Origin: a virus
Virus record (IMG/VR): IMGVR_UViG_3300042731_007944
Coordinates: 32,001 to 96,000 of that record
Strand: one strand, 5' to 3'
DNA: 64,000 nt
Numbering within the stretch: the first letter of the stretch is position 1; every line of letters starts with the position of its first letter. The notes beneath the pieces are model-generated. The model saw only the letters and a program-made list of their open reading frames with translations, was not told the origin of the DNA and did no database searches. Made by a program: the position numbers and the translations under genes. This document shows positions 1 to 64,000 of this stretch, in pieces.

Positions 1-42
1 GATCCCGCAGCCATCTAACCGAAAGATAATTTTGAAATTCAT
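1..42 (-). CDS. csf3: 5' end of probable type IV-B Cas5-family subunit Csf3, truncated by the window edge
   Basis: ATG at 42-40 overlaps the cysH-like stop (ATGA). Reads MNFKIIFRLDGCGI, resembling the N-terminus of type IV-B Csf3, the one core subunit otherwise missing. Only 14 codons visible. Confidence 0.5.
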   Translation of the reverse strand, partial: MNFKIIFRLDGCGI

Positions 43-806
43 ACAATCACCCCGCGATCTCGTAATCGTTGAAATTGTTTCGGATAGTAAAAACGAATAT
101 GCTCTAAATCACCATACCTTATGCCAGTTGGGGTCGGTAATGCCCAACATAAGCGGATATCCTCAGGCGTATGAAAACGGTTATAAAAATAACAGGGGTT
201 AATTTCAATCTCATGCTCTATCAGATATGCAAAGACATCTTCAGCAGTCCATCTGCCTAATGGGCAGCATCGCCACTCACCATTTTTTAATTGGTATAGC
301 TCGCCACGTTTCGCAAGGTTCAAATACCGAGAACGACTTTCCTGAGATCGTAATCCCAAAAAAACAACAGAGCAGTCCAATTCCTGCTGCTTTTCATGTA
401 AAACTGCAAGAAATGAATCTTGCGTAAAAACATGAGTTTGGGTACAAATATTTTCAAATCCAAGCTGACATGAATACGAGCGTTCCCATACACTAAAGCC
501 AGGCTCAACTCTATGAAAATTCCATCCTTGCGCATGCGCTACCCGTTCAGCATACACTCGTTTCTCTGGCCAATCACAATCATCAAATTGAATCATGATC
601 GGCGTCTCAGGATAGAGTTCCTTGATCAAATGCGTCATGGCAGTGCTATCCTTCCCGGCACTCCAAGAAATGATGCTCTTGCCTTTCTTTTGAGCCGCAT
701 GGATAATCTTTTTTGCATAATCAAGATGTCTGAGATATTCTTGCGTTTTTGCGCGGAGTCGCCAGCGCAGGAAATTCCCTTGTTGTTTTATAAGGTGTCT
801 GTCCAT
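39..806 (-). CDS. PAPS reductase-family (CysH-like, PP-loop) protein of a type IV-B locus
   Basis: PP-loop SWSAGKDS, LGLRSQES.SR and PLGRWTAEDV motifs; in operon with csf1/csf2. Confidence 0.85.
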   Translation of the reverse strand: MDRHLIKQQGNFLRWRLRAKTQEYLRHLDYAKKIIHAAQKKGKSIISWSAGKDSTAMTHLIKELYPETPIMIQFDDCDWPEKRVYAERVAHAQGWNFHRVEPGFSVWERSYSCQLGFENICTQTHVFTQDSFLAVLHEKQQELDCSVVFLGLRSQESRSRYLNLAKRGELYQLKNGEWRCCPLGRWTAEDVFAYLIEHEIEINPCYFYNRFHTPEDIRLCWALPTPTGIRYGDLEHIRFYYPKQFQRLRDRGVIV

Positions 807-1918
807 TTTTTAATGACATCATCCGTGCGTTTTAGCTTATTTTTATATAAGATCTGCTCGCGTGTATAGTTAAACTCAAAATCTCGGTTCCATGTGATAT
901 TCCCTTCCCAATCACACAGCAGAATCCGTTTTACCATATATTTACACGCTCCCACATCGTCTGTATCACCGAATCGGCTCCATTGATACCTAAATAATTT
1001 CGAGAGATCAGGATGGATATTCTCAAGCAAAAAATCCTTATATTCTTTCCACGTTGAAAAGCGTTCAGGGAGGGCTTTAATTGAATACATCAAATTTTCA
1101 TTTGCATAAATTGCCGCAGAGTGGACTCCTTGTAAGCGTCGTTCTAATTTATCATAGGTTTCAGGTTCAAGTTCTTGTAGTGTGGCAAGGCACCTGAAGG
1201 CTTTTTCATGCACAAGATTTGATACGCGCATGGTTCTCAAATCAAGACCAAGCATATACATTTTATCATAAATCTTATTGTATTTTAGATTATTTTCTAC
1301 CAGATATTTCCAAACGTCTTTATATGTCCAATCAATGATAGGATATGCTTTATGAGGTTTATTTTTTCGACGTAACCAGAATAATTCTGAGTCTTCGCCA
1401 AACATAACAAAACGGCGATCTGGACTTTCATCAGCACGTAATCCGATAATAGAAACACTCTTTCCGGGTCGTTTTTTTAGCTGTTGCCCAACCCATAAAT
1501 TGAATTTATGAAACCTTCTGGGGTATTTTTTTTCAATATCATGAATTGCGATTGGATGCTTTTCTCTCACCCATTGTTCCCCTTGCCCCCATGCCCATAA
1601 AAATAATTGTTGATGGCTTGCAGCGTTCGTCATAAATATTGGGACTTGATACCACAAAGGGATAACGTTTGGTTGTGTCATAGCCCATTCGACCATATCA
1701 ATTGTTCCCTGATATTCGGCTTCCTGGTCTTGGAAATAAAGAATAAACTGACGAGATCTTTTGATAGCCTCTGCATTAACGAGATGGAATAGGGCAGTAC
1801 TATCTTTTCCCCCAGAAAACGATAACTGAATGTTATCATAATGGTCAAAAAGATATGTAATGCGCTTTTTGACAGCAGACAAGACATCAATTTCTCCATA
1901 TATTGCAGTCCTGCCCAT
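788..1918 (-). CDS. ibrA: IbrA-like PAPS reductase/DUF3440-family protein
   Basis: SFSGGKDS, DQEAEY, IGLRADES..R, YPIIDW, YNKIYDKMY..G, MRVS motifs; start moved to MGRTAIY after GGAGG RBS; paired with IbrB-like gene. Confidence 0.8.
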   Translation of the reverse strand: MGRTAIYGEIDVLSAVKKRITYLFDHYDNIQLSFSGGKDSTALFHLVNAEAIKRSRQFILYFQDQEAEYQGTIDMVEWAMTQPNVIPLWYQVPIFMTNAASHQQLFLWAWGQGEQWVREKHPIAIHDIEKKYPRRFHKFNLWVGQQLKKRPGKSVSIIGLRADESPDRRFVMFGEDSELFWLRRKNKPHKAYPIIDWTYKDVWKYLVENNLKYNKIYDKMYMLGLDLRTMRVSNLVHEKAFRCLATLQELEPETYDKLERRLQGVHSAAIYANENLMYSIKALPERFSTWKEYKDFLLENIHPDLSKLFRYQWSRFGDTDDVGACKYMVKRILLCDWEGNITWNRDFEFNYTREQILYKNKLKRTDDVIKKWTDTL

Positions 1919-1919
1919 A

Positions 1920-2459
1920 TTACACCTCCTCTTGAATATCTTCTCCGGCTTCGACAATTTGCCTTTCAATTGAATATGGAACGCCTAAGATTTCAGAAGC
2001 AATGCCTTTTAATCCGATCAATCGTTGAATTTCATCAAGCGTCATCCCTAATTCAGTCATAATTTTTTCTTCCGACCAGCCTTCTTTGAGTATTGTAACT
2101 AAAGAGGCTTGCAATTCAACCTCATGTTTGCCACGTGCCCGATTATGACGAATTGTTGACGCCATGCGTTCGCTAATATCCTTATTGATAACAGAGACTG
2201 GAATCATTCCTTGTTCCCTCTCAAAAATATCAACGTACATCAACATAATACTATACCGATGATAGCCATCAACAATAGTGTATTTGTCTCGTGTTTGATC
2301 ATAATAACAGACAATCGGCATGGTAAACCCATCTTGTTTGATGCTTTGGTACAAGAGATCCATTTCTCGCTTTGCTACGTGATTTGGGTTATAATCATTC
2401 GCTTCAATTTTTTCAATAGGAATAGCTTTAATATTATACACTGGACTTTGGAAATTCAT
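1920..2459 (-). CDS. ibrB: IbrB-like ParB/Srx-domain protein
   Basis: ANDYNPNHVA..E..LL..SI..DGFT.PIV, IVDGYHRY, STIRHNRARGKH. Confidence 0.85.
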   Translation of the reverse strand: MNFQSPVYNIKAIPIEKIEANDYNPNHVAKREMDLLYQSIKQDGFTMPIVCYYDQTRDKYTIVDGYHRYSIMLMYVDIFEREQGMIPVSVINKDISERMASTIRHNRARGKHEVELQASLVTILKEGWSEEKIMTELGMTLDEIQRLIGLKGIASEILGVPYSIERQIVEAGEDIQEEV

Positions 2460-3321
2460 GTTTTAATTCCTCCTGTGACGGCAGCAAATAACACAGAAAC
2501 GCATACAGCGCTGACAGGTATTTGTCCTTGGCCCACAACTCAAACGCCATCCACGTAGACAGACCGACTGTTCGCATGAGATACGGCGGACAGTCAAGCG
2601 ATTCCAACACCGTCCGCCCGATCCCATTTCGCAGCGCCCCATTCAACACCTTCCACCAGTCACGCACCTGCACCATATCCGAACAATCGACCTGCCGTTC
2701 CTCGAACAGCCAGAACCGGTGCGAACCCGTATTGACTTTGGCTAACAAACTTCCGTGCTTTTTGTAACTGGTGGTGGCATAGGCGGCCCAGTTTGAAGGG
2801 AGTTCTTCCCGAAACATCATCTCTCGCACGCCGATCCGATCTAATTCCTGAAACGTCTGTCCATCACAGAACCAGGACGACATCCGTTCCGGTTTCTTCG
2901 TGATCTTTTTCTGGGTGACATTCAAGATCGTCTCAAGTTCCTCGGTCCAGGTTCCAAGCCCGTCCCGAAACGAGGCTTCCGTGCAAAACCCTTGCGCTTC
3001 CACCGCTTTCCACAGGTTCAGCGGTGTGTGTCGAACGCCTTGTGTTAAGAGTTTCTTTTCGAGTGGTTCCGTCAAGGGTTTCGGCGCGGTCAAATAGCCA
3101 TAGTTCCAGGCGTAAAACACATCAACACTGACATATTCGCTGCCAGGGACCGCTAAGAGATCGCCATTCGTAAAGGACTTCCCTAATACGTCTTTGCGTG
3201 GCAAACAGGCCGTCTGTTGTCCCGTTACCGCACAGACGGCATTAATGGAGTTTGATGGGAGTTCCGGCAATGGAACCCCCTCATGTTGGAGCGCCTGACT
3301 AATTAGCGAACAAGGATGCAT
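2434..3321 (-). CDS. csf1: type IV Csf1 (Cas8-like) large subunit
   Basis: N-terminal CAVTG...KSFTNGDLL..PGS.YV (degenerate Zn-finger region), central SYKKHG, directly downstream of csf2. Confidence 0.7.
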   Translation of the reverse strand: MHPCSLISQALQHEGVPLPELPSNSINAVCAVTGQQTACLPRKDVLGKSFTNGDLLAVPGSEYVSVDVFYAWNYGYLTAPKPLTEPLEKKLLTQGVRHTPLNLWKAVEAQGFCTEASFRDGLGTWTEELETILNVTQKKITKKPERMSSWFCDGQTFQELDRIGVREMMFREELPSNWAAYATTSYKKHGSLLAKVNTGSHRFWLFEERQVDCSDMVQVRDWWKVLNGALRNGIGRTVLESLDCPPYLMRTVGLSTWMAFELWAKDKYLSALYAFLCYLLPSQEELKHEFPKSSV

Positions 3322-4546
3322 TTTTGAGACCTCCAATAGATTCGAGATAGTCTAAAATCTCAGATGTCTTCTCAGCGACATACGCATCATACAAGCCAGG
3401 ATCGGGATAGCCTTCCGGGAACTCGATCTTGACGTTGCCTTCCCCCTTCCGGTTTTCCGCCCCAAGTTTTCCGGATTGCTGGAAGAGAGACAGCATCTTG
3501 CCGATACAGGATCGTTCCAATTCTGTCGCATGGTCGAGGATATCAATGCCGCCATCTAAGACCGTCCCTTGCATCAGACATTCCGTATTCGCGATCATCT
3601 GGGCGCTTTTCTGCCCATCAACCCGGCCTTCATAATCGTCTTTTCGCGTCAAGAATTCCCAGGTAAACAGACTGGCTGCATTCAGATCGCCGGTATTCCA
3701 CTCTTGACAGCGAGGCTTAAAATCTAAATTATCAAACCGGCGCGGAACCGTTCGATTGCCTAATGCTGTGCCGAAAATCGACAACGGCAGGACCATGTCT
3801 CGAAATTTGTGAAGGCCCGTGGTGCGCACGGCCCCTGACCCGCTGCCAAGTTCTTTTGACAGGGCTTTGGCTTCCTGACTGTTTTCTTCCAGCTTGCCCC
3901 CGCTAAAGAGGGCGTAATAGAACCACTCGGAATACGGAGGGTTACTATGACTGGGTTGCAAGCCTAATGCCTGCGTCCAATTCCACGCTAAGAGGCGGCG
4001 ACAGTTTCCACGAATGGCATTGGCCGCATAGACGGGAAGGACTAAGATTTGTCCGGTCGTGCTTCGGCATTCCTGCCTCCGGTATAAGGTCGAATTTCCG
4101 GCCTTTTTGTCGGCCCCGTGCGCCAGCGGCGAAAGACAGGTGATCACCATCGGCAGATTTGGCGTACAGCCCGGCATGGCGGTTCCCATCTCACCCACGT
4201 CCGGGATCGTCATATCTTTTAATGCGTTATCAAAGTCTTCTTCAGTTTTCAGGGAACAACAGATCATACTCGCAACCCGTGGGTATGATCGCAGCCAGGA
4301 TAACACGCCCTGACTCTCCGAGGCGTTCACTACTGTCAGAAAATCAGCAACGGTCTTGCCTCCGATATATTCCAGTTCAACATTGACGCTTCCGGCCAGC
4401 CGTTCAATAAACCCTAACAATGACTGTTGTGTTCCGGCCTTTACGATCTGGTCGGTGTAGTAATCAGCAAACCCGCGATGGAGTTTGATGTTGGATGCGC
4501 GGGAAATCGCCCGCATCATTGACATCGTTGCGTGTAATGTACTCAT
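3299..4546 (-). CDS. csf2: type IV Csf2 (Cas7 RAMP) with N-terminal helical Cas11-like domain
   Basis: ITCLSPLAHG, LPVYAANAIRG..RRL, LFSGGKL, LSIFGT, Gly-rich LGAENRKGEG loop; about 120-aa N-terminal extension. Confidence 0.8.
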   Translation of the reverse strand: MSTLHATMSMMRAISRASNIKLHRGFADYYTDQIVKAGTQQSLLGFIERLAGSVNVELEYIGGKTVADFLTVVNASESQGVLSWLRSYPRVASMICCSLKTEEDFDNALKDMTIPDVGEMGTAMPGCTPNLPMVITCLSPLAHGADKKAGNSTLYRRQECRSTTGQILVLPVYAANAIRGNCRRLLAWNWTQALGLQPSHSNPPYSEWFYYALFSGGKLEENSQEAKALSKELGSGSGAVRTTGLHKFRDMVLPLSIFGTALGNRTVPRRFDNLDFKPRCQEWNTGDLNAASLFTWEFLTRKDDYEGRVDGQKSAQMIANTECLMQGTVLDGGIDILDHATELERSCIGKMLSLFQQSGKLGAENRKGEGNVKIEFPEGYPDPGLYDAYVAEKTSEILDYLESIGGLKNASLFAN

Positions 4547-4992
4547 AATAATTTTTCCTTTCGCAGCCGACATAATTTAATCCGACACGCCAGGCGGCTG
4601 CGACCTTCCGGGCGTATTCCGTTTTTCACGAGTTCACGTTCTTGCGGGGTCCAGGTGGTATGTTCCACCGGGTTCCCGTGATGCTTGCGCGTCTGCATCA
4701 CAAGCAGACAATCTTCCAGGTCTTTGAGCGAGTGCCGCCAGTACCACCATTTCTGCCACCCTCTGCGTCGCGCCCCGCGCCGACCTTTGAGCCACCCCTT
4801 TTTCCGCCAGACATGGACGGTAGATCGGTCAACGTGCATCAGATCCGCGATATCCTGCGTGGAGAGCTTTCGCCGGGTGTAGTCTCGCGGTAAGCGCTGT
4901 CGAAAATTCGCCGGATAAAACAGGTGATCCGGCGTGCCCACATTGCACGGAATGCCCATTGCGTGTGAGACGCCTTCCTGGTACGCCGTCAT
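4543..4992 (-). CDS. HTH DNA-binding protein (excisionase/MerR-like HTH)
   Basis: LSTQDIADLMHVDRSTVHVWRKKGWL; overlaps csf2 start. Confidence 0.6.
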   Translation of the reverse strand: MTAYQEGVSHAMGIPCNVGTPDHLFYPANFRQRLPRDYTRRKLSTQDIADLMHVDRSTVHVWRKKGWLKGRRGARRRGWQKWWYWRHSLKDLEDCLLVMQTRKHHGNPVEHTTWTPQERELVKNGIRPEGRSRLACRIKLCRLRKEKLL

Positions 4993-5180
4993 GTTTCCTG
5001 TTCAAACTCCCGCAACAGCGCTTTCCTGACGCGCTCCGGGCCATCCTCCTCTGTTAAAATGTGCTGTTTCAATTCAGGCGGTATGCGGACGGTGTAGTTC
5101 ACCATTGCTTCGTCATAGATCGGCGGACGTCCCGATCCGCCAGCGTGTCCTTTTGTGCCGCGACTGCCCTTTCCGCCCAT
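4989..5180 (-). CDS. small ribbon-helix-helix-like regulator, first gene of the type IV operon
   Basis: GRPP..MVNYTVRIPPELK; ATG lies 6 nt after the -10 box (leaderless). Confidence 0.5.
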   Translation of the reverse strand: MGGKGSRGTKGHAGGSGRPPIYDEAMVNYTVRIPPELKQHILTEEDGPERVRKALLREFEQET

Positions 5181-5186
5181 ATCCAG

Positions 5187-5227
5187 AGGCTAGATCGGGT
5201 TTCTAATTTTGTCAAGCAGAATTAGAA
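5187..5227 (-). promoter_or_regulatory. sigma70 promoter of the type IV operon with overlapping inverted repeat
   Basis: TTGACA(5215-5210)-17 bp-TAGCCT; TTCTAATT (5201-5208) and AATTAGAA (5220-5227) flank the -35 box. Confidence 0.55.
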
Positions 5228-5255
5228 AAAAAGGCCCGAAGCGAGAACTTCGGGC
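5226..5255 (-). terminator. intrinsic terminator
   Basis: GCCCGAAG-loop-CTTCGGGC followed by a T-run on the minus strand. Confidence 0.7.
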
Positions 5256-5262
5256 ACGCTGG

Positions 5263-5634
5263 CTAGAGATTGTAATGTAGCGTCACCGTGTTGCAGCCAT
5301 CAAAATCAAACTGCAATAATTTCTGCACATCGCCCTCACTCGTCAAGACCCATTCTCCAGGCGCAAGCTCAAACACTTGCGATTTATCGTGCTGCACATA
5401 GTGCTGGCACCAGGAGACTAATTCTTCCGTTGACGGGTCGCCAGAGGGATTAATAATCACAATATCTTCTTGTTGAATGATTAACGGTGACTCAACATTA
5501 GAACCGTGATATTTCAAGAAATACAACGTGCCTCGCCGTTGGATATAGCCCTCCAGCCGATCCGTCGTAATATTTTCTCCAGATGCCATTGACAGCACGG
5601 CCTGCACAAACTCATGTGCTGGTACAGTTTTCAT
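5263..5634 (-). CDS. hypothetical protein
   Basis: ORF from MKTVPAH with GGAG RBS, overlapping the upstream stop. Confidence 0.55.
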   Translation of the reverse strand: MKTVPAHEFVQAVLSMASGENITTDRLEGYIQRRGTLYFLKYHGSNVESPLIIQQEDIVIINPSGDPSTEELVSWCQHYVQHDKSQVFELAPGEWVLTSEGDVQKLLQFDFDGCNTVTLHYNL

Positions 5635-5894
5635 GGCGTTTTCTCCTTTTTTTTCTTCGCGTCCCGCCGTGCCTTTGCCCGCAATTGCGCGGCTCGGCGC
5701 TGGCAGTACCGTGAGCAATATTTTTTCTGCTTCAGATCCCTGGCGTTCGTGATCTCGAAGAGTTTCCCGCATTCACTGAACGCACAGTGGCGCGTGACTA
5801 ACAATTCCGGTTTCTGGTTTAACACGGGAACCGCCGCCCGAAAGACGGTGTACCCCCGCGCTTGCAGGAATTGAATGGCGTCGGCTTCCGTCAT
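5631..5894 (-). CDS. small Cys-rich (C..C / KYCS..C) zinc-binding protein
   Basis: CAFSECGKLF...KKYCSRYCQ; coupled by ATGA overlaps. Confidence 0.6.
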   Translation of the reverse strand: MTEADAIQFLQARGYTVFRAAVPVLNQKPELLVTRHCAFSECGKLFEITNARDLKQKKYCSRYCQRRAAQLRAKARRDAKKKKEKTP

Positions 5895-6508
5895 CGTTGC
5901 GCCTCCTTCGAGCGCAACTCGTCCAGAAACGCCAGCGCCGCGTCGGGTGGAATTTCCCGAAATTTTCCGACCTTTTCCGACCGCAACAGGTCGCGCTGAA
6001 TCCGGCCTCGAATCAGCGACAACATCCGATCCGGATCGGTTTCGCCCGTGACGGAAATCGCCGCCTGCGCCAATTCCTCAATCGAATACGGCGCGGTGCG
6101 CTGCGAAACGACCACTTGCACCTCCTCCGGCAGATCGGCCAGATCCTCGACCCAAATAATCGGCTGCCCGACGCCGGGATACGCCTCATCCAGCCAGGTA
6201 GACGGCAGAAAATCAGGAACGTCAACGTCTTCCTTGAGAATCCGGACACCCCAATTCCCACCGTAGACGAGATACCCGTCCGCCGGATCGCCCGTGGTGC
6301 TCAGGGCCACGCCGACCCGTGCATGCACGACACGCACAGGGCAGACCGGCTGCCCGACGAGATCGGTCAGACCGATGACTGTGTATTGATCGCCGTCCTC
6401 GCCAAATGGCAACAGCAGGCTGTCACCTAACCAGGTCGGCGAGAGTTCGTTGACGGTCATGAGCGGCATCCCGCCGCAATTACTCGACTTTTTGACGTAC
6501 AATTGCAT
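5891..6508 (-). CDS. hypothetical protein with C-terminal HTH-like region (start may be 6460)
   Basis: YSIEELAQ...IRGRIQRDLLRSEKVGK. Confidence 0.55.
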   Translation of the reverse strand: MQLYVKKSSNCGGMPLMTVNELSPTWLGDSLLLPFGEDGDQYTVIGLTDLVGQPVCPVRVVHARVGVALSTTGDPADGYLVYGGNWGVRILKEDVDVPDFLPSTWLDEAYPGVGQPIIWVEDLADLPEEVQVVVSQRTAPYSIEELAQAAISVTGETDPDRMLSLIRGRIQRDLLRSEKVGKFREIPPDAALAFLDELRSKEAQR

Positions 6509-6523
6509 AAGATAAACCCTTCT

Positions 6524-6602
6524 TCAGGCCCAACCGGTTCTATTCGCATCTGCTGGCGAATGGTGTCCCATTCTTCATGCGAATAGAACCGGTTGGGCCT
6601 GA
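6524..6602. repeat. perfect 26-bp inverted repeat with 27-nt spacer
   Basis: TCAGGCCCAACCGGTTCTATTCGCAT (6524-6549) and its exact reverse complement (6577-6602). Confidence 0.95.
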
Positions 6603-6658
6603 CAGGGATAAGTATATTTGCAAGAATAAAGATCGATCTGGACATCCGGATCAATCTC

Positions 6659-7144
6659 TTATGTTCGCGCTTTTTCTACAATCTCATCACACATGCGATG
6701 AGATTGGCCTTCGTCATGGCTCTGCCGGTTCCATCTTTCTGCAACAGGGAGCCATCCCAAGGCTTCCTGCTCAGCTTCCGGACGTGATGCCCAGGCCAAA
6801 AAGATCTGACAGGCATCTATATTGTTGCCCGAAAGATATGCCCGTTGATACGAGTCGAAACATTTCCATATCTGGAGATAACAACGAGTATGGTTCACAA
6901 GAAAAGTTAACACCTTTCCGTGGACGATGTGGAATTCAATCTCTTTATTCTGCTCTTGAATTCGATATTCAAGAGCAGAAACAAGATTTTCTCGTTCATT
7001 AAGCATCTCTTGCATGGCAAACGATGCATTTGAACCGAGAAAATTTCCTTTTTTATCCCACCAACCATGTATCTCCCCTTCCTCCTCGTACCCTTTTCGA
7101 TAAGTGCAAGAAAGGGATTTTAATAACTCTGAAATATATCTCAT
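6659..7144 (-). CDS. hypothetical protein
   Basis: ORF with AAGGAGG RBS. Confidence 0.55.
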   Translation of the reverse strand: MRYISELLKSLSCTYRKGYEEEGEIHGWWDKKGNFLGSNASFAMQEMLNERENLVSALEYRIQEQNKEIEFHIVHGKVLTFLVNHTRCYLQIWKCFDSYQRAYLSGNNIDACQIFLAWASRPEAEQEALGWLPVAERWNRQSHDEGQSHRMCDEIVEKART

Positions 7145-7259
7145 CTTTATCCTCCTTGTAGTGCCCGCCTTGCCTCCGGGGGCGGGCTGACCCGGATTGT
7201 GTTCGATCCCTTACAGGGGTTTCAGGGGCCTCTTCGGAGGCCCCATCCCTTTCGACTGA

Positions 7260-7670
7260 TTACTTGCCGCACATGACGGCATCGAACAGATCGAAATTTT
7301 CTTGCTGCTGTACATATTTCCAGATTGCCTGTTCCATTCCACCACAAAAATCAGAATATTCTTTTTCATGCTCATCTTTCCATGATCCCAATTTTTCGGC
7401 CAGATCTCGCAATTCCTGCGTGCCTCGACCCGGATTCCGAGGCTGAATACAGATTTGTACTACGCTATCAGATCCCCAGTATTCAGCATCCCAGGTATCA
7501 TCAATTTCCAACTCACTATTGTCAATGGCGGTTGACACCCATTCTGGAAGCCCTTCATACAGGGCATCAAACTCCGGGACAATCCCTAAATCCGTGCATA
7601 ATTCCGCTTCAAAAATCGCAGTGCTCAGGCTCTTGCTTTCGATAATGTCTTGAATTTCTTGCTTGTTCAT
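7260..7670 (-). CDS. acidic hypothetical protein
   Basis: AGGAG RBS; downstream of TTGACA-16-TATATT promoter (about 7719-7746). Confidence 0.65.
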   Translation of the reverse strand: MNKQEIQDIIESKSLSTAIFEAELCTDLGIVPEFDALYEGLPEWVSTAIDNSELEIDDTWDAEYWGSDSVVQICIQPRNPGRGTQELRDLAEKLGSWKDEHEKEYSDFCGGMEQAIWKYVQQQENFDLFDAVMCGK

Positions 7671-7899
7671 CTCGTTTCTCCTTGTTGAAAATTATTCTTT
7701 TTGTGAATACTATAAATCAATATATAGCATATTATCTTTTTGTCAAGTATTATTTCTATAAATTTGTAAAATATTTTAGACACAAAAAGATAACAACACC
7801 GAAAACACCACTCTAGTAGGCAAACCCAGGCAAGAAAAACAACAGGCAGGACACACAAAAAAGGCCGGGATCGATCTCGACCCCGACCCTCTCAACTCA

Positions 7900-8178
7900 T
7901 CACGACAGCCGCCAGATCGCAAACCGCCACATGACCCTCCACGCAAACACCCAATAGACGGCCAGCGCCAGCACACTCATCGCGACCGGACCATTACATT
8001 TCGCGCCCGGCGACAACAGCAGCCACAGATGCCAGCTTGTGATAAGACAGGCGGAACTCACCCCGATCCCTTTCCAGGATCGCACCATTCCGGCCAATAC
8101 GAGAATCAGCAGCAGATAGAGATTCAACAGACAGTGACCAAGCGACACGACGACCAATACATGATATAGTTTTGACAT
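7900..8178 (-). CDS. small multi-pass membrane protein
   Basis: Start moved to MSKLYHVL (AAGGAAGGG RBS); three hydrophobic segments; hairpin plus T-run at about 7856-7888. Confidence 0.55.
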   Translation of the reverse strand: MSKLYHVLVVVSLGHCLLNLYLLLILVLAGMVRSWKGIGVSSACLITSWHLWLLLSPGAKCNGPVAMSVLALAVYWVFAWRVMWRFAIWRLS

Positions 8179-8251
8179 AGGCAATTCCCTTCCTTGAGTG
8201 TTCAAAAAATGAAACCAGGTGATCGCACCACACAAACCCGTTGCTACGTAT

Positions 8252-8267
8252 AGCAAGCGACGTGCCA
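8252..8267 (-). promoter_or_regulatory. sigma54 (-24/-12) promoter
   Basis: TGGCAC-GTCGC-TTGCT, an exact match to the TGGCAC-N5-TTGCW consensus. Confidence 0.75.
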
Positions 8268-8296
8268 TTTACTCTAAGTCGTGTGTTTCTTTGCCG

Positions 8297-8313
8297 TTGG
8301 CGTAATTCTTGCA
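8297..8313 (+). promoter_or_regulatory. sigma54 (-24/-12) promoter, divergent
   Basis: TTGGCGTAATTCTTGCA: GG-N10-GC with TGGC and TTGCA. Confidence 0.6.
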
Positions 8314-8346
8314 GTGTCCGCTCATGTAAAAAGGGGGAAGGAACTG

Positions 8347-8541
8347 ATGGCGATCTGTGTTGAGTGCCAGGAGGAACAGGCAACGGTGCTTATCGAGTTC
8401 GACGACGACGGGCCGCATCGTGTGGCACTGTGCCAGAAATGCCTTGAGTCTTACCGGATCATCTTAGGCGAGTTTAAAGAGATGGATCTCCCTACAAAAC
8501 CGGGAGATCCGAGCGTTGATTTGTTGCATTTCGATCCCTAA
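8347..8541 (+). CDS. small CxxC...CxxC zinc-binding protein
   Basis: MAICVECQ...ALCQKC; strong purine-rich RBS. Confidence 0.6.
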   Translation: MAICVECQEEQATVLIEFDDDGPHRVALCQKCLESYRIILGEFKEMDLPTKPGDPSVDLLHFDP

Positions 8542-8858
8542 TACCACAACGTAGGGAAGCGTCGCTCTTTCGAGACAGAATTTTTGTTATTTTAAATTCA
8601 AACAAGACGTCTTACTTAGAGTAGCAAGTGATATGAGGTTCTGTCACCATTCCACGACACGGATCGGTACATAACGACACTTTTCAAGGAAATCTTTCGA
8701 TGACAACGAGAATTTTTTTGTACGATGTCAGAATTTTTGAAACAAATTGCCCGGATACGCTGTTTTTGGGCTTGACAAAAGCCCAGGCCGTGGCGCTGGT
8801 GGCGTTTCTGAAGCAACAAGACATCGCCTACGTGGTGAAGCCGAAGCTCCAACCGGCC

Positions 8859-11399
8859 TCAGCGTAGCCCGTATTTCTTCAGCTTTGTATGCAGCGTCTG
8901 GCGGACAATACCCAGCCGTTTCGCCGCTTCCGTCACATTCCCATGACACGCCATAAGCACTCGCTGAATATATTGCTTCTCTGTCTGTTCGAGTTGCTCC
9001 GCCAACGAAAATCGCGCGGTATCCGATAATGCCAGATCCGGCGCAATGGACAGATCGCCGGTGGCAAAAAACGAGTCGAGGACCCGGTAGAGTTCCCGGA
9101 CATTGCCCGGCCAATCATAGTCAAACAGCAGCGTCATGACCTCTGCCGGAAGAAATTCTCGCTCTCGCCATTGCGGATGGTGGCGAATATAGTGCTCAAC
9201 GAGCAGTGGCAAGTCGTCTTTGCGCTTGCGCAAGGCAGGCAAGCGTATTTGTACGCCCTGGAGCCGATACCAGAGATCCTTCCGGAAAGCCCCGTCTGCT
9301 ATGTCTCGCATGAGATCCCGGTTGGTGGCCGCAAGAATTCTGAGATCAACCGAAATCACGCGATCCGATCCGACCGGGCGAAATGACAACGTATCGATTA
9401 CGCGTAACAATTTTTGTTGCGACTCCAGCGACAAGTTTTCAATTTCATCCAGAAAGAGCGTGCCGCCGTTGGCCTGGATCAAGTACCCATCCCGATGAGA
9501 CATTGCGCCCGTAAACGCGCCTTTCCGGTGGCCGAAAAACGCGCTTTCAAACAAGTTCGGTGAGATCGCCCCGCAATCCACCTCAATAAATGCCCTGGCA
9601 CTCCGAGGACTGCGTTGATGAATTTCACGGGCCACCAATTCTTTGCCCGTTCCGGTTTCGCCAACCAAGACGACCGAAATGTCCGAGGCCGCTGTCTGCG
9701 AAATGCGCGAATACACCCGCTGCATTAATGGGTGTTTCCCGATTAATGCGCCGTACCGAAATCGGGTCTGCTGGGCATCTTCAAGTTGCGTTTCCAGCGC
9801 CTGCTGTCGCTGTCGTTCTTCTGTGATGTCACGCCCGAAGGCAAAAAACTCACAGACCTTCCCGCTTTTGAGGATGATCGGCGTAATGGACCACTCGATC
9901 CACTTGTTGTCCTGGTGGACAATAAGCGGTGTCTGCTTGTTGATCGCAAGGATCTGACGAAAGATTTTTTCACTCGGGACAAACGCCCGAAACGAGATCG
10001 GAAGATCCGGCCATCGGTTGCGAATCGACGCATTCACTTCTGACAGCACTCCGTTCGGCAGAAACGCACAGAAAAAATTTTTTTCGTGTTCAAGCATCGC
10101 TATATGTCGTTTTGCGTTCAGTTCGGCGTCTTTGCGCAAGAGCCGCTCTTGCGTCCAGGCGTGCTGCAACCGGGCCGCCATCGCATTAAATGCCCGGCTG
10201 AGACGTCCGATCTCCTCAATTCGGGCCGTGTTGATATCTGCCCGGATGGACAACGATCCCCCGTGGTGCGCTTGATCCATCGTCTGACACAGTGCTTCGA
10301 GAGGCCGGGCCAGGGACCGGCTGATCCGCCAGGAGAGTGCCGCGATGCCAGCCGATCCAAGCACCAGAATGCCGGTCACAACGCCAAACAGACGCCACAG
10401 CACGATCCGTTCTTCATCCCGTGGCTGGATCAGCAGAAACGCCCCACCAGCAAACCCAACCTTGCTGAGATACGCCGCCCGCGTTGTGCGTATGTTCGGG
10501 GCCGTAGGAATCGCTGAAAGATCAACGTCAAGAGGGGCGTCAAGGGAACTCAGTCGTCGTATTCCGTCGATCATTAATGTGACATGGACATCGCCCATTC
10601 GCCGGAACCGGTGCATGTCGAGATCGCTCACGGTCCGCAGTTCCCGCACGATCCCGAACCGCTCATGATTATACGTAATTGGCAGGCAATACTCGAAAAA
10701 GATGCCATCCGGGAAGGAGACGATTTCAAACCGGCCGTCTGTTGGAATCTCATCATCAAAGATGGTCGGCACGCTGGCAGGCGTCGGGATCGCGCGGATG
10801 TCTGTTTCTTGCTCGACGTATACATACCAGCGATCCTCCGGATGCATCTGTGTAAAGACTCCACCCTCGATAAAGGGTAAATAGACGCCGCCCGACAGGA
10901 TATCCGGATCGTCAGGATCGCGCTGAGCCATTCCGACCAGTACGCCCTCTCGATCATACACGGCGGCGTTTTGCGCCCCGACGAGGCGAAAATAATTCAC
11001 CAATTCCAGCGCAAAGAAATAATAATACGACTTCGTCCGATCAAAGCGCTCCATCGGGAGGAGGTCTTCGCTTTGCAACCACAGATCAAGCATATAGAGC
11101 CGATTCCGAATCGCTGGCTCAGCCTGCTTCATCTGATTGAGATAGATGATTTGCATGAGCCGCAAATCATCGTGAATGATGGCCGCCGCGCGTTCCACAT
11201 GCTGTTGAAAATCATGCCGTACCTGCCAGAGGAAAACGGCATAATAGCCGGCCGCAACGATCAGGCATCCGACGAGCGTAAATTGAAAAAAGGAAAGAAA
11301 AAACCGTTTGCGTAAGGTCATTAGAGAAACGGGGCGTCGAGCGAGTGCAAACAGGCAACCCGGCTGACTCGACACGAGTCCCGTGGCTTTCCGTCCCAT
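8859..11399 (-). CDS. membrane-anchored sigma54-dependent enhancer-binding activator (TM-sensor-TM-HAMP-PAS-like-AAA+-Fis HTH)
   Basis: GETGTGKE, GAFTGA, GGTLFLDEI, WPGNVREL, C-terminal GNVTEAAKRLGI; HAMP EIGRLSRAFNAM. Confidence 0.92.
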   Translation of the reverse strand: MGRKATGLVSSQPGCLFALARRPVSLMTLRKRFFLSFFQFTLVGCLIVAAGYYAVFLWQVRHDFQQHVERAAAIIHDDLRLMQIIYLNQMKQAEPAIRNRLYMLDLWLQSEDLLPMERFDRTKSYYYFFALELVNYFRLVGAQNAAVYDREGVLVGMAQRDPDDPDILSGGVYLPFIEGGVFTQMHPEDRWYVYVEQETDIRAIPTPASVPTIFDDEIPTDGRFEIVSFPDGIFFEYCLPITYNHERFGIVRELRTVSDLDMHRFRRMGDVHVTLMIDGIRRLSSLDAPLDVDLSAIPTAPNIRTTRAAYLSKVGFAGGAFLLIQPRDEERIVLWRLFGVVTGILVLGSAGIAALSWRISRSLARPLEALCQTMDQAHHGGSLSIRADINTARIEEIGRLSRAFNAMAARLQHAWTQERLLRKDAELNAKRHIAMLEHEKNFFCAFLPNGVLSEVNASIRNRWPDLPISFRAFVPSEKIFRQILAINKQTPLIVHQDNKWIEWSITPIILKSGKVCEFFAFGRDITEERQRQQALETQLEDAQQTRFRYGALIGKHPLMQRVYSRISQTAASDISVVLVGETGTGKELVAREIHQRSPRSARAFIEVDCGAISPNLFESAFFGHRKGAFTGAMSHRDGYLIQANGGTLFLDEIENLSLESQQKLLRVIDTLSFRPVGSDRVISVDLRILAATNRDLMRDIADGAFRKDLWYRLQGVQIRLPALRKRKDDLPLLVEHYIRHHPQWREREFLPAEVMTLLFDYDWPGNVRELYRVLDSFFATGDLSIAPDLALSDTARFSLAEQLEQTEKQYIQRVLMACHGNVTEAAKRLGIVRQTLHTKLKKYGLR

Positions 11400-11494
11400 C
11401 CTCGCGGATGGTTTGGCATTTTTCTGTGTTCAGTAGGTACTCTATACGATAGTGCGTGGGGAGAAAAATGTCAAATCGGTCTAGCAAAAAAAAT

Positions 11495-11878
11495 GTCCAC
11501 ACCGATCCGAATCTGTGGACGGCGTGGACGCGACTAGCCAGCCGTGGACATCAGATCCCGGATGAATAAACCAGCATACATTTTCTGCTGGCGTTCTGTG
11601 GACAAGGGGCGTTCGGCTTCCAGGACTTTCCGGAAGGTGCTACGATCCATTCCGCACCATTCTGCGATCTGGGCATCGGCCAGTGTCGGGGTTGCTCGCT
11701 TCAAGGCTGCGATCTTGTGTCGCACCAGATCGAGTGTCACATCTTCTGGTCTTTGGATCTCAAAGGCAAACACCTTTCGTTCATCCGAGAGGCCATCAAA
11801 CAGATCGTCTGCGTCCGTGTGGACGCCCGTGGACGCCGGTATCTGGGGCGTGGACGCTGCTTGTCCACGTGTGGACGC
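11495..11878. repeat. cluster of GTGGAC(GC) direct repeats
   Basis: GTGGAC at 11515, 11524, 11544, 11598, 11819, 11829, 11850, 11871 (five are GTGGACGC); inverted copies at 11495 and 11863. Confidence 0.8.
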
Positions 11879-13144
11879 CTCCACCACAAGCCGCATATCG
11901 TCATCTTTGACTTCAGGTATTTTTGCCAGAATCGGATCATCACACACTGGCCAAAACAACACATCACCTGGCTCTTTGACAGACGTTTTCAACAGGCGGA
12001 TGGCGTCCTTGTCTTGCAACAAGAGGTTCGCCTGTTTTGGTTTGATCCGATGGATATAGGCGCTCGTCAGAGTATCACGAACGGTTGAGTCGCCGCCGGT
12101 ACGTGAGGCCAGCCACGTCTGTGAGGACGCGAGCATGTAGACCTGACACTTCCGGCCTTCCGTGCTAATCCGTTCCATCGTATACGCGATGTGTGATCCC
12201 ATTGTCGTTTTTGACAGAAACGCGAGTTCATCAATCACTAGAACGACTGGTGTCGTGTCCAGATCGATTTGTTTCAAACGGTTGTTTATGATCGTTTCCA
12301 CGGCGGTCAACATAGTGGTCATATCATCCTTATACGTCGCCATCTGCATCAATCCGGCTTCCCAGAGCGGTTTTGTTTTGAACCCGAGTGAATTCGGGTG
12401 CGGATAATGCGGATCGATGCCGTAGAACCGGACGCCTTCCGTTATAATCCCGCTGCCAAGCAAAAAGAGCATGGTAGAGGTTTTCCCGCTGCCGGATTCC
12501 CCGGCAATGGCGGCGGAATAAATATTGAGAAACGATCCACGACGTGGCTCGCCGTGCTCAAATCCGAGAATCATGGGTTCATCCGGGGCGATCTCGCCTC
12601 GCCGTAAGAGATGGGCAAACGTTGGCACACGTTTTGGCCCGGTGAGCATCGCCGGTGCAGCCTGTTCGATCTGTTTCAGTCCGGCTTTATTGGCGGTTCC
12701 GGCAATCTCTTTGTAAATTTTGACTGCGGCTTCAGCCCCCTGTAACGTCCCTTCATTGACCGTCCGTGTTTGTTCAGCCGCCATCAACCCCATTGAGAGC
12801 GGTACGGCGATGCCGAGATCTTTTTTACGCACAGGGATTTCTTTATGTTCGCCAAGTTTGATGGTGTGGACAGAGGCTTTTTCTCGCTCACACAATCCGC
12901 GATTAAGGATATAATACGATCCTAAAAGCAACAGCATAAGTGGTCCTATAATAGCAATCGAGCGTAAGACCGCATTCAGCACATGGGTGTTGTCAACCTT
13001 TTCTTGCGCTTCTGCGATCAAAATTTCCGGGTGCGCGTCATAGAGGCGATAATTTTTCCACACGCTAAAGACGGTATTGGCTCCGAAGGCGAGCGCGATA
13101 GCAATAAATAATCCGATGATCACGCTAATTTGTTGTTTTTTCAT
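11534..13144 (-). CDS. FtsK/SpoIIIE (TraB-like) membrane ATPase with C-terminal HTH
   Basis: Two N-terminal TM segments, Walker A GESGSGKTS, Walker B LVIDE, EGRK..ASSQ, C-terminal QIAEWCGMDRSTFRKVL. Confidence 0.75.
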   Translation of the reverse strand: MKKQQISVIIGLFIAIALAFGANTVFSVWKNYRLYDAHPEILIAEAQEKVDNTHVLNAVLRSIAIIGPLMLLLLGSYYILNRGLCEREKASVHTIKLGEHKEIPVRKKDLGIAVPLSMGLMAAEQTRTVNEGTLQGAEAAVKIYKEIAGTANKAGLKQIEQAAPAMLTGPKRVPTFAHLLRRGEIAPDEPMILGFEHGEPRRGSFLNIYSAAIAGESGSGKTSTMLFLLGSGIITEGVRFYGIDPHYPHPNSLGFKTKPLWEAGLMQMATYKDDMTTMLTAVETIINNRLKQIDLDTTPVVLVIDELAFLSKTTMGSHIAYTMERISTEGRKCQVYMLASSQTWLASRTGGDSTVRDTLTSAYIHRIKPKQANLLLQDKDAIRLLKTSVKEPGDVLFWPVCDDPILAKIPEVKDDDMRLVVEASTRGQAASTPQIPASTGVHTDADDLFDGLSDERKVFAFEIQRPEDVTLDLVRHKIAALKRATPTLADAQIAEWCGMDRSTFRKVLEAERPLSTERQQKMYAGLFIRDLMSTAG

Positions 13145-13850
13145 CCCGATTGATTCTCCAGAATATGACAATTCCGATAATGGCGAGACCAAAGGCGATC
13201 ACGCCCTGAACGACATCACGCAAGATTCGTTGATCGCGTTGCTGTTTGGCTAGCGTGAGATTCACAGGCGCTTTTTTCGTGGGGAGAACAGATGTCGCCT
13301 GTTCCGGCGTCGGTGTCGGATCAATCGTGCGTATCTCTGGCAGGGGAACCTGGATCGCGGCGACCTGCGCCACAGGCTCAGGGGTAACGACTTCCGGCGT
13401 TTCCACCACCACATCAGCAACCGGTGCTAGTTCTGACCGTGACACGGACGTCTGGATTGGCGGGGTCTGCCATGTAGAGAGCATGGCGGCATAATACGGA
13501 TCGCCCATCCGTGACTGCTGGCGAGGATAAAAATATTGGACCGTCCGGCGCTGTGGCAACGGCAGATACTGCGCGCCATTCCACTTCCCATAACTGCGAT
13601 AGATCGGCTGTGTCTCTGTATAGGCAGAGACCTGTTGCGCCTGCTGTTGAAACTCTGGGTGATCGTCCATGTTCCATTCGGCATGGCCGGTTACGGTCAG
13701 GGTTTTTTGGGCTTCGAGTTGCGCCGCATATTGCAGCAGCGCCCATTCGTCATCGGTAAAATCATCCCGGCTGACGACGCCGTCATTATAGGCGAACGCC
13801 GGGCTTACAATAAACAATAGACTGACAAGTAGACTGACAAATACTTTCAT
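13125..13850 (-). CDS. exported, membrane-anchored protein
   Basis: Signal peptide (…SPAFA), Pro/Thr-rich linker, C-terminal TM; overlaps the FtsK-like gene start. Confidence 0.65.
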   Translation of the reverse strand: MKVFVSLLVSLLFIVSPAFAYNDGVVSRDDFTDDEWALLQYAAQLEAQKTLTVTGHAEWNMDDHPEFQQQAQQVSAYTETQPIYRSYGKWNGAQYLPLPQRRTVQYFYPRQQSRMGDPYYAAMLSTWQTPPIQTSVSRSELAPVADVVVETPEVVTPEPVAQVAAIQVPLPEIRTIDPTPTPEQATSVLPTKKAPVNLTLAKQQRDQRILRDVVQGVIAFGLAIIGIVIFWRINRDEKTTN

Positions 13851-13908
13851 GATGTTCCTCCCTATGTTGATTGGTTTGTTCTACGTTCCAATTTTGCTTC
13901 CCGCTTTG

Positions 13909-14106
13909 TCAAGCGATTTTTCCGTTTCGCCCAGAGACCGGGCAAAGCGTTATTTGTGAAAATTTTCTCGTTTTCTGATGGCAGCTAAACAGATACCGGG
14001 CATAGGTGTCTTGCGAGACGATCCTATCTGCCGTCTTCTTGTATTGCCGGTACTGCTGTTGAATGGCGCGGTGGTGCGCCTGTTCCCAGGTCTCAAACGT
14101 TGTCAT
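13909..14106 (-). CDS. hypothetical protein
   Basis: GAGGTG RBS; in operon. Confidence 0.45.
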   Translation of the reverse strand: MTTFETWEQAHHRAIQQQYRQYKKTADRIVSQDTYARYLFSCHQKTRKFSQITLCPVSGRNGKIA

Positions 14107-14290
14107 CTGTCACCTCGCGTTTCTGTTCTTTCGCCCATTCTTTCTGAAACGCTTGCCACATGCGTTGTTCAAGCTCTTTAAACTTCTCATAGCAGGCGTC
14201 ACAAACGACGCCATAGTTTCCCGGTCTGTCTTCCAGTTCTTTCCCTTCGCCGTCTTTCAGGTCTTGCAAACAATGACCACAGGTGTTCAT
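14093..14290 (-). CDS. small CxxC...CxxC protein
   Basis: CGHC/CDAC; GGAGGT RBS. Confidence 0.55.
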   Translation of the reverse strand: MNTCGHCLQDLKDGEGKELEDRPGNYGVVCDACYEKFKELEQRMWQAFQKEWAKEQKREVTDDNV

Positions 14291-14484
14291 TCTGCACCAC
14301 CTCCATAAATGCGTTCCGGCGTCTCTGGATAGTCCGGCCCGTTCTCGCGCCGGAATTCGTCGATCACTACACCATCTTTCTTCAGTACCACCTTGACGCA
14401 GGTCGGTTCGCGTTTTGTCAGCGCGAAATACGTCAATGCCTTCATTTCAGAATCAAATTGCTGAATTTCCTCAATGGTGTACAT
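14287..14484 (-). CDS. hypothetical protein
   Basis: Translationally coupled ORF. Confidence 0.5.
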   Translation of the reverse strand: MYTIEEIQQFDSEMKALTYFALTKREPTCVKVVLKKDGVVIDEFRRENGPDYPETPERIYGGGAE

Positions 14485-14486
14485 CG

Positions 14487-15263
14487 CTATTGTTCCACTA
14501 CTTGAAAGGTTATGTCAGGACGCTGCCCGATCTGTTTTTCGAGTTCATCCTGAATGATTGTCGTATAATAGTCTTGCAACCAGTAAACAAAGTCTTCAGA
14601 AGGAACCCCTATCACAACACCTCTTCCGTTCTGCTCCAGCAGGCGTGTAGGCCGCAACCATGTGTCAAACGATGGACGGTTGATCGTTTTTTGAAGAGAA
14701 ATTAAAATGGTGTCCCATAAATTATACTTCTTACAACCTTGCTTCTTATTCTTGTTAGTATTCAGATTTTCTGAATGTAGATTTTCTGAACGGCTACCCC
14801 CTTCTTTCAGATTTTCTGAACGTAGGTCAATCGCCTGTTTTTCTAGTACGTTCAGATTTTCTGAATGTAGCTTTAGATATCCACCTCGATAGAATTTCCG
14901 TTTGTCCGTCCCTTGGTGCTTTTTTCCAAGAGGAATAGACGTAGGGTCTTCGGGAGATGGATTGTGCTCTGGTGTCGCATACACATAATAACACCACTCG
15001 CTAATTTGATCTGAAACCCTTTTCGGTTGATATGTCGCATATCCGAAATGTCGTAATTCTTTTAAGGCGCTATAGACGACTGTTTTTCCATCCACAGATC
15101 TCGAGACAAGATCCGTGACGTTCATTTCCCATCCGGCGGCTTGCGCTAGAACATATGACAAGATTCCTTTTGCGGCCCAGGAGAGTCTTGAGTCATGATC
15201 AAGGGCGGTTTTGTCAAAGAGCGCAAAATTCTTTTCGTAATGAGCATTTTTGATTGTCGGCAT
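14487..15263 (-). CDS. phage replication initiator (N-terminal wHTH, C-terminal DnaA domain I-like)
   Basis: RLSWAAKGILSYVL...DGKTVVYSALKEL..FGY; C-terminal LWDTIL..LQ...SFDTWL.PT (DnaA_N); internal iterons. Confidence 0.8.
   Translation of the reverse strand: MPTIKNAHYEKNFALFDKTALDHDSRLSWAAKGILSYVLAQAAGWEMNVTDLVSRSVDGKTVVYSALKELRHFGYATYQPKRVSDQISEWCYYVYATPEHNPSPEDPTSIPLGKKHQGTDKRKFYRGGYLKLHSENLNVLEKQAIDLRSENLKEGGSRSENLHSENLNTNKNKKQGCKKYNLWDTILISLQKTINRPSFDTWLRPTRLLEQNGRGVVIGVPSEDFVYWLQDYYTTIIQDELEKQIGQRPDITFQVVEQ
14761..14870. repeat. palindromic iterons, likely replication origin
   Basis: TTCAGATTTTCTGAAYGTAG at 14761, 14806, 14851 plus a partial copy at about 14777-14792, inside the initiator gene as in lambda O. 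Confidence 0.8.
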
Positions 15264-15401
15264 CTTTTCTGCTTGACAAAACGAGGGGGAGGCAGGATGA
15301 TACTCACATACACAAGGGGTAAGCCTACCCTGGGGGCTTCTGTTTATCGACGTAATGGCGGGCAAACCATAGCAGATATTCAGAGGCCCTCTCTCTTTTG
15401 T

Positions 15402-15596
15402 CTACTCTTCTATTTTCTCTGTATTGTCAACTGTCTGCTGCTGAATAAATCGCTCGATCTCCTCTTGCGTAAACCGATAATCCCGGCCCAAATTGATCGC
15501 TTTCAGGCGACCATCCTTCACCATTTGATAGACCGTGGACTTTTTTATTTTGAATAAATCAGCGACTTCTTGCACTGTATAAAAATGTTCCGGCAT
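15402..15596 (-). CDS. excisionase-like HTH_17 DNA-binding protein
   Basis: YTVQEVADLFKIKKSTVYQMVKDGRLKA..GRDYRF. Confidence 0.8.
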   Translation of the reverse strand: MPEHFYTVQEVADLFKIKKSTVYQMVKDGRLKAINLGRDYRFTQEEIERFIQQQTVDNTEKIEE

Positions 15597-15705
15597 AATA
15601 TTTCACTTTCGTTGAGTTTTGTCAAGTTTCTTTTTGTTACGTTGTGAAAAATCCTGTTATCACCAGGACTATTCAGAGTAAAACAGATACGATACCTTTT
15701 GTCAA

Positions 15706-16413
15706 TTAATTTTGCTCGCTATTTTCCTGCTCGCTATCTTCCGGGCGTTCTGGCGATGGCAACAACAGCGCTTTCAATTCGTCAAGTAATGCCTTCCGGC
15801 GCTTACCCTGCAAGAATCCTTGGTGATGTTCGAGGTCCGCGATGAGGCGTGTCACGTCGCGCTGTTGGTGGACTGCTTCGATCTCTTGACGTATCGCTTC
15901 TCGTTGCCGAGCTTCATACTCCTTGCGAATATCGTCCGGGCTTTTCCCATCAGGCAACATCTTTATTTCGCCTTCCAGGGCCTCATTTCTCCTAATCAAA
16001 TCGTAAATCTCTTTCTCTTTCTCCTGGAGATCCTTGAGGTGTTGGTCTTTTAATTGCGATATTTTTTCATGCAGATCGAAAAGCTGCTGGATATAGTGTG
16101 GAGTTTGAAGGTTGTTTGAAAGTGTTTGTGGTGGCGTGTCTTGCGCTGTTGGTGTTGGCGGCGGCTGCGGGAATTGATCCGGAAATGCCTGCTCTAGCCT
16201 GAGCCGAATTTCCGGCATGGATAAGCCCTGTTCTTTCATCTGTTTAATGCGGTCAAAAATTGGGAAGACCGCTTCGTCGAGCAGGATCTTATTCTTATTG
16301 CCGTGTTTGGTGTGCTGTTTGAACAAGCCAGGGAACTGTTTGAGGCATTCCCGGAGAAACTGATATTTCAAGCCGGTTAAAGACTCCAGATCTTTTATGG
16401 AATACATGGGCAT
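15706..16413 (-). CDS. MerR-like HTH plus coiled-coil protein
   Basis: YSIKDLESLTGLKYQFLR...MKEQGLSMPEIR; long coiled coil; AAGGAGG RBS. Confidence 0.65.
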   Translation of the reverse strand: MPMYSIKDLESLTGLKYQFLRECLKQFPGLFKQHTKHGNKNKILLDEAVFPIFDRIKQMKEQGLSMPEIRLRLEQAFPDQFPQPPPTPTAQDTPPQTLSNNLQTPHYIQQLFDLHEKISQLKDQHLKDLQEKEKEIYDLIRRNEALEGEIKMLPDGKSPDDIRKEYEARQREAIRQEIEAVHQQRDVTRLIADLEHHQGFLQGKRRKALLDELKALLLPSPERPEDSEQENSEQN

Positions 16414-16560
16414 CCCCTCCTTATGAAACTGTCTAAAAACACGGTACGATTTTTCTGCCATCCCGTCAAGCGATTTTTCTTCAGGGAAATGAAATGCGAT
16501 CTTTTTTCGCACGAAGGTTCATTTTTTCTGCTTGCTGTCTGTTTTACGTTCTAACTCGTT

Positions 16561-16600
16561 GAAAACTCTGCGTTAGGAGAAAAACTAGAGAAAAACTCTG
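16561..16600. repeat. short GAAAA(A)CT direct repeats upstream of parM, possible centromere/operator
   Basis: GAAAACTCTG, GAGAAAAACT, GAGAAAAACTCTG. Confidence 0.35.
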
Positions 16601-16718
16601 TTTTTAGCGATTTTTTGATTGACAAAGGGTTTCCGTCTATGGTTTGGTGTTTCAGAATGATGCGTGTTTGATGCTATTCAATATCTTTTTAGCAACTATA
16701 GTTTTACAAGGAGATGTT

Positions 16719-17816
16719 ATGGAAGTTATTCTTGCATGTGATACAGGGACATCAGAAGATAAAGGGGCCATCATGCCCCTCGGATCAGACTTTCATCCGA
16801 AACGGATTATCTCACATTCCTTCCCTACGTTGGGAAAAATTGGGGAATTTACCGCGCTACCAGGGGATCACTTAGGCGTCTTGCGAGAGCCACATCCCTA
16901 TCAAGGCGTCTACAAGGCCCGCGCCCGTGAATTTGGAGCGCGTCTGCATCGAAATTCAAACATCTATAATGATCCCGTCTATCTGCTCTATGTCTTTGGC
17001 ATGGTGGCTGATCTGCTGGAAAAAGCCCATATTACAGAGAAGCAAATAGACGTGATGTTTGCGGGCTTTGGGTTCCCGGTCTCACATAAAGAAGGACAGG
17101 CCGGGCAACTCAGATCCACGTTGCTGCATCGCGGAAAACCGTGGACAGTACAAAAACAAGACGGACGGGCCTATTCTGTCACGTTCCACAATGTTGTGTG
17201 TGAGACGCAACCGTATTATATGGTCGTTGACCAGATTTTCACCTGGCAGCCGAACGGGACGCTGTCGGCTGAGCGTGGCAAACAGATTTTTGCCAACGGG
17301 CCGCTATTATTCGGGGATCTTGGGTCAAACTCGAATGATTGGGAATGGGTTCCGTTGTCGCTCGCAAACTCCGAGAACGCCTGTTCGATGGGCGGGACGT
17401 TCAATTTTTTTCCGAAACTGGCAAAGTTGGCCTATGAAAAAACCCATCAGGATTTAACAGAGTACGATCTCATGTATCAGGTGTTTCGGAAACGCCAAAT
17501 CACCTTAAACGGTGTGACGTATGACTTTTCTCAGGAAATCCCGTTGCTCTATCAAGAGGCCGTCAAAGAGTTGGAGGGCGATATTGATCTGTTTTTGCGA
17601 ACCCTGAAAGAAAAGCCTCAGCCTTATGCGATGCGATTAGGCGGGGGTGGTGTCATTAATGGGGAATCGTATTTTCGACAGATCTTTTCCTCAAAATTCC
17701 CTGGCGGAGTGCAGATTGTTGAAGATGACCACGGGAAACCGGCCCCGGTCTGGTCTATCGTGCGTGGAATGGTGAAGAAAAGCGTCATTGAGGCGCAAAA
17801 GGCAGAGGTACTATAG
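16719..17816 (+). CDS. ParM/StbA-family actin-like partition ATPase
   Basis: Phosphate-1 ACDTGTSEDK, GFGFPV, phosphate-2 GDLGSNSND, adenosine LGGGG; AGGAG RBS. Confidence 0.75.
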   Translation: MEVILACDTGTSEDKGAIMPLGSDFHPKRIISHSFPTLGKIGEFTALPGDHLGVLREPHPYQGVYKARAREFGARLHRNSNIYNDPVYLLYVFGMVADLLEKAHITEKQIDVMFAGFGFPVSHKEGQAGQLRSTLLHRGKPWTVQKQDGRAYSVTFHNVVCETQPYYMVVDQIFTWQPNGTLSAERGKQIFANGPLLFGDLGSNSNDWEWVPLSLANSENACSMGGTFNFFPKLAKLAYEKTHQDLTEYDLMYQVFRKRQITLNGVTYDFSQEIPLLYQEAVKELEGDIDLFLRTLKEKPQPYAMRLGGGGVINGESYFRQIFSSKFPGGVQIVEDDHGKPAPVWSIVRGMVKKSVIEAQKAEVL

Positions 17817-17817
17817 A

Positions 17818-18132
17818 ATGTCGAAAAAACCACTCACTGAAACAGGTCGGATACAGTTTGATCTCCAACCGCACCGACCTGATGATTATGCTCGGCTGAA
17901 ATATTTAGAACACCTCCGGCAAAAAGGGAAATTTGCCGATGGGATGCGGGAACTCATTGATTATAAGATGACACGTTCAACGACTGAGCAGCGGTTTGAC
18001 GAGATTAAACGAATGCTTGAGATGGTGTATGAACGAATTTCGTCAGGAACCATAACGTTTACGCCACAGGAACGACAGCAACTCAAAAAGACGGTTGTCG
18101 ATCTTGAGGATACGGTCACATTTGGAGTATGA
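17818..18132 (+). CDS. ParR-like adaptor
   Basis: Small basic protein directly after parM with beta-helix-helix pattern. Confidence 0.55.
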   Translation: MSKKPLTETGRIQFDLQPHRPDDYARLKYLEHLRQKGKFADGMRELIDYKMTRSTTEQRFDEIKRMLEMVYERISSGTITFTPQERQQLKKTVVDLEDTVTFGV

Positions 18133-18135
18133 ACC

Positions 18136-18372
18136 ATGACACTGAACGAAAAAGAACTGAACGCCGTGCTAGCCTCAGCTTTGAAAGATGCAAAAACGAA
18201 TCAGATAACCTGGGGGCAAATTCGCACAAAGGTGTATCAACAAGTTGGACAACTCGCCCGGAAATACTATCAAATCGGGATAACGGATTCTGAAGGCATG
18301 CACACGATAGCGCTGTTTTTCGCCCTGAACTATCAGGTAGACATGTACGAATTCATGCGCTACCTTGCATAA
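18136..18372 (+). CDS. hypothetical protein
   Basis: ORF in par operon. Confidence 0.5.
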   Translation: MTLNEKELNAVLASALKDAKTNQITWGQIRTKVYQQVGQLARKYYQIGITDSEGMHTIALFFALNYQVDMYEFMRYLA

Positions 18373-18503
18373 ACCGAGGGAAACATCATGACATTCTCAA
18401 CAGATAGCGATATCCTGCTCTCTGCGATCATACAAGAACATCGACTTCTCGCAGAACGGGATGAGCTAGAACAGGCGATGCCAAGCGATTTTGAGGTGAC
18501 GCC

Positions 18504-18779
18504 ATGACCGCTTTCGATCTCTACTGTGAATTGCGACAGCATGACATGAGGGCGCTCTATCATGGAAAGCCCTGTCAAGTGCTGACAATGCAATACGAAA
18601 CACCGAATGAGTTGGGCATCAGCCAAGAGATGCATGACGCTTTACCGGAAGGCCGTACCACGACACTCAGGGTGCGCTATTTCAACGAATTTTTGCAGGA
18701 AGATGACGAGGCGTTGCTGTTTCTGGATGAGTTTGTGAACTGCTCCCGGACATCAATGCCCGGGCATCTATGCCGCTGA
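18504..18779 (+). CDS. hypothetical protein whose last codons were replaced by the IS605 insertion
   Basis: Joining 18734 to 20482 gives ...LDEF-INPL-stop. Confidence 0.55.
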   Translation: MTAFDLYCELRQHDMRALYHGKPCQVLTMQYETPNELGISQEMHDALPEGRTTTLRVRYFNEFLQEDDEALLFLDEFVNCSRTSMPGHLCR

Positions 18780-19934
18780 CGCGGCAAGCGTCGCCAGCCC
18801 GCGACGCAATAAAACGAGAGAGGACACGTAGTCTCGATTTTCGACCAGCCCGCATTTCGGGCATTCATGCACTCGTTGCGACAGTGTTTTCCGTACTGGC
18901 TCCCCACAGACGCATACTTGTGAACTGCCTCTCGGGTTGGTCGGGATTCGACGTTTCCCTTGCTCTTTGACTTTATAGGCAACGATATTCAGAAATAGGC
19001 CCCAGGCCGCGTCTGAAATAGAGAGGTGCAAGCCTGACGTATGACACGCACCGTTCGGCAGATACGTCCCAGTATCATCCTGTTTTGCCTTTGGACGCCT
19101 GAGCATATTTCGGATATTCAGGTTTTCGTGAATGAGATAATCCGTTTGTTTTAAGAGCGCGTTTGCTGTCTTGTGTAAAAAATCCAACCGCTGACACTTG
19201 ACGCGATAATGGGTTTTTTGGATGGCCTTCAAAAGTTTGTACCATTGCGGAGAGCGTTTCGGAGCCTTTGCAAATCGCCGTTGAAGACGTTTCAGGCGTT
19301 GCTGTGATTTTCGGAAGGCTTTGGGATAGACGCAATGAAACCCGTTTGAGGCATAGACATAATCATTCAACCCTAAGTCAATCGCTAGAGGTGGCAAGGC
19401 GTCTTTAGGCTCTACTGATACTTCTAATTCAGTAGAGAAAGACGCAAACCACTTGCCTCCATCTTGTAAAATCGTCAGAGTTTTGATTGTGGCCTCTTCC
19501 GGGATCGGGCGATGATACACACACTTCATGTTGCCAACTTTTGGTACATAGAATGAGTCAGAGGGACGTTGCGTATATTGCGGATAAGTAATTGACGACC
19601 ACCTGCCACGTTTTTTAAACTTCGGGAACCCAGGCACGTCGCCCTGTTTAACTCGGCGGAAGAAGGCGTCAAAGGCGTTATCCAGACGGCGTAAGACATC
19701 TTGAAGCACCTGAGAATGGACACCCTTAAACCACGGACGGGCTTTTTTAAGGAGAGGAAGTTGGCGTTTTTGTTCATACCAGGACACAGACCGGCCTTCC
19801 TGCTCATAGACGTCCATACGTTCTTTGAGTGACCAGTTGTACACATAGCGGCACATCGAAAATTGATTCTTCAGGTTTGTCTGTTGCGCTTTTGTCGGAT
19901 AAATCCTATATTTATACGCCTTACGAAGGATCAT
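18768..19934 (-). CDS. tnpB: TnpB RNA-guided endonuclease
   Basis: KAYKYRIYP, RuvC AIDLG / HENL / NRD, Zn finger CVCG...CPKCG. Confidence 0.93.
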   Translation of the reverse strand: MILRKAYKYRIYPTKAQQTNLKNQFSMCRYVYNWSLKERMDVYEQEGRSVSWYEQKRQLPLLKKARPWFKGVHSQVLQDVLRRLDNAFDAFFRRVKQGDVPGFPKFKKRGRWSSITYPQYTQRPSDSFYVPKVGNMKCVYHRPIPEEATIKTLTILQDGGKWFASFSTELEVSVEPKDALPPLAIDLGLNDYVYASNGFHCVYPKAFRKSQQRLKRLQRRFAKAPKRSPQWYKLLKAIQKTHYRVKCQRLDFLHKTANALLKQTDYLIHENLNIRNMLRRPKAKQDDTGTYLPNGACHTSGLHLSISDAAWGLFLNIVAYKVKEQGKRRIPTNPRGSSQVCVCGEPVRKTLSQRVHECPKCGLVENRDYVSSLVLLRRGLATLAASAA

Positions 19935-20341
19935 TTGGTTTTTTGATCGGCAATATACCGCGTGACCGTCTCTTCTGAAACGTGTCCGATAGTTTCCACA
20001 TACGTTGAGGGGTTCCACAGATGCCCATTCCAGAGACGTTTCTGTAACTCTGGAAATTCAAGCAAGAGGCGTCTCGCAGAAATGCCCTTCATTAATTTAT
20101 ACATATGCGAGGCAGAGTATTTTGGATGCCCAGACACAAACACATGTACATGATCCGGCATGACCTCCAGTGATTGGATGACAAATCCTTTTTCTTTTGC
20201 GATCTCATGTAACAGTGTCTTGAGTCTGGTATCAATGCCGTTGACCAATACCTTGCGACGATACTTGACCGTCCAAACAATGTGATAGTTCGCATTATAC
20301 ACGACCGTTCTGGCATAGGTAAACCGTTCCTTGTCTCGCAT
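19931..20341 (-). CDS. tnpA: IS200-type HUH (Y1) transposase
   Basis: YHIVWTVKYRR, MPDHVH, KGISAR, LWNPS, YI..Q. Confidence 0.95.
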   Translation of the reverse strand: MRDKERFTYARTVVYNANYHIVWTVKYRRKVLVNGIDTRLKTLLHEIAKEKGFVIQSLEVMPDHVHVFVSGHPKYSASHMYKLMKGISARRLLLEFPELQKRLWNGHLWNPSTYVETIGHVSEETVTRYIADQKTK

Positions 20342-20514
20342 ACAGATAGTCTAGAAAAGATAGGGAACTTTGTCAAGAAAATAAATGAATTTTATGGTGA
20401 CAGATAGTCATTTTTTTAAGGATAGCGATTCATCTCGGATATAAATAACCGAGGATTCTCGCTATATGATCCTAAAGTACTATCAACCCGTTATAGCATC
20501 GCCGCGATCCAATA

Positions 20515-20946
20515 ATGACTGAACAACTTACAAAAATTTGTTCGAAATGTAAGGAACCAAAACCACTCTCTGCGTTCTACAGACAACAGGAATGTGCCTA
20601 TGGGGTTTCGCCAGAATGCAAAGAATGTCGAAGGGCATATAAACGACAACATTACCATCGACATGCGACACGTCTCAAAGCCTACGGCAGACGATATTAT
20701 CAGGAACACCAGGGAATGGTTTCTCAAAAATTCAAGCGATACCGTAAGCAGCACAGCGAGAAATTCAAGGCGTATCAGCGAGAGTATCGTGCTCGTATTC
20801 TGGAAAAAGTCATTCAGTTTCTTCGTATCATTGATACAACCACAACACTTGACGAAATCGTTGAAATTGTAGGTGTTCCGAGGACAGAAGCCAACCATGC
20901 CTTGAGAAAAGTCTCTGATCGCTTGCGAGAAAAAGTGCTATCCTAG
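20515..20946 (+). CDS. CxxC...CxxC basic phage protein (HNH-associated type N-terminus)
   Basis: KICSKCKEPKPLSAFY...CKEC; no HNH domain seen. Confidence 0.6.
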   Translation: MTEQLTKICSKCKEPKPLSAFYRQQECAYGVSPECKECRRAYKRQHYHRHATRLKAYGRRYYQEHQGMVSQKFKRYRKQHSEKFKAYQREYRARILEKVIQFLRIIDTTTTLDEIVEIVGVPRTEANHALRKVSDRLREKVLS

Positions 20947-21771
20947 CGCCGCCGCGATCCGATCCGTCACCTTCCGAAATCCCTCTGACGTGGGATGTAA
21001 CTCATCTTTCCAGTCCTCCGGCGTCAGCGTGCCTTGCGTGTTCACCACCGTCAGCCCATCGATTGCTTGCACCGTTCGGGCATAGAGTGTTAGCAACACC
21101 CGAATCAGGTCCCGTTGATCCGCCTTCTTCGTGATGTGCGCCCGTTCTAAGGCGGGCGTGATCCACGGTTTCACGATCTGCCAGCTAAACAGGGAAAAGC
21201 CTTTGCCGGACGGATCGGGATAGTCATACGTATGGCAGATGATCCGGATATCAGGGTTCTTCGACACCTCCGGGACAACATGCGCCAGATCCTCATAATA
21301 GCCTTTGATCTTCAGCAGCCGGGCCGCCACGCGATCCCAGCGCACGCAATCCCGCCAGGGCATGCCTTTGCGGTGCGGCCACAACAAGCCGTCCAAATTC
21401 GAGACCAGATCGTTCCCGCCGCCTGAGAACAAGAGCACGTCAAACGCATACGACTCCAGCGTCCAGCGCAATTTCCAACGCTGTCCGCCGTCTAACATGT
21501 CTGAGAGCGTGTCGCCGGGCCGGGAAATATCGTAAATCGTCCAATTCCGGTCGTGTGCCTGTTTTCGCAAGTGATGGACGAGATTTGAGGCGCGGCCCCA
21601 GAACAGATACTTGCGCGGATACGAGAGCCAGCTATCACCCTCGCACAGGATGCGTTTTGCGCCACGAAAGCGGCGTTCCAGCGCGCGATAGACGCGTTCA
21701 TCTGCCGTAAAGCGTGTCATGATAGCCACCACCAAAAGAGAAACGGCAAGCAGCCGAAGACAAAGCAGCAC
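20938..21771 (-). CDS. SGNH/GDSL hydrolase
   Basis: GDSW, SGGGND, DELHP blocks. Confidence 0.85.
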   Translation of the reverse strand: MLLCLRLLAVSLLVVAIMTRFTADERVYRALERRFRGAKRILCEGDSWLSYPRKYLFWGRASNLVHHLRKQAHDRNWTIYDISRPGDTLSDMLDGGQRWKLRWTLESYAFDVLLFSGGGNDLVSNLDGLLWPHRKGMPWRDCVRWDRVAARLLKIKGYYEDLAHVVPEVSKNPDIRIICHTYDYPDPSGKGFSLFSWQIVKPWITPALERAHITKKADQRDLIRVLLTLYARTVQAIDGLTVVNTQGTLTPEDWKDELHPTSEGFRKVTDRIAAALG

Positions 21772-21814
21772 GCAAGAAATAACAGCATTTTAATAGTGCG
21801 CAAGGACATTGTTG

Positions 21815-23398
21815 CTACCCTCCTATCACGAAATATTGTGATTCCACCGGGAGGATTTCCGGATTCGTCACCTTATAGAGTATATCATCCAGATAGACCG
21901 GATCGGGCGACGAGACCCCTTCTACGGCATTCAATACCGTGCCAACAGCCGTATACCCGGCCCCGACATAGAACTTTTCTGCGTAGCCGGTCGGCGCATA
22001 GGCGGGTTGCCAAAAATAGCGGCTCAGCATCGTGCCAGACGCTTCCACGCTGCCATCAATCAGGATCGACAGCGTGCCGAGGGAAAAGAGAATTTCCACC
22101 TGATGCCAGGCGTTATCATTCATCGTGGTCGTCGTGGTCAAGATGTAGCCGCCAGCCGGGTTCCAGACGTTTGTGAGTTTGATCTTCGGCGCGTTATACG
22201 GAGAGGCTGAGTCCAACGCGACACAAAGGTTGAATGCTTGTAAGATTCCGCGATTGGCGAAATACCCGCCGTTGGTTTTTACCCAGAAGGACAGGGAAAA
22301 ATCGCCGTATGGCGTCAAATCGCTGCCCAATGCCGTCACAACTTCGAGATAGTCGCCTCCGGATCCCATACCGGTTGAGGCCGTTAGTTTGATGGACGAG
22401 GCCCCAGTGTGCGCGGTATCCGTGCTATGTTTGACGCCCCCGTGGGCTGTGATGGCATGCGGATCTCCGCTGGAATCGGTAAAGGTGGTACTGCCGTCTG
22501 TGGTGTCTGATTGGAGATTGAAGACCGTCACTTCCCCCGGTCCAGCAAACCCATTGATCAGGAATTTCCCGGTGCCGAGCGTGAGATAATCCGGGGAGGC
22601 CGCCGCCATCGAGACATTGCTGAAATCGCGTGTTGCGGGCATGACGCCGAATTTAAACAGTGGCGCTTTCGGGGCATCTGGAAGCAAGAACACGGCTTTT
22701 ACGGCATCTGTTACCGCCGCGAGTGCTTCTTCCTGTGCTGCGGATCCGGTAGGCGTACAGGATCCCTGTTCCGCTTCCGCTAACCCGGCAAACGCGCCTG
22801 AGAGATGTGCCCCGGCTTCGGTATGCCCTCCTTGAAATTTGGTATCCAGATCGTATTCCACCGAATTCGCCGAGGTGGTTTCATCGCCACCCTGAAGCGG
22901 GGTTCCGTGCTGAATCCAGGCGGGCGGATCATCATTCACCCCAGGATCGGGGGTGCTGCCGTACCCGAGGACAAAATAGTGATACGTCACGCCTGACGTA
23001 TTTACCTCTGCCGCCGTGCCGAGCGTAAACCCGGTTGTGGAGATCGCCGTCACGCGATCTGTCTGTGGCGCTTCCTCTGCCGTGCTTTTCATCTTCGGCA
23101 TTCCGTCACCTGTGACGAGATACAGGTTGCCGTCTTGCTCGCTCCAAATCCATAAGCAGAGGATTTCGGTAAAGGTCGTGATCAGAAAATCAATGGTTTG
23201 GGCGGCGCTTGCGCCTTCATAGGTACTCGTTTCCGGAATCGGGAAACTATTATACGGGGGCGTATGCCCCCCGCTCGGATAGTGTTGATTCAGAAAGCTT
23301 TCCCAGAGCTCTTTTCCGTACCGATTTTTCGTATCCGGGTATTTTGGATGATTTTCCGCGATAATATACTCATCCGCGCTAATCAGTGTTCGTGCCAT
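21815..23398 (-). CDS. tail fibre/receptor-binding protein with LamG-like domain
   Basis: DGSTTFTDSS, DFSLSFWVK, DNAWHQV...IDG, YLDDI; at the end of the tail operon. Confidence 0.65.
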   Translation of the reverse strand: MARTLISADEYIIAENHPKYPDTKNRYGKELWESFLNQHYPSGGHTPPYNSFPIPETSTYEGASAAQTIDFLITTFTEILCLWIWSEQDGNLYLVTGDGMPKMKSTAEEAPQTDRVTAISTTGFTLGTAAEVNTSGVTYHYFVLGYGSTPDPGVNDDPPAWIQHGTPLQGGDETTSANSVEYDLDTKFQGGHTEAGAHLSGAFAGLAEAEQGSCTPTGSAAQEEALAAVTDAVKAVFLLPDAPKAPLFKFGVMPATRDFSNVSMAAASPDYLTLGTGKFLINGFAGPGEVTVFNLQSDTTDGSTTFTDSSGDPHAITAHGGVKHSTDTAHTGASSIKLTASTGMGSGGDYLEVVTALGSDLTPYGDFSLSFWVKTNGGYFANRGILQAFNLCVALDSASPYNAPKIKLTNVWNPAGGYILTTTTTMNDNAWHQVEILFSLGTLSILIDGSVEASGTMLSRYFWQPAYAPTGYAEKFYVGAGYTAVGTVLNAVEGVSSPDPVYLDDILYKVTNPEILPVESQYFVIGG

Positions 23399-23404
23399 AG
23401 CCTG

Positions 23405-23851
23405 TTATTCCACCCCTAAAATAAGATAGTCATAGGTGACGCCAGACGCATTCACCGCCGGATCGGTGCCGACTGTCAGAAACCCGACATGCGAGATATC
23501 AGTCAGTTGATCCGCCTGAAAAGCGTTCGTGCCAATCTCCTTCGTCCCTGCCATGCCGAGTGTGCGAAAGACCGGATATTCCGTATCAGGCCGCGACACA
23601 AACGCGACAACCGCCTTCAGGCTACTATTGCTATAGCTCACAGGGTGCGCCGCATCCGTGCCCGGAAACGTCCCGGTCTCTGTGACGAGATAGCCCGAGA
23701 TTTTATGACTTGAATCGTCATTATGCTCTTTGCTATACGCCGCATACCATTGTTTCATCGCGCGATTGCCAATATCTTCATTCCCTGACGGATGATTGGC
23801 GTAATCGCGCGGTTCGTCATATTGCGCCCAGCCGAGTTCTGATGCTGCCAT
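23405..23851 (-). CDS. tail fibre-associated protein (paralogous to the N-terminus of the next gene)
   Basis: Shares VN.SGVTY.Y..LG with the 21815-23398 product. Confidence 0.55.
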   Translation of the reverse strand: MAASELGWAQYDEPRDYANHPSGNEDIGNRAMKQWYAAYSKEHNDDSSHKISGYLVTETGTFPGTDAAHPVSYSNSSLKAVVAFVSRPDTEYPVFRTLGMAGTKEIGTNAFQADQLTDISHVGFLTVGTDPAVNASGVTYDYLILGVE

Positions 23852-23853
23852 CG

Positions 23854-25062
23854 TTACAATGCCTCCATGTCGCGATCTCCTCCGAACGACCCGCCATCCC
23901 CGGCGGAGCATGCCCCATCCCAGATGTCAGGTTCAGCGGTCAAGACCATGTTGAGCTTTTCCAGGATATAGGACAGCTGCCCGGCATCAAGATCGACGTC
24001 TTTTTCTATCACTTTTCCAAACTGATTGACGAGGGGGTTTCCGGTGCTATCTCGCAAGAGCGCAGAGGAAAATACCACGCAATCGCCTTTTTCCGCCTGC
24101 ATCGGTTTCATATTGATGCACGGCCAGGTCACGAGCCAGAGTGGATGCCCGAATTTCTCAACAAGCCGGGCCTGAATCGTGTGGACCGTCACGTCGCTGC
24201 GCGTCCAATCCAGCGAGAGTTCCCGCAGGCGGATCCCATACCGCGCTTGACTGAACGCATCCAGGCTATCCGCCCCGTCATCAGTGGCCCGGTAGTTGCT
24301 TCGCGCCCCTTCGCTGTAGCGCTTATCCGATTCATAGGCAACGGCATAATTACACTGCACCTGATTCACCAGATTGCGCACATACTGTGACACCCGCACC
24401 CCATCGGTTTCACGTTCGACAAAAAACGCCACAGGGCTGATCCCGGTCGTGAGACCCGTATCGAATCGCACGACAATTTTTCCGTCGCCATTGACATACC
24501 AATCCATCAAAAAGCTTGCGGCAATGGCATTTAGCCAGAACTGATAGGGGTTTTCGTCGAGCATCACCCCGGCGCACGTATACCCGAGACTCTCAGCCAC
24601 GTTTCGCGCGATCGCAAAGCTTGTCGGATCAAGATTCGTGGCATCCCCCAGGAGAGCGAAAATCACATCAATCGGGTTCGTCAGGAGCGCTCCGGTGTCA
24701 TCCACTGCCCCCAGACATTGCACCGTGATATTCCCCGGATCGGAGGGAAACGTCACATAGGCAATCACCCCTTGTCCTTCATAGTCGCCAGCCGTTGTGG
24801 TGGTAAAATTCGTCAATTCCGTCCCATCCCGATCAAAACAGCGGATGACATTGCCGTTCGCTTCACTCAGGATCGGATGCCCGGCCAGACAATAATCATG
24901 GCTGTTCACATTGAGACACGGCGCAGTCCAGAGCCCGGCATCTCCTGAATTTTCGGACATATCACCCCAGACCTTCGGCAAAAACGCATTCGTTTCTCCA
25001 GGGGCGCTATAGATGTTCGTCTTTGTGAGCGTCAGGATGTCTGAGAGGGTTACATGAGACAT
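23854..25062 (-). CDS. tail tip/baseplate hub protein
   Basis: LTNPIDVI, SQARYG..EL.LDW, GD.V.F patterns; tail operon position. Confidence 0.6.
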   Translation of the reverse strand: MSHVTLSDILTLTKTNIYSAPGETNAFLPKVWGDMSENSGDAGLWTAPCLNVNSHDYCLAGHPILSEANGNVIRCFDRDGTELTNFTTTTAGDYEGQGVIAYVTFPSDPGNITVQCLGAVDDTGALLTNPIDVIFALLGDATNLDPTSFAIARNVAESLGYTCAGVMLDENPYQFWLNAIAASFLMDWYVNGDGKIVVRFDTGLTTGISPVAFFVERETDGVRVSQYVRNLVNQVQCNYAVAYESDKRYSEGARSNYRATDDGADSLDAFSQARYGIRLRELSLDWTRSDVTVHTIQARLVEKFGHPLWLVTWPCINMKPMQAEKGDCVVFSSALLRDSTGNPLVNQFGKVIEKDVDLDAGQLSYILEKLNMVLTAEPDIWDGACSAGDGGSFGGDRDMEAL

Positions 25063-25931
25063 AGACAGACCCCCCAGATCAGATACTTTGTTTGCCCGCT
25101 ACGAGGGCTGGCAAGCGCGTACAACAGAAACAGCCACCCCACGACCCCAGAGAGCAGCAACGGCAACCCGTAATAGCCTATCGTCGTCATTCGAATACGA
25201 TAGGCGGTCCGTTGCGATCCCGGCAGCAGACAGCGCGGCCTCGGCGACAGACTGTTCTTCCGGCATTCCCGCCAGAGTTTACGCATCCAGTACTCAGTAC
25301 GAAAGGCCAGAACATACCACGGCGTGACCAGGAGACAGACCATTATCGTCATCCAGCCGTGTGTCAGCGCACAGGCGATCACCGCAAGCAAGGCCACCGG
25401 TTTCACCCAGAGCGTGACGGCTAACAGCACGCCGGATACGAGCGGGATCGGACACCCCCACGCCCAGAGTAAGCACATCACGGCCAGGCTATCATGCGTC
25501 AGTTGCCCGATCACCATGGCGAATACCGGAGCCAGCAGCACCCATGCGGCGCGGCGCGGAAGCCAGAGCATCGGCAGCAGACAGCCAGCGATAGACAGGA
25601 TTCTCGCGAACTGGCGTGAGTGAATCCGCGACAGCGCAAAGGACACAAACGGATTCTGGAAGCGGCAATAATTCAGAAAGGAGAAATCCTGTAGGAAGAG
25701 CGCGAGCGACTTCCTGTTCCGCGTTTCCTGCCAAAGCAGATCCGCATCGGCATAGGACGCCTGCTGCCAGAAGACGAACGCGCCACAACTCACCAGGGGC
25801 AGCAGACGCCATGCTCCGGAGAGGAGAGAGAACCCCCAAGCGAGGACTCCTGAGAGCACGAGCCACACGAGATCCTGCCATCGTAGGGGTCGAATTGGAT
25901 CGGCTGCGGTCATGCCATACACGGAGATCAT
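25050..25931 (-). CDS. polytopic membrane protein (possibly GT-C-like)
   Basis: About 8 hydrophobic segments, THDSL and WVKP motifs; start at MISVYG by ATGA overlap. Confidence 0.5.
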   Translation of the reverse strand: MISVYGMTAADPIRPLRWQDLVWLVLSGVLAWGFSLLSGAWRLLPLVSCGAFVFWQQASYADADLLWQETRNRKSLALFLQDFSFLNYCRFQNPFVSFALSRIHSRQFARILSIAGCLLPMLWLPRRAAWVLLAPVFAMVIGQLTHDSLAVMCLLWAWGCPIPLVSGVLLAVTLWVKPVALLAVIACALTHGWMTIMVCLLVTPWYVLAFRTEYWMRKLWRECRKNSLSPRPRCLLPGSQRTAYRIRMTTIGYYGLPLLLSGVVGWLFLLYALASPRSGQTKYLIWGVCLCLM

Positions 25932-26062
25932 CGCTTTTGTCCCTCCTCCGCCAGGATCGTGAGATAGCGGTGCCGTTCGTCTGGGGTTGCTCGAAGAAAG
26001 GACACGACAGACAGCACGATCCACGACGCCAACAAGAACAGACATATTCCGACAAACAGCAT
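25928..26062 (-). CDS. 44-aa single-TM protein absent from the ORF track
   Basis: MLFVGICLFLLASWIVLSVVSFLRATPDERHRYLTILAEEGQKR; TAATG and ATGA overlaps with both neighbours. Confidence 0.6.
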   Translation of the reverse strand: MLFVGICLFLLASWIVLSVVSFLRATPDERHRYLTILAEEGQKR

Positions 26063-27231
26063 TACGGCCATGTGACCCACTCCCCATCAACCAGCGACAG
26101 CGGAAGGGCCCCGACAATGATGTCCGGCATCGCTGTCAGTTCATCATTCCCGTCGCTGTTAACGTACCAGTATTGTTCATCGTTCCACACGATCTGGCGC
26201 AGTTTGCCGTCATACCCTTCGCCAAACGTGATTGTATTATCAGCCCCGGTGTCGCTGCGGTCCATCAACGTGACGCCGCTCTGGGTTTCTGCATTCGCGG
26301 CCTCGCCCCAATAGAGTTCCAGCGTATTGCCGCCGTCTGTCGAGCACCGGACATAGACGAGTAAGGGCCGGTCGAGATCGTCAGCCGTCAGCGCATGTGT
26401 GTTCGTATACGTCGCGGTGGTCGGCGTTCCGTCAAGATTTTGCCCGGTCGTCACATACAAACAATTACTGGCATTAAATCCGATCTGGAGTCGGATCGCG
26501 CTATATGTTCCGTCACGGATCTCAAAGATCACCCCGGCGTCCGCAAGATCGTCTTTCGTCACCAGCGCCCGAAAGATCCAGTCGTCACTTGCCAGAAAGG
26601 ACCCGGCCAAAACACTATAGGCGACCGTTTCAGATGCCATTGTCCCGGTGCCATCATCTTCTAATGCCAAGACCTCAACCGCGATTCCGGTTCCGGCGTC
26701 AGGAAACACCGTGGACACCGCTTCAGCGACAAGCCGCAAGGTCATCTCATCCAGATGCACTTCCGTAATTTCGCCGGAGAAGAGTTGGCGAAAGGCTGAC
26801 GAGGTATTGCCTTCAAACGCCTGCAAAACGGCGATCTGCTGTCCTAATAACGGCTCGTCACGATGATCCCCCAGCAGATCGGAGAAAAACCCGTCCGTAT
26901 TGTCCAACATCACGCTATACGCCCCGATCTCTGTTTGCGTGAGGCTCGTGATGAGATCTGAGATCTGCGGGGCCAATGTCTCTGTAACGTTACCAAACTC
27001 GATCACACGGCCTTCGGCATAGGCCACCGGGATCCCACCAAACGTGCCACCATCGCCAGCCGTGACAGAACCATCCCACTGCGCAAGTTCTCCAAATCCG
27101 CCGATCTCGTCATCGGTGGGCGTGGTAAGCCCGAAAATATAGCGCGTGCGCACGGTCGTAATCACCACGAGCACTTGCACGCGATGTTCCGCGTCTTTCG
27201 CGGCGATATAGGCAGAGTCAAGGTGTAACAT
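26062..27231 (-). CDS. minor tail protein
   Basis: LDNTDGFFS, LFSGEITEV patterns; follows the distal tail gene. Confidence 0.6.
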   Translation of the reverse strand: MLHLDSAYIAAKDAEHRVQVLVVITTVRTRYIFGLTTPTDDEIGGFGELAQWDGSVTAGDGGTFGGIPVAYAEGRVIEFGNVTETLAPQISDLITSLTQTEIGAYSVMLDNTDGFFSDLLGDHRDEPLLGQQIAVLQAFEGNTSSAFRQLFSGEITEVHLDEMTLRLVAEAVSTVFPDAGTGIAVEVLALEDDGTGTMASETVAYSVLAGSFLASDDWIFRALVTKDDLADAGVIFEIRDGTYSAIRLQIGFNASNCLYVTTGQNLDGTPTTATYTNTHALTADDLDRPLLVYVRCSTDGGNTLELYWGEAANAETQSGVTLMDRSDTGADNTITFGEGYDGKLRQIVWNDEQYWYVNSDGNDELTAMPDIIVGALPLSLVDGEWVTWP

Positions 27232-28311
27232 TCAGATCCTCGTCTTCACGCACTCTTTGAAGTGCAGATCCACGGCCCCGTGAAAATCCACCCCGGCGAA
27301 CTGCTGGCGGAAATCCCGAATATTGCGCCAATCACAGAGAAAGAATGTCTCTGGCTCATCATAAAACAGATGGACATACAGTGGGTGGATCTTTCCGCTC
27401 GTGACGATATCCACCACGGCGGCCTGCATGGCAGCGAGACTCGCAATATCGTTCAGCGATTGCACGTCATAGTGCAGCAGGAGATCCGCTTGCTGCGCAT
27501 ACGCCTTGTGTCGAAACATGCCGGCTGGATTCTCACTCTCCGCCCCGGTGTAGCCGTAGCCTCGCGAGGACGTCCACCAGGCGTTTGCTTCGAGTTCGCG
27601 ATAGGATCCCAGATAGAGCGTCGCCGTTTGAAAATACGACAGCGCCCCATCCACCGGGACGATGCGCCAGTACCGGTACGTCTGATCCAGGTAGAAGATC
27701 AGCTTGTGATCCGTCACGGTGATCGCCTGCGAATACGCCGGGCTGCCCCAACTGTCTGAGGAGTTCGCCTGAAGCGTCAACGTGCTTTGCCCGGCCACCA
27801 GATTGTGATTCATCAGGGCAAAGGCCGTCACCTGCTGCGCACTGCCGAGGTCAATCACGATCGGAAACGTGGCTCCTGACCGAAAAAGACTGTTGGGGTT
27901 CAAATTCAGCAGGTTTCCGGCTCCGTATTTCGCCACGGCGAAGAACTGAAAGGTGTCTTCCAGCGTGAAGTCATCGCCGACCCCCGCCTGCCAGGCGATC
28001 TTAACGCCATAATTCAGCGTGGCAAGCGTCGTGAGGGTCGTGACGCCGGTGGCTTCCCAGCCGGAGCTTTCTGAGGTCTTCCAACGATAGGTCGCCTGCC
28101 CCACAGAGACGCCGGGTGTGATGCTGTCGATCTGGGCGATGTAATCCAGGTTCTGCGCCCCGGCAAACGATCCGGCGGCAAACGCCGCCGCGCTGCCGGT
28201 CCCTCGCGTTTTCTCCACCCCGGAGACGATCCCCCCGGCCTGACTGCCTGCGGCGATCATATCCACGGACGTAATGTAGTTCGTATCCAGATAGCGCTCA
28301 GCGGTATACAT
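27232..28311 (-). CDS. distal tail-like protein with discoidin-like insert
   Basis: IDLGSAQQVT..ALMNHNL, YRYWRI; directly after tape measure. Confidence 0.6.
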   Translation of the reverse strand: MYTAERYLDTNYITSVDMIAAGSQAGGIVSGVEKTRGTGSAAAFAAGSFAGAQNLDYIAQIDSITPGVSVGQATYRWKTSESSGWEATGVTTLTTLATLNYGVKIAWQAGVGDDFTLEDTFQFFAVAKYGAGNLLNLNPNSLFRSGATFPIVIDLGSAQQVTAFALMNHNLVAGQSTLTLQANSSDSWGSPAYSQAITVTDHKLIFYLDQTYRYWRIVPVDGALSYFQTATLYLGSYRELEANAWWTSSRGYGYTGAESENPAGMFRHKAYAQQADLLLHYDVQSLNDIASLAAMQAAVVDIVTSGKIHPLYVHLFYDEPETFFLCDWRNIRDFRQQFAGVDFHGAVDLHFKECVKTRI

Positions 28312-30806
28312 CAGCGGCTCCCCCAGCGGGTGGCGGTGGACACGACGCGGCTTTCCTGGGTGCGCTGGGCGTTCGTGATCCGCTTGGCAAACGCCTCCAC
28401 GCTGCGCTCGTCCACAATATTGTTGCCTTCAAACACGACGGTCACCGGCGCGGTGTGCGCGGGTGTTGCCGCCTGCGCCTGTACCTGTGGCGGCTGATAC
28501 TGTGACCGCGTGGGCATCGTGAGCACGCCTACCCCGCTCGCGCCGTAATACGATCCGCCCCCGGCCAGCGCACTGGCAATGTTCAGGCCCCCTCCGGCCA
28601 TGTACTCGCCGCCTCCGGCCAACATCGTCGCCAGGCTCGATCCAATCGCCTGCCCGGTCGTCTTCGCCTGGGAGGTCACGCCCTGAAGACTCGATCCGAT
28701 GCCGTCCACGGACGCCACGACTTTGTCCGCCCAGGACGCCATTTCTGGGAACACACTATGCTCATAGGCTTCATCGCCCAACGCCTTCACCTCTTCTTTT
28801 GCGCCAAAAATTTTGTCTTTCAATTGTGTCATGGCGACGCCCACTTTGTCAACCATGCGTGACATGCCTTCACTCACCGCTTCCCACGCGCCTGCTAATT
28901 CATTTTTCAGCAAATCAATAATGGTCCGGATACTGTCGCCAAGCGTGCCAAACACATCCAAATACGCTTCTTTAAAGCCATAGGCGCTATCACCCATTAA
29001 TTCAAATCCGGCAACGACCGCCTGAAACAAGGGCATCGTGATTTTACGCGCCTTCTCGATCCCCCCCGCGATACCATCCAGTACCGGCCTGATCACGTCC
29101 CACGCCACACCGAACGCATCGCCCACTTTTTCAGCGAAATCCACAACTTTCGTCAACTTAGGAATCAATTCTGTGAGCGCCGGGCCGAGCGTCGTCACGA
29201 TCTCTTTGGCCGTTGTGAACGCTTTACTCAGGCCCGTTTGCCCGGATTCGTCCGGCGTGGTGTACTTCACAAACACCTCTTTAATCTGCTCGCCCAGGCC
29301 CTTCAGGGTTTCCCAGAATTTCGAGGCCCCGGCTTCAACAGAATCCCAAAGGGTTGCCCCGTGCTCTTCGACATACGTCATCCAGACTTCAAACTGTTCT
29401 GATAGCGGTCCAATGACGGCCCCGGCAAGTTCCAGGGCTTTATCATGGAGAATACCAAACACCTCATGTAATTTCTCGCTGTTCCGGCTCCACTCCTCAA
29501 ATTTGTCAACCAAGGGGTTAATGTAATTTTTGAGGAAATCCGCAAATGTTTCGGCAAATGGTTCGCCGAATGTGATCAAAATGCTATTCCAAATACTACC
29601 AAGGACTTTTTGCGCTTCTGACGCCCGATCTACCTGACGGGCATAACTGTCCATGTGTGAGTTTGCGCTAATAAATGCGTCCTCAGCAATTTTGAAAATA
29701 GATAAAAAGCCCTCTCCAATAGGCATTGTCTGATCCATTGCCGCTGCTAATGTTGAAATAGCTTTGAGGCCGATTGCTCCAAAAGCATCGGTGGCAAGGG
29801 TATTTTGATCAACCCCCGCCCTGATAGATTCAACGGACATATCCAGGCCGTTAAACGCCTCGGTGAGCAAATTCATTGTGTTGAACGAATCCTGTCCGAG
29901 GGCATATTGAATCATTTCACCGAGTGAAGAGAAGGAGATCCGGCTTTTGCCGGTGATCGCCTCTAATCTGGCAATGGCTGCCGTTCCGCCGTCTGATTGT
30001 GCCGTCAGCATTTTCGCTGCGGCGGCTAACGCATCCGTTTTGGTTGTCAGGTTGAAATAGGCACTTCCCATCTGCCGCGATGCGCTCGTGGCCGCTAATC
30101 CTCCTGAGATCAGAGCCCCGCCCCAGGCTGTCGCTTGTTCATAGCTGAGCCTCATCACAGCGTTATTTTGCCCCATTGCCTTGTTAAAATTGCTGATCTC
30201 AAGCTCGTTCGCATTCATGCTTTTGCTGACAGCATCCAGGGCAGAGAGCATATTTGCGGTAGAATCAGCGGCGAGTTTAAAAATGGTCTGGGATTTCCCC
30301 ATGTGGAGGGCGAGCTTTTCCGTACTACCTCCAAATTTATCAAGTGCAACAGCGCCAATCCCGACTTGACGTGAAAATTCGGCGATTGACTCAGCGCCTT
30401 TGATCCCCATCTGACCAGCAACCTGCGCCACTTCAAGAAGGTTGGCGGCCGTCAGACTCCCAATTGGTTTGGCGAGTTCGCGGATCTGTTTGCCGAACTC
30501 ATCAAGGGCATCGCCAGTCATGCCGGTGGTTTTTCCGACTAGCGCGAGGGCGTCATCATACGTTTGGTAGGCATCGACGGCATCAGTCACAAATTCCGTA
30601 CTGATGTCCATCATCGAGGAGGCGACATTGCTAACAAGGTCAATAATGCCACCGAAGGCTTTGGTCGCAATAGAGGCGAGTGATGTGAATGCGCCACCGA
30701 GAGAAGTGACGCCCTTAATTGAACCCCCGAGATCCAGGCGGACTTTTACGGTAATTTCATCGACTGTTGCCACTACGTGGTCGTAGAGCGCCCGTGTTGA
30801 CGCCAC
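28311..30806 (-). CDS. tail tape measure protein (TP901 type; start may be GTG 30773)
   Basis: YDDALALVGKTTG...AGQMGI...IAEF; long Ala/Gly helical protein. Confidence 0.88.
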   Translation of the reverse strand: MASTRALYDHVVATVDEITVKVRLDLGGSIKGVTSLGGAFTSLASIATKAFGGIIDLVSNVASSMMDISTEFVTDAVDAYQTYDDALALVGKTTGMTGDALDEFGKQIRELAKPIGSLTAANLLEVAQVAGQMGIKGAESIAEFSRQVGIGAVALDKFGGSTEKLALHMGKSQTIFKLAADSTANMLSALDAVSKSMNANELEISNFNKAMGQNNAVMRLSYEQATAWGGALISGGLAATSASRQMGSAYFNLTTKTDALAAAAKMLTAQSDGGTAAIARLEAITGKSRISFSSLGEMIQYALGQDSFNTMNLLTEAFNGLDMSVESIRAGVDQNTLATDAFGAIGLKAISTLAAAMDQTMPIGEGFLSIFKIAEDAFISANSHMDSYARQVDRASEAQKVLGSIWNSILITFGEPFAETFADFLKNYINPLVDKFEEWSRNSEKLHEVFGILHDKALELAGAVIGPLSEQFEVWMTYVEEHGATLWDSVEAGASKFWETLKGLGEQIKEVFVKYTTPDESGQTGLSKAFTTAKEIVTTLGPALTELIPKLTKVVDFAEKVGDAFGVAWDVIRPVLDGIAGGIEKARKITMPLFQAVVAGFELMGDSAYGFKEAYLDVFGTLGDSIRTIIDLLKNELAGAWEAVSEGMSRMVDKVGVAMTQLKDKIFGAKEEVKALGDEAYEHSVFPEMASWADKVVASVDGIGSSLQGVTSQAKTTGQAIGSSLATMLAGGGEYMAGGGLNIASALAGGGSYYGASGVGVLTMPTRSQYQPPQVQAQAATPAHTAPVTVVFEGNNIVDERSVEAFAKRITNAQRTQESRVVSTATRWGSR

Positions 30807-30855
30807 AAAAAAACCGGACAGACGGAGTGTAGCGGACCCCGTGTTTGTCCGGTAA
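30805..30855 (-). terminator. leader terminator/attenuator upstream of tape measure
   Basis: ACCGGACA...TGTCCGGT plus T-run; alternative GGAC-AAACACGGG-GTCC hairpin in its 5' arm. Confidence 0.6.
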
Positions 30856-30883
30856 GAAAATCATGATTTCGTGTGTTGGCAGC

Positions 30884-30926
30884 AGTATGGCAGGGGGGTG
30901 GTGAAAAGTCAAGTGAAAATTTTCAC
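30884..30926 (-). promoter_or_regulatory. sigma70 promoter with adjacent palindrome GTGAAAATTTTCAC
   Basis: TTGACT-17-CATACT; perfect 14-bp palindrome at 30913-30926. Confidence 0.65.
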
Positions 30927-31131
30927 TGTGAAAAGAAAGGCAACTTATTTTTTTGTGCCATAGGGGAAGCGTAAAAAGGCTGACGAAATTTGTCAAGTTT
31001 TTCTCGCAAAAATTATTATAAAAAATGGGTCTTTTTTGGTAAATATACCTTGACAAAAAACCTGTTCATCTGTCAGTATTATCTATGTTGAGAGTTTAAA
31101 GAATAATATTGTTAGCAGGCTTTTGAATATG

Positions 31132-31226
31132 TGGCGTGTACCGTAGGGGTAACGAGAGGACAGACCTTGTCTCACGTACTCGCGATGCCGTGAGGCCCGT
31201 TGGTTCGATTCCAACCACGCCACCCA
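31132..31226 (+). tRNA. tRNA-like gene with non-canonical anticodon loop
   Basis: Acceptor TGGCGTG/CACGCCA plus CCCA; T arm GTTGG-TTCGATT-CCAAC; long variable arm; loop AGACCTT lacks U33/R37. Confidence 0.55.
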
Positions 31227-31246
31227 CAGAACAAGAAAAGAGGAAG

Positions 31247-31468
31247 ATGATGTCATTAGCAAAGATATTTTTTACCCAGTTAAGACTATCGCTTTGTTTG
31301 CTTTTTTTGCAACTCGTTTTGAAAATTGTTCCAAAAGATGACGATGAAGGAAAACTCATTATAGCATCAATTGGTGCATTGGCAAAAATGGAGTCGGCCT
31401 TGTTATCGTCACAACTGCCTGCTAACAAGGCCATGCAAAAGACACAGGCCGATGCCCGCAAAAATTAG
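31247..31468 (+). CDS. cassette 1 hypothetical protein
   Basis: GAGGA RBS; stop lies inside attC1. Confidence 0.5.
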   Translation: MMSLAKIFFTQLRLSLCLLFLQLVLKIVPKDDDEGKLIIASIGALAKMESALLSSQLPANKAMQKTQADARKN

Positions 31469-31542
31469 GAAATAACTATATACTGTATCGCCCGCTATCA
31501 GGTTCACTCTTTGCCTGTGCTTCTGATGGCCGGCCGTTATGA
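31420..31542 (+). repeat. attC site 1
   Basis: TGCTAAC...GCCAT..ACAGGC/GCCTGT..ATGGC...GTTATGA. Confidence 0.8.
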
Positions 31543-31553
31543 GGCTTCGTTAA

Positions 31554-31829
31554 ATGGCAATCCGATTAAGGAAAATAGAAAATACGTATGTAGCGTTATG
31601 TGCTGTTGAATCAGACGCAAAAGTTGGCGATATTTATCTTGATGATAATATGCACCATGCGCTTTATACGAAATTCGCAATAGATTTTAATAGTGAGCGG
31701 AATTGCGGTATTGTGTTTGATGAAATTGTCGCAAAACTTATGGAGTCTCAAAAGGTTCGTGATGCACAAGAAGAAGCCGAGAGGTGGAGTGCAGAACGCC
31801 GTCATAACGCTCCAAATCAGCAGAGGTGA
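31554..31829 (+). CDS. cassette 2 hypothetical protein
   Basis: ORF starts just after attC1; ends at an attC remnant (TCATAAC, 31802). Confidence 0.6.
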   Translation: MAIRLRKIENTYVALCAVESDAKVGDIYLDDNMHHALYTKFAIDFNSERNCGIVFDEIVAKLMESQKVRDAQEEAERWSAERRHNAPNQQR

Positions 31830-31832
31830 CGT

Positions 31833-32063
31833 ATGCGAGAAATAAATTTATTGAAGTGGATGCGAGATCATTGTTTGCGTTATGGCAGTATTGGAATTGC
31901 TGCAAAAAGATTCACTGTCTCGAATATTTGCTATGAATTGTTCATAGACCGCGATACCATTACGACGGAGATTGAAAAAATGGTTGAAAGTGGTTTGGTA
32001 ATGTGGTTGTTTGATAAAGATACGCTTGAATTAACAAAAAAAGGCATCCATGCAACCTCATAA
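31833..32063 (+). CDS. cassette 2 small wHTH-like protein
   Basis: IEKMVESGLV...LELTKKG; TAA stop lies in R'' of attC2. Confidence 0.6.
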   Translation: MREINLLKWMRDHCLRYGSIGIAAKRFTVSNICYELFIDRDTITTEIEKMVESGLVMWLFDKDTLELTKKGIHATS

Positions 32064-32187
32064 CAATAAAATGCACGTGAGTTTGCCCGCTGTCAGCAGT
32101 TTCCAGCGTTGCACTTCCGCTCACATGTTGTCGTAGTCCAAACGTGGTTGCCCGCTATGGCAAACCACGTGATTTTCAGCGTTATGA
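32058..32187 (+). repeat. attC site 2
   Basis: TCATAAC..AAAAT-G-CACGTG..TTTGCC / GGCAAA..CACGTGATTTT..GTTATGA. Confidence 0.85.
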
Positions 32188-32269
32188 GGCTTGTATGACA
32201 CGTCAATTTGAACTGTGGAATCAGGGAAGATGGATGGAAGAATTTCCGGCAGAGATCATTACGAATTCC

Positions 32270-32520
32270 CGCGCGCCGCAAGGCGGGGGCTTCCTGATGA
32301 GTGGGCCAGATGGAGTAGCCCCGGAATTGTCCCGCAGGCTCCCTGAGCTAAGAAAGGGCGAGAACCCTGAAAGTGAGAAGGGCTGACACTCGGAAAGGAC
32401 GAGCTAACCTGTCGTCATAAATTGATAAGAAAGGCGACCCCGGACGAGAGTAACCGGGAAATCTTGAACATATTCCGTGGGGAGTGCTCCGAGGAGAGAG
32501 CCCCGGCTGTGCAGCATCCA
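32270..32520 (+). ncRNA. candidate structured RNA inside cassette 3
   Basis: Dense short stems with GNRA-like loops (CGCC-GCAA-GGCG, CCCGG-AC-GAGA-GT-AA-CCGGG); no convincing ORF. Confidence 0.4.
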
Positions 32521-32552
32521 AAAAAAGAATGGCAGCCAAAACAGGAGCGCCA

Positions 32553-32653
32553 TCATAACAAGCAATTTCACCAGACAACGCCCGCCGTCAGGTGTTTTGC
32601 AGATTAGAAACCACGTCGCAAGCGGGCATTGCAGGTGATTTGCGGCGTTCTAA
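32553..32653 (+). repeat. attC site 3
   Basis: TCATAAC..GCAATTTCACC..GCCCGC / GCGGGC..GGTGATTTGC..GTTCTAA. Confidence 0.85.
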
Positions 32654-32673
32654 TGCCTTCAGCGGAGGATGTC

Positions 32674-33000
32674 ATGTTTGAAAAAATAGAACTTACTAAA
32701 GACAATCTTTTGGAATTTCTATCAAATAATGTGTGCGCGAAAGACTCTGAATTCAATCTTGAACTATGCGAATCAAAAGGCCGTGGCCGCAGTGGGCGTA
32801 CAGTTTTTTATATTCATGGCGAATTGATAAGCCATTTGTGGAAAACATGTCAAATTAATCGAGCCCCTCGGTTTTCCGTATTCTCCGATCAAGATGTCAT
32901 TGAAAGGGCGAATAACTGGATAAAACGAAAAAGAAAGTTGTTGGTTGGGGCATTAGAACAAACGCTTGCAAAAGACCCCAAAGACGCGGGCGAAAATTAA
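32674..33000 (+). CDS. cassette 4 hypothetical protein
   Basis: GGAGG RBS after attC3. Confidence 0.65.
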   Translation: MFEKIELTKDNLLEFLSNNVCAKDSEFNLELCESKGRGRSGRTVFYIHGELISHLWKTCQINRAPRFSVFSDQDVIERANNWIKRKRKLLVGALEQTLAKDPKDAGEN

Positions 33001-33060
33001 TCTTGTTAACGTCAGCTTCGGTGGCCGCGTCTTTGGGGCTGTTGAAGCGAGGCGTTACAT
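32953..33060 (+). repeat. attC site 4
   Basis: TTAGAAC..CGCTT..CCCCAAAGACGCGG / CCGCGTCTTTGGGG..AAGCG..GTTACAT. Confidence 0.88.
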
Positions 33061-33144
33061 GCCCTCCCCGTAGGCGTAACCGCTCATTGAAAACTTAAAA
33101 ATCTTCCTGAAATCAAAAAAACATTCAATTTGAATAAATAATAC

Positions 33145-33173
33145 TTGACAATATTCATATTGAATATTATATT
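33145..33173 (+). promoter_or_regulatory. internal sigma70 promoter of cassette 5
   Basis: TTGACA-17-TATATT with ATATTCA/TGAATAT inverted repeat in the spacer. Confidence 0.7.
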
Positions 33174-33225
33174 ACATGTGACGCTGAAAAAGGGAACATA
33201 AACACAAATTCAGGAGGATTCAATC

Positions 33226-33522
33226 ATGACAGCTTATGAAAAAAACCAGGCAATGTTAAACAAGCCAAAACAACAGTTATACCCCCTTGAAAAAGTTTTG
33301 AGAAAAGAAGGGTGGGAATACATGTATTGCGACAATACAAGCGAGGTATGGGATGTAAAAGCCCTGCTTGAAAGCGAATGTCCGGCATTGCAAGAATTGT
33401 GTCGCCCTGAGATGGGAGAAGGTGAGGTCGTCTTTCATTTTCATCAATATTGTTTGCGCAAGGGTTCGCTTGGGGTTGCTGCCTCAGTGAACACTTTTCG
33501 TACTATCAAAACGACCATCTAA
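33226..33522 (+). CDS. cassette 5 hypothetical protein
   Basis: AGGAGG RBS. Confidence 0.65.
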   Translation: MTAYEKNQAMLNKPKQQLYPLEKVLRKEGWEYMYCDNTSEVWDVKALLESECPALQELCRPEMGEGEVVFHFHQYCLRKGSLGVAASVNTFRTIKTTI

Positions 33523-33534
33523 GGGAGATTCGCA

Positions 33535-33945
33535 ATGTATCCACGTATCGCGACAGCAGCGCAGATTATGGCGGCCTTAATGGCCGCCCTCGGCTGGAAA
33601 CAAGCCGACGTAGAGCAAGAATTAGGCTTCAACCAGAGCGAAATCAGCAAGCTTCTTACTGGTGATATTGGCTTCACCAAAAAAACAGAGAAGCTTGTGG
33701 ATTTATATTTAGAGCATAAGCTTTCTGACGATCAGAAGCGTGAATTTGGATGGGAAATCTTTTTGCAGCTTCATCGCGAAGAAGTTGTCGATTTGGCGAA
33801 AAAAGCCGGATGGTTTCCGCGCTCTGGCAGCAGTTTAGAACTTGATGCGTTTTTACTGCCAGATGGTTTTGAGGCTCCGGCAGTTGAAGCGTATTCAGAA
33901 TTATGTAATGTGTTAGACGCTACAAAAATGGAGTATGGCATGTAA
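33535..33945 (+). CDS. XRE-family HTH protein
   Basis: GWKQADVEQELGFNQSEISKLLTG; stop lies in R'' of attC5. Confidence 0.75.
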   Translation: MYPRIATAAQIMAALMAALGWKQADVEQELGFNQSEISKLLTGDIGFTKKTEKLVDLYLEHKLSDDQKREFGWEIFLQLHREEVVDLAKKAGWFPRSGSSLELDAFLLPDGFEAPAVEAYSELCNVLDATKMEYGM

Positions 33946-34042
33946 CAAAGCGTTTCACGGGACTTTGCCCGCCCGCGACGTTTGATTCAGTTTTGAAACT
34001 TGGTTCCGGGGCGGGCAAACCCCGTGAACGCAGGCGTTATAA
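33940..34042 (+). repeat. attC site 5
   Basis: ATGTAAC..GCGTTTCACGGG..TTTGCCCGCCC / GGGCGGGCAAA..CCCGTGAACGC..GTTATAA. Confidence 0.9.
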
Positions 34043-34067
34043 ACCTTAGCGCCAACGGAGTACAAAC

Positions 34068-34788
34068 TTGAAAATAGGCCCATACGAAACAAATCAGATT
34101 TACACCGGAGACGCGAGAGCCTTGTCAAAGGAAATCCCTGATGAGTCTATCGACTTAATTTTGACCGATATATCAGAATATAGAAGACTATCTGTGGCTT
34201 TCAAATTTGGCTCAGAGAGTGTTGAAACCGAATTGCGCCTGTCTTATGTGGCAGGGCCAGCAGTGGCTTTCTGACACAATCTGCGCGTTGAAAGCGGGGC
34301 CTTTGGCGTATCGTTGGGTTTTGGGGTGGTATGCGTCCAACAATATGCAGATGGTCGGCAAGATAGGGCGCAAGATTGCGCCCTGTTTATGGTACGAGAA
34401 AGGCCACAGCAACCCGTTCAAAGCCGTCCGTGAAGTGGTTGACGTGCCGATCCCAGGCAAGAAGCCGCCGTTCAAATGGGCGAAGAATCCGAAAGCTCTT
34501 GCGTATTATCTCAGCAAGTTTGCAAATGAGGACAGTGTCGTTTTTGACCCGTTTTCAGGCATGGGCAGTTTACCGGCAGTCTGCAAAAGTTTTGGGATAA
34601 ATTTTCTTGCCTTTGAACTGGAAGCGGATCGCGCAGAATCAGCGCGTGAACGTTTAGCCCAAACTCCGGTGCCATTGCCTTTTAAAGTCCTGCAATCAGA
34701 GCAAACAAGCTTTGACTGTGGGGTTTATAACAATGGCATGGAGCCGGATTTGAAACCCGCCGCGTCAAGTTTTGCGGCGAACAATTAA
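34068..34788 (+). pseudogene. beta-class N4C/N6A DNA methyltransferase, frameshifted at the catalytic motif
   Basis: GDA....IPDESIDLILTD in one frame, IYQNIEDY...RVLKP...VFDPFSGMGS in another. Confidence 0.8.
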
Positions 34789-34834
34789 CAACGGTGGGCG
34801 GCGGGCTTCAAACCGCTCATGCCTGCCGTTATAA
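34725..34834 (+). repeat. attC site 6
   Basis: TTATAAC..GGCATG..TTTGAAACCCGCCGC / GCGGCGGGCTTCAAA..CATGCC..GTTATAA. Confidence 0.9.
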
Positions 34835-35130
34835 CGCATATCATACTCAACGTGGGCAGTACAACAAAAAGCTGTAAAAACGTCTTGCGCTTTCCAGATT
34901 GATGCGTTACGATGATTGGAAGAGAGGTATGGTGGCCCACACAGCACGGTTGCGCCGAGGTTTGTTCACGCTACTCCTCGTCAAATATGGTGTGGCGTTT
35001 TGTGATGGTTGGTTGCCTTTGGTCATGGCGCAACCGTCCAGTGTGGAGTCAGGGGAGTTGCTCGTATCAAAAATACGCATCGCGCCACGCTTCGCGTCGC
35101 GCTTATTTGGATTTTCGCCCCAGAAATATT

Positions 35131-35322
35131 ATGCAGTACACAGTAAATTTTTTAGAAAACGATGGAGAATACATAGGGATCTTGACAGTGAATTGTGATC
35201 ATGGTGTTAAGGTCGATGAAAGTGATCCCCGTATATTTTATGCCGACAACGTAAGTATTGCCATTGATGAGGAAATTGTTTCTGTTAAAGATGATAATGG
35301 TAATGTAGTATTCAAAGGGTAA
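35131..35322 (+). CDS. small acidic hypothetical protein
   Basis: MQYTVNF... C-terminal part of ORF 34912-35322. Confidence 0.45.
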   Translation: MQYTVNFLENDGEYIGILTVNCDHGVKVDESDPRIFYADNVSIAIDEEIVSVKDDNGNVVFKG

Positions 35323-35329
35323 ATATAAT

Positions 35330-35989
35330 ATGCCTGTTCCAGATCACGTCATCTTTGGCCCAAATTCCCAAGGCGAGGGAATCACATATGGGCAAGTTCG
35401 CGCCCTTGAAGAAAACGATCGTTACTCAGCGCTGAAGCAGAGACTCGATACTTTTCTGATTTCACAAATACACGAACTCGCCAAAGAGGAGGACGGGCAA
35501 AGAAAAGTCTACAGCCCATTTCCATTATTCTTGCTGACATGCATAGCCATAGAGGCTCTCGGGAAGGCATTGTACCGACCCTCCCAGCCTATGTCTGATA
35601 AGGACGCTCAACGTGAAGGCTTCTTTACGGTGTGTGGCAAGATCGATAAACATTTCTCCCGACCGTTGCGTAAGAAGGATAAAAAGAGACTTGATATGCT
35701 TTGGGGAGAAAATATGCAGAAAAAGCCTGAAACGTTGGCAGATGTGATATATCGTTTTGGTCGGCATACTATGGCGCACGGGTTTCGAGGAAAAGGAGTC
35801 TATCTTACCGAAGATAAGAAGATCGAATGGGAATTTATTGACTGTGCGTTATATTTAAATCCTTACTGGTTCTGGCGGACATTCACGGCTGTATACGAAC
35901 AGGGATGGGCTGCGTTGTTTGAGAATAAAGAGCCAACGAATACACTAAAACGTTCGGCTGATCAGTATTTGGCAGAAATATTGGAATAA
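35330..35989 (+). CDS. helical protein with HEPN-like RxxxxH motif
   Basis: LLTCIAIEALG ... YRFGRHTMAHG. Confidence 0.5.
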   Translation: MPVPDHVIFGPNSQGEGITYGQVRALEENDRYSALKQRLDTFLISQIHELAKEEDGQRKVYSPFPLFLLTCIAIEALGKALYRPSQPMSDKDAQREGFFTVCGKIDKHFSRPLRKKDKKRLDMLWGENMQKKPETLADVIYRFGRHTMAHGFRGKGVYLTEDKKIEWEFIDCALYLNPYWFWRTFTAVYEQGWAALFENKEPTNTLKRSADQYLAEILE

Positions 35990-36065
35990 ACCAACAAAAA
36001 GGGAAGTAATATTTAAAGGCGTTATAATAATATTGTTATAACCACCTTAGAAGGAGCAGCCAACT

Positions 36066-36389
36066 ATGGGCATGAAAAAACATACATACGTAATGACTGG
36101 GATAAAATTGACACCTAAAATGCTTGAGACTCAAATGATTGATATTTTCAGTGACAAACTGCTTCCACTTGTTGAAGGTCATAAAGATGTTTCGTTGTCC
36201 ATTGTTTATGGTGAAGGAAGTAGCGTCTATGCTGGAAAGATTGTTGCTAAAAGTGAACCATATAGCGATGATGTATCACAAGAGCTACAATTCCCGTCTC
36301 GTCAGGAAGTGGCAAATGAGTTGAGGAAATATGGGTTTAAAATTGAATCCTATTCCGTTAATAACTGGTTTTTCGATATTTGGCGATGA
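36066..36389 (+). CDS. cassette hypothetical protein
   Basis: AAGGAG RBS; stop abuts attC7. Confidence 0.65.
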   Translation: MGMKKHTYVMTGIKLTPKMLETQMIDIFSDKLLPLVEGHKDVSLSIVYGEGSSVYAGKIVAKSEPYSDDVSQELQFPSRQEVANELRKYGFKIESYSVNNWFFDIWR

Positions 36390-36493
36390 TTATAACAATG
36401 CGTTTCAAGCGACTCCTGCCCGCCACGACGCTTTGGATAAGCTTTGAACTTTAGTTTCAGGCGGGCAGGAGCGCCTGAACGCAAACGTTAGGG
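36390..36493 (+). repeat. attC site 7
   Basis: TTATAAC..TGCGTTTCA..CTCCTGCCCGCC / GGCGGGCAGGAG..TGAACGCA..GTTAGGG. Confidence 0.9.
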
Positions 36494-36619
36494 CGCATAT
36501 CGCTTGTAGCATAGTTGGTTGGTACGAGCAGTGAAAAATAACTTGCGCCCGTAACCAATCCATGCCATATTAATTCGATTTGAGATAATGGAGATAATAT
36601 ACAACAAAAGGAGAATGAT

Positions 36620-37354
36620 ATGAAAACATATCGTGTGATTTTCATTATTGTCATAGCATTATTTTTATCTACTTCATGTTCAAACAAAAAGCAATGGGAA
36701 CAGGCAATTAAAGAACGCGATGATATTATTCTGGGACTTCAGCAACAATTACAGGAGACACAGAGACAACTCGGCACTTGTCAAGAAGATCTCGCTTCGG
36801 CACAAGAAGCCTTAACGGCTTCCCCTTCATCGGAACCGGAAGGGTATACGCCAACACACTATAATTCAGTGTATGATGTTCTGCATGAATGGTATTCTTA
36901 CAGCACCGATGACGGGACATTCAAGACCATATCAGAGAATCCGCTACATATTCAGATTGTTCCTACTTTCATGCAAGATGAATATCCCGACATCAACCGT
37001 AATGACGTAAAAACGGCACTCCTTGAGGCCGTCTATCGGACATTTATCCATACGGATACAAAGGCATTGACCGTAACATGTACCCCGCAATTAATCCAGA
37101 ATAATAATGGAGATTTTGAGACCAAACCGCTTGAAAAATATGCAAAAACGATCACTGTTTCGAAAGAAATGGCCGTAAAGATAGCGGAAAGCCATCTCAA
37201 CATATCAACTCTTTCCGAATTGGTCATGGACCAGAAGGTAGGAGGGATACTCATTACTGACGAATGGACGGACAAATTCAAAATGGTAATTTATGGGGAA
37301 GATTACAACACACCGGATTTGTTAGATACAATTTTTTCTAAGCTTGAGGGATAA
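36620..37354 (+). CDS. lipoprotein with coiled coil
   Basis: Hydrophobic leader ending LSTSC; AAGGAG RBS. Confidence 0.65.
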   Translation: MKTYRVIFIIVIALFLSTSCSNKKQWEQAIKERDDIILGLQQQLQETQRQLGTCQEDLASAQEALTASPSSEPEGYTPTHYNSVYDVLHEWYSYSTDDGTFKTISENPLHIQIVPTFMQDEYPDINRNDVKTALLEAVYRTFIHTDTKALTVTCTPQLIQNNNGDFETKPLEKYAKTITVSKEMAVKIAESHLNISTLSELVMDQKVGGILITDEWTDKFKMVIYGEDYNTPDLLDTIFSKLEG

Positions 37355-37369
37355 ATAGATCGTGTTATA

Positions 37370-37467
37370 ATGAGGATAGGGATCGCGACCTGAACGGGCC
37401 GATTGCTCCTGTCATCGGCTCTTCCTCATCTTTATAAATTGTCAGGAGAAGAAATCGACGATAGGAG
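37370..37467 (+). ncRNA. candidate C4-like antisense/cis-regulatory RNA
   Basis: TATAAT then ATGAGGA/TCCTCAT closing stem; loop CTCCTG complementary to downstream CAGGAG and TAGGAG. Confidence 0.4.
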
Positions 37468-37486
37468 TGTTCATGGTTGTTGTGCT

Positions 37487-37777
37487 ATGCCAGTAAAAGA
37501 AGTCCATCATGAAAATATTGTGCTATTTGGTTCAACTGTGATATGTTGGCATTATCCAGAGATTTATCACCCGAAGAAACAGGATAGCATTATTCTTGAA
37601 TTAGCACATATTCGTTCCGCAAATAATCTTCATATCACGTTTGATGCAAAACGAGATGGCTATGTTATCTCTCAACAGACAATATTTTCGTGGCCTCTAG
37701 ATGATGATATTTGCGATCCAGGTTGGCAAGAAGTGGCCTTTATTGAAGCGTGGCAACCAAAACAACGATATTTCTGA
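37487..37777 (+). CDS. hypothetical phage protein
   Basis: ORF from MPVKEVH. Confidence 0.5.
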   Translation: MPVKEVHHENIVLFGSTVICWHYPEIYHPKKQDSIILELAHIRSANNLHITFDAKRDGYVISQQTIFSWPLDDDICDPGWQEVAFIEAWQPKQRYF

Positions 37778-37799
37778 AGAAAATGAACAACATCGCATA

Positions 37800-38021
37800 A
37801 TGGTGTCTACGATTCTTTATAATATCTTTGAGGAAGAATCGCAAGACGTGTTGACATGGTATGAAGAAAACTTAAAAACCGGTTTAAATCAAGACGACCG
37901 GTTAGAAAAATATGCACAAGCCCAGGATCAAGACCAATTTGTTCGTTTGGTTATTGTCACAAATGACAATGGATATTCTATAAGCATTGAAATTACGCCT
38001 GAATCAAAAGAGAAGAAATAG
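37800..38021 (+). CDS. hypothetical protein
   Basis: ORF from MVSTIL. Confidence 0.35.
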   Translation: MVSTILYNIFEEESQDVLTWYEENLKTGLNQDDRLEKYAQAQDQDQFVRLVIVTNDNGYSISIEITPESKEKK

Positions 38022-38142
38022 GTGCTGGAAGTAAAAATAGATAGTGTTCTAAAAATGATAATAGGATCGTATCAGATGGATAACTCTGGTCTAAACTCTC
38101 TAGGGTGATAGGATAAGAGCCTGTAGGGGGGATAAAATAAAC

Positions 38143-38769
38143 ATGAAACAAACCATAGAAGAACAACTCGAAGAGGCCAATATCGATGCACATTGTGCGG
38201 TCAGCCTCCATAAAGCTCACATTGCCAAATATGAGAAGCTTCTAACTGCTGTTGATGCATTATCTGTTTGTGTCCCCGTTGGGTTTTTTGGTGTCCAAGT
38301 GGCCTCTATTCAATTTCCCGCCGTAGCAACTTTCTTGGCGAGTGTCATTAACCCTCTCTTATCCGCCGCTCTCTTAATCTTGGTACTTTTTACCCTAGTG
38401 ACGCAATCCCGTGCTAAACTCAAGCAGCATCAGCGCTTTTTATCGGAAGAAATTATCGTTATTCGCGAAATAAAAGAACTGTTGTCAGGGGAGACAATCA
38501 CTTCTGAAGCGACTAAGCGTATATTAGATTGGGCGGCACGCTTGGCACAAGATGAAGAACAGATGTTTTCAAAGTTATCTGAATTGGAAAAACGAAATTA
38601 TTATCGTCTTGGGTTGCGGGCTATTGGAGATCCGACGGTAGTCTGCCCGATCTGTGGTGCATCTCCGTATCACTATCAGAAACCTCAAAAAAACGAAATG
38701 TGTCAAACGTGTGGGAATACGCCGGGGCATCAACTCACAAGGGGGACAGAATATGAGTTGGGCAGTTGA
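38143..38769 (+). CDS. two-TM (SLATT-like) protein with C-terminal CxxC...CxxC ribbon
   Basis: Paired TM helices, then CPICG...CQTCG; resembles mobilome CxxCx(11)CxxC proteins. Confidence 0.55.
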   Translation: MKQTIEEQLEEANIDAHCAVSLHKAHIAKYEKLLTAVDALSVCVPVGFFGVQVASIQFPAVATFLASVINPLLSAALLILVLFTLVTQSRAKLKQHQRFLSEEIIVIREIKELLSGETITSEATKRILDWAARLAQDEEQMFSKLSELEKRNYYRLGLRAIGDPTVVCPICGASPYHYQKPQKNEMCQTCGNTPGHQLTRGTEYELGS

Positions 38770-38941
38770 CGAGTTTAAAAAGTGGTACACTCAATTGCCA
38801 GAATCCGAAAAACGGCAATTGCAGCAATTTTTATCAAAGGGGTTGCCCGGTGGCCCACCAGACAAATTTGGAGTGCGGTTAGGTCCTCCTCCAGCGCAAA
38901 AGAAAGGAAGTGTGTGTCCGACATGCGGAAAACCGTGGTAA
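38753..38941 (+). CDS. small protein with CPTCG
   Basis: Overlaps the upstream stop; AGGGGG RBS. Confidence 0.5.
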   Translation: MSWAVDEFKKWYTQLPESEKRQLQQFLSKGLPGGPPDKFGVRLGPPPAQKKGSVCPTCGKPW

Positions 38942-39093
38942 CAAATACTGGTCTGATCAATATGCGAATTCTCGCCATTCTTCTCAGCATTCTTGGATGG
39001 TTTTGGTTGGAGGGTGTGGCTTGGCTCGGAATCATTTTGGCGAACGTATTGTTGTTATGGCAAGATTTACGCTCTACAAATTGGAAGAAGCCA

Positions 39094-39426
39094 TTATGCC
39101 GTTGACGGTTCTTGACCCGCTTCGCCCTTGCGCCGGTACAGGTCTCGAAATTCGATCCAGCGCGTGCGGGTAACGGTTATGATTTCTTGCGGTTGCTGTA
39201 CGGGTGACTCTGCTTTTATTTCCGGTACTGAAGAAGCTTCTTGAGAGGGACTGGCGAGTTGCAGTTTCAGGTCATTGATTTCTTGCTTGAGGTTTCGGAT
39301 CGTTACATCGCGGGATTCGACAAGCTGCTTATAATGATCGACGTCATTCCCTATGCTACCGATCACGAAGAAAAACAGGACCGCAATAACGGCCAGGACG
39401 ATTGTTACAATCTTCCATTTGTTCAT
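39094..39426 (-). CDS. membrane-anchored coiled-coil protein
   Basis: N-terminal TM; AAGGAGG RBS; TTGACA-17-CATCTT promoter. Confidence 0.6.
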   Translation of the reverse strand: MNKWKIVTIVLAVIAVLFFFVIGSIGNDVDHYKQLVESRDVTIRNLKQEINDLKLQLASPSQEASSVPEIKAESPVQQPQEIITVTRTRWIEFRDLYRRKGEAGQEPSTA

Positions 39427-39512
39427 ATCGCATCCTCCTTTCAAGAGAAGATGCGAAACACTGACATTTCTGTCAAGAATTTTTTAAAACAGGCTTTTTT
39501 GTCTCCTGATTT

Positions 39513-39932
39513 TTAGACGCCAAACTGACGAATCTTCGCGATTCCATCCGCGATCCGAGCTTCACTCACTTGCTCTAACTCAGTGATCGGGTCGTGGTTC
39601 TCATCGAATCTCATTCCCGCCGGCGCGGTAAATACTTTCACGACGGCGGTTATTTTTAGATACGCGGCCAGGCGATCCGCGTAATTGACGATGCGTTGCG
39701 CCTTTTTTAACTCGCGGCCAACGTATGCGTACACGGTGACGTATTTGCGAATGTTTTTCTCATTCCGGAACCAGATGGATTGTTTGTTGCTGCCCTTATG
39801 GGTCCGGGCGGTGGTCTCTAAGAAGGCTTCAATGCTGTTTAAGAGGTCGGTGTCAACCGCTTGTACTTTTGGTTGCGGTTGTGCTTTTTGAAAATTTACC
39901 TGAATCACATTGCCGTGTACTGAGTATTCCAT
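39513..39932 (-). CDS. hypothetical protein
   Basis: GGAGG RBS; TTGACA-17-TATATT promoter at about 39985-40013. Confidence 0.65.
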   Translation of the reverse strand: MEYSVHGNVIQVNFQKAQPQPKVQAVDTDLLNSIEAFLETTARTHKGSNKQSIWFRNEKNIRKYVTVYAYVGRELKKAQRIVNYADRLAAYLKITAVVKVFTAPAGMRFDENHDPITELEQVSEARIADGIAKIRQFGV

Positions 39933-40133
39933 GTTGTTCCCCTCCGGTGTTTTGTGTTATAGTATTTTCTTGTTACTATATTATAAATATAGTACTTTTT
40001 TATAATTTGTCAATAGAACCACCTGTTTTTTTTATAAATTTTTATAGTTTTTTTTTGACAAAAGAGGCCCGAACAGTTATTTTTATGAAAATTATTTATC
40101 AAATAAGGCTTTTTCTTTATAGGGGGGGGTTCT

Positions 40134-40328
40134 ATGGCAAGACGTGAAGACTCGAGACAGCTTATTATACAACTAAAACCTGAACTACACCGATGGTTTA
40201 AAGCTTATTGTGCTCAACGGGGCGTATCTATGAATAGCCACATCGCAACATATCTTTATGAGTTGCGACAGGCTGAGGAAGAAAAAACCTTGCGCCTTCA
40301 AAAATTAGCAAAGGATGTTGAGGAGTAA
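40134..40328 (+). CDS. Arc/ribbon-helix-helix regulator
   Basis: LIIQLKPELHRWFKAYCAQRGVSMNSHI. Confidence 0.7.
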   Translation: MARREDSRQLIIQLKPELHRWFKAYCAQRGVSMNSHIATYLYELRQAEEEKTLRLQKLAKDVEE

Positions 40329-40332
40329 CCCT

Positions 40333-41040
40333 ATGAACCGTCTATTTTTTGTGAGTCTGTTTATTTTGTTCGCCGTCTCCGTGTCAACGGCGGTCATCGA
40401 ACCGCCTCGCGTATTCAGCGAGAGCGGGACCGTGGTTATGGTTGTGGACGGCGACACGATTAAGGTCAAGATCCGGAACACGGTAGAGACGATCCGGCTG
40501 ATCGGGATTAATACGCCAGAGACGAAAGACCCACGCAAACCGGTGGAGTGCTTCGGGAAAGAGGCATTTGAACATGCAAAGAAGCTGCTCGAAGGAAAAA
40601 AGGTCAAGCTGAAATCTGATAAGACACAGCAGAACCGGGACAAATATGATCGGATGCTCCGGTACGTGTGGATTGGCGGGAATGAGCTTGTTAACCACAT
40701 GATGATAGCAGACGGGTACGCCTTCGAATACACCTATGAGACGCCGTATCTTTATCAAAAGGAATTTCAGGAGGCTCAAAAAGACGCGAAAGAAGCCCAG
40801 CGCGGCCTGTGGCATCCTGACACCTGTGCCGGGGAATTGAAACCGGAGAAACAGGACGCCACGCCAACACCAACAGCCACGCCGAAACAGAACACGTCAG
40901 CATTCTCCTGTACGCCGAAAAAGACGTGTGGCAAGATGACGTCCTGTGAAGAAGCCTATTATCATCTAAACACCTGCGGGAATAGCAGTCTAGATAGGGA
41001 TAAAGACGGCATTCCGTGCGAGTCCATTTGTGGAAATTGA
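40333..41040 (+). CDS. exported thermonuclease (SNase) with Excalibur Ca-binding domain
   Basis: VVDGDTI, IRLIGINTPE, DKYDRMLRYV, GLW; C-terminal LDRDKDGIPCE. Confidence 0.9.
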   Translation: MNRLFFVSLFILFAVSVSTAVIEPPRVFSESGTVVMVVDGDTIKVKIRNTVETIRLIGINTPETKDPRKPVECFGKEAFEHAKKLLEGKKVKLKSDKTQQNRDKYDRMLRYVWIGGNELVNHMMIADGYAFEYTYETPYLYQKEFQEAQKDAKEAQRGLWHPDTCAGELKPEKQDATPTPTATPKQNTSAFSCTPKKTCGKMTSCEEAYYHLNTCGNSSLDRDKDGIPCESICGN

Positions 41041-41207
41041 GCCATGAAACACTGTTCCGCGTAAAATTCTCTGGACGGTTCGTGAAGATCGCGACACGTC
41101 GCGTTTTGTTCAAGACAAGCAAAAATCCGGTGTGTCGTCTGCCGATTTCTCAGCAGCGATTGAACGTTTGAATCAGGGATGCGAGGAAGGACAAGAGGGA
41201 GCAGACC

Positions 41208-41459
41208 ATGTTAACACGTAGAAAGAAGAACCTGACGCGCACCTTGCGCCTGTCGTATTCGGAGGCGGATCGGCTACGGCAAAAGCTGTATTCCGATGTA
41301 GACCGGCTCTCGCTGTCTGACGTGAAGAAGCTGATCACGGTTTTGGATGACGTGTATCCGGAGATCACGAAAAGGACGCAACAATGGCCATGGCGTCTGG
41401 CGCTGACCTGCTTTGGGGCGGGCATGGGGCTTGTGGTACTGGTACTGCTGATAGTATAA
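41208..41459 (+). CDS. small protein with C-terminal TM
   Basis: GAGGGAG RBS; hydrophobic C-terminus. Confidence 0.5.
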   Translation: MLTRRKKNLTRTLRLSYSEADRLRQKLYSDVDRLSLSDVKKLITVLDDVYPEITKRTQQWPWRLALTCFGAGMGLVVLVLLIV

Positions 41460-41589
41460 GGGGGTGTAGCTCATCGGAGGAGCAGGCGGGGAGGGTGCTA
41501 GATGAGTCCAAAGGGCTGTGACACGGCCAGCCACATTGAACGCTCGACGATCCGTAACAGGAAAGTCGGTTCGACTCCGACCACCCCTT
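41460..41589 (+). tRNA. tRNA-like gene with an expanded central domain
   Basis: Acceptor GGGGGTG/CACCCCT, D stem GCTC/GAGC, T arm GTCGG-TTCGACT-CCGAC; about 80 nt between D and T arms; no CCA. Confidence 0.55.
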
Positions 41590-41614
41590 TACCCGAAAAT
41601 TCTTTTTACACAAC

Positions 41615-41965
41615 AATGCTCCTTGCGCAAGCCCTATACCACTCGGGGAGTTGGCGAGAGGTGCACACTCTTGATAGCGTGGGCCCGTCCGGAATGGCAT
41701 ATGGCAAGACCGATGACGCTATGCTCCACTGGTGGAAGGATGTGTGCGAGGCTGCACGAGTCCAGACGGCGCTTGAACGAGAGATTGCATGGAAGTACGG
41801 GCTTGAACGATTACGGTGTTGAGCGAGACAAGAACATCCCTATACTTAATGCGAGACATCCGAGGATATTTGGCTTCCATGTCGCAAGGAAGACCTGCAT
41901 TTGCGACAATTCCGGAAACCGTGCCCAATGGTAGACGGGAAGAATTAAGGCCGCACACCCTCCCG
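41615..41965 (+). ncRNA. candidate large structured ncRNA
   Basis: Several long-range complementary pairs and GNRA-like hairpins; no credible ORF. Confidence 0.45.
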
Positions 41966-42011
41966 CGACCAGCATTAAACCAAGACCTTTTTGACAGTTC
42001 CCTTCTTCATC

Positions 42012-42440
42012 TTATTCCATGCTAAACGCCAACCGACAGCGGCAGTTGATGCGATCCCCTGGGTGGATGATCGGATCACGTGGATGCATCGGACCTGGCC
42101 AACCCTTGAACTGCACAGAAAACCGTTCATCAATCCGGCGTTCTTCCAGGTGTCGAAAGTTATGTTTTTTGCGGACCCGTGAATCCCGCCGTGTGAGCCA
42201 CGTTTTGAACAAAAATCCTGCCTCTTTTGCCCGTTTCCACCCCGCGTCATCGTGCGGCGAGGGAATATCACTGAATCCCCAGGATCGCAATTTCGCGGCC
42301 ATGGCGTTCAAATAGTGTTCTACGAGGAAACCGTGTTCCGTCTGAAATCGGTCAGGGGGAACCGTCTGCACGAGCATCGCGTGAAAGCGTGCGTACTGTC
42401 CGAAAGACTGCTGCAGAAGGGTGTCAAGTGGAAGGGTCAT
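42012..42440 (-). CDS. short head morphogenesis (MuF/SPP1 gp7-like) protein
   Basis: TWLTRRDSRVRKKH ... HP.D...INCRC. Confidence 0.7.
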   Translation of the reverse strand: MTLPLDTLLQQSFGQYARFHAMLVQTVPPDRFQTEHGFLVEHYLNAMAAKLRSWGFSDIPSPHDDAGWKRAKEAGFLFKTWLTRRDSRVRKKHNFRHLEERRIDERFSVQFKGWPGPMHPRDPIIHPGDRINCRCRLAFSME

Positions 42441-42868
42441 AGGTCGATGTCCCAAAAGTATTCACGAGCATCTTTGCGTATTTCTTCAATATCCTCAGTC
42501 GTAAATTCTACAAATTGTCTCTTCGGAACGCCCTTTCCGAACTGATGATATTGTCCATATTCAACAGCCGTCCCTTTTTCAAGAAAGGCTTCTCGACTGC
42601 CGATGGTATACCGGACAACCGCATCCCCGGTCTCCGTTGTCATTTCCATACTATCGCGCATCCGGCCAGTCCTATCGAGGATCGGGTGCGTCAGGTCGTC
42701 TTTCCGATCCACCCATTTAGGCCGCCCTTGCGCATCAAACGTCTTCCCGGCACTTTTTGCCAAAATTTCGGCACACGTTTCCAGAAACGGACGAGGGTTC
42801 TCCAGCCGATCCCGGATCCCGTCTAGCCGTTTTTGTAGTGTACCTAAGCCGTCTATCGTAACCTTCAT
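42437..42868 (-). CDS. virion morphogenesis protein (Mu gpG/P2 gpS family)
   Basis: FDAQGRPKW, ILDRTGRMRDS, YGQYHQFG..VPKRQF. Confidence 0.8.
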   Translation of the reverse strand: MKVTIDGLGTLQKRLDGIRDRLENPRPFLETCAEILAKSAGKTFDAQGRPKWVDRKDDLTHPILDRTGRMRDSMEMTTETGDAVVRYTIGSREAFLEKGTAVEYGQYHQFGKGVPKRQFVEFTTEDIEEIRKDAREYFWDIDL

Positions 42869-43140
42869 CGCGCCACAATGCGCAGGGCCGGAGTGCGGTA
42901 CGTCACCCCCAGCGCCTGCCCTTCTGCTCTCGTCAACGGCAGATAGAGACACCGTTCCTGCCCCAGGTCGATCAGCTTGCGCTCAGTCGCAGAGACCACC
43001 GTGAAGGACACCCCTTCTTTTTGCTCGTCGTCTGGTGGCGTCGGTGGTGCTGTCGACGCAGACGCCTGACACTGTTCACACAGGTGTTGAAGCGTCTCGC
43101 TGAATTCTTCCAGCAGTGTGATGATCGGGAGTGGTGTCAT
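42865..43140 (-). CDS. hypothetical protein
   Basis: ATGA overlaps on both sides. Confidence 0.55.
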   Translation of the reverse strand: MTPLPIITLLEEFSETLQHLCEQCQASASTAPPTPPDDEQKEGVSFTVVSATERKLIDLGQERCLYLPLTRAEGQALGVTYRTPALRIVAR

Positions 43141-43517
43141 ACGGTTTTAAAAAAGTCAAACACGCCACGCGATTGCGTGATGCGATGACAGAGAATGAGT
43201 TTTTCCAATAAGAGTTGTTGCGCCCGCCGGGTGTCTTCATAGAGTTGCACCACGGGCACGAGAGCAGCAAAATTCAGATGCGCCGCCATCTCTTTCTGTG
43301 TCTTCATCAAGAAGAAGACTTGCGCGTTGACGAGACTCCACACCTGCCACGCGGTCACATTGTCCGGCCAGAGAAATGGGGTTCCATGCGTCTGGCATGG
43401 AAGCATCGGTTGTGAGGTCAACCGCTTTTTCCCACGGAGCCTGGCGTCAATCAAACACGCCTGACAGACTTTGTGCTCGCGCTTCTGGTTGGCCTTCTGG
43501 TGGAAGGCCCAGACCAT
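43137..43517 (-). CDS. tail assembly chaperone, post-frameshift part (gpT-like)
   Basis: LWPDNVTAWQVW; reached by -1 shift at the A9 run. Confidence 0.7.
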   Translation of the reverse strand: MVWAFHQKANQKREHKVCQACLIDARLRGKKRLTSQPMLPCQTHGTPFLWPDNVTAWQVWSLVNAQVFFLMKTQKEMAAHLNFAALVPVVQLYEDTRRAQQLLLEKLILCHRITQSRGVFDFFKTV

Positions 43518-43987
43518 TAAATTTTTTTTTCCGCGTCCGTCTGGAGTTCAGCCTGGAGCGCAAGTTGCGTCACGGTGTTGATCAGCCATTCCACGATCCC
43601 CGGCAAAACCTTTTCCTTGAAGAAGATCCATTCGAATTTGACGACATTACCAGACGCATCTTTTACGCCGCGCCAGGTTTCCACATATTTCGCCCCGCAG
43701 CGTTCCGCCAACTTCATCAGATCCACAATGGCCGGGTTCGTGATCAATTGCATAAAGACCGTCAGGTAGGCTGCCGCCGGGTCGTCGTCTTTCACCAGTT
43801 TATCAAGCAGCAGGTGCGCGGTTTCCTGTTTGATGCAGCTTTTCCAATCCTCAAAGAGTTCCAACCGTGAGGGGATCTTGAAACGTAATTCCAACGGGTC
43901 ACCGGAGACGTCCGGTAACGGAACCGTGACCCAACGGTGAAACTTATCTTCGCCGCTGGGGGTTTGTGTGAAGTAGGAAATGTCCAT
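43517..43987 (-). CDS. tail assembly chaperone (gpG-like)
   Basis: VETWRGVKDASG; ends GAA AAA AAA ATT TAA slippery site; follows tail tube. Confidence 0.75.
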   Translation of the reverse strand: MDISYFTQTPSGEDKFHRWVTVPLPDVSGDPLELRFKIPSRLELFEDWKSCIKQETAHLLLDKLVKDDDPAAAYLTVFMQLITNPAIVDLMKLAERCGAKYVETWRGVKDASGNVVKFEWIFFKEKVLPGIVEWLINTVTQLALQAELQTDAEKKI

Positions 43988-44046
43988 ATGCGTCCGTGTT
44001 CTCCGGTCCTGCGGTTGACAGACCCGGCACACGTGAGTTTTCCTGG

Positions 44047-45225
44047 TTAAAAGAACGCAAAGATCACCGGCCCGAGGGCGGTTGATCTCGGATTCGCCTT
44101 CCAATTGATATCGGAGATCCAGAGCCCTTCAGAATCCACCGGCGCGACTTTCGCCCGTCGACAATCCGGAACAATGATCACTGGCATATTGCCAGCCGTA
44201 TCCCCAAACTTGATCAGCAAGTTCGAGTCGGTTTGCGCGATCCATGCGGTGTACTCACTATCATCGTCCAGATCCAGATCATACTTGCCGGTGACCTGCC
44301 GCTTCGTGTAGCGTGAGGATCGAACGCCGCTCGTTGGGATCATAGACAGGCGTTTCGTGACTTCCATCCCCAGATCAAGTTCCAGGTTCTGTGTGTGGAT
44401 CGTGGTGCGCGACGCCCCTAACGTAATCGTTGCGCTTAAGCAGATAGGCGGCACGGTCTCCGTGTCGACATCCGGCGCGAGTCCAAGTGTGGACAGATTT
44501 GAGCCGGTATGCTGCACCGACCAATTACAGGGCGTAAACGTGAACTGCATCTTCGGGATTTGCCCGGTACTGACATTCGTAAAGGTGAGATTTGGACGAC
44601 ACCCGCCAAATTTGATCCACAGGCCATCCTGTCCGACGCAATCAAGGAAGATATGGACAGACAGCGAGTCATGCCCGGATCCTTTTTGCTTGTAGGTCGG
44701 TGCGGATTTTACGACATCTGAGGATTGTGGCGTGCCGGAAAATTCCGGTTCGACCTTGATCCATTGTGTAGTGGTCCCACTGCACTGCGTCACGACCGCA
44801 TATTCCGCCGCACCACCGTCAATGCCCACACTGAGCGCATCGCCCACGGCAAAGCCGGGAGAGCCGGTCATGTCGAATTCTGAGGCAGTATAGCCGGTAT
44901 TCACGGCCCCGTCTCCGGCAGACAACGGATCGGTCGGATCCTCACAGCAGGCTCTCAGGACCGCATCGCTTTCCGGGGCAGTATGCGCTTCGCCGGAACC
45001 CTTGAGTTCAACGGTAAACGAGCAGGAGCCGTCCTGCATGCCCAGAATAGACGCGAGCGGATCAAGCCCGCCTGTGATCACGGCGCGTTCAATTTCTTCA
45101 TAACTGGTATCCAGATCGAAATCTTCATCAATCAGGATAAAATCCGAATCGGTTGGATTGACAATCGTACCCTGGACGGATTCTTTCACCACCGCCACAT
45201 AGGTATTTTGTTTTGCTAATGCCAT
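44047..45225 (-). CDS. major tail tube protein
   Basis: VVKESVQGT, FTVELKGSG, GQIPKMQFTF, RQVTG patterns; position. Confidence 0.75.
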   Translation of the reverse strand: MALAKQNTYVAVVKESVQGTIVNPTDSDFILIDEDFDLDTSYEEIERAVITGGLDPLASILGMQDGSCSFTVELKGSGEAHTAPESDAVLRACCEDPTDPLSAGDGAVNTGYTASEFDMTGSPGFAVGDALSVGIDGGAAEYAVVTQCSGTTTQWIKVEPEFSGTPQSSDVVKSAPTYKQKGSGHDSLSVHIFLDCVGQDGLWIKFGGCRPNLTFTNVSTGQIPKMQFTFTPCNWSVQHTGSNLSTLGLAPDVDTETVPPICLSATITLGASRTTIHTQNLELDLGMEVTKRLSMIPTSGVRSSRYTKRQVTGKYDLDLDDDSEYTAWIAQTDSNLLIKFGDTAGNMPVIIVPDCRRAKVAPVDSEGLWISDINWKANPRSTALGPVIFAFF

Positions 45226-45260
45226 GCCTGGCAAGCCCTGCCGTGTTTCAGCGCTTTATT

Positions 45261-45695
45261 CTAGGCCCCGCGAAGGCCGTATTCCATTGTAATGCGAACT
45301 TCGCTCAGTTTTTCAAAATTCCGTGCGAAGAATGTTGGATAAATCGTTGACACCCATCGTGGAACCGTCGTTCCGGCAAATTGATTTCCCTCCAGATAGC
45401 ATTTCAACACCGTGGCAATATCAAGAATCGTAAACAACCCCTCTTCTTTTCCGAACCCTTCGGCGTAGGCGTAAAACGTTACCGTGACCAGATCGTCACG
45501 GGCATTCAGCAGCCGCCGCCCTGCCGGACGAGGGGCTTCTTGCGCCGGGGAAATAACGAGATTCGGCTGTCGGACCTTCTCCGGGTTGAAATAGCCTGCC
45601 TGTGAGCACTGCATGCGTTGCTCAAAGACGGACAACGTACTTTCTGCGACCATCGCCGCTTTCACGGACTGGAAAAAGCTTTTTGTACTTGCCAT
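45261..45695 (-). CDS. tail terminator/neck protein
   Basis: Size and position between adaptor and tail tube. Confidence 0.55.
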   Translation of the reverse strand: MASTKSFFQSVKAAMVAESTLSVFEQRMQCSQAGYFNPEKVRQPNLVISPAQEAPRPAGRRLLNARDDLVTVTFYAYAEGFGKEEGLFTILDIATVLKCYLEGNQFAGTTVPRWVSTIYPTFFARNFEKLSEVRITMEYGLRGA

Positions 45696-46433
45696 TTAAT
45701 ACCACCGTTCCGCCATTGGATACATTGTTGTGCGTGAATAGATCGGCGTCCGAGTATCTGAGATTTTCCCGGCATGACGACCTGACAGGCTGGTCAAGGT
45801 CGTTCCGTCCGCCAGTTGCAGCGCGATCTCACCAGCCGCGATCTTGTGTAACCGCGCTCGCGCTTCATCATATTCCTTGGAATACGCCTTTTGGCTTGTA
45901 TACAGGTCTTTCTCGCGTTGACACAGCAGATAAATTGCAAACGTCACCGCGATATTATGGATGACGCCGGGCAACGTGGCGCTCGTAAACGGCAGATAGT
46001 CTTCATACCGTTCCATGAGTTCCGCATTGATTTCGTGATACGCCCAGGCGATCACCGCATTGATCACGGTATCATCCGGGACATCATCGCCGTCATCATC
46101 TGCCCAATCAATCAACCGATCATTGCCTTTCCGGTCCTGTAAGTCACCTAAATCACAATAATAGTTCCCATCCGGAGGATTCCAGGCTGGGGTTTCTGCG
46201 CCGAACCAGCCGCTCAGGATATACAAATCCCCCGCGCCACTGGCTGCCGGGGGTGCGGTGCCAAATTCCAGGGTCGTTGGATTCGTGTACGTGTAATCCG
46301 TCCACGGCAGCGACCCCTGAAGCACGGTCAAGGTTCCCGTCACACACGCCTCATCGAATGTGAAGGTTGTTAAAACCCCATTCGGCGTCTCATTGAATGC
46401 CGGCGTATTCGGATAGGTTTTATACGTGCTCAT
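45696..46433 (-). CDS. head-tail adaptor (Mu gp36/DUF1320-like) with N-terminal extension
   Basis: YCDLGDL, EINAELMERY..LP, YDEARARLHKIAAGEIAL. Confidence 0.75.
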   Translation of the reverse strand: MSTYKTYPNTPAFNETPNGVLTTFTFDEACVTGTLTVLQGSLPWTDYTYTNPTTLEFGTAPPAASGAGDLYILSGWFGAETPAWNPPDGNYYCDLGDLQDRKGNDRLIDWADDDGDDVPDDTVINAVIAWAYHEINAELMERYEDYLPFTSATLPGVIHNIAVTFAIYLLCQREKDLYTSQKAYSKEYDEARARLHKIAAGEIALQLADGTTLTSLSGRHAGKISDTRTPIYSRTTMYPMAERWY

Positions 46434-46435
46434 AG

Positions 46436-47170
46436 TTAGTTGATAAGACCGTATCCCCCTTTCATGTATTGATAGGTTTGCCTGATTTCTACGGCTGATC
46501 GAGTCGCCGTAGAAAGCCGAATGGTATCAAGAATCCCGTGAAACCGAAAGGTATATTGATCAAACCCTCCGATTTTCAGGACAGTCGTTCCTGTAAAACT
46601 TATAGCCTCGTCATAATAGGCCCAATTATCAAGGTTGCCATTCAGATAGATACCAAGATACGGACGCGCAAACCCTGCGGCAATATAGACCCATTCGCCT
46701 TCATAATCATTCATCGCAGTGGTCGTGCAGACTTTTCGTTCTCCCCCTGTAAGATGTATCGTAAAGCAAACATCGCCATCGGCTGATGTTTCAAATTTCA
46801 GCCGCCAAGCATTATACACGCCTACAAGATAGGCGCTATTATCCGGAGGGCTTGTTTCCCAATCGGCTTGGCAGACGACTTCTACTGCTAACACATCATA
46901 ATAGGCACTATTATATGGGGCTTCTCCATACGCTGATGTTCCATCATAAACTTTGCCGTTCCCAAAAAATGCTGTTGTTGAAGACGTATTATACAATGTG
47001 GCATCATTAGCCGTTGTCGATTCATCGTCAATGGTACTTCCAGATTCTTCAAATCGCCATAAGCCAATTGTAGAGAAATCGGCAGATAAATCACCATAGC
47101 CTCCGGCATAGCAGTGAAAAATACAATGAAGAAGAAAAAGAATGAGAAAGATTGTTCGCATATTATTCAC
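46436..47170 (-). CDS. LamG-domain protein with signal peptide
   Basis: GLWRFEE.G....DES, IYLNG, FHGILDTIRLS. Confidence 0.75.
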   Translation of the reverse strand: MNNMRTIFLILFLLHCIFHCYAGGYGDLSADFSTIGLWRFEESGSTIDDESTTANDATLYNTSSTTAFFGNGKVYDGTSAYGEAPYNSAYYDVLAVEVVCQADWETSPPDNSAYLVGVYNAWRLKFETSADGDVCFTIHLTGGERKVCTTTAMNDYEGEWVYIAAGFARPYLGIYLNGNLDNWAYYDEAISFTGTTVLKIGGFDQYTFRFHGILDTIRLSTATRSAVEIRQTYQYMKGGYGLIN

Positions 47171-47738
47171 TTACAGTAAAATAATGGCTTGGGAGCGATT
47201 GAAAATTATCATCATAGGCGACAACATAATTACTTCCTATTGGAATACTTGAAAATGTCCAGGTTCCACTATCAAGAATGCCAGTGACAGATTGTTCGGT
47301 AAATGTGCCGCTAAGCCGTTGCCACAGAAGAATTGTTCGTTCTTCACCTGTTGGATCTTCATCGCATGTAATAGTTGAACTAACCTTACTACAGCCTTGT
47401 GGCGGGAGATATTCAGGTGCAACTTGGGCATTTCCAAAATTGTATTCAATAATTTTTGATAAAATATCAGTATAGACTTGCTGATAATAGATTTTCCCGA
47501 ATTCAACCGCGACATAAAGCTTGAGCCAAATAGCCCATTCTTGCTGTGAATTTGATGCTTGATAACTATCATCTAAGCTGTTCATATTCGTGAGCAATGT
47601 AGCAAGAATATCTGGGCTGCTATGGGCCGTAATGAGCCAAATGGTCTTATGCAATCCCGAGAGTTCGTCACCTGGTTCGGCCATTGTGAAAAATGGTAAA
47701 AGACTGAAAATCAACAAACTAAGCAGTAATTTTTTCAT
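47163..47738 (-). CDS. exported hypothetical protein
   Basis: MKKLLLSLLIF signal peptide. Confidence 0.6.
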   Translation of the reverse strand: MKKLLLSLLIFSLLPFFTMAEPGDELSGLHKTIWLITAHSSPDILATLLTNMNSLDDSYQASNSQQEWAIWLKLYVAVEFGKIYYQQVYTDILSKIIEYNFGNAQVAPEYLPPQGCSKVSSTITCDEDPTGEERTILLWQRLSGTFTEQSVTGILDSGTWTFSSIPIGSNYVVAYDDNFQSLPSHYFTVSE

Positions 47739-47753
47739 AGGTAACTTCCTTTT

Positions 47754-50519
47754 TTATGGGTAAATAAATGAGAGTGTCACCGACAGAGTTTGCCCTGGCG
47801 TTGAACTTCCACATTGACTTGTTGAGACATGGATGGTTTCGCCAAATTCCACATCATAGTTACTCGTGTTGACGGTCACACCGCTATCAAACTGAGAAGA
47901 TGACCCGGCGCTAATTGAAATTTCTGAACTGAAGGCATCAGTGTCCTCGACTTCTACATTGAATTCCAAGGCACTGCCAGCCGGAGCCGTATCTTGTGCG
48001 ATACCTGTGGCCCGAACAAGGTAGGCGGTATTTTCTTGATGATAGAGCACGAGTGAGAATGGATCAGCTACAGTACAATTACCAGGCATGACAATATTTT
48101 TGGCACGCATTCTTGAACTATCGCCATATTGTAAGTAATCATCATAACTGGTACTAAACGCTACTCCATCAAGATCCACATTAATGGTAGCGCCAATATC
48201 TGAGCAGGCTACAGTAACACCATAATACCAGGTAGATTCATCAGCCGAATATCTGATCGGCGTGCCTGCTTGATAGTTTGTGCAATCATCTACAGTGATG
48301 GTAATGGTATCATCATCTGATCGGGCAAATGTACTTTCAGCCGTCCAGAAAGAGGCACCACCACTAACAGATGAATCTACAGAATCTACATCGCCATCAT
48401 CGTCAGTGTCAAGTTGATGGAGATAATCATAAATCGCATTTTGAGATGCGCCGTTTGTCGTATCACCGTTCCAGCCAGAACTATAAACATCATTTTCAAT
48501 ACTTGCAGAACCGGCTCCATCATCGGTATCCCATTCGGGAGCTGTAGCCGTCGCATTCATTTCTAGCACTTGTCCGGCTGTTCCTTTGGCTAATCGAATC
48601 CAATTTGAACCATTAAAATACAACACATCGCCTTGTGTTTCATTAGAAATACTGAGGCTCCCATTATTGTCTAAATTTGTTGCCGCACCAAAGTCACCCG
48701 ACTCTGGTATATCATCATCTGTACCGCCTGCGTTGTGAAAGTCGTTACTGAGAGCCGTCTGGACATCTACCAAACTTACATCGTCATCTGAGAGTGCCCC
48801 ATCACTGGTTGTAAACACTCCGACTCCGATTTGCGTTTCTAGTTCATTTTCGCTATCAAGTTCTGATTCATACAAGAGATTGGCAGTATCAGACAAATCT
48901 GTCGAAACAGTTACATCGTCGGTACTGTCCATGTCGGCGTTCGGATATGTATCTAAGTCTAGGTAATTTTGTAAGGCATGGTTTCCCCATCCATAAGCAG
49001 TGTTATAGTTGGTGTGATTATATGTACTTTCATGAGTCGTAACGCCTGGATCAGATTCAATAGCCGAAATATCACCACTGGTAACAGTTCCAACCGTTGT
49101 AATACTCGCTTGCGTAAAATGTTCTGACGCACTAAAGTTTGTTAGAGCATCATGATCAATATTTGCTTCATTAATCGTTAATTCTACATCATGTGTGCCA
49201 CTATCTAAAGAGATAGATAGCCGATCATTTTCACTTTTGATAGCATTGAACTGAAGGTCTACTCCACTTTTGGTATAATATAATGATGTTCCGGTCCCCT
49301 GATTGCTGGCCGTATTTGCTTCACCACTTCCGACCCCGCCGACATTATCCACATCTTCCCATCCGGCTCCTGTGTATCGTCGTAAGCATGGACCATCACC
49401 GACACAATTTGTGCCATCATCCAAATAAACGTCACCTATAGATGGTAAACTAGGGGTTGTACTACGTTCAGTAAGATTCAAAGGCGATGTTGTGGCGCTA
49501 TCTGAAATGGTAAGCGCCGGGGCCATTATATCGCCACCACTATTATGCACAAAATCGTCGTCAACATTTAACGTGTCATCTGAAAGCGTAAGGCTTGTTC
49601 CTCCGGCGAGATTTGTATCATCGGAAATATCTAATCCTGAAATAGTCGTCGTTGTATGATTGTGACTATCATTTGAAACGGAAGGTGATGCTCCGATGCC
49701 GGAAAGATCACCACCCCAAGAAGTATTTGTCGTTAAGTCGTCTATGCTATTAGTATCGGTGTTTGGATAAGTATCTAGATCAAGATAGTTTTGTATTGCG
49801 TGATTGCCCCAGCCATAGGCAGTGTTATAGTTGGCGTGATTATAGGTGCTTTCATGGGTGGTCACCCCCGGATCGCTTTCAATGGCGGAGACATCCCCGC
49901 TTGCCACAGTGCCGACGGTCGTAATACTCGCCTGTGTGAAATGTTCTGACGCGCTGAAATTTGTCAGGGCATCATGGTCAATATTCGCCTCGTTGATGGT
50001 GAGTTCGACATCATGCGTCCCGGAATCCAGCGACACAGACAGGCGGTCATTTTCGCTTTTGATGGCGTTCAGTTGTAGGTCTACGCCGTCTTTCTGATAC
50101 GCGAGGGATGCTCCTGTCCCGGCGCTGCTTATCGTATTGGCTTCCCCTGATCCGGAAATCCCAGAGGCGAGGTTTGCCATCGTGATCTTGTAATAGTCCG
50201 AGGATGACACATTGTAGACATGTAGTTCGTCGGCATTATCGATGGACGACAGGGCCGTTAAGGTATGAAATTGGCTGCCGGTACTGGCGTTGAGCTTCGT
50301 CTGGACCGCAGAAGACAATTTCGGCTCGGAGATCAGGCCGTCCGGAATATTGTCGAGATAGATCTGTGGCGCAGCCCGTGAAGACAGATCTGCCAGGTCC
50401 TGGGGGATCGGGGGCATCCACACAAGAAACAATGCTATCCCTGCCAGGATAAACGCACAGAGACTGATGGAAAGGAATGCCGGATGTCGTATCATACAAA
50501 AAAACGGGGCGAGGCGCAA
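47754..50519 (-). CDS. large acidic Asp/Ser/Thr-rich fibre-like protein with about 140-aa internal duplication
   Basis: GSGEANT...YNTAYGWGNHA...DD repeated twice; QGDVLYFNGSNW.RL..GTAGQVL fibre motif. Confidence 0.6.
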   Translation of the reverse strand: MRLAPFFCMIRHPAFLSISLCAFILAGIALFLVWMPPIPQDLADLSSRAAPQIYLDNIPDGLISEPKLSSAVQTKLNASTGSQFHTLTALSSIDNADELHVYNVSSSDYYKITMANLASGISGSGEANTISSAGTGASLAYQKDGVDLQLNAIKSENDRLSVSLDSGTHDVELTINEANIDHDALTNFSASEHFTQASITTVGTVASGDVSAIESDPGVTTHESTYNHANYNTAYGWGNHAIQNYLDLDTYPNTDTNSIDDLTTNTSWGGDLSGIGASPSVSNDSHNHTTTTISGLDISDDTNLAGGTSLTLSDDTLNVDDDFVHNSGGDIMAPALTISDSATTSPLNLTERSTTPSLPSIGDVYLDDGTNCVGDGPCLRRYTGAGWEDVDNVGGVGSGEANTASNQGTGTSLYYTKSGVDLQFNAIKSENDRLSISLDSGTHDVELTINEANIDHDALTNFSASEHFTQASITTVGTVTSGDISAIESDPGVTTHESTYNHTNYNTAYGWGNHALQNYLDLDTYPNADMDSTDDVTVSTDLSDTANLLYESELDSENELETQIGVGVFTTSDGALSDDDVSLVDVQTALSNDFHNAGGTDDDIPESGDFGAATNLDNNGSLSISNETQGDVLYFNGSNWIRLAKGTAGQVLEMNATATAPEWDTDDGAGSASIENDVYSSGWNGDTTNGASQNAIYDYLHQLDTDDDGDVDSVDSSVSGGASFWTAESTFARSDDDTITITVDDCTNYQAGTPIRYSADESTWYYGVTVACSDIGATINVDLDGVAFSTSYDDYLQYGDSSRMRAKNIVMPGNCTVADPFSLVLYHQENTAYLVRATGIAQDTAPAGSALEFNVEVEDTDAFSSEISISAGSSSQFDSGVTVNTSNYDVEFGETIHVSTSQCGSSTPGQTLSVTLSFIYP

Positions 50520-50533
50520 GGCCCTGCCCCGTG
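50497..50533 (-). terminator. intrinsic terminator after major capsid gene
   Basis: ACGGGGC...GCCCCGT plus T7. Confidence 0.75.
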
Positions 50534-50560
50534 AGTGTTTCAGGTTTCAGAAAGACCAGA

Positions 50561-51595
50561 TTACGACGTGGTTGGCGTGGTTGATCCGATACAATCCTGG
50601 ATCAGGCACGCGCAATCAAGCGCCACCAGTTTTTCAGTAACCCAGTTTTCCACCTCAACCCAGAGACCACCGCCACCGGTTTCGAGATCTTCATACGTGC
50701 GTGCCCGCCAGCCCTGTTGGGCTCCAGGCACTTGAATCGTCTGCGATCCCTTCGGCGAAAGTTCCGGAGTGTAGATAAAGGTCGAGCCGAGTTGCGTGGC
50801 ATCACGGCTTGGCGATTTGGCCCGATAGAAGACCAACATGTGGCGTCCCCAGATATACTCATAGGACCCGGTTGAGCGCTTGGAGGTGCCGTCGTACTTC
50901 GCGCCACCCACCAGAATCTCATCCGCTTCGATCAGTTCCGCCACCACGCGCTTCAACACCGCCGCCGGCATCTCAGTGGTCGCCCCACCGGACACCCGCG
51001 CTAACACATCAGGATGGTGTTTGATAATCTGCCACGATTCCGGGTTAATCAAAACCACCAAGTCAGCATTCGGCGGACGATAGCACTTCGCAATTGCGGC
51101 CTCAATGATCGGAAAAAAGGTTCCTGCACCAGAGGCATACTGATCGAGTTGATAGCCATCAGAGGTTCCTCCGGCAGTTAAGGTCATTTTCTGGGCGGTC
51201 GGATAGGTCGCCGCAGCAAAAATTTGCTCGGCGATCCGGACTTCCTGATCGAGCAACACGGTATTCACACAGGCGTCCGCCTTGCCCATTTGATCGCGCA
51301 CTGGAGGTTCGGCGTTGTCATAATCGACATACGGCATGAACTCCCGCCAGGCGAACCCTTCACAGGAGAAGGTTTCCCGATTGACCTTAGTATCGGAATG
51401 GCCCGCCTTTGATAGATGTCCCCGGCGGGTATCTTCCCGTTTGAACCTGTTCTTTTTATCGAAGACGGTATATTTGCCTTCGAGCTTAAAATGCGGGACA
51501 TAGGGCAGCGCCCGCGTTCCCACCACGGCATCATTCTCATATTTGACCACGTAATCGGTCAACACAGGGCTGTTATATGTTTCACCTACTAACAT
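50561..51595 (-). CDS. major capsid protein (lambda gpE-like)
   Basis: 344 aa after decoration gene; LDQEVRIAE, IKHHPDV, YIWG. Confidence 0.8.
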   Translation of the reverse strand: MLVGETYNSPVLTDYVVKYENDAVVGTRALPYVPHFKLEGKYTVFDKKNRFKREDTRRGHLSKAGHSDTKVNRETFSCEGFAWREFMPYVDYDNAEPPVRDQMGKADACVNTVLLDQEVRIAEQIFAAATYPTAQKMTLTAGGTSDGYQLDQYASGAGTFFPIIEAAIAKCYRPPNADLVVLINPESWQIIKHHPDVLARVSGGATTEMPAAVLKRVVAELIEADEILVGGAKYDGTSKRSTGSYEYIWGRHMLVFYRAKSPSRDATQLGSTFIYTPELSPKGSQTIQVPGAQQGWRARTYEDLETGGGGLWVEVENWVTEKLVALDCACLIQDCIGSTTPTTS

Positions 51596-51607
51596 TGCTG
51601 AGCCTCC

Positions 51608-52033
51608 TTAGCCCTGATAGACGCTATGGGCGATCTTCATAAATCCCCACTCGTCTGCACTGGCACTGGATTCGGTCGCAAAGCCGAACATTTCAACATT
51701 ATCACCGGCGCTAATGGACGCTTCGCCCGTGGGGGCTAAGTTTCCATTCGTATCATACACAACCATTTTATCGCCGGGGCTTACAGTGTACCCGGTCGCC
51801 TTGTTGAAGCGAATGACCCGGCCTTCTTCAAAGGCAAGGTCGGCGTACTCGCCAGCCGCATAGCCATCCGCGTCGGCGGTATTGGCTTTTGGCAGCAAGA
51901 TGCCTGCGATATTCCCCGCTTTGGCGGCACCGGGCAGATCTACCTTGCGATCAGCAGATCCCCAGACCACCGTGTCGTAAAATCTCGCAGCGCTTTCAAC
52001 TTCGACCGTCATCGGTCCTGACATCGCTTGCAT
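51608..52033 (-). CDS. head decoration/cement protein
   Basis: Size and position between scaffold and capsid. Confidence 0.6.
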   Translation of the reverse strand: MQAMSGPMTVEVESAARFYDTVVWGSADRKVDLPGAAKAGNIAGILLPKANTADADGYAAGEYADLAFEEGRVIRFNKATGYTVSPGDKMVVYDTNGNLAPTGEASISAGDNVEMFGFATESSASADEWGFMKIAHSVYQG

Positions 52034-52036
52034 GGA

Positions 52037-53578
52037 CTACGCTCCTTGGTTGGTGGGGAATAACTCAGGGTGTTCGGTTGCGACGAGCTTGAGCGCGTCG
52101 GTGTCCGACAGCTTCGGATTCCCTTGTTGTTTGTCTTTGGCTAACGCCTCACGTTTGGCTTTGAGTTTGGCGTTATCTTCGCGTGTTGGCTCCTTTGCGT
52201 CAGGGGCCAACGGTTCTGTCGGCACTCGGGCAAACTTGGCGGCTTCTGCGAGCAGCATCTGTGCCCAAGTCTGTTGGGACACCGTGTCACCGGTTCCCAG
52301 GGTGATGGTTGGCTCCTGACTCAACGTCAACAGCCCATCCACAACGTTCAATTCATCAAACGACGCCGGCAGGTGTCCGGCCTGAAGATCAGTGTAAAAA
52401 ATCTCAACCTGATGTCGCCGGTCTTTTGCCTGCATCTGGGCGGCATGTGTGGCTTCCAGATCAGCCTTTTCCTGATCGAAGGCTTCGCGCTGGGTTTGTA
52501 ATGCCTGTGCAACCGCATCTTTGATCGCCGCGTTCAGTTCAGGGGTGACGGCGCTGGTGCTGACGTTTTCTACGTCCTGCGTCTCTTCAGTGAGTTCGGT
52601 CTCCGGGGCTTCGTCCGGAGCGTCGTCACTGGCACGATCAGCAGGGGCGTCAATGGTATCGTCCGAGTCCGGGGTGTCCTGTTTCAGGGTCTCTTGAGAG
52701 TCTTCAACAGGGGTGTCTTTCCCTTCTTCCGGAGCGTCCACCACGTCGTCAACGGCCTGATCTTCCGCGTCCATGGCTTGTGTCTTTTTGCGTGGCATAG
52801 GTGGTTTCTCCTTATGCTCAGGGTTATCAGAGAGGGAGACCATCGCCTTTCGGTCAGGCAATGACCACCCGGCGGACGAAAACGACGCCGCCAGATCAGC
52901 GCGGGTGTCGTCTTCGAGGGTGTCAGCGGGTTGCGCCAGAGGGTCAGCGCCCGCAATCACAATAGAGGTTTCGAGGTAGCGGCGGATATGGGTGGCGATG
53001 AAGCGCACGATCTGCCCATCCACTTCCGTGCCCATCGCCTCATAGAACGACCAATCATCGAGGGTTGGATGGGATTTCTCGTAATCGAACCAGACACGAA
53101 CCGAAGAGCCTTTAATATAGCCTTGTTCGACCCCTCGCACGACGATGCGGTGCGGGTGTTCCGGGGGAAGTTGGGGCTTTTTATCAAGCTTATAGATCGC
53201 ATCAATGCCGGACACGGGCACGCCGTTGATGTCATCCGTCCAAAAGGCGTCATCCACGATCCCGATATATTCAGCCGCGGAAAACCGATGATCAGACATG
53301 ACCGTGACATCTTTCAGCAGCGGGGCGCTCGGTTTCAGGACGCCCTCTTTCGAGAAATCCGTAACGACCATCCCGAAAAAGCCTTCTTGCCAAACCAGGG
53401 CCTGCGAGAGGGCGCGATAGTGTAACTTCAGGAATTCTGAGGTTTCCTCAAGGACGCGTGGGGCCTGGAGCGTGGCGCGATGCTGAGGCTGTGCGGCCAG
53501 CGAAAAGGAGACCGGAGAAATCCGGCCTTCAATAGTTCCGTCGTCATACACGCTGAACAGCGGGCGTGTCGTAGTCAT
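52037..53578 (-). CDS. prohead protease-scaffold fusion
   Basis: VMSDH, IKGSSV, ETSIVIAGADP; acidic linker; C-terminal DALKLVATEHPELF. Confidence 0.7.
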   Translation of the reverse strand: MTTTRPLFSVYDDGTIEGRISPVSFSLAAQPQHRATLQAPRVLEETSEFLKLHYRALSQALVWQEGFFGMVVTDFSKEGVLKPSAPLLKDVTVMSDHRFSAAEYIGIVDDAFWTDDINGVPVSGIDAIYKLDKKPQLPPEHPHRIVVRGVEQGYIKGSSVRVWFDYEKSHPTLDDWSFYEAMGTEVDGQIVRFIATHIRRYLETSIVIAGADPLAQPADTLEDDTRADLAASFSSAGWSLPDRKAMVSLSDNPEHKEKPPMPRKKTQAMDAEDQAVDDVVDAPEEGKDTPVEDSQETLKQDTPDSDDTIDAPADRASDDAPDEAPETELTEETQDVENVSTSAVTPELNAAIKDAVAQALQTQREAFDQEKADLEATHAAQMQAKDRRHQVEIFYTDLQAGHLPASFDELNVVDGLLTLSQEPTITLGTGDTVSQQTWAQMLLAEAAKFARVPTEPLAPDAKEPTREDNAKLKAKREALAKDKQQGNPKLSDTDALKLVATEHPELFPTNQGA

Positions 53579-53720
53579 GCGTTCAACAGGCGTCCGTGTT
53601 GGCCTGTTCGACGCGGGGCGTTGACCGCCTGCCATCGTGCGAGCATGTCGTTGTGCTTCTGGTGGTCTCGCGTGGGTTGTTGTGTCTTCTCCTCGTCAAT
53701 TTTCTTCATTGTTACAGGCA

Positions 53721-53782
53721 CAAAAAAAGGGAGAATCGCCAAACGCAGGCAACACGGGAGCCCGCGCTTTTGAATTCTCCCT
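53721..53782 (-). terminator. leader terminator upstream of the head operon
   Basis: GGAGAAT...ATTCTCC plus T-run; loop contains CCCGTGTTG. Confidence 0.6.
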
Positions 53783-53877
53783 TTCACGTCCAATCTGATC
53801 GCCCCCGTCAGGACTCTCAGAGGATTGTGCCAATTCTTAGTACAATACTGTTAAAAAGATCGTATGTTGTTCCTCTT

Positions 53878-53921
53878 AGTATGGGCTAACATTTCCTATC
53901 TTGTCAAGTGAAAAATTTCAT
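53878..53921 (-). promoter_or_regulatory. sigma70 promoter with operator-like near-palindrome
   Basis: TTGACA-18-CATACT; GTGAAAAATTTCAT abutting -35. Confidence 0.6.
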
Positions 53922-53927
53922 TAAATG

Positions 53928-55262
53928 TTACTCGTGTTCTGTCTCGGCCTGATTGTCAGGCGAAGACGCCTGTAATAAAAATTGCGAAATATCCCCGGTC
54001 AACCGAATTTGGCAGCGTGGCGGGCGTGTGCCTGCCGGGAAATTATAAAATGTCATCCAGGCCAGGGTCTGTGTGCTGTGGACCCAATTCACCAGCTTGA
54101 TTAAGCGCCGGATCTTCCAGCGAAAATTTGGTTTCGCCGTGGCTGCTGCCAGTGCCAGCGACCCGTTATCTCCTTCTTCCAGGGCCAGGGCCGAGCCTAA
54201 GAGCACTTTGGAGGTGTAGCGGTTATTGCGCCGGATCGTGACGTCATATTCCGAGGAGCCTCCTCGCCGGGACGTTTCCATGAACTGCACGTCTTCAATG
54301 TGGCCTTTTTCGTCCTGGTTCAATGTCATCGACTGCCCGCGCTGGAGCTTTTCGAGCATAACCAGGAGATCGTCAGTAGACATCCCTTCTCGTCTCGTAT
54401 CCGTCCAGCCAACCACTGTGGGCATCCCAAACCGTTCCTCGGAGATCGCGCACATACTTTCGGAGTTCCATTTCAGGTCCGTGGCAAACGAGAGGCTGTG
54501 CAGAATGCTTTGGCCGTGGTAGTTCTCATATTTCGGGTGAAACGAGGCGAGCACAACTTTATTGGACGGCACGGGGATCGTACCCTCTAGCGAACCGAGC
54601 CATTCTTTCATCCAGAGCTTATTGTTGTCGTCAAAGGTGAAAAACTCCGGATAGCGCCAGAGGAAATCATTGATGCCCCATTTCCCTTTCCAGGGACCGT
54701 CAGGAATTTTCTGCCACTCAAGTTCCAGACACGCCTTGCCATCTTCAATACAGGAGAGGGTTTCTTCGACGACTCGTCCAAAATCGCGTCCGGTGATGTC
54801 GCTATCTTCCTTGCGATTACGCCCCAAAAATTCGTCAAGGGTATAACGGGCGAACTCCGTGGCTTTCAGTTCCATTGGGGTCGGATCTTTGGGCGGCACG
54901 ATTTGCGGGGCGCTGACCTCCACGGTTTGCGCCAGAACTTTCGCTTGAAGCTGTGGTGGCAGATGGCTAATGCTCGCCAGTAGATCCTCCCATTCTTCAG
55001 CAGACGGGATTTGTCCGGCGGCGGAATTCCAACAGGAGGACACAGCGGCGTACAGCAGATCGAGGGAGGCGAAGACTTGCGGATCGGCAGCGATCTTTTT
55101 ATACCAACGCAACCCGCGCTGCCGGATCAATTCATCCGGATTTTGAGAGGACGCGAGCAGGTAGCCGCCGGGTGTGTAGCGGCTGACCCGGCCTACCATG
55201 CGCATGGTGGGTGTCGAAAGCGCGAACTTGCGCCCGGTATGATCATAGAGTGTAACGCTCAA
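53928..55262 (-). CDS. portal protein (Mu gp29/DUF935 family)
   Basis: DPQVFASL, GKACLELEW, ERFGMPTVVG, SKVLLGS.L....GSLA. Confidence 0.8.
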   Translation of the reverse strand: MSVTLYDHTGRKFALSTPTMRMVGRVSRYTPGGYLLASSQNPDELIRQRGLRWYKKIAADPQVFASLDLLYAAVSSCWNSAAGQIPSAEEWEDLLASISHLPPQLQAKVLAQTVEVSAPQIVPPKDPTPMELKATEFARYTLDEFLGRNRKEDSDITGRDFGRVVEETLSCIEDGKACLELEWQKIPDGPWKGKWGINDFLWRYPEFFTFDDNNKLWMKEWLGSLEGTIPVPSNKVVLASFHPKYENYHGQSILHSLSFATDLKWNSESMCAISEERFGMPTVVGWTDTRREGMSTDDLLVMLEKLQRGQSMTLNQDEKGHIEDVQFMETSRRGGSSEYDVTIRRNNRYTSKVLLGSALALEEGDNGSLALAAATAKPNFRWKIRRLIKLVNWVHSTQTLAWMTFYNFPAGTRPPRCQIRLTGDISQFLLQASSPDNQAETEHE

Positions 55263-55309
55263 CAGAAAAACAGACGCCCGTGTTTGCGTCCGGTGATGTT
55301 CTGTGAGGA

Positions 55310-55352
55310 AGTGTACCGAAGGCTGGGAAATAAGTCAAGTGAAATTTTTTAC
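55310..55352 (-). promoter_or_regulatory. sigma70 promoter with operator-like element
   Basis: TTGACT-17-TACACT; GTGAAATTTTTTAC abutting -35. Confidence 0.6.
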
Positions 55353-55882
55353 AACGGTTCTAACCACGGCCAGAAGGCGTCTTTCTCAGACAGGATCGGC
55401 GTCGCGATCGGCCACGTAATCTTGAGCGCCGGATCATCCCAGCGAATGCCGCGCTCCGCAGGAAAACAATACTCCGCCGTCACCTTATACAACACCACCG
55501 CATCTTGACTCAGCACGCAATAGCCATGCGCAAAGCCGGGCGGAAGATAGAGCAACGTGCCTGCGTAATCGGACAACGTGACACCGATCCACTCCCGGAA
55601 GGTGGGCGAGTCCGGCCTGAGATCGACGGCCACGTCAAAGATTTCACCATGCACGGCGGTCACAAGCTTGCCCTGGGCATACGGGGCTTCTTGATAATGT
55701 AGGCCCCGCAGGACACGGGCTTTCGAGTAGACGCAATTATCCTGGATGAAGGGCTCAGGAATCTGCTGTTGAAAGGTTTTCGCGCGATAGGACACGCAGA
55801 ACGCGCCGCGTGTGTCGGTGTAGACGTCAGGTGTAATGCGCAAGACGTCTGGAAGATCGGTGGGGTGAATCAGATACGCCAT
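55349..55882 (-). CDS. rmlC: dTDP-4-dehydrorhamnose 3,5-epimerase
   Basis: DTRGAF, QDN..S...VLRGLHYQ, FDVAVDLR, GFAHG, WDDP. Confidence 0.93.
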   Translation of the reverse strand: MAYLIHPTDLPDVLRITPDVYTDTRGAFCVSYRAKTFQQQIPEPFIQDNCVYSKARVLRGLHYQEAPYAQGKLVTAVHGEIFDVAVDLRPDSPTFREWIGVTLSDYAGTLLYLPPGFAHGYCVLSQDAVVLYKVTAEYCFPAERGIRWDDPALKITWPIATPILSEKDAFWPWLEPL

Positions 55883-55891
55883 TGTTCACCC

Positions 55892-56842
55892 TCACCTCAC
55901 AAGCAGCGTCCACACCCACATCGCCTCTCGCAGTCGGTCCCAATACTCACCTTCAGGCAAGGCAAGCGACAAGTGGTGATAGCACCCGGCGACGGTGTTT
56001 CCGGTCAGGACAACATCGTCAAGCGTCTTCCAGAGCGTGTCATTGATCGGCAGGCCCGGCGTTTCCTTCTCAAGATTCTTCCAGACGTTTGAGGCGCGGG
56101 CGTGCTGGACAAACGGACGCCCGTAGGTCATCGAAAAGCGCAGGTGGTCAAGAATGCGTTTCACAAACAGTCCACACCAGATGTCTCCGAATCGGTCAAA
56201 CGGGTATGCCTGCCCCATAAGCAAAAAATACATGGCCGGCAGCATCTTCACGCGAAACGCCAAATTCATCCCACAGACCGGAAAGTATGTCCCGATCGGA
56301 GCCGTGCCTTCGCGGAGGCTTGTGAATTGAGGAGTGCGTTGATCGGTGAGTTGTGTAGGCGCGTCAAGATCGAGCACGCCTTTCCAGAGACCAAGATTGA
56401 CCATGACCGGGTGTTCGCGGTCTCGCTGAAAATACGGGATGCCCCGCACGTCGATCCCGTCAACTGTGGATTGCCACGCGGGATCGTGACCAGAGGAGAG
56501 GAGCCGGTCAGCGTGCAGGGCAAAAAATTTATCAGGCGGTGTGTCGTCTGTCGGAAAGCAGTCATCGTCCAGGGTAACAATAATATCCGCCCCAGCTTGC
56601 GCCGCTTTCAAAAACCCATAGCTACGGATACAATCAGAGCGCCGGGGAATAATCCAGGCATATTCTTGGAGATCCCGATCAATGTCATTCCAGGCGTACT
56701 GCGTGACACCGGACAAACGAAAGGTCTTTTCCGGGTTGTCCTCTACGACAATCGTCTGTGGCAAGCCGTCACGCCAGGCGTCGAGAAAGCGCGTGATACA
56801 GTTTTCGCGGATCGTGGGGACAACGAGGATAATTTTATCCAT
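55892..56842 (-). CDS. GT75 / reversibly glycosylated polypeptide (UDP-arabinopyranose mutase-like)
   Basis: IRSYGF, TLDDDC, RGIPY, GLW...D.DAPTQL, CGMNLAF, MYFLLMG, DRFGDIWCG, HARASNVWKNLEKE. Confidence 0.85.
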   Translation of the reverse strand: MDKIILVVPTIRENCITRFLDAWRDGLPQTIVVEDNPEKTFRLSGVTQYAWNDIDRDLQEYAWIIPRRSDCIRSYGFLKAAQAGADIIVTLDDDCFPTDDTPPDKFFALHADRLLSSGHDPAWQSTVDGIDVRGIPYFQRDREHPVMVNLGLWKGVLDLDAPTQLTDQRTPQFTSLREGTAPIGTYFPVCGMNLAFRVKMLPAMYFLLMGQAYPFDRFGDIWCGLFVKRILDHLRFSMTYGRPFVQHARASNVWKNLEKETPGLPINDTLWKTLDDVVLTGNTVAGCYHHLSLALPEGEYWDRLREAMWVWTLLVR

Positions 56843-57587
56843 GATTCAAGACGTATAACCCGGCCAGCCCGCCAGGAAACCAATGATTCATCCAGGTCCG
56901 CCCGTCTGAAATCTCGTACCCGTGCGCCAGACTTGCCGCTGTACTGAGCGTCTGAAACGAATTTGTGGAATGCCAACGAGACGACTTCAACTCCAACACC
57001 TTCACCTTCTCAATTTCATTCATGAGGCCCACGTGCAACCCGGCCTTCAGACATATCTGATGCGAGGCGTGATCGATCCCGTTGACGTTCCCGCCGTCCG
57101 GATAGAGTTTCCAGTTCAATTTGTCCATCCCGGCGGCGGTGATCATGCGTCCGTTGCCGTCCGGCTCACTGGCACGGCTGCCCTGATACCCGCGTGCAAT
57201 CACCTCTCCGGTCTCGACATTCAGCACGTTAAACACGCTTTTCCCGGTCACATCAAGATGGTTGCGCATCATGTAGTCATACCCGATTCGGCAGTAGTCA
57301 TCCGTGAGCCAGGAGTCTGAGCCGGTTGTCACAATCGCCAGCGGGTTCAACTTGCGGGCGTAGTCGATCCCGGCCTGATATTTCTCTGACAAGGGCAGGT
57401 TTTTGTGTTGCACGTACAGACAGCCGGTTTCTTTCGCCATGCGGTACTCTGCGTCTGAGTCGCCAACGACCACCACGTTGATCGGAACCGTCTGCCACAA
57501 CAGGCGCTCACAGGTCAAGCGCGTGATCGCTTCACGCGCCGGGGTGTCAAAATGGATGGCGAGGACCGCCACAATCGCTCTATTCAT
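56835..57587 (-). CDS. GT-A fold glycosyltransferase-like protein
   Basis: NLPLSEKYQAG, TTGSDSW, GNGRMI. Confidence 0.6.
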   Translation of the reverse strand: MNRAIVAVLAIHFDTPAREAITRLTCERLLWQTVPINVVVVGDSDAEYRMAKETGCLYVQHKNLPLSEKYQAGIDYARKLNPLAIVTTGSDSWLTDDYCRIGYDYMMRNHLDVTGKSVFNVLNVETGEVIARGYQGSRASEPDGNGRMITAAGMDKLNWKLYPDGGNVNGIDHASHQICLKAGLHVGLMNEIEKVKVLELKSSRWHSTNSFQTLSTAASLAHGYEISDGRTWMNHWFPGGLAGLYVLNHG

Positions 57588-58318
57588 TGAAGATCTGCTT
57601 CCGTTCGTTCAGGCGGAGGGACATACACGTTCCCGGCCTGGATCTGCTGTTTGCGTGCTGAAAAATGCGACAGGGCCGTATGCAGGATCTCCCATTTCAT
57701 CTGACGATAGGCGCTGTCTGCGTCCACATCGTCGCCGTGGTGCACAGAGACGTCATCCCCCACAAAATAATTCAGCAGGCCCGTCTGTCGAATGCGTAAG
57801 CCCCAATCAGAATCTCCTAGCCCGTACTTGCCATACCCTTCATAGAAATAGCCGATCCGATCATGCAGCGATCGGGACCAAAGACCACCGCCAAACACCG
57901 CCCCTTTCACGACCTTGATCGCGATCCCGTTGCGGACTTCCGGCGTGCCGTGATCCTTGCCCACACAATAGAACCCTACCATGCCGGTCTCTGGGATCAC
58001 GGCTGCCGCTGTCACGAGTTTCTTGAGCCATTGTGTCGGATATTCAATATCCCCGGCAATATAGGCAATATACTCACCGGATGCCCGGAGGACCAATTGG
58101 TTGAGCATCTGATAATTGCCCTGATTTTCACGGTTGCGCCGAAAATAGACCGGGTTGAGGGCCTGAATCAGATCGGCGACCTCGTGCGAATTTGTGCCGT
58201 TGTCACAGACCAAAAATTCGATATCTTGCCATCCAGCGCGGGCAAACGTCTGTGGTAAGCAACGATGCAGCATCTTGACCCTGGGGGCCGGGCCGACATT
58301 CAAAATAATCGAAATCAT
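57584..58318 (-). CDS. GT2-family glycosyltransferase
   Basis: VCDNGT, ENQG, ASGEYI, IGYFYEGY.KYG..DSDW..R. Confidence 0.85.
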   Translation of the reverse strand: MISIILNVGPAPRVKMLHRCLPQTFARAGWQDIEFLVCDNGTNSHEVADLIQALNPVYFRRNRENQGNYQMLNQLVLRASGEYIAYIAGDIEYPTQWLKKLVTAAAVIPETGMVGFYCVGKDHGTPEVRNGIAIKVVKGAVFGGGLWSRSLHDRIGYFYEGYGKYGLGDSDWGLRIRQTGLLNYFVGDDVSVHHGDDVDADSAYRQMKWEILHTALSHFSARKQQIQAGNVYVPPPERTEADLQ

Positions 58319-59334
58319 ACGCCACCTCCGACGACATGACGCCGAAATTGGGTGTCATAGACCTCGGCGACGCTCAAGAAGTGCTGCTGCAATTCGTCAA
58401 CGACAGGCCCTGTCCCATTTCGCGCCAATGCCGCTGCTCGCGCCAGGCGTGATTCAATCTGTTGGGGCGAGGCGTACAGCAGCCGATCAGCCTGCTCAAT
58501 TCCGGTTGTCCATTCCGGCCACTTCGGCCCCACGGTCAGCATGCCGCCAAACGTCGCCTCAAGTTGGGCAATATTGCTTTTGGCCCGGTTAAAGGCATTG
58601 TCACGGAGCGGGACGACCATCATGTCTGCGCGTGGCCCGTCTGCGATCAGCCATCGAAAATAGGCTTCCATCGGAATTTCCCCCCGTTGATACACAGGAC
58701 AGAGCGCTGTGAGTCGTTCAATCAGCCATTGCGGGGCGATGCCGACAAGATGCCATTCAACGGTGTGCTGCTTCGAGAATGCCAGAATGCCGTCAGCAGA
58801 ATCGATCCAATCTGCTGCATGGGTTTGTGACCCTCGCCAGAGAAGTTTCAGCCGTTCTCCCGGGGGCTGCGGGGCGGTACAGATCCGCCAGCGGACCGGG
58901 AGCCGATTGCGGATGATCTGGATTTTCTCATGATAGCGTTCCGGGAAGGCGTGTTGAAAGGCGGCTGTTGACACGGTGACGCGATCCGCCATATCCGCAC
59001 ATTTCAGGATGCCGTTTTTAACCGCCGTGGGATCGACGTAATAGAGGCGGGCCTGATTGCCGGGCGGAATTTCCCACAGCAGATCATCCCAATCACACCA
59101 GACCGGGACCTGACAGTCTCTGGCGATCTTGAGCACCTCAAAATGGGATGACGTACACGGGCGCTGCAGCACCACAAGCGACTTATCCGCAATCGTGGAC
59201 CAGGCCACCCGTTCAGCACGGTGTAAAACGATTTGTGTGTCAGGATCGCGGGCCAGGTCGCCAAATGGCCCCCAACCGCGGTAAAATGAAGTCGCGTCTT
59301 TTTCATCTGGGCATAAGAGGAGGATATGATTCAT
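58315..59334 (-). CDS. GT-B fold (GT4-like) glycosyltransferase
   Basis: VLQR, DWDDLLW, ADRVTVST, WRGSQTH, PLRDNAFNRAKSNI..LE. Confidence 0.8.
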   Translation of the reverse strand: MNHILLLCPDEKDATSFYRGWGPFGDLARDPDTQIVLHRAERVAWSTIADKSLVVLQRPCTSSHFEVLKIARDCQVPVWCDWDDLLWEIPPGNQARLYYVDPTAVKNGILKCADMADRVTVSTAAFQHAFPERYHEKIQIIRNRLPVRWRICTAPQPPGERLKLLWRGSQTHAADWIDSADGILAFSKQHTVEWHLVGIAPQWLIERLTALCPVYQRGEIPMEAYFRWLIADGPRADMMVVPLRDNAFNRAKSNIAQLEATFGGMLTVGPKWPEWTTGIEQADRLLYASPQQIESRLARAAALARNGTGPVVDELQQHFLSVAEVYDTQFRRHVVGGGV

Positions 59335-59439
59335 GCGGGGGGACTATAGCAGATCGTGAAGAAATGCGCAAGAAGTTTTGTGAAAAATTTAATTATTTTC
59401 TTCGGAGGGTACGTTCAAGACATCTCCTTTTCCTTCCAT

Positions 59440-61278
59440 TTATCGATGACGAAAGCGGTCATACGCGCTGCGGGCCGGTGGTTGATTCCGGCGCGGTTCC
59501 TGGCTCTGGGCGGGTTTCTTGCGCGGGCGCTTCTGTAATTGTGTATACAGCATGGTCATGGCGTCAGCCGTATCAATTTTATACTCGATCTCCATCAGCT
59601 TATGGGTATTCGTTCCGGGTATCCAGCCACACCATTGCGTGACAAGCAAATCCTGCTGCGAGTGCCCGCTCATGACATGAATGCGTTGCTGTTCAAGCTC
59701 CGGACGGATGGCGAGCAGGCGTAAATCCTTATTCCCTCCGGGCGGGACCTCTTTTACGGGCAATGGATCCCAGAAGTCTGCGCGGGACGGGTGTCTGTGT
59801 TGCGCATTTTCAGCCCCCTGCTGAAAAAACGACCGGCCTAACCCTTTCGCCGACACAATCGCTTCGAGGAAGACAGAGGCCGTGCGATCCTGGGTGCGAA
59901 ACTGCCGCCAATAGATCTCATGCGCGACGGAGAGCAGCTTTTCCGGTGTGGCCTGATCGCTCCAGACCTCCAGAATATACAAATCCCGTGTTGTCAGGTT
60001 AAACGCCCCTGCGACAATCGCCATCGGATCCGTGCCTTCTTTCGGCTCACCACTGGTATCAATTGCCAACCCGAACCGATAGAGCCCACGTGGTAACGTG
60101 CCGTCATACGGGACAAACCACTCACGGAACACCTTTTGAAAGGCCGCGTCTGATGTGACATGTTGGCGCTCTTGCATGAAGGCCCCAGTGTCCTCTGCCG
60201 CGTCAAACACAAAAAACGCCATCGAATAGACCTCCGGCCAATAACTCTGTAACGCGCCATCTCTTCCGAGAAACCCGTCTTCGTCGCCTTCGTCCGGGAT
60301 CGCAAAAAACGGCGCGTATTTCTCCCGGTTCGCGCGGATATATGCCCAGCGCTCCCGGTCAGTAATTTCCAACTCCTCCGGGGAAATCTCCTCGGCGTCA
60401 AGTTGCGCCTCTTTCTCTCGTTCGATCTGGTCGCAAAAGTCGCTGATGTGACGGGCGTCTTCTGAGATCACGGCCATTAACTGTTTGATCCGATCCGGAT
60501 GTCCATTGATCGCCGGAATCTTAATGACCTTGACCATCGGAGACTGCGACAGTTGCCACGCGGCGTCCGTCTGGCTGATCGAGGTCCCTAAATAGCACCG
60601 TCGTAAAATGCCTTCACCAGGCAGTGGCCCGGCCTTTGCCAGATCCTTTGTGATCATGTCATAGATAAACTTTGTCTCTGACCGGCTTTTGGCGTTCTTC
60701 AGGTCAACGAGATCATTACAGATGGCGAGCGTGATCCGGTGTTCATGATGGGTTGAACCACGGCTTTTCAATTGGTTCAACCCCATAAATCGAATGATGC
60801 AGCCGTTTGTAAAATTCAGTTCGCCGCTGGACGGCGACCAGGGCGTAGATGGGCGCACGTCCGGAAAGTCGTGAATGACCTTTTGATTTTCCTCAAACAC
60901 CTTCACGAATTTCTGGACAATCGTTCCGGCCAGATCGCCATCATGCTCGATCTGGACGATATACGGCTCCAGGCTATAACAGACGGCATGGAGGGCGATA
61001 AGAAACAGGATCGTGCTTTTGCCTGCCCCTCTCGGCAAAAGGACTAAGACGATCCTTGATGTCCGGGTTTGCATGGCCTGAAACATCAAGAAATGATGCG
61101 GGGCATACTCGGCAGTCACATAGTCCGGAATGTAGGTTTTTCCGAAGAGAGGGATGTCGCGTTCGCATGCCAGACGATCAGGGAGGAAGATGACGTCTTT
61201 CCCGGTAGGGACCGCTACGGTGAAATGAACAGCACGACGAGCGTTTTCTTGATAGCGGCGTTGACGGCGTTTCAGCAT
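59440..61278 (-). CDS. terL: terminase large subunit
   Basis: Walker A PRGAGKST, ICNDL, LAIDTS...D..AI, DTADA nuclease motifs. Confidence 0.88.
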   Translation of the reverse strand: MLKRRQRRYQENARRAVHFTVAVPTGKDVIFLPDRLACERDIPLFGKTYIPDYVTAEYAPHHFLMFQAMQTRTSRIVLVLLPRGAGKSTILFLIALHAVCYSLEPYIVQIEHDGDLAGTIVQKFVKVFEENQKVIHDFPDVRPSTPWSPSSGELNFTNGCIIRFMGLNQLKSRGSTHHEHRITLAICNDLVDLKNAKSRSETKFIYDMITKDLAKAGPLPGEGILRRCYLGTSISQTDAAWQLSQSPMVKVIKIPAINGHPDRIKQLMAVISEDARHISDFCDQIEREKEAQLDAEEISPEELEITDRERWAYIRANREKYAPFFAIPDEGDEDGFLGRDGALQSYWPEVYSMAFFVFDAAEDTGAFMQERQHVTSDAAFQKVFREWFVPYDGTLPRGLYRFGLAIDTSGEPKEGTDPMAIVAGAFNLTTRDLYILEVWSDQATPEKLLSVAHEIYWRQFRTQDRTASVFLEAIVSAKGLGRSFFQQGAENAQHRHPSRADFWDPLPVKEVPPGGNKDLRLLAIRPELEQQRIHVMSGHSQQDLLVTQWCGWIPGTNTHKLMEIEYKIDTADAMTMLYTQLQKRPRKKPAQSQEPRRNQPPARSAYDRFRHR

Positions 61279-61282
61279 CGCA

Positions 61283-61756
61283 TCACCGCCCTAATTCTGC
61301 AAGTTTCTGTCGGTGGACCTCAAGACAGTCATTCAACAGGTGCGCGGCCTGCGTGGAATCTTCAAGGGCGTAGTGTTCCCGTATCCACTCTATCGCCATC
61401 ATCGCCCCTTCGATGATTTGTAGGACTGGTAGGGCTTCGGCCTGATTCAGCATTTTTTCACGGGAGGCCATGTGATTCGCAATGGTCACAGAAAGATCTC
61501 GGTGTGCCTGGAAATTGTCTTTCGAGAGGGTGAGTGCATAATAGGAGAGATCGCCAATTACCACCTCAAGATCGGCAATGCTGGTATCAATGCCGTGCTT
61601 TGGGCAAACGTCTTTTGTCCATCCACATACTCTCGCTTTTTTAATGATGGTAGATTTAGCGATTGTTGTACGGTTCTTTATGGTCGCTAAATCATAGCCT
61701 AATTTATAGAGCCGTTCCGCCTCTTCCCAGGCAGCTTTCGGTTTTGGTTTCGCCAT
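61283..61756 (-). CDS. terminase small subunit
   Basis: N-terminal HTH (AERLYKLG..LATI...KSTI....GW) directly upstream of terL. Confidence 0.6.
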   Translation of the reverse strand: MAKPKPKAAWEEAERLYKLGYDLATIKNRTTIAKSTIIKKARVCGWTKDVCPKHGIDTSIADLEVVIGDLSYYALTLSKDNFQAHRDLSVTIANHMASREKMLNQAEALPVLQIIEGAMMAIEWIREHYALEDSTQAAHLLNDCLEVHRQKLAELGR

Positions 61757-61928
61757 TAAGTGGATACCTAAAGCATTATGACATAAATCTTTCTCTTTTG
61801 TTAGTATCGAAAATTCGCCGTCTTGTGAATTTAGGTACAAGATAACAGGGCGGGAGCGGTTTGGCAAGGAATTTTTTGTGGGGGCTGCGTTTCAGCCTAG
61901 CTCTGGAGGACAGAGAAATGGCGTGCAG

Positions 61929-62144
61929 TCAGACGGGTTTCAGCAGTTCCTGACAGGCGGCCCGTATTTCTCGTTTACGAGGATTGTGGGCGCTCACGCC
62001 CCGGACATAATACTGAATGGCATCAGTCCATTGCTTTCCGGTTCGAGGCGTGGCCGCCTGTTCCAAAATCGTTTTGTACTGTGCCGGTTCGTGATAGTGC
62101 TTCAGCCATTCACGGATGTAGTCTTGCAATTTTTTACTGTCCAT
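61929..62144 (-). CDS. hypothetical protein
   Basis: GAGGTG RBS. Confidence 0.5.
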   Translation of the reverse strand: MDSKKLQDYIREWLKHYHEPAQYKTILEQAATPRTGKQWTDAIQYYVRGVSAHNPRKREIRAACQELLKPV

Positions 62145-62571
62145 AGTATTTCACCTCGAACAATCCGAGTTGTCCCTTACACGCCATGAACGGCAACGGC
62201 TCCGGGTGTTCCAGCACCCAATGCCACTGCCCTTTTATCGCCCAGATGCTCGGATGGTTCTGCACGCAATCCACCAGATCGACCTTGCCGACAATGCCAC
62301 CCGTCAAGAAGACCTCGCCAAACGTCCGCTTGCCGCTCTCTCGTATCCACTGCTTGACGATCTCTATCGTGATGCCATAACGTTCCATCACAAGATCGAA
62401 CATCTCCGGATCGATACTAGCTTTCCCACTTTGGATGTTCTCATCCCACAACTTCCCGGCATGGATAAACAACGGGCCGCGATAGGGCGTGTACCATGTC
62501 CGGTTTTCAATATTTTTGCCCTGGTGTAAGATAAGCCAACTCCAGGGTTGTCTAATACTCAACGTTTTCAT
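62134..62571 (-). CDS. ASCH domain protein
   Basis: LSIRQPWSWLI..GKNIENRTW.T.YRG.L.IHA; KGQLGLF. Confidence 0.9.
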   Translation of the reverse strand: MKTLSIRQPWSWLILHQGKNIENRTWYTPYRGPLFIHAGKLWDENIQSGKASIDPEMFDLVMERYGITIEIVKQWIRESGKRTFGEVFLTGGIVGKVDLVDCVQNHPSIWAIKGQWHWVLEHPEPLPFMACKGQLGLFEVKYYGQ

Positions 62572-62927
62572 GACGTTCCACCATTCGCGAATTTGAGTAG
62601 AACATCCACATGACACGGACCATCCAGCGAACACCAGCAGACAAGATCCTTGCCTCCAAGCTCGCGCTGTAACCGCTGTAAATACCCAGGACTTTGGCAA
62701 AGTTGCGCCATCAATGCCTCATACAGCCGAACCGCATCCTCTCTCGTAATCTTGTAGCTGGCTGGCAGATCAGCCATACCGCAACGGTGAACATAAATAT
62801 CCGGGATGTCACGAAGCGGCATGCCTTCCTTGTATGGGTTCCCGTATTTCGTCGGACGCCCGACATACACGGCATTTTCAGGCATCCGCCAGCCTTTCGT
62901 GCGTTTTCGTTGTATGCGTTTTGGCAT
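62568..62927 (-). CDS. DUF4326 family protein
   Basis: YVGRPTKYGNPY ... LGGKDLVCWC....CHVDVL. Confidence 0.88.
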   Translation of the reverse strand: MPKRIQRKRTKGWRMPENAVYVGRPTKYGNPYKEGMPLRDIPDIYVHRCGMADLPASYKITREDAVRLYEALMAQLCQSPGYLQRLQRELGGKDLVCWCSLDGPCHVDVLLKFANGGTS

Positions 62928-62934
62928 TACTTTT

Positions 62935-63651
62935 TCACCTCAGTTCAGTCAAACTCCGTTTCAAGTAATAGCTCGCGCCGTAGCGTTCAAGCTGTTCCGT
63001 GATGTCCTCTCGAAATTTCAACCAGTCTACGCCGTGCGCGGCCTTGTGATAGTTCAACTTGCCGACCTTCCAATGATCGACCACATCATGCAACATTTCG
63101 ACTACGTTCAACGCTTGGCCTGGATAAATCACTGGTTCCATGCTGACCCACGTCGGAATGCCGCGTATCTTTGCGGCTCGAAGCACCGCGATCCGTTCTG
63201 AAATACTGGCGGCGTTCGGTTCCCATTCCGCCGCACTCTCATCATTGTCGAAGACGAGACTTGTCCCAAATCGCGCCTTGTCATAGCGTTCCAACAAGTC
63301 AAAGTCTCGCACTGCCCGCTTGCCACCCTTCGTCAAAATCGTAAACGGCAAGTTGTGCGCAATGAAGAGTTCTAGCGCCTGTCGTGTCACCCCTAACTCA
63401 ACCTCAGCATGTTGGTACACATCGCCCTGGAAACTCAAGAGAATTTCCGGCGTGTGTCCATTTAGGCGTGAGACATCTTTCCGTAATTTCGCGATAACGT
63501 CACGCTTTGGCGCGGCATCCTGATAGTACGCCTCTTGTTTATAGCGCTTGCCATAGCAATACTCACACCCGTGCGTACAGCCATTGTAGGGATTGCAGGC
63601 AAGATCGGCATACTCACGAGCACGGCCCTGGGGAATGTATAAAATATTCAT
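62935..63651 (-). CDS. radical SAM protein (SplB-like)
   Basis: NPYNGCTHGCEYCY, ILTKG, WVSMEP. Confidence 0.85.
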   Translation of the reverse strand: MNILYIPQGRAREYADLACNPYNGCTHGCEYCYGKRYKQEAYYQDAAPKRDVIAKLRKDVSRLNGHTPEILLSFQGDVYQHAEVELGVTRQALELFIAHNLPFTILTKGGKRAVRDFDLLERYDKARFGTSLVFDNDESAAEWEPNAASISERIAVLRAAKIRGIPTWVSMEPVIYPGQALNVVEMLHDVVDHWKVGKLNYHKAAHGVDWLKFREDITEQLERYGASYYLKRSLTELR

Positions 63652-63995
63652 CGGTTTTCCTCCTCGCTGTCTTCAGACGCAAGCACCTTTCCACATGACG
63701 CGCAGCGAAACGTAAGATACGACACCTGCGCCGCTGTGTCTCCACAGGCATCACAATATTTCGTGACAAAGACCTGTGCCGTATTATCCGGGTGAATATA
63801 CCGCTGAATAATAGGGATGGCCCTTTCCCATGACACCTGCCAGATGACCTCATACAGCGCCGGACGAAACCGTTTGATCACATCGGCCAACAACCCCGTG
63901 TGATCAAACGACGGATATTTTAGCTTCCAGTCATTCTCCTTTGGAATATCAGCGATCACATAATATTTCCATTCTGCCATCATGTAGGCGATCAA
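63648..63995 (-). CDS. hypothetical Zn-ribbon protein, likely truncated by the window edge
   Basis: CDACG...CASCG. Confidence 0.45.
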   Translation of the reverse strand: MIAYMMAEWKYYVIADIPKENDWKLKYPSFDHTGLLADVIKRFRPALYEVIWQVSWERAIPIIQRYIHPDNTAQVFVTKYCDACGDTAAQVSYLTFRCASCGKVLASEDSEEENR

Positions 63996-64000
63996 TGCCG

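What the first reader, a model, noticed from the sequence alone, without database searches (positions are those of the whole stretch)
1..5227. Phage-borne, array-less type IV-B CRISPR effector operon with an embedded ibrAB pair (two PP-loop enzymes)
Seen: one translationally coupled operon from its own promoter, in the order RHH, HTH, cas11/csf2, csf1, ibrB, ibrA, cysH-like, csf3 start. No cas1, cas2, cas6 or CRISPR array is in the window, and ibrB-ibrA-cysH looks more AT-rich than csf1/csf2. Known: type IV-B loci usually carry a cysH-like gene and lack arrays, and their function is unresolved. Inference: a second PAPS-reductase-like enzyme plus a ParB/Srx partner inside the cas operon suggests the Cas7 filament is coupled to nucleotide or sulfur-transfer chemistry (modification or anti-defence) rather than to cleavage.
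Basis: partly seen in the sequence, partly recalled or inferred. Interest (0 to 1): 0.75.

Follow-up and report, generated by a model that had tools for sequence, protein, structure and literature searches.

The report
Phage type IV-B CRISPR operon with IbrAB
An uncultured tailed phage carries a guide-array-less type IV-B CRISPR-like complex whose enzyme slot holds the usual CysH-like enzyme plus a captured IbrB-IbrA enzyme pair, and this combination recurs in about a quarter of related operons, which gives a testable clue to a CRISPR subtype of unknown function.

Summary
On the minus strand lies one tightly packed operon. Its order is a small RHH-like ORF, an HTH protein, a Cas11-Csf2 fusion, Csf1, IbrB (ParB/Srx), IbrA (PP-loop plus DUF3440), a CysH-like PP-loop enzyme, and Csf3, which ends just left of the window.

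The 105-kb record is a tailed phage. It has no CRISPR array, Cas1 or Cas6.

ibrB, ibrA and cysH are compositionally foreign: GC3 is 0.33-0.37 against 0.57-0.61 for the csf genes.

I surveyed 136 related loci, which form 94 clusters. In 64 clusters the operon is complete, and the position between csf1 and csf3 behaves as an exchangeable enzyme slot:
- CysH-like only: 37
- IbrAB plus CysH-like: 13
- IbrAB only: 5
- B12-type radical SAM: 5
- nothing detected: 4

However, the window's ibrBA is 70-83% identical to stand-alone pairs in phages that lack csf genes, for example Flavobacterium columnare phages. It is therefore a captured autonomous module.

Physical or chemical coupling to the Csf complex remains an inference, and sulfur chemistry is not supported. 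This scan had already reported the radical-SAM variant on other DNA; the IbrAB variant is the new part. I class it as a new variant of a known kind, with moderately high interest.

The parts
5234..5255 (-). Intrinsic-terminator-like hairpin with a T run. It ends the preceding gene (5263-5772) and marks the upstream border of the operon.
5183..5212 (-). Putative promoter: a TTGACA box about 30 nt before the first ATG, with a weak -10.
   Evidence: Read from the sequence. It was not listed by the consensus scan.
4989..5180 (-). 63-aa ORF, RHH-like by pattern only. Its stop overlaps the next start (ATGA).
   Evidence: No family or PDB match.
4543..4992 (-). 149-aa HTH protein, a putative operon regulator. 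Homologues lie upstream of csf2 in L061, L062 and L065.
   Evidence: Weak HTH_23/HTH_17 hits below cut-off.
4172..4546 (-). Cas11-like seven-helix N-terminal domain of the Csf2 protein (aa 1-125 of the 415-aa form).
   Evidence: AF2 pLDDT 92.9. The best of 48,161 PDB representatives is 7jhy_h, a 143-residue chain of the type IV-B complex taken here to be Cas11: Z 7.8, rmsd 3.4, 102 aligned, next row 4.4. The profile's best PDB hit is Cas11c, E 0.0034.
3299..4171 (-). Csf2 (Cas7) domain of the fusion protein.
   Evidence: PADLOC Csf2_0_IV, E 7e-37. AF2 pLDDT 85.6. Foldseek top hits are type IV-A and IV-B Csf2 (7xg2_E, 7jhy_a), E about 3e-8.
2434..3321 (-). Csf1 (type IV large subunit), 295 aa counted from the ATG at 3321. 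Only one cysteine is invariant, and a TTSYKKHG motif and the C-terminal YLLPSQEEL are conserved.
   Evidence: PADLOC Csf1_0_IV, E 1e-8; alignment A3.
1920..2459 (-). IbrB-like ParB/Srx protein (179 aa) with a DGYHR motif.
   Evidence: ParB_N 6e-7; phrog_2159 2e-80; motif.
788..1918 (-). IbrA-like PP-loop enzyme (376 aa): PAPS_reduct + DUF3440, with SGGKDS and GLRADES motifs.
39..806 (-). CysH-like (Cas-CysH) PP-loop enzyme, 255 aa, with SAGKDS and GLRSQES motifs and no ECGLH catalytic cysteine motif.
1..42 (-). Start of Csf3 (Cas5), 212 aa. The gene continues left of the window to genome C1:31404 (L002:17404-18042).
   Evidence: PADLOC Csf3_0_IV, E 3e-34.

Best explanation
Shown. The operon encodes a complete, array-less type IV-B-like Csf complex: a Cas11-Csf2 fusion as backbone, Csf1 as large subunit and Csf3 as Cas5. 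In this family the position between csf1 and csf3 is an exchangeable enzyme slot. Here the slot holds the family's usual CysH-like PP-loop ATP pyrophosphatase plus a captured, otherwise autonomous phage module, IbrB (ParB/Srx fold) and IbrA (PP-loop enzyme with DUF3440).

Inferred.
- As in the solved IV-B complex, the Csf proteins assemble on an RNA and bind nucleic acid without cutting it.
- The slot enzymes are the effectors. They use ATP to adenylate, and so chemically mark, the bound or neighbouring nucleic acid, most likely DNA given the ParB-fold partner.
- The phage uses this to mark or shield its own genome, or to silence a competitor.
- IbrBA adds or broadens this chemistry beside CysH. 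In relatives that lack CysH, IbrA replaces it.
For: - Subunit identities.
- The catalytic PP-loop motifs of CysH-like proteins are invariant across 31 sequences (S49, G51, K52, S54, G151, E156, R160). They are also intact in IbrA, and IbrB has the ParB/Srx DGxHR motif.
- Slot contents in the 64 complete non-redundant operons: CysH-like only 37, IbrAB plus CysH 13, IbrAB only 5, B12-type radical SAM 5, none detected 4. IbrAB-containing operons show nine gene orders.
- Every IbrA/IbrB hit in csf loci lies between csf1 and csf3. None lies in the 8-10 kb flanks.
- On the Csf2 tree the slot class changes at least 13 times and IbrAB presence at least 6 times. Well-supported branches alone force 3-4 changes.
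- Csf-linked IbrA falls into at least three separate groups on the IbrA tree. One is an old csf-only clade of 10 sequences.
- The window's nearest Csf2 relatives carry CysH only (L004), radical SAM (L061/L062), or a different, old-type IbrA in the opposite order (L049/L086).
- Other nucleic-acid-enzyme-like genes ride in the slot in relatives: a DNA-methylase-like protein, a GNAT and a PRTase.
- The genes are translationally coupled in one operon.
- Published hypothesis: Cas-CysH AMPylates nucleic acid bound by the IV-B complex (PMC8175902).
Against: - There is no direct evidence of binding between any slot enzyme and the Csf proteins.
- The window's ibrBA is 70-83% identical to 46 stand-alone pairs in phage contigs. 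Of these, 45 have no csf gene within 7 kb, and they include Flavobacterium columnare phages. The pair therefore needs no Csf partner to function.
- The low GC3 of ibrBA suggests a recent arrival, leaving little time for co-adaptation.
- No guide RNA gene, mini-array or conserved non-coding element was found near the operons.
- The substrate and chemistry of IbrA, IbrB and Cas-CysH are unknown in the literature I could reach.
Confidence: 0.45

Rival explanations
1. Passenger insertion. ibrBA is a self-sufficient phage module that landed in a tolerated junction of the csf operon and merely shares its promoter. The Csf complex and IbrAB act independently.
For: - Near-identical stand-alone ibrB-ibrA pairs occur in 46 phage contigs, 45 of them without csf genes within 7 kb.
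- The cassette has a foreign GC3.
- An AU test does not reject a single origin for the csf-embedded copies inside the conserved IbrA clade (p 0.20).
Against: - IbrAB lies in the same slot in 18 of 64 complete non-redundant operons, in nine gene orders and from at least three IbrA lineages.
- An old csf-only IbrA clade exists.
- Five clusters have IbrAB but no CysH-like gene, which suggests functional replacement.
- No IbrAB lies in the flanks of csf loci.
Confidence: 0.25
2. RNA sponge or anti-CRISPR. The phage complex soaks up host crRNAs or other small RNAs, and the PP-loop enzymes adenylate or otherwise inactivate them.
For: - The solved IV-B complex assembles on heterogeneous non-CRISPR RNA, and the sponge idea is discussed in print (PMC7937560 and PMC7038947).
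- The system is phage-borne and has no array.
Against: - IbrB has a ParB-fold domain typical of DNA-binding proteins.
- In 9 of the 40 relatives listed, Csf1 ends in a motif resembling a sliding-clamp-binding peptide. This points to DNA.
- The authors themselves judged so complex an anti-CRISPR unlikely.
Confidence: 0.12
3. Gene-expression control. IbrAB were first described as activators of prophage genes, and type IV-A complexes repress transcription. The module would then tune lysogeny or the phage's plasmid-like maintenance functions, under its own RHH-like and HTH regulators.
For: - IbrAB were named for activating prophage eib genes (Sandt et al. 2002, seen only as a reference).
- Type IV-A acts by transcriptional interference (PMC12669027).
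- The operon has dedicated regulator genes.
Against: - No guide RNA or target is identifiable.
- The strictly conserved catalytic motifs of three enzymes point to chemistry, not plain DNA binding.
Confidence: 0.1
4. Decaying remnant with no function.
For: There is no array, adaptation genes or nuclease.
Against: - All eight ORFs are intact and coupled.
- Csf3 has 23 invariant columns, and the CysH-like and Csf1 proteins have conserved motifs, across 30-40 distant relatives.
- The family has over 260 members of constant length.
Confidence: 0.03

Closest known systems
Subtype IV-B CRISPR-Cas (csf1, cas11, csf2, csf3 plus a cysH-like gene), e.g. Mycobacterium sp. JS623, PDB 7JHY
   Same: It has Csf1, Csf2, Csf3, a Cas11-like small subunit and a CysH-like gene. 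It has no array, Cas6, adaptation genes, helicase or nuclease. It sits on a mobile element.
   Different: - Cas11 is fused to the N-terminus of Csf2, a feature shared by over 260 relatives.
- The gene order is csf2-csf1-[enzymes]-csf3.
- The enzyme position is exchangeable and here also holds IbrB-IbrA.
- The carrier is a tailed phage, whereas IV-B is reported mainly from predicted plasmids.
IbrA/IbrB of the E. coli ECOR-9 island (K-12 paralogues YbdN/YbdM) and stand-alone phage pairs such as those of Flavobacterium phage FCL-2
   Same: It has the PAPS_reduct + DUF3440 enzyme next to a ParB_N protein, in the same order, and IbrA is 78.8% identical to that of the F. columnare phages.
   Different: The pair is embedded in, and co-transcribed with, a csf operon. 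Its biochemistry is unknown in every context.
Phage type IV-B-like operons with a radical SAM enzyme in place of CysH
   Same: They share the Csf backbone family and the same slot logic. I found the radical SAM variant again among this window's relatives.
   Different: Here the slot holds two PP-loop enzymes and a ParB-fold protein, and no radical SAM enzyme.
DndB/DndC (DNA phosphorothioation) and DpdB (ParB-like ATPase of 7-deazaguanine DNA modification)
   Same: They pair a ParB-fold protein with a PAPS-reductase-family or nucleotide-handling enzyme in DNA-marking systems (PADLOC DndC hits at 1e-7 to 3e-8; PMC12839542).
   Different: There is no DndA, DndD or DndE, no DndC cysteine set and no TGT. 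The matches are only at superfamily level.
Type IV-B locus of the archaeal 'Fuxiviridae' viruses (PMC10848311)
   Same: It is a virus-encoded IV-B system with a CysH-like gene next to csf3.
   Different: That locus has a mini-array and a separate cas11. It is in an archaeal virus and has no IbrAB.

Membership tests
Subtype IV-B CRISPR-Cas | Csf2 (type IV Cas7) | tested here: met
   PADLOC Csf2_0_IV, E 7e-37. Foldseek top hits are type IV-A and IV-B Csf2 chains, E about 3e-8.
Subtype IV-B CRISPR-Cas | Csf1 (small type IV large subunit) | tested here: met
   PADLOC Csf1_0_IV, E 1e-8 over aa 151-215 only. The protein is conserved in the same position in relatives. The match is weak and partial.
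Subtype IV-B CRISPR-Cas | Csf3 (type IV Cas5) | tested here: met
   PADLOC Csf3_0_IV, E 3e-34, nearly full length.
Subtype IV-B CRISPR-Cas | Cas11-like small subunit | tested here: met
   It is present as the N-terminal domain of Csf2, not as a separate gene. VIA-align gives Z 7.8 to 7jhy_h (a 143-residue chain of the IV-B complex, taken here to be Cas11), well above the next row at 4.4. The profile's best PDB hit is Cas11c, E 0.0034. Foldseek alone was not significant.
Subtype IV-B CRISPR-Cas | Associated cysH-like gene that lacks the reductase cysteine but keeps the PP-loop | tested here: met
   PAPS_reduct, E 8e-15. SxGKDS and GLRxxES are invariant, and there is no ECGLH motif. The profile hits PAPS reductase structures at about 1e-20.
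Subtype IV-B CRISPR-Cas | No CRISPR array, Cas6 or adaptation module | tested here: met
   The 105-kb record has no array-like repeats and no Cas1 or Cas6. The record is estimated 89% complete, so absence is not absolute.
Subtype IV-B CRISPR-Cas | Assembly of a Csf ribonucleoprotein on RNA | not testable with these tools
   This needs purification and RNA sequencing.
IbrA/IbrB module | IbrA architecture: PAPS_reduct domain followed by DUF3440, with an intact PP-loop | tested here: met
   PF01507 1.3e-17 and PF11922 8.5e-11, both above cut-off. phrog_2302 6e-119. SGGKDS motif.
IbrA/IbrB module | Adjacent ParB/Srx-fold partner (IbrB) | tested here: met
   ParB_N 6e-7, above cut-off. phrog_2159 2e-80. 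DGYHR motif. A 1-nt gap separates it from ibrA.
IbrA/IbrB module | Direct homology to E. coli IbrA/IbrB (YbdN/YbdM) | not tested
   Membership rests on the shared Pfam and PHROG families. No E. coli sequence was compared.
Canonical CysH (PAPS reductase of sulfate assimilation) | C-terminal catalytic cysteine (ECGLH-type motif) | tested here: not met
   The motif is absent from both the CysH-like protein and IbrA and from the consensus of 31 CysH-like relatives. The NCBIfam cysH scores are far below cut-off.

The most novel reading that the evidence does not exclude
Type IV-B-like Csf complexes are positioning platforms for chemical marking of nucleic acid. An RNA-loaded, nuclease-free Cascade-like filament would carry an exchangeable 'writer' module: a Cas-CysH adenylating enzyme, IbrA/IbrB, or a B12-type radical SAM enzyme. 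In some lineages it would be tethered to the replication clamp through the Csf1 tail. IbrAB would then be the first enzyme pair shown to be recruited repeatedly from the free phage pool into a CRISPR effector.
Probability: 0.2. Interest if true: 0.9.

Novelty: new variant of a known kind. Interest (0 to 1): 0.62.

Why it matters
The function of subtype IV-B has been open since its definition. Reviews point to the CysH-like partner as the key (PMC7038947, PMC7937560, PMC8175902). The biochemistry of IbrA/IbrB is also unknown.

This survey shows that one gene slot of a phage-borne IV-B lineage alternately holds CysH-like, IbrAB or radical SAM enzymes. The window's IbrBA comes from a pool of stand-alone pairs found in cultivable Flavobacterium phages.

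That links two unsolved systems and suggests simple experiments: pull-downs, nucleoside mass spectrometry and slot swaps. I found no paper linking IV-B with IbrAB or radical SAM enzymes.

Tried and rejected
- **Pfam and NCBIfam:** neither gave any hit for Csf1, Csf2 or Csf3. Only PADLOC and structure comparison identified them.
- **RHH assignment of the 63-aa ORF:** no support from Pfam, even at E 10, nor from PDB sequences.
- **Foldseek on the Cas11-like domain:** no significant match. The best was Cas11c 8g9s_L at E 1.2. The wide VIA-align search was needed.
- **Profile search of that domain against 1.84 billion representatives:** 120 hits. These were essentially the fused family and its fragments, with no clear stand-alone Cas11. 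The fusion is therefore linked to Cas11 mainly by structure.
- **Complex prediction (Csf1 + Csf3 + CysH-like, partner CysH-like):** no verdict, score 0.00, controls not run. This is neither for nor against binding. The tool was unreachable five times before that.
- **The look-up of encoding contigs:** Contexts of the IbrA homologues were taken from IMG/VR loci instead.
- **Guide RNA search:** there are no direct repeats of 18 nt or more within 400 nt of each other around the operon. No arrays lie in the flanks of loci L004-L058. No non-coding element is conserved across clusters within 450 nt upstream of csf2 or downstream of csf3. Rfam found only a tRNA and a riboswitch elsewhere.
- **Independent capture of the window's ibrBA versus the L076/L110/L177 copies:** the quick tree separates them, but the AU test does not reject one clade (p 0.20). 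I do not claim two captures within that clade.
- **Megablast of the region against cultured phages:** no match.
- **Sulfur-transfer reading:** rejected as the leading chemistry, because the reductase cysteine motif is absent.


Full report
**Where the window lies.** The window is bases 32001-96000 of a 104,987-bp IMG/VR virus record, estimated 89% complete. It is a tailed phage. PHROGs finds a large terminase (59440-61278), portal (53928-55262), head protease (52037-53635), tape measure (28311-30806), tail fibre (21815-23398) and a transposase (18768-20018). The terminase is only about 23% identical to those of Mu-like phages. Megablast finds no cultured relative.

**Anatomy of the operon.** All genes are on the minus strand.
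- A terminator-like hairpin (5255-5234) closes the preceding gene, and a TTGACA box follows.
- A 63-aa ORF (5180-4989) looks RHH-like, but no model matches it.
- A 149-aa HTH protein follows (4992-4543). Its HTH_23 and HTH_17 hits are below cut-off.
- The Csf2 protein probably starts at 4546, giving the 415-aa form called in the database.
- Then come Csf1 (3321-2434), IbrB (2459-1920), IbrA (1918-788) and the CysH-like gene (806-39).
- Csf3 starts at 42 and ends at genome position 31404 (L002:17404-18042).
- Junctions are ATGA overlaps, 19-26 nt overlaps or a 1-nt gap, so this is one translationally coupled operon.
- After csf3 come a weak terminator and a strong promoter for a separate 97-aa ORF.

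**Identities.**
- PADLOC type IV models hit Csf2 (7e-37), Csf1 (1e-8, partial) and Csf3 (3e-34). Pfam and NCBIfam see none of them.
- The AlphaFold model of Csf2 (pLDDT 85.6) matches type IV-A and IV-B Csf2 chains best, at about 3e-8.
- The first 110 or so residues form a seven-helix bundle. Modelled alone (pLDDT 92.9) and aligned against 48,161 PDB representatives, its best match is 7jhy_h, a 143-residue chain of the type IV-B complex that I take to be Cas11. The figures are Z 7.8, rmsd 3.4 Å and 102 residues aligned, with the next row at Z 4.4.
- A sequence profile of this domain has Cas11c as its best PDB hit, E 0.0034.
- The extension is present in all of more than 260 homologues, which are 405-440 aa long. 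Cas11 is therefore fused to Csf2 in this lineage, and the operon has every IV-B subunit.
- IbrB has ParB_N and the DGYHR motif. IbrA has PAPS_reduct + DUF3440 with SGGKDS. The CysH-like protein has SAGKDS and GLRSQES but no ECGLH cysteine motif.
- Across 31 CysH-like relatives the PP-loop residues are invariant. This fits the published view of Cas-CysH as an ATP alpha-hydrolase rather than a reductase (PMC8175902).

**No guide source.**
- The whole record has no CRISPR-like repeats.
- It has no Cas1 or Cas6, and only the two PAPS-reductase-family genes already named.
- Relatives L004-L058 have no arrays in their 8-10 kb flanks.
- No non-coding element is conserved across clusters.

**Composition.** The csf2, csf1 and csf3 genes have GC 0.51-0.53 and GC3 0.57-0.61. 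The ibrB, ibrA and cysH genes have GC 0.37, 0.38 and 0.43 and GC3 0.33-0.37. The three enzyme genes are therefore foreign to their neighbours.

**Survey of relatives.** With an alignment of the fused Csf2, I fetched 47 viral, 8 genomic and 80 metagenomic loci. I mapped the window's proteins and extra queries on them.

After clustering Csf2 at 90% identity there are 94 clusters, including the window's own locus. In 64 of them Csf2, Csf1 and Csf3 are all present:

| Slot content | Clusters |
|---|---|
| CysH-like only | 37 |
| IbrAB plus CysH-like | 13 |
| IbrAB only | 5 |
| Radical SAM | 5 |
| Nothing detected | 4 |

- The radical SAM proteins carry a B12-binding-type N-terminal domain. Their best family, TIGR04013, scores far below its cut-off.
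- IbrAB-containing operons show nine gene orders. The window's order (csf1-ibrB-ibrA-cysH-csf3) recurs in L026, L075, L076, L101 and L110.
- Some slots also hold a small DNA-methylase-like protein, a GNAT, or unknown proteins of 264-314 aa. A PRTase follows the radical SAM gene in L047.
- No IbrA or IbrB hit lies outside the slot in any csf locus.
- On a Csf2 tree the slot class changes at least 13 times and IbrAB presence at least 6 times. Well-supported branches alone force 3-4 changes.
- The window's own Csf2 clade (SH-aLRT support 97) contains CysH-only, IbrAB-only and CysH-IbrA-IbrB members. Equally close metagenomic relatives (L061, L062) carry a radical SAM gene behind a homologue of the window's HTH gene.

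**Origin of the window's ibrBA.**
- IbrA has more than 120 database clusters at 79-86% identity, including Flavobacteriaceae and Edaphocola MAGs. By contrast, the best Csf2 relative is 64% identical.
- Forty-six IMG/VR loci carry ibrB-ibrA in the same order at 70-83% identity. Forty-five of them have no csf gene within 7 kb.
- The cultured relatives are Flavobacterium columnare phages such as FCL-2, at 78.8% identity.
- On an IbrA tree, csf-linked copies fall into three groups: an old csf-only clade of ten (27-33% identical to the window's), a second basal group, and a few copies inside the tight stand-alone clade. The window's copy and L076/L110/L177 belong to the last group.
- An AU test does not reject a single origin for those last four (p 0.20).
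- The window's Csf2 kin carry the old-type IbrA in the opposite order. The window's pair was therefore acquired separately from theirs.

**Reading.**
- Shown: this is a complete array-less IV-B-like operon on a phage. It has an exchangeable enzyme slot, a captured IbrBA pair within it, and conserved catalytic motifs.
- Inferred: the slot enzymes are the effectors of a nuclease-free Csf ribonucleoprotein and chemically mark nucleic acid.
- The alternation of PP-loop enzymes and a radical SAM enzyme in one slot fits nucleic-acid modification. So does the company of methylase-like, GNAT and PRTase genes. It does not prove it.
- The main rival is that IbrBA is an autonomous passenger.
- A complex prediction for Csf1, Csf3 and CysH-like gave no verdict and carries no weight either way.

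**Comparison with what is known.**
- The papers I could search describe IV-B as array-less, mostly plasmid-borne and nearly always linked to cysH, with unknown function (PMC7038947, PMC7937560, PMC8175902, PMC11656645, PMC12669027).
- A virus-borne IV-B is known from archaeal 'Fuxiviridae' (PMC10848311).
- None of these papers mentions IbrAB, DUF3440, ParB or radical SAM with IV-B.
- A 2015 virome table lists one scaffold with 'IbrA/B CRISPR/Cas system' without analysis (PMC4490671).
- This scan had already reported the radical SAM variant on other DNA, and IbrAB cassettes with methylase-like and GNAT partners. I treated these as leads and re-observed them in my own loci.

**Verdict.** The mechanistic inference is plausible and now testable, but unproven. 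This is a new variant of a known kind.

Noticed in passing
window 11350-11426 (-): A c-di-GMP-I-GGC riboswitch (RF03167, 60.2 bits against a gathering score of 59). It overlaps the annotated start of the 846-aa gene 8859-11399. Another reader described that gene as a sigma-54 activator.
   Followed up: partly
Csf1 C-termini in L070, L053, L077, L044, L011, L105, L125, L092, L042: In 9 of the 40 relatives listed, Csf1 carries a C-terminal extension that ends in a motif resembling the beta-clamp-binding peptide (for example QKLLF, QLDLF, NSLF, QMSLF). The window's Csf1 ends ...EELKHEFPKSSV and has no such motif.
   Followed up: partly
L053:11466-11547: Two copies of a 31-nt direct repeat with a period of 51 nt lie about 200 bp downstream of csf3 in an Anaerolineales MAG locus. 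Whether they form a mini-array or are operator sites is unknown.
   Followed up: no
L002:13601-15702 (+), i.e. genome C1:27601-29702: A 497-aa protein with a C-terminal Dam-type N6-adenine methylase domain is followed by a weak NERD-like protein. The pair lies about 1.7 kb beyond the csf3 end of the operon, on the opposite strand.
   Followed up: no
L002:16934-17227 (-), i.e. genome C1:30934-31227: A 97-aa ORF without any family match lies directly after csf3. It has its own near-consensus promoter, TTGACA-17-TATATT.
   Followed up: no
L023:12607-13514; L024:8108-8758; L010:6106-6714; L026:2046-2552; L047:6032-6703: Extra genes ride in the enzyme slot of relatives: a small N6_N4 methylase-like protein, a GNAT, two families of unknown 264-314 aa proteins, and an orotate-PRTase-like protein after the radical SAM gene.
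   Followed up: partly
proteins P0241 and P0312: These short database proteins join the Cas11-like domain directly to the C-terminal RPPYWN...CCEVG motif of Csf3. They may be deletion derivatives or assembly chimeras.
   Followed up: no
L177:2300-5145: A different, distant csf context: a Csf3-like gene (32% identity), then conserved-type IbrB-IbrA, then a CysH-like gene (26% identity).
   Followed up: no
L002:7581-7654 (-), i.e. genome C1:21581-21654: A phage-encoded tRNA, the only Rfam hit in the left 34 kb.
   Followed up: no

Follow-up and report, generated by a model that had tools for sequence, protein, structure and literature searches.

The window analysed here is a 64,000-nucleotide stretch of a linear, 105-kb contig (104,987 bp, GC 49%) that represents a tailed phage from wetland metagenomes and was estimated by CheckV to be 89% complete; positions are those of the window unless stated otherwise. 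An operon was found in which a MerR-like gene is followed by a rep gene with iterons inside it, small ORFs, a gene for a membrane protein (P0002) and, in last position, the gene for a membrane ATPase (P0003), hereafter termed the pump. The 3′ part of the pump gene and the terminator region beyond it carry an array of GTGGAC repeats, the second part of which lies just upstream of the promoter of a riboswitch / sigma-54 operon. The features are collected in Table 1.

Table 1. Genes, protein domains and DNA sites of the pump locus (window positions).
Feature	Position	Strand	Remarks
Promoter of riboswitch / sigma-54 operon	11446..11474		-35 box 11469-11474
Array part 2 and terminator: GCGTCCAC, CCGTCCAC, inverted GTGGAC, hairpin, T8	11487..11531	-	past stop codon
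Pump gene P0003, FtsK/TcpA-clade ATPase	11534..13144	-	536 aa from ATG; last gene of operon
C-terminal XRE-type HTH, residues ~470-536	11537..11737	-	pLDDT 93-97
Array part 1: four direct GCGTCCAC and one inverted (11863-11868)	11819..11878	-	gene sense; spacing 21, 21, 10 bp
RecA-like motor, residues 169-430	11855..12640	-	invariant columns of family alignment
Two N-terminal TM helices, residues ~1-85	12890..13144	-	hydropathy; model helices 2-35, 41-90
Partner gene P0002	13125..13850	-	241 aa; strong GGAGG ribosome site
rep gene (DnaD-like + DnaA_N initiator)	14487..15365
Iterons TTCAGATTTTCTGAA(T/C)G, 4-5 copies	14761..14874	-	inside rep gene; spacing 15/30/45 bp

The first-pass annotation had described P0003 as a membrane-anchored FtsK-family ATPase with a C-terminal HTH, and the TM helices, the motor fold and an XRE-type domain were all found. 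By hydropathy the two TM helices are common to most of the pump family, and both the N terminus and the motor of the pump lie on the cytoplasmic side. The motor contains the motifs GESGSGKT (Walker A), DPHYPHP, VLVIDE (Walker B), ASSQTW and RDTLTS. Comparison of the motor profile with the PDB gave a HerA/DUF87 protein as best match (4e-9), followed by EccC (3e-8) and FtsK (3e-7), while the motor model matched FtsK in Foldseek (E 3e-10). Alignment of the motor with VIA-align returned Z scores of 24.9 for TcpA, 24.4 for FtsK, 19.6 for HerA and 18.9 for VirB4, so that the motor sides with FtsK and TcpA by about 5 Z units over HerA and VirB4. The Pfam family FtsK_SpoIIIE (PF01580) was matched by 12 of 70 relatives, with P0003 itself at 14.7 bits against a cut-off of 24, and the match to PHROG 1358 had an E value of 6.5e-4. 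Behind the motor, residues 432-462 form a linker with pLDDT below 50, and the four-helix HTH model that follows it had its best fold matches in C.Esp1396I, C.AhdI, HipB and HigA; profile matches were to HipB, SinR and XRE proteins. HTH_3 (PF01381) was matched by 23 of the 70 relatives, and P0003 itself gave no Pfam HTH match at E ≤ 0.1.

One interpretation of the profile results is a role in defence or exclusion, the pump being, for instance, a prophage-encoded membrane ATPase that keeps out or expels incoming related DNA with the motif, or else a defence ATPase like HerA. The top sequence-profile match in the PDB is in keeping with this, as are weak matches in PADLOC (mad8 4e-6, HerA 1e-5). 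The PADLOC matches are, however, limited to 40-80 residues around the P-loop, the fold is nearer to FtsK and TcpA (Z 24-25) than to HerA and VirB4 (Z 19), and the neighbouring genes include no NurA, Sir2, DUF4297 or nuclease partner. Moreover, with the array on its own DNA the element would target itself, and a defensive function is considered very improbable.

Searches for P0003 by tblastn returned nothing among 50,697 INPHARED phage records or 72,556 PLSDB plasmid records, and scans of IMG/VR with the relatives P0080 and P0115 gave no match. The pump family is uncharacterised and comprises about 1000 clusters at 50% identity. The named relatives nearest to P0003 are encoded on chromosomes of filamentous Moduliflexota, and the phage copy branches outside that clade. 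The filamentous host that had been suggested for the phage is not established. A host search with the sigma-54 activator gave best matches of at most 45% identity, confined to the AAA+ part and from mixed phyla. Wetland sequencing runs were found to contain DNA identical to the contig with zero variants, and natural variation is therefore unusable as a test of constraint on the motif. Three contigs from RNA libraries correspond exactly to positions 11461-12002 at a depth of 2-3.5, which is not proof of transcription.

Upstream of the pump, an exported and coupled membrane protein had been noted, and P0002 bears this out. It has a signal-peptide-like or TM N terminus, an extracytoplasmic part rich in P, Q and T, a TM helix at the C-terminal end with a short tail behind it (TM segments 3-21 and 213-231), and the last 20 nt of its gene overlap the pump ATG. 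No homolog was found among 5.8 billion proteins; the Atlas model had a pLDDT of 0.45, and no informative neighbour was found in the Atlas. The genes upstream of the pump in two homolog loci (L017 and L022) encode proteins of the same topology and are likewise tightly coupled.

Eight same-orientation copies of GTGGAC were confirmed on the + strand within 362 bp (at 11515, 11524, 11544, 11598, 11819, 11829, 11850 and 11871), and two inverted copies were added at 11495 and 11863, giving ten copies in 11495-11878. Five of the eight same-orientation copies read GTGGACGC, and the contig-wide count called for at the first pass placed all five + strand occurrences of GTGGACGC in the 104,987-bp contig inside the array. 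The array holds 10 of the contig's 47 GTGGAC/GTCCAC sites in 382 bp, where 0.17 would be expected (Poisson P ~5e-15), and it was the strongest cluster on the contig when every hexamer was examined in any 400-bp window. Across the contig overall the frequency of GTGGAC is normal. The first part of the array sits in DNA encoding the motor end and the disordered linker (residues 423-442), and two more copies, at 11598-11603 and 11544-11549, lie in the HTH-coding DNA. In total seven of the ten copies are coding, at distances of 70-340 bp ahead of the stop codon, and three are noncoding. In the second part, an intrinsic terminator has the copies at +5 and +34 as the two sides of its stem and takes in part of the +14 copy; the RNA fold has an energy of -26.4 kcal/mol (z -4.3), and none of 200 shuffled sequences folded as well.

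It had been recognized that an encoded ASTP/ASTG peptide alone might account for the repeats. Of the coding copies of the first part, three encode A-S-T, and one, in a different frame, encodes G-V-H. All five S-T dipeptides of the 3′ part are encoded by TCC-AC(R), with the preceding codon ending in G; the other four S-T dipeptides of the pump use TCT, AGC, TCA and AGC for serine, and the share of TCC among the serine codons of 14 other genes is 17%. The peptide fails to explain the repeats because two frames, fixed codons and noncoding copies are used, one of the coding copies being inverted besides. Judged by this pattern of codons and frames, the repeats are a DNA-level feature and not a by-product of the peptide.

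The possibility that homologs carry repeat clusters of their own was borne out. An array was scored as at least five copies of one hexamer within 150 bp in the zone from 480 bp before to 260 bp after the stop codon, and arrays of 6-8-bp words were present in the matching place in 10 of 37 nonredundant homolog loci, compared with 1.6% of the control zones (747 in all). Every locus uses a word of its own (GTTGACC, GTTAACC, GGTCAAT, TGTAAGA, TGAACA and CTTCGTG among them), and within an array the copies are often arranged as two opposed sets at a spacing of ~11-12 or 22 bp. Read in frame, the opposed sets of L013 and L023 encode VN and then VD, a pattern for which only an inverted repeat at the DNA level accounts. 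Six arrays lie wholly in linker-coding DNA, that of L009 is wholly outside the gene, and those of L017 and L022 extend across the stop codon. All ten array-bearing loci are on metagenome contigs, three of them with plasmid- or phage-type neighbours. A CTGGCG cluster in L008 and L016 was regarded as doubtful because the DNA around it encodes a conserved part of the motor. Arrays are absent from the Moduliflexota paralogs, which stand on the chromosome among housekeeping genes, and this shows that the pump family is not a transfer device by nature. The recognition helix follows the pattern x-[FIL]-[SR]-[KRE]-[VIY]-[LT] in seven loci with words of the GTNNAC type and differs in three loci with other words; this covariation is only suggestive, being phylogenetically confounded and drawn from few loci.

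These data bear on the reading that the repeats are functionless and arose by slippage in a low-complexity linker, together with chance. Most of the coding copies do encode S-T, and the linkers of relatives are repetitive as peptides too, with ADTPATQ occurring three times in P0077. Slippage would nevertheless not predict two frames, an inverted copy, noncoding copies and a fixed codon choice, nor the opposed VN and VD sets, nor arrays that lie outside the gene or straddle its stop codon, nor the excess of arrays over control zones. This reading is disfavoured and is held to be highly improbable.

A regulatory role was also considered, in which the tethered HTH protein or another regulator would bind the sites and set termination and read-through into the riboswitch / sigma-54 operon, the downstream promoter or autoregulation, the copies in the linker being incidental. 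XRE-type HTH domains belong mostly to transcription factors, and three copies make up the terminator hairpin, at a distance of 15-45 bp before the -35 box. However, seven of the ten copies are in the coding region, and the promoter region of the operon itself has none. Six of the homolog arrays are likewise confined to linker-coding DNA, with downstream genes that differ and are unrelated among loci, and an FtsK-type motor would be superfluous for a regulator. Regulation by these sites is therefore regarded as improbable. Note, however, that the doubling of array copies as a terminator stem, and their position next to the promoter of the riboswitch / sigma-54 operon, also count against the loading-site reading given below.

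The array could instead serve some other function or protein, as an origin, a pac site, attP arms or a methylation target, its location in the pump gene being a coincidence of a tolerant linker. Known arrays of sites inside genes include the ori of lambda, within gene O, and the pac site of P1, within pacA, and in the present phage the rep gene itself has linker-coding iterons. Those iterons are the second-strongest hexamer cluster on the contig, lie in the AT-rich part of the gene and are likely the replication origin, which is thereby accounted for elsewhere than in the array; cumulative GC skew showed no origin-like turning point. The terminase has a gene of its own on the contig. The TerL, portal and capsid genes are 40-50 kb distant from the array (TerL 48 kb), and the recombinase genes, at contig positions 10245-10850 and 98170-98595, are more than 30 kb away. 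The array, in contrast, accompanies the pump gene across unrelated elements with different neighbours. With the relevant genes distant and the array travelling with the pump, attP arm sites, a pac site and a methylation target were set aside, and the normal frequency of the motif on the contig likewise speaks against another function, which is judged distinctly improbable.

The position of the pump at the end of a replication operon points to a further explanation. The array could be a centromere-like site, with the pump clearing or pumping episomal DNA across closing septa, or tethering replicating DNA to the membrane, on the model of FtsK/KOPS- or SpoIIIE-like segregation or of phi29 p16.7-like anchoring. 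Neither ParA (CbiA) nor ParM was found in the contig, and the sole ParB_N match was in an IbrB-like gene, no genuine ParB. In addition, a phased array with ~11-bp spacing and dyad symmetry is the usual form of a plasmid centromere, the opposed polarity of the half-arrays resembles the KOPS switch at dif, and the chromosomal paralogs beside housekeeping genes suggest cellular DNA handling. A ParM-like gene precedes the pump by no more than a few genes in L008 and L016 and is close by in L017, and other relatives have none. Relatives that have ParM would need no second segregation device. The second tyrosine recombinase of the phage also counts against maintenance, since a prophage that may integrate would then need no partition, and we know of no FtsK-type partition system in a plasmid or phage. 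On these grounds segregation or anchoring is possible but somewhat unlikely. The same observations leave the status of phage-plasmid, which the first-pass annotation had assumed, not established: the linear, 89% complete contig encodes no ParA, ParM or genuine ParB and carries a second tyrosine recombinase.

The preferred reading is that the GTGGAC(G/A) array is a cis loading site for the pump encoded there, most likely for passage of the genome without a capsid, to which we give a probability of about 0.35. The C-terminal XRE-type HTH of the membrane-anchored pump would dock on the 8-10 phased copies in its own linker-coding DNA and terminator, which would set an FtsK-like ring on the phage's own dsDNA. 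The motor would then move the phage DNA at or through the cytoplasmic membrane, possibly assisted by the co-translated bitopic membrane protein, and the likeliest purpose would be to bring the phage genome into a sister cell or a neighbour, in the manner of Streptomyces TraB/clt and the plasmid-phage pZL12. How the locus is built, that the repeats are a feature of the DNA itself and that homologs have such arrays too are direct observations. We infer from them HTH binding to the repeats, ring formation, translocation and the biological purpose; the pairing of HTH and motif is suggested by their co-location and by the small, confounded recognition-helix pattern. Counted for the loading-site reading are the grouping of the motor with FtsK and TcpA, the two TM helices, as in TraA of pWTY27, and the fact that origin, packaging and recombination are accounted for elsewhere.

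Against transfer, the module lies in the replication/maintenance region, where segregation fits equally. No Spd-like or wall-cutting partner was recognized, the upstream protein is an orphan, and a lone inner-membrane pump would need extra help at a diderm envelope. Transfer from cell to cell is one of at least two live functions, with segregation or anchoring an equally good fit. A broader proposal, that a nonactinomycete wetland phage passes its dsDNA genome to neighbours by a pump and an array in the pump's own gene, and that the family does so for mobile elements in several phyla and was domesticated in the form of chromosomal genes in filamentous Moduliflexota, is doubtful.

Transfer of the TraB type needs one motor and one DNA site, with no relaxase or secretion system, and is seen as particular to mycelial actinomycetes. 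The module described here combines a TraB-like anatomy with another DNA-reading domain in a tailed phage outside the actinomycetes. Were transfer to be its function, dsDNA movement free of both capsid and T4SS would have a wider reach, the line between phages and conjugative elements would be blurred, and the phage would have a second, capsid-free route of spread. Even if the function is segregation or anchoring, a large family so far without a function gains a directly testable pair of protein and site. In the pump array and the rep iterons of the same phage alike, DNA sites are hidden in linker-coding parts of genes.

With FtsK/KOPS and SpoIIIE/SRS the pump shares the motor fold (FtsK Z 24.4, 244 residues, rmsd 3.1) and an N-terminal membrane anchor. 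In those systems the C-terminal domain reads short oriented words for ring loading, a candidate parallel to the pump. The pump differs in having two TM helices rather than four, in lacking the gamma winged helix and in being phage-encoded, and its words crowd into a single 380-bp site, where those of the chromosomal systems are dispersed with polarity along the replicon. By language model the pump comes closest to clusters of viral FtsK/DUF87 proteins (436-566 aa), the Uroviricota FtsK/SpoIIIE-like proteins of PHROG 1358 and the ESM Atlas. No function is assigned to these proteins, and the pump family is set apart from them by a signature of its own (DPHYPHP, PKQANLLLQD and the XRE tail).

The best structural match was TcpA of the Clostridium perfringens plasmid pCW3 (PDB 6o1x; Z 24.9, rmsd 2.5, 239 residues), a protein with two N-terminal TM helices. 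The partners of TcpA are a relaxosome and an apparatus of T4SS-like type (PMC5365140); the 105-kb contig, 89% complete, gave no match to the three families sought, Relaxase PF03432, VirB4 PF03135 and AAA_10 PF12846. TcpA has neither a C-terminal HTH nor a site array. TdtA of the Thermus thermophilus element ICEth1 is a membrane-bound, hexameric ATPase of the FtsK/HerA superfamily that pushes dsDNA out of the donor with no T4SS (PMC5365140), and this transjugation indicates that a lone pump can donate DNA outside the actinomycetes. TdtA is HerA-like and has a NurA nuclease and a restriction enzyme as partners. It carries neither an HTH nor a dedicated array of sites, and relies on the competence system of the recipient for uptake.

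The closest likeness is to the TraB/TraA-clt systems of Streptomyces (pSVH1, pJV1, pIJ101 and pWTY27) and of actinomycete ICEs, which also have a lone membrane FtsK-like ATPase with a C-terminal DNA-binding domain, a repeat cluster at the 3′ end of its own gene and adjacent genes for membrane proteins, and which use no relaxase or T4SS, of which the three families sought here gave no match either. The differences are that the DNA-binding domain of the pump is XRE-type and all-helical, not a winged helix with reading helix alpha-3, that the motor is borderline in sequence, below the PF01580 cut-off (14.7 against 24 bits), that most of the array is in linker-coding DNA and that the element is nonactinomycete (49% GC, Moduliflexota relatives). 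Among the neighbouring genes scanned there was no match to Spd or GntR (TraR), and a MerR-like gene heads the operon. Of the TraB/clt-like module first proposed, the anatomy, the DNA-level repeats, the arrays in homologs and the FtsK/TcpA grouping stand; membership of the TraB family does not, and because its HTH is XRE-type rather than winged the pump is better described as an analogue. The two refuting conditions from the first pass that could be judged by computation, and the homolog comparison put forward there, turned out on the side of the TraB/clt analogy. The clt loci consist of clustered repeats, direct and inverted and 7-9 bp long, beside or overlapping the 3′ end of tra, and are bound by the Tra C terminus (PMC3583192, PMC4447253). 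The clt of pWTY27 begins 16 bp inside traA, whose product has two TM helices (PMC3583192). An experimental precedent in Streptomyces is pZL12, plasmid and phage in one, with tra-dependent transfer (title cited in PMC4487206; PMC3583192).

The GTGGAC/GTCCAC array in and just past the 3' end of the gene for P0003, the membrane-anchored pump of this phage, was found to cluster more strongly than any other hexamer does within 400 bp anywhere on the 105 kb; second place goes to the iterons in the replication-initiator gene rep. Five of its copies read GTGGACGC, and these are every plus-strand occurrence of that sequence on the 104,987-bp contig. In gene sense, four GCGTCCAC copies stand 342, 321, 300 and 290 bp ahead of the stop codon, and the spacing of 21, 21 and 10 bp therefore places them on one helix face; one inverted copy lies among them. 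Two more copies fall in the HTH-coding part of the gene, and after the stop codon two copies and one inverted copy form the terminator stem. The first-pass annotation had allowed that the encoded peptide alone might explain the repeats. This explanation fails: the copies read A-S-T in three cases and, in another frame, G-V-H in one; a further copy is inverted, and three lie outside coding sequence; and all five S-T dipeptides in the array part are TCC-AC(R) preceded by a codon ending in G, as against TCT, AGC, TCA and AGC in the remaining four of P0003.

P0003 has 536 residues from its ATG. Two N-terminal transmembrane helices are followed by a conserved juxtamembrane domain, a RecA-like motor (Walker A GESGSGKT, DPHYPHP, Walker B VLVIDE, ASSQTW and RDTLTS), a linker predicted to be disordered (residues 432-462, pLDDT <50 in the AlphaFold model) and a confidently modelled C-terminal domain of four helices. 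Pfam gave a below-threshold FtsK_SpoIIIE match (E 0.02), and a profile of 70 relatives matched PDB chains of HerA/DUF87, EccC, FtsK and TcpA; its C-terminal part matched HipB/SinR/XRE proteins. The top Foldseek matches of the model (pLDDT 85.6) were the FtsK motor and TcpA, and VIA-align ranked TcpA (Z 24.9), FtsK (Z 24.4) and EssC/EccC (Z 22-23) ahead of HerA (Z 19.6), VirB4 (Z 18.9) and TrwB (Z 16.6). Because of these rankings the modelled motor is placed in the FtsK/TcpA/EccC branch and not with HerA/VirB4; the grouping with HerA/VirB4 defence ATPases that had been raised against the proposal was not seen. Modelled alone, the C-terminal domain matched XRE-type controller proteins and antitoxins, and is not of the winged-helix type.

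These data are read most simply if the array serves as loading site for the pump encoded by the same gene. The sequence-reading domain, carried on a flexible linker, would dock on the array, the putative ring motor, of the dsDNA-pumping branch, would load there, and DNA would be moved at the membrane anchor, with the private, element-specific site cluster travelling with the pump gene. That another binding protein uses the array is improbable.

The phage DNA comes from wetland metagenomes and is represented by a single linear IMG/VR virus record (completeness 89%, CheckV), of which the window spans bases 32001-96000. It belongs to a tailed phage with recognisable portal, protease, major head protein, tape measure and large terminase. 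The pump gene ends a minus-strand operon and is followed by a strong terminator hairpin, beyond which a further transcription unit starts (table). One could propose that the repeats are regulatory sites, to which we assign a small share. The iterons lie in the AT-rich part of rep that codes for the linker between the DnaD-like and DnaA_N domains, and probably represent a lambda-O-like origin inside a gene. Terminase and recombinases are far from the array, and cis functions other than pump loading are accounted for elsewhere. The metatranscriptome contigs that cover the array with the 3' portion of the pump gene could reflect expression or carried-over DNA.

Features of the window and, in the last five rows, of contigs carrying pump homologs
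Feature	Coordinates	Strand	Remark
TM-HAMP (membrane) sigma-54 activator gene	8859-11399	-	fed by promoter and riboswitch
c-di-GMP-I-GGC riboswitch	11350-11426	-	Rfam RF03167, 60.2 bits; behind promoter
Sigma-70-like promoter	11446-11474	-	TTGACA-17-TATCGT; after pump terminator
Metatranscriptome match	11461-12002		identical to three contigs of a wetland library, depth 2-3.5
Repeat array	11495-11878		GTGGAC x8 on + strand, plus two inverted
Pump gene	11534-13144	-	last in operon
241-aa membrane protein gene	13125-13850	-	directly precedes pump gene
rep (DnaD-like/DnaA_N replication initiator)	14487-15365	-	two small ORFs after
rep iterons	14761-14874	-	four to five TTCAGATTTTCTGAA(T/C)G, spaced 15/30/45 bp
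MerR-like gene	15706-16512	-	first in operon, small ORF after
390-aa gene	16644-17816	+	divergent from the operon; product without matches in Pfam, PHROGs, NCBIfam or PADLOC
TnpB/IS605 OrfB-type gene	18768-20018	-	between early region and tail genes; HTH_OrfB_IS605, OrfB_IS605, Cas12f1-like TNB domains
Large terminase	59440-61278
L002 paralogs	7231-12323		chromosomal, between housekeeping genes
L008 ParM/ALP-type actin gene	4995-5984		few genes from pump homolog
L009 array	1790-1945		17-172 bp past homolog stop, wholly non-coding
L017 ParM/ALP-type actin gene	4576-5649		few genes from pump homolog
L020 primase-helicase gene	3690-6599		969 aa, Toprim/DUF927, Cch-type HTH; two genes upstream of pump homolog

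The pump family, which has no name in public sources, comprises 965 representatives at 50% identity (E <= 0.001) and was not found in 50,697 deposited phage genomes or 72,556 plasmids. Whether homologs carry repeat clusters of their own was answered positively with 37 non-redundant loci (L-numbers): a hexamer in at least five copies within 150 bp, between 480 bp before and 260 bp after the stop, was present at 10 of them, compared with 1.6% of 747 equal-sized control zones. Chance as the origin of the repeats is accordingly given little weight. The word differs by locus: GTTGACC at L013 and L023, GTTAACC/GTGAAC at L014, GGTTGAC at L027, GTTGAG at L019, TGTAAGA (ten copies) at L022, TGAACA (eight) at L017, CTTCGTG (eight) at L009 and GGTCAAT at L020 (four only, just under threshold). 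The arrays occupy linker-coding DNA, cross the stop codon or lie just downstream, often as two opposed sets with a spacing of about 11-12 or 22 bp. At L013 and L023 the opposed sets encode, in frame, first Val-Asn and then Val-Asp, which an inverted DNA repeat would give and a peptide repeat would not. The L009 array is a nested dyad that could form a long cruciform: one strand carries three copies at a spacing of 8 bp and a fourth copy, and the opposite strand mirrors this pattern. The array of L016, a near-copy of L008, is a doubtful member of the ten because its cluster falls in conserved motor-coding DNA.

The ten copies with arrays all come from metagenome contigs, and in the family tree (a quick tree with SH-aLRT support only) they make up the deep, long branches; the only copy from a viral collection, L008, has four repeats, just under threshold. 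Several array loci with long enough flanks adjoin plasmid- or phage-type genes, among them a rep homologous to that of this phage (L022) and ParM-like actins (L017 and L016). The L008 and L017 contigs are both phage-like, and their actin genes, together with a Mu-type portal downstream of the L008 homolog, suggest episomal prophages. L020 is another pump riding in a replication module. In the Candidatus Vecturithrix/Moduliflexus phylum, 6 of 9 genomes hold 2-4 chromosomal paralogs, and none of these Moduliflexota paralogs has a repeat array. Some of these paralogs (L002, L035/L043 and other loci of L028-L047) are tandem pairs separated by ~1 kb and preceded by a five-TM membrane protein; at L002, the one locus examined, the neighbours are housekeeping genes, namely a CCA/polyA polymerase-type gene, a PHO4 phosphate transporter, PTA and an M20 peptidase. 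In the Bacteroidota sample the gene was present in 1 of 167 genomes. From the array-locus contexts, the Moduliflexota paralogs and this Bacteroidota count, the family looks resident within Moduliflexota, where the paralogs are possibly a domesticated branch, and mobile elsewhere.

What the pump is for can be answered only tentatively. Capsid-free, TraB-like passage of phage DNA to neighbouring cells, to which we give a probability of about 0.35, is favoured by the fact that some pump-carrying relatives have ParM too, by the envelope protein co-translated with it and by a layout matching clt, the repeat locus bound by Streptomyces Tra proteins. The other purpose that fits the anatomy, to segregate an episomal or replicating genome or anchor it at the membrane, is somewhat less probable; in its favour are the position of the gene in a replication operon, the resident chromosomal paralogs and the contig itself, in whose 104,987 bp (89% complete) neither ParA nor ParM was found. 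A role as an exclusion device is less probable still. The description of the virus as a phage-plasmid is not established, since a second tyrosine recombinase is present.

In Streptomyces, clt consists of 7-9 bp repeats beside or overlapping the tra 3' end, which the Tra C-terminus binds (PMC4447253, PMC3583192). The likeness to TraB/clt seen in the first-pass annotation stands for the clustered, gene-adjacent repeats and the FtsK-type motor. It does not extend to the reader, which is a winged helix, a defining feature, in TraB and an XRE-type HTH in the phage pump, nor to the TraB-type partners Spd and TraR, none of which was recognisable beside the pump gene; the pump sequence also falls outside the Pfam FtsK threshold. 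By analogy, the phage module would work like TraB/clt without being a TraB family member. A precedent for the capsid-free route is pZL12, reported as a plasmid-phage with tra-dependent transfer (PMC3583192, PMC4487206). The proposed pump and loading site follow the same logic as FtsK/KOPS and, in clustered, gene-adjacent form, as Streptomyces TraB/clt, and make a clean, directly testable protein-site pair.

Follow-up and report, generated by a model that had tools for sequence, protein, structure and literature searches.

An integron gene-cassette array in the tail module of a phage that carries its own integron integrase

Background

The closest precedent for the locus described here is the Shewanella prophage M16-3 (Qi et al. 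2023, PMC9892861), a 40-kb P2-like cryptic prophage whose integron integrase (IntI) shares 95% identity with the Shewanella oneidensis enzyme, a figure that points to a recent capture from the host. On this phage-derived element a single IntI is combined with two cassette arrays, each headed by an attI, and genes for tail, capsid and terminase proteins lie around the second of them (PMC9892861). The same paper describes functional temperate phages that have an intI, either alone or together with cassettes, namely the Vibrio anguillarum phages Va_90-11-286_p16 and PF430-3_p42 and phage P1 with class 1 integrons, as well as CALINs in the virulent phages TJE1, P12002L and PH101, whose attC sites were recombined by IntI1. 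The idea that phages ferry cassettes between hosts was also published in 2023 (PMC9892861), and it is plausible. Regarding attI sites, PMC2095811 states that they are recognised by their cognate integrase only.

Here we analysed a window of 64,000 nucleotides, bases 32001-96000 of a 104,987-bp viral contig (positions below are those of the window unless the contig is named). The block at 31111-36496, called array B, proves to be a true array of integron gene cassettes within a phage structural module, and another array, array A, lies beside an integrase gene outside the window. A phage with its own IntI and two arrays is a rare but already described arrangement; M16-3 shares it, including the structural genes around the second array. 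Unlike in M16-3, the genome has about 105 kb and about 16 cassettes, the IntI is 36% identical to that of M16-3, 53 kb lie between the two attI copies, which are in inverted orientation, and an array is present in a distant relative too. The Vibrio anguillarum phages and P1 carry subsets of the sedentary chromosomal integron of their host or clinical class 1 integrons, their IntIs are 39-44% identical to ours, and they have a single platform outside the tail module. The virulent phages share with array B the co-oriented attC sites, the lack of a neighbouring intI and a methyltransferase among the cargo. However, they have 2-3 attC, no attI and no IntI genome-wide, whereas in array B there are 7-8 sites and a full putative attI, with the cognate IntI encoded on the same replicon. 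As in bacterial sedentary chromosomal integrons (bioRxiv 10.1101/2024.07.02.601686; PMC13108822), the attC sites of the element form a related family and the cassettes are mostly ORFan and single-gene, with toxin-antitoxin-like, restriction-modification and exclusion cargo; unlike those, the arrays are far smaller and lie on a phage genome.

Results and Discussion

The attC sites

Array B comprises seven attC sites and one degenerate 27-nt site, all on the plus strand. The attC coordinates were obtained with a covariance model (CM) trained on the window's own seven sites, which is separate from the attC model of IntegronFinder; bits are CM scores.

31112-31536, plus strand: cassette B1, with a tRNA-like element (31131-31226), a 73-aa ORF (31247-31468) and attC 31416-31545 (51 bits)
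31537-32181, plus strand: cassette B2, with small ORFs (31554-31829 and 31833-32063) and attC 32054-32190 (84 bits)
32182-32647, plus strand: cassette B3, with a 63-aa ORF (32195-32386) and attC 32549-32656 (85.5 bits)
32648-33054, plus strand: cassette B4, with a 108-aa ORF (32674-33000) and attC 32949-33063 (76.6 bits)
33055-34036, plus strand: cassette B5, with its own putative promoter, a 98-aa ORF, a 136-aa helix-turn-helix (HTH, XRE-like) ORF and attC 33936-34045 (93.6 bits)
34037-34828, plus strand: cassette B6, with an N6/N4 DNA methyltransferase split over two frames (34068-34274 and 34207-34788) and attC 34721-34837
34829-36035, plus strand: cassette B7a, with a structured element (about 34870-35100) and ORFs 35131-35322 and 35330-35989, ending at the 36018-36043 mini-site
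36036-36496, plus strand: cassette B7b, with a 107-aa ORF (36066-36389) and the last attC of the array, 36386-36496 (93.5 bits)

The seven attC sites that an earlier sequence-only reading had located are all present, with scores of 51-94 bits. When the bottom strands were folded as single-stranded DNA, every site gave a long imperfect R/L stem with bulged bases, and six of the seven had fold z-scores of -4.1 to -6.6 (-5.7 for B2). The attC of B1 reached only -0.7, which is no better than shuffled sequence. Compensatory changes were seen in 12 of the 19 consensus stem pairs. The sites have the hallmarks of attC, which are imperfect inverted repeats (R''-L''...L'-R'), AAC/GTT cores, bulged bases and a structure that is conserved over sequence.

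The CM found 15 attC on the contig (E 1e-8 to 1e-22), each of them in the orientation expected from its own attI, and among these it recovered the eight untrained sites beside the contig's intI. It also recovered 13 attC in a related phage (G001) as well as arrays in MAGs of bacteria from many phyla, and it matched three sites in the published integron region of M16-3, on the array strand and in the cassette region upstream of the annotated intI. Beyond the site at 36386-36496 the CM, run with filters off, gave no more attC up to 46000.

Cassette boundaries and cargo

The same reading had noticed that cassette ends match their own starts, and the match is observed at 8 to 10 of ten bases in each cassette. 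The start and the reverse complement of the R'' of the cassette's own attC agreed at all ten bases in B1 (GTTAGCAGGC and GCCTGCTAAC), B4, B5 and B6, at nine in B2 (read by eye) and at eight in B3. The last block is split by the degenerate site into B7a and B7b with nine matches each; for B7a the R''-like sequence is GCGTTATAAT, in a mini-site that the CM scored at only 9.9 bits. At the positions beyond GTT, own pairs matched at 6.5 of 7 versus 3.3 for non-own pairs. Permutation gave 5 in 100,000 for the window array alone and 0 in 100,000 with both arrays pooled. Own-start/R'' complementarity at the G|TT boundary was 9-10 out of 10 in 13 of the 15 cassettes of both arrays.

The cargo of array B is mostly ORFan, and no resistance genes were found among it, which agrees with what had been claimed from the sequence. 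The tRNA-like element of B1 is called as an odd 95-nt tRNA by ARAGORN and scores 23.9 bits against the Rfam tRNA-Sec model, below the gathering score of 47. The ORFs of B2 had no significant match in Pfam. In B5, a consensus match to a promoter (TTGACA-17-TATATT) lies at 33145-33173, and the proposed XRE-type HTH of the 136-aa ORF is weak (HTH_31, E 2.8e-5, below the cut-off). The methyltransferase of B6 matches the C-terminal part of PF01555 (28 bits), reading the sequence revealed no DPPY motif in either frame, and the 193-aa ORF (34207-34788) shares 30% identity with a gene in a G001 cassette. The structured element of B7a has 81% nucleotide identity to the start of cassette A5 in the intI-linked array, with conserved stems and variable loops. 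For the HEPN-like label given to ORF 35330-35989, Pfam, PADLOC and the protein atlas offered no support.

A putative attI copy and an intI remnant beside the array

The array is headed by an inverted copy (30941-31117) of the putative attI/promoter region plus the first seven codons of intI.

30941-30960, minus strand: truncated intI remnant, a start codon and about 6 codons
30961-31113, plus strand: attI copy 2, with divergent promoter-like sites and the crossover G|TT at 31111

BLAST aligned contig 9767-9944 with 63117-62941 at 97% identity over about 175 nt. The two attI copies share a perfect core of 150 nt (150/150) and differ at four positions, so they are two separate loci. Their identity ends exactly at the GTT crossover on one side and seven codons into intI on the other, and the alignment to the intact intI stops about 20 nt into the gene. 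Copy 2 has a Pc-like site (TTGTCA-18-TATTAT, 30990-31019, plus strand) and a Pint-like site (TTTACC-17-TATAAT, 31043-31015, minus strand), both as consensus matches only. With at least two attC and no intI within about 4 kb other than the adjoining 7-codon remnant, array B counts as a CALIN; unlike typical CALINs, it keeps what looks like a complete attI. The perfect attI core, compared with 81% identity for the paralogous cassette pair, speaks for a duplication of recent date, for gene conversion or for selection acting on attI. In the likeliest scenario, array B used to be a complete integron and then lost its intI by deletion.

The phage integrase and array A

That the array has no integrase, as first read, is true within the window. 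For the genome it is not: a search of the full contig, the check which that reading had proposed, found an intact integron integrase gene at contig 9924-10883, 53 kb from array B. It is a 319-aa open frame without stops, and it scored 329.8 bits against TIGR02249 (cut-off 265), a cut-off that none of the well-known control genomes exceeded. The protein aligns full-length to VchIntIA (PDB 2A3V, E 8e-70), including the integron-specific insertion of about 50 aa, and thus has the additional domain specific to IntI. With XerD chains only the C-terminal 60 or so residues align (query 249-310), and with XerA/XerC-like chains only the N-terminal 175 or so. The catalytic R-K-H-R-H-Y is intact, since LRISE, GKGDKDR, HVLRH, GH and KIYLH align with the VchIntIA motifs. 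Among 5.8 billion proteins the closest IntI is about 50% identical. The GC content of intI (52%) is like that of the phage core, and that of the cassettes is 41-45%.

The first attI copy adjoins intI and heads array A, which has at least nine attC on the minus strand. Array A crosses the contig ends, and both ends fall inside one attC copy (contig 104918-104987 is the same sequence as 4033-4102, and contig 1-74 the same as 4106-4179). The R'' of this terminal attC matches the start of cassette A7 at ten of ten bases, and a 146-nt attC occurs in three copies on the contig. The cargo of array A (SieB, a 790-aa methylase/specificity fusion, a SocA/Panacea antitoxin, a T5orf172 protein and AntA) is of a kind known from both phages and integrons. 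The element falls outside the sedentary chromosomal integrons, because it has a full phage gene set and ends that meet within an attC; a host flank was not seen on the contig. It also falls outside the mobile integron classes 1-5 (44% identity to IntI1, no transposon context, no resistance genes found).

In our view array B is probably a second platform for cassettes, belonging to an integron that the phage itself carries. The recombination and cassette expression of today, as well as the origin of the duplication, are what we infer from these features. The single intact gene would supply IntI in trans to both attI sites and to every attC, the latter folded from the bottom strand. Cassettes would be excised as circles by attC x attC recombination and re-inserted at either attI by attI x attC recombination, and the cargo may be expressed from the Pc-like promoters in each attI and from promoters inside the cassettes.

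The sequence-only reading had instead proposed a host IntI acting in trans on an integrase-less CALIN. This would fit with the lack of intI throughout the 64 kb of the window and up to 4 kb from the array, and IntIs do recombine heterologous attC, as IntI1 did with phage attCs (PMC9892861). Nevertheless, the phage owns an IntI and array B has the presumed cognate attI (the copy at 30941-31117), so that a host IntI is not needed. Furthermore, according to PMC2095811, attI would not be recognised by a foreign integrase, and neither a host nor a host integron was identified, with the closest IntI being only about 50% identical. We therefore regard a host enzyme as very improbable, and judging from its sequence the phage's own IntI would be the obvious catalyst.

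Another reading is that array B is an inactive fossil of an old duplication or of phage mosaic recombination, that is, a moron island with attC scars and no cassette traffic today. Array B does show decay: the adjoining intI is reduced to seven codons, the methyltransferase is split, one boundary has shrunk to the 27-nt site, the first attC folds at the level of shuffled sequence (z -0.7) and B3 matches its own start at only 8 of 10 bases. In G001, moreover, an array lies alongside a decayed integrase. Against this stand the intact IntI on the same genome, the attI core that is identical to the intI-linked copy whereas the paralogous cassettes have diverged to 81%, and the six attC that combine strong hairpins with exact core matches. 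On balance we find a fossil unlikely, and a platform served by the phage's own IntI remains the preferred explanation.

The insertion in the tail module

The sequence-only reading had placed the array in a phage tail region, and its flanks bear this out.

28311-30806, minus strand: tape-measure gene (831 aa), left flank; PHROG tape-measure families E 2e-14 to 1e-10, weak Pfam PhageMin_Tail match
30884-30924, minus strand: phage-type promoter before the tape-measure gene, TTGACT-17-CATACT with an upstream GAAAATTTTCAC element
36497-42011: remainder of the low-GC island, with a lipoprotein-like ORF, small ORFs and a secreted SNase/Excalibur nuclease (40315-41040), without attC
42012-42952, minus strand: right flank, a MuF-C-like ORF and the tail-completion (Neck1) gene (42437-42952); phrog_26 E 2.8e-22, phrog_2468 E 5e-13

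The array thus lies between the tail-completion and tape-measure genes. The GC content of 36497-42011 is 0.45 versus 0.52-0.56 in the structural genes, and ORF 38782-39105 shares 42% identity with a gene from within the array of G001. Array B together with about 5.5 kb of low-GC accessory genes would represent an insertion in an otherwise conserved junction; the break in synteny itself is observed. The phage promoter adjoins the intI remnant, and its 19-nt motif recurs five times on the contig, always on the minus strand, ahead of the portal and protease genes, an early operon and antA. The contig encodes a terminase, portal, major head protein, tail tube, tape-measure protein, DnaB, Dam and a separate phage integrase; these genes make it look like a temperate phage of the siphovirus type, about 105 kb in size, and this phage is novel. 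The sole IS element is a TnpB, 11 kb away.

The contig is derived from a metagenome, it has a 150-nt perfect inverted repeat and it carries three copies of the 146-nt attC, all of which might suggest a chimera of phage and bacterial chromosomal integron or a mis-resolved repeat. Nevertheless, phage structural genes lie in collinear order on both sides of array B, the junction of the intI remnant with the tape-measure promoter is unique sequence with a phage-specific motif, and the four differences between the attI copies mark two loci. The inverted repeat could have led to the wrong assembly isomer, with each array on the other attI copy, and even so an attI-headed array would still lie in the tail module. 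An array is also present in a related phage whose genome is closed by direct terminal repeats. An artefact is the explanation to which we give the least credit of all.

A related phage

We found no close relative with the same platform in which the cassette order could be compared. The distant relative G001 (54,492 bp, direct terminal repeats, CheckV 100%) has structural genes with 23-47% amino-acid identity to those of our phage, and its tail-completion and tape-measure genes are adjacent, with about 140 nt between them. In addition to its 13 attC it has a junction resembling attI and an IntI-like gene of which just the N-terminal domain is left, and therefore such arrays can outlive their IntI. 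The presence of this array beside a decayed intI in so distant a phage suggests an association of these phages with integrons at the level of the lineage.

attC sites and cassette boundaries in the tail-gene module

An earlier reading of the sequence alone (the sequence-only reading) had proposed seven attC sites in the array within the tail-gene module, which we call array B, and all seven were present when we read positions 30800-36800. Each has an AAC start core and a GTT end core, around 90-130 nt apart, with imperfect inverted arms in between. We built a covariance model (R1) from these seven sites, which delimits them as follows.

attC sites of array B (R1, window coordinates)
31416-31545, plus strand, attC
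32054-32190, plus strand, attC
32549-32656, plus strand, attC
32949-33063, plus strand, attC
33936-34045, plus strand, attC
34721-34837, plus strand, attC
36386-36496, plus strand, attC

R1 was trained on the window sites, so its scores on those sites prove nothing and only independent matches count. There were 8 of these on the rest of the same contig and 13 in a distant related phage (G001, IMGVR_UViG_3300035670_000271). Three more lie in the cassette region of the Shewanella prophage M16-3 (PMC9892861), on the same strand as its array and upstream of the intI annotated there. R1 also recognised arrays of several sites in bacterial MAGs of many phyla. With filters off, R1 found no additional attC between 28000 and 46000, including the attC-free island at 36497-42000. 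The strict pattern RYYYAAC...GTTRRRY caught none of the real sites, because this consensus is too narrow.

When the bottom strand was folded as ssDNA, 7 of 7 sites formed a single long R/L stem that has small bulges and ends in a variable tip. The fold z-scores against shuffled controls were between -4.1 and -6.6 in six of them and -0.7 in attC1. Furthermore, 12 of the 19 consensus stem pairs carried compensatory changes (MAFFT alignment and RNAalifold, window sites). The sequence of these sites is free and their structure is conserved, the pattern expected for attC.

Cassettes made by an integrase have a hallmark, namely an R'' box that is reverse-complementary to the first bases of the same cassette, a consequence of cutting the cassette circle between G and TT. 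This rule had also been claimed for array B, and it was borne out: cassettes B1 to B6 matched their own starts in 10, 9, 8, 10, 10 and 10 of 10 bases (the value of B2 was read by eye from the sequence). The last block of the array comprises two cassettes, B7a and B7b, split by a site with only R'' and R', and each has an own-start match of 9/10. Pooling this array with a second one outside the window (array A), over the 7 positions beyond GTT the own pairs had 6.5 matching and the non-own pairs 3.3. In a permutation test of the own-start total, 0 of 100,000 permutations reached the observed value for both arrays, and 5 of 100,000 for the window array alone.

The R''/R'-only site (36018-36043) is a 27-nt palindrome with a weak covariance model match of 9.9 bits. 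Its right half (AATAATATTGTTA) is identical to the final 13 nt of attI, and judging from this half the site may be a delta-attI-type junction; junctions of that type are described in PMC12901181.

The integron integrase and the two putative attI copies

The sequence-only reading had also stated that there is no integrase. This holds locally, as array B adjoins only an intI stump, but not genome-wide, since an intact intI lies 53 kb off on the same replicon. In the full 104,987-bp IMG/VR record, to which contig coordinates refer and of which the window covers bases 32001-96000, the NCBIfam model TIGR02249 scored 329.8 bits at contig 9945-10868 against a curated cut-off of 265, and none of 14 well-known genomes used as controls was above the cut-off. 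The phage IntI (319 aa) aligns end to end with Vibrio cholerae IntIA (PDB 2A3V, E 8e-70), including the integron-specific insertion of around 50 residues, with the catalytic motifs in place. Among Xer chains, XerD aligned only with the C-terminal 60 residues or so and XerA/XerC-like chains only with the N-terminal 175 or so. The best identity among 5.8 billion proteins was around 50% at most, and identity to the phage-borne IntIs of GenBank phage records was 36-44%. The GC content of intI (0.52) is that of the phage core, and that of the cassettes is 0.41-0.45.

The AT-rich 175-nt region just upstream of intI recurs inverted at window 30941-31117. These two attI regions have a perfect 150-nt core in common; towards the cassettes their identity stops precisely at the GTT crossover, and on the opposite side around 20 nt (7 codons) into intI. 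The breakpoint of the intI stump is at a GTT (...TAAG/TTGCC, the slash marking the break), from which we draw no conclusion. Thus, array B has its own putative attI, copy 2, and lacks an integrase only locally. Divergent Pc-like and Pint-like promoters were found in this copy as sequence matches. A perfect core of 150 nt, compared with 81% identity between cassette paralogues of the two arrays, points to a recent duplication, gene conversion or selection on attI. The exact attI 25-mer had no match in IMG/VR or JGI metagenome contigs. A LexA box in the attI region was discarded, as the CTG-N9-CAG seen by eye does not fit the E. coli consensus.

The second array and the ends of the contig

Array A stands beside the intact intI and is headed by attI copy 1.

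attC sites of array A from attI copy 1 onwards (R1, contig coordinates), with own-start/R'' match
9344-9208, minus strand, attC, 10 of 10
8902-8795, minus strand, attC, 10 of 10
8464-8354, minus strand, attC, 10 of 10
7806-7666, minus strand, attC, 10 of 10
6536-6389, minus strand, attC, 10 of 10
4181-4036, minus strand, attC, 9 of 10
102378-102233, minus strand, further attC
101046-100900, minus strand, further attC

Both contig ends lie inside one 146-nt attC copy (104918-104987 equals 4033-4102 at 100%, and 1-74 equals 4106-4179), and the other copies of this attC are at 4036-4181 and 102233-102378. The R'' of the terminal attC matches the start of cassette A7 in 10/10 bases. From these repeats, the record is probably a circular or circularly permuted genome that the assembler cut in a three-copy repeat, and not a linear fragment. 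On the circular reading array A would be around 14 kb long with 9 attC sites, and additional cassettes could be hidden at the contig break.

Cassette cargo and the surrounding island

Cargo of array A
T5orf172/MUG113-domain protein
SocA/Panacea antitoxin with neighbouring ORFs
AntA antirepressor
SieB
790-aa HsdR-N/N6-methylase/specificity fusion

Features in array B and its island (window coordinates unless stated)
31131-31226, plus strand, tRNA-like element, first cargo of cassette B1
34068-34788, plus strand, N6/N4 DNA methyltransferase of cassette B6
around 34870-35100, plus strand, structured element at the start of cassette B7a
contig 7637-7403, minus strand, the same element at the start of cassette A5
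40315-41040, plus strand, staphylococcal-nuclease-fold protein that also has an Excalibur calcium-binding domain, encoded where the island has no attC

The tRNA-like element has an acceptor stem of 7-8 bp, a canonical GGTTCGATTCC T-arm, a long variable arm and an encoded CCA, together with a degenerate D-arm and an 'anticodon' loop of just 5 nt. ARAGORN called it a 95-nt tRNA-Gly(acc), and with Rfam tRNA-Sec it reached 23.9 bits (gathering score 47). A role as a decoding tRNA is improbable. Beyond this sub-threshold tRNA-Sec, the Rfam scan of 30800-37000 gave only a chance match to IS009 (18 bits, gathering score 117).

The B6 methyltransferase is split into two overlapping frames with no DPPY motif visible, and by its reading frames it is likely a pseudogene. 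The sequence-only reading had labelled 35330-35989 as HEPN-like, a label that we withdraw: there was no Pfam or PADLOC match, and the protein atlas family is uncharacterised.

The copies of the structured element in B7a and A5 are 81% identical, with the stems kept, varying loops and a promoter-like stretch upstream in common. Both cassette starts have the same GTTATAACGC core, and downstream of the element there are 2 copies of the CACGCATCGCGC repeat in B7a against 3 in A5. Rfam had no family for the element, and its surroundings showed neither a reverse transcriptase nor another obvious partner. This paralogy suggests either exchange between the arrays or draws from one common cassette pool.

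In the window the tail-completion and tape-measure genes are 11.6 kb apart. The intervening DNA has a lower GC and contains a MuF-C-like ORF, around 5.5 kb of attC-free accessory genes, and array B with its attI. Compared with G001, array B is an insertion in a conserved tail-completion/tape-measure junction.

Phage genes and promoter motif

Judged by its gene content, the contig is a phage. It encodes a distantly Mu-like large terminase (23% identity), portal, protease, major head, adaptor, tail tube, tail completion and tape-measure proteins, as well as DnaB, Dam, a PD-(D/E)XK nuclease, a C5 methylase and a separate phage-type integrase. Five minus-strand copies of a 19-nt promoter motif (GAAAWTTTTCACTTGAC) were found on the contig, one each in front of the genes for tape measure, protease and portal, of an early operon and of antA.

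Copies of the 19-nt motif
window 30906-30924, minus strand
window 53901-53919, minus strand
window 55332-55350, minus strand
contig 13002-13020, minus strand
contig 1273-1291, minus strand

The tape-measure copy directly adjoins the intI stump, and the antA copy is inside cassette A7. The motif joins a GAAAWTTTTCAC element to a TTGAC -35 box and is a candidate for a phage-specific promoter or an activator site.

An integron array in a related phage

The searches for relatives gave no close one in which cassette order could be compared. For the major head protein, just 4 relatives reached E<1e-20. Searching viral contigs with the tail tube protein alone gave 0 matches; its alignment gave 0 matches in genome contigs and only two short fragments in metagenomes, and with it we retrieved G001. 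This genome is 54,492 bp long and has direct terminal repeats of 127 bp, and CheckV rates it as 100% complete. Both phages have the head, adaptor, tube, tail-completion, tape-measure, distal-tail and portal genes, at 23-47% amino acid identity, and the tail-completion to tape-measure distance in G001 is around 140 nt.

The 13 R1 matches in G001 lie on one strand at 26531-35837 (integron region to 36865), and five cassettes have own-start matches of 10/10 and four of 8/10. At the head of this array there is an attI-like junction, AATAATT/GTTA, which in our phage reads AATAATATT/GTTA. Beside it, a divergent 243-aa gene keeps only the IntI-type N-terminal SAM-like domain (PF13495), its catalytic domain not being recognisable. 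The cargo includes three N6/N4 methyltransferases, one of them with a fused Mrr-type nuclease domain. The 193-aa ORF (34207-34788) in the split B6 methyltransferase has a 30% identical counterpart among the G001 cassette genes. Within the G001 array there is also a 42% match to a gene of the island that lies outside array B (38782-39105). Integron arrays are thus a recurrent find in this lineage of phages, differing in genomic position and integrase decay.

Comparison with known phage integrons

Integrons are usually regarded as bacterial devices. In a screen of 10,705 phage genomes, Qi et al. 2023 found 3 complete integrons, 1 In0 element and 17 CALINs, and IntI1 recombines phage attC sites (PMC9892861). 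All three complete integrons look like recent captures of host or clinical integrons. M16-3 has the same architecture as our phage. Nevertheless, it is a cryptic P2-like prophage of 40 kb whose IntI is host-identical (95%), whereas the genome analysed here looks complete, its IntI is deeply divergent and a relative, G001, also has an array.

It is conceivable, at somewhat less than an even chance, that integrons are a long-standing lineage-level trait of rare temperate tailed phages and not a one-off capture from a host chromosome. The following points argue for the lineage-level trait:

i) No known IntI is more than 50% identical to the IntI clade, whose GC is that of the phage core.

ii) A single IntI would serve two attI platforms in inverted orientation, one of which interrupts the late structural operon.

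iii) The phage's own promoter motif is used by at least one cassette (antA).

iv) G001, closed by its direct terminal repeats, has a 13-cassette array with a decayed intI at another genomic position.

Besides promoter-like sites, the genome contains a single intact IntI, two putative attI copies cognate to it and 15-16 cassettes whose recombination scars are exact. The phage IntI would serve both attI platforms in trans, excising cassettes that would then be inserted at either attI, and the cargo would be expressed from the Pc-like or from cassette-internal promoters, such as that matched in B5 (TTGACA-17-TATATT). The most economical origin of the second platform would be a once-complete integron whose intI was later deleted.

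If the lineage-level trait is real, the integron would be the phage's own device for shuffling morons, that is, exclusion, methylation and regulatory genes and RNA cargo. The case is unusual in that an apparently intact, probably circular phage genome has around 16 cassettes on two platforms, one interrupting the tail-gene module. It offers a concrete system for three questions, namely whether phages themselves benefit from the integrons they run (superinfection exclusion, anti-restriction methylation, regulators), whether a single IntI can serve two attI in trans, and whether phages transfer cassettes between hosts. It is also worth taking into account that judging 'no integrase' from a window is unsafe, as here the integrase was 53 kb off on the same replicon.

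Other viral records and minor features

Two other viral records have integron-like features. The 'xerD' gene of KX853513 (Virus Rctr41k, from a DAMO enrichment culture) is 39% identical to the phage IntI over 96% of the length, and R1 attC matches follow downstream on the same strand at 6637-6770, 9301-9437 and 9967-10103 (region 4680-10103). This arrangement may represent an integron that was left unannotated, its intI pointing the same way as the cassettes; KX853513 is absent from the records listed in PMC9892861. The 5.6-kb viral-binned fragment IMGVR_UViG_3300043112_000046, the sole match of IntI as a single query against viral contigs, encodes an IntI above the TIGR02249 cut-off (294.5 bits) and 35% identical to ours, and R1 found no attC on it.

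Regarding the host, among the distal tail/accessory genes there is an IS605-family TnpB (HTH_OrfB, OrfB_IS605, Cas12f1-like TNB; 18768-20018, minus strand). Its nearest named relatives are from Desulfobacterota (56-61% identity), a hint of a Desulfobacterota host. The attC type was rejected as a host marker: the family's DNA pattern occurred at 22 loci in many phyla, including Desulfobacterota, KSB3/Vecturithrix, Spirochaetes and Acidobacteria, and is thus a widespread environmental attC type.

Finally, a 921-aa ORF between the head and adaptor genes (47754-50519, minus strand) has no PHROG match and contains an internal repeat of around 330 nt with 77% identity (contig 80934-81262 and 81756-82084).
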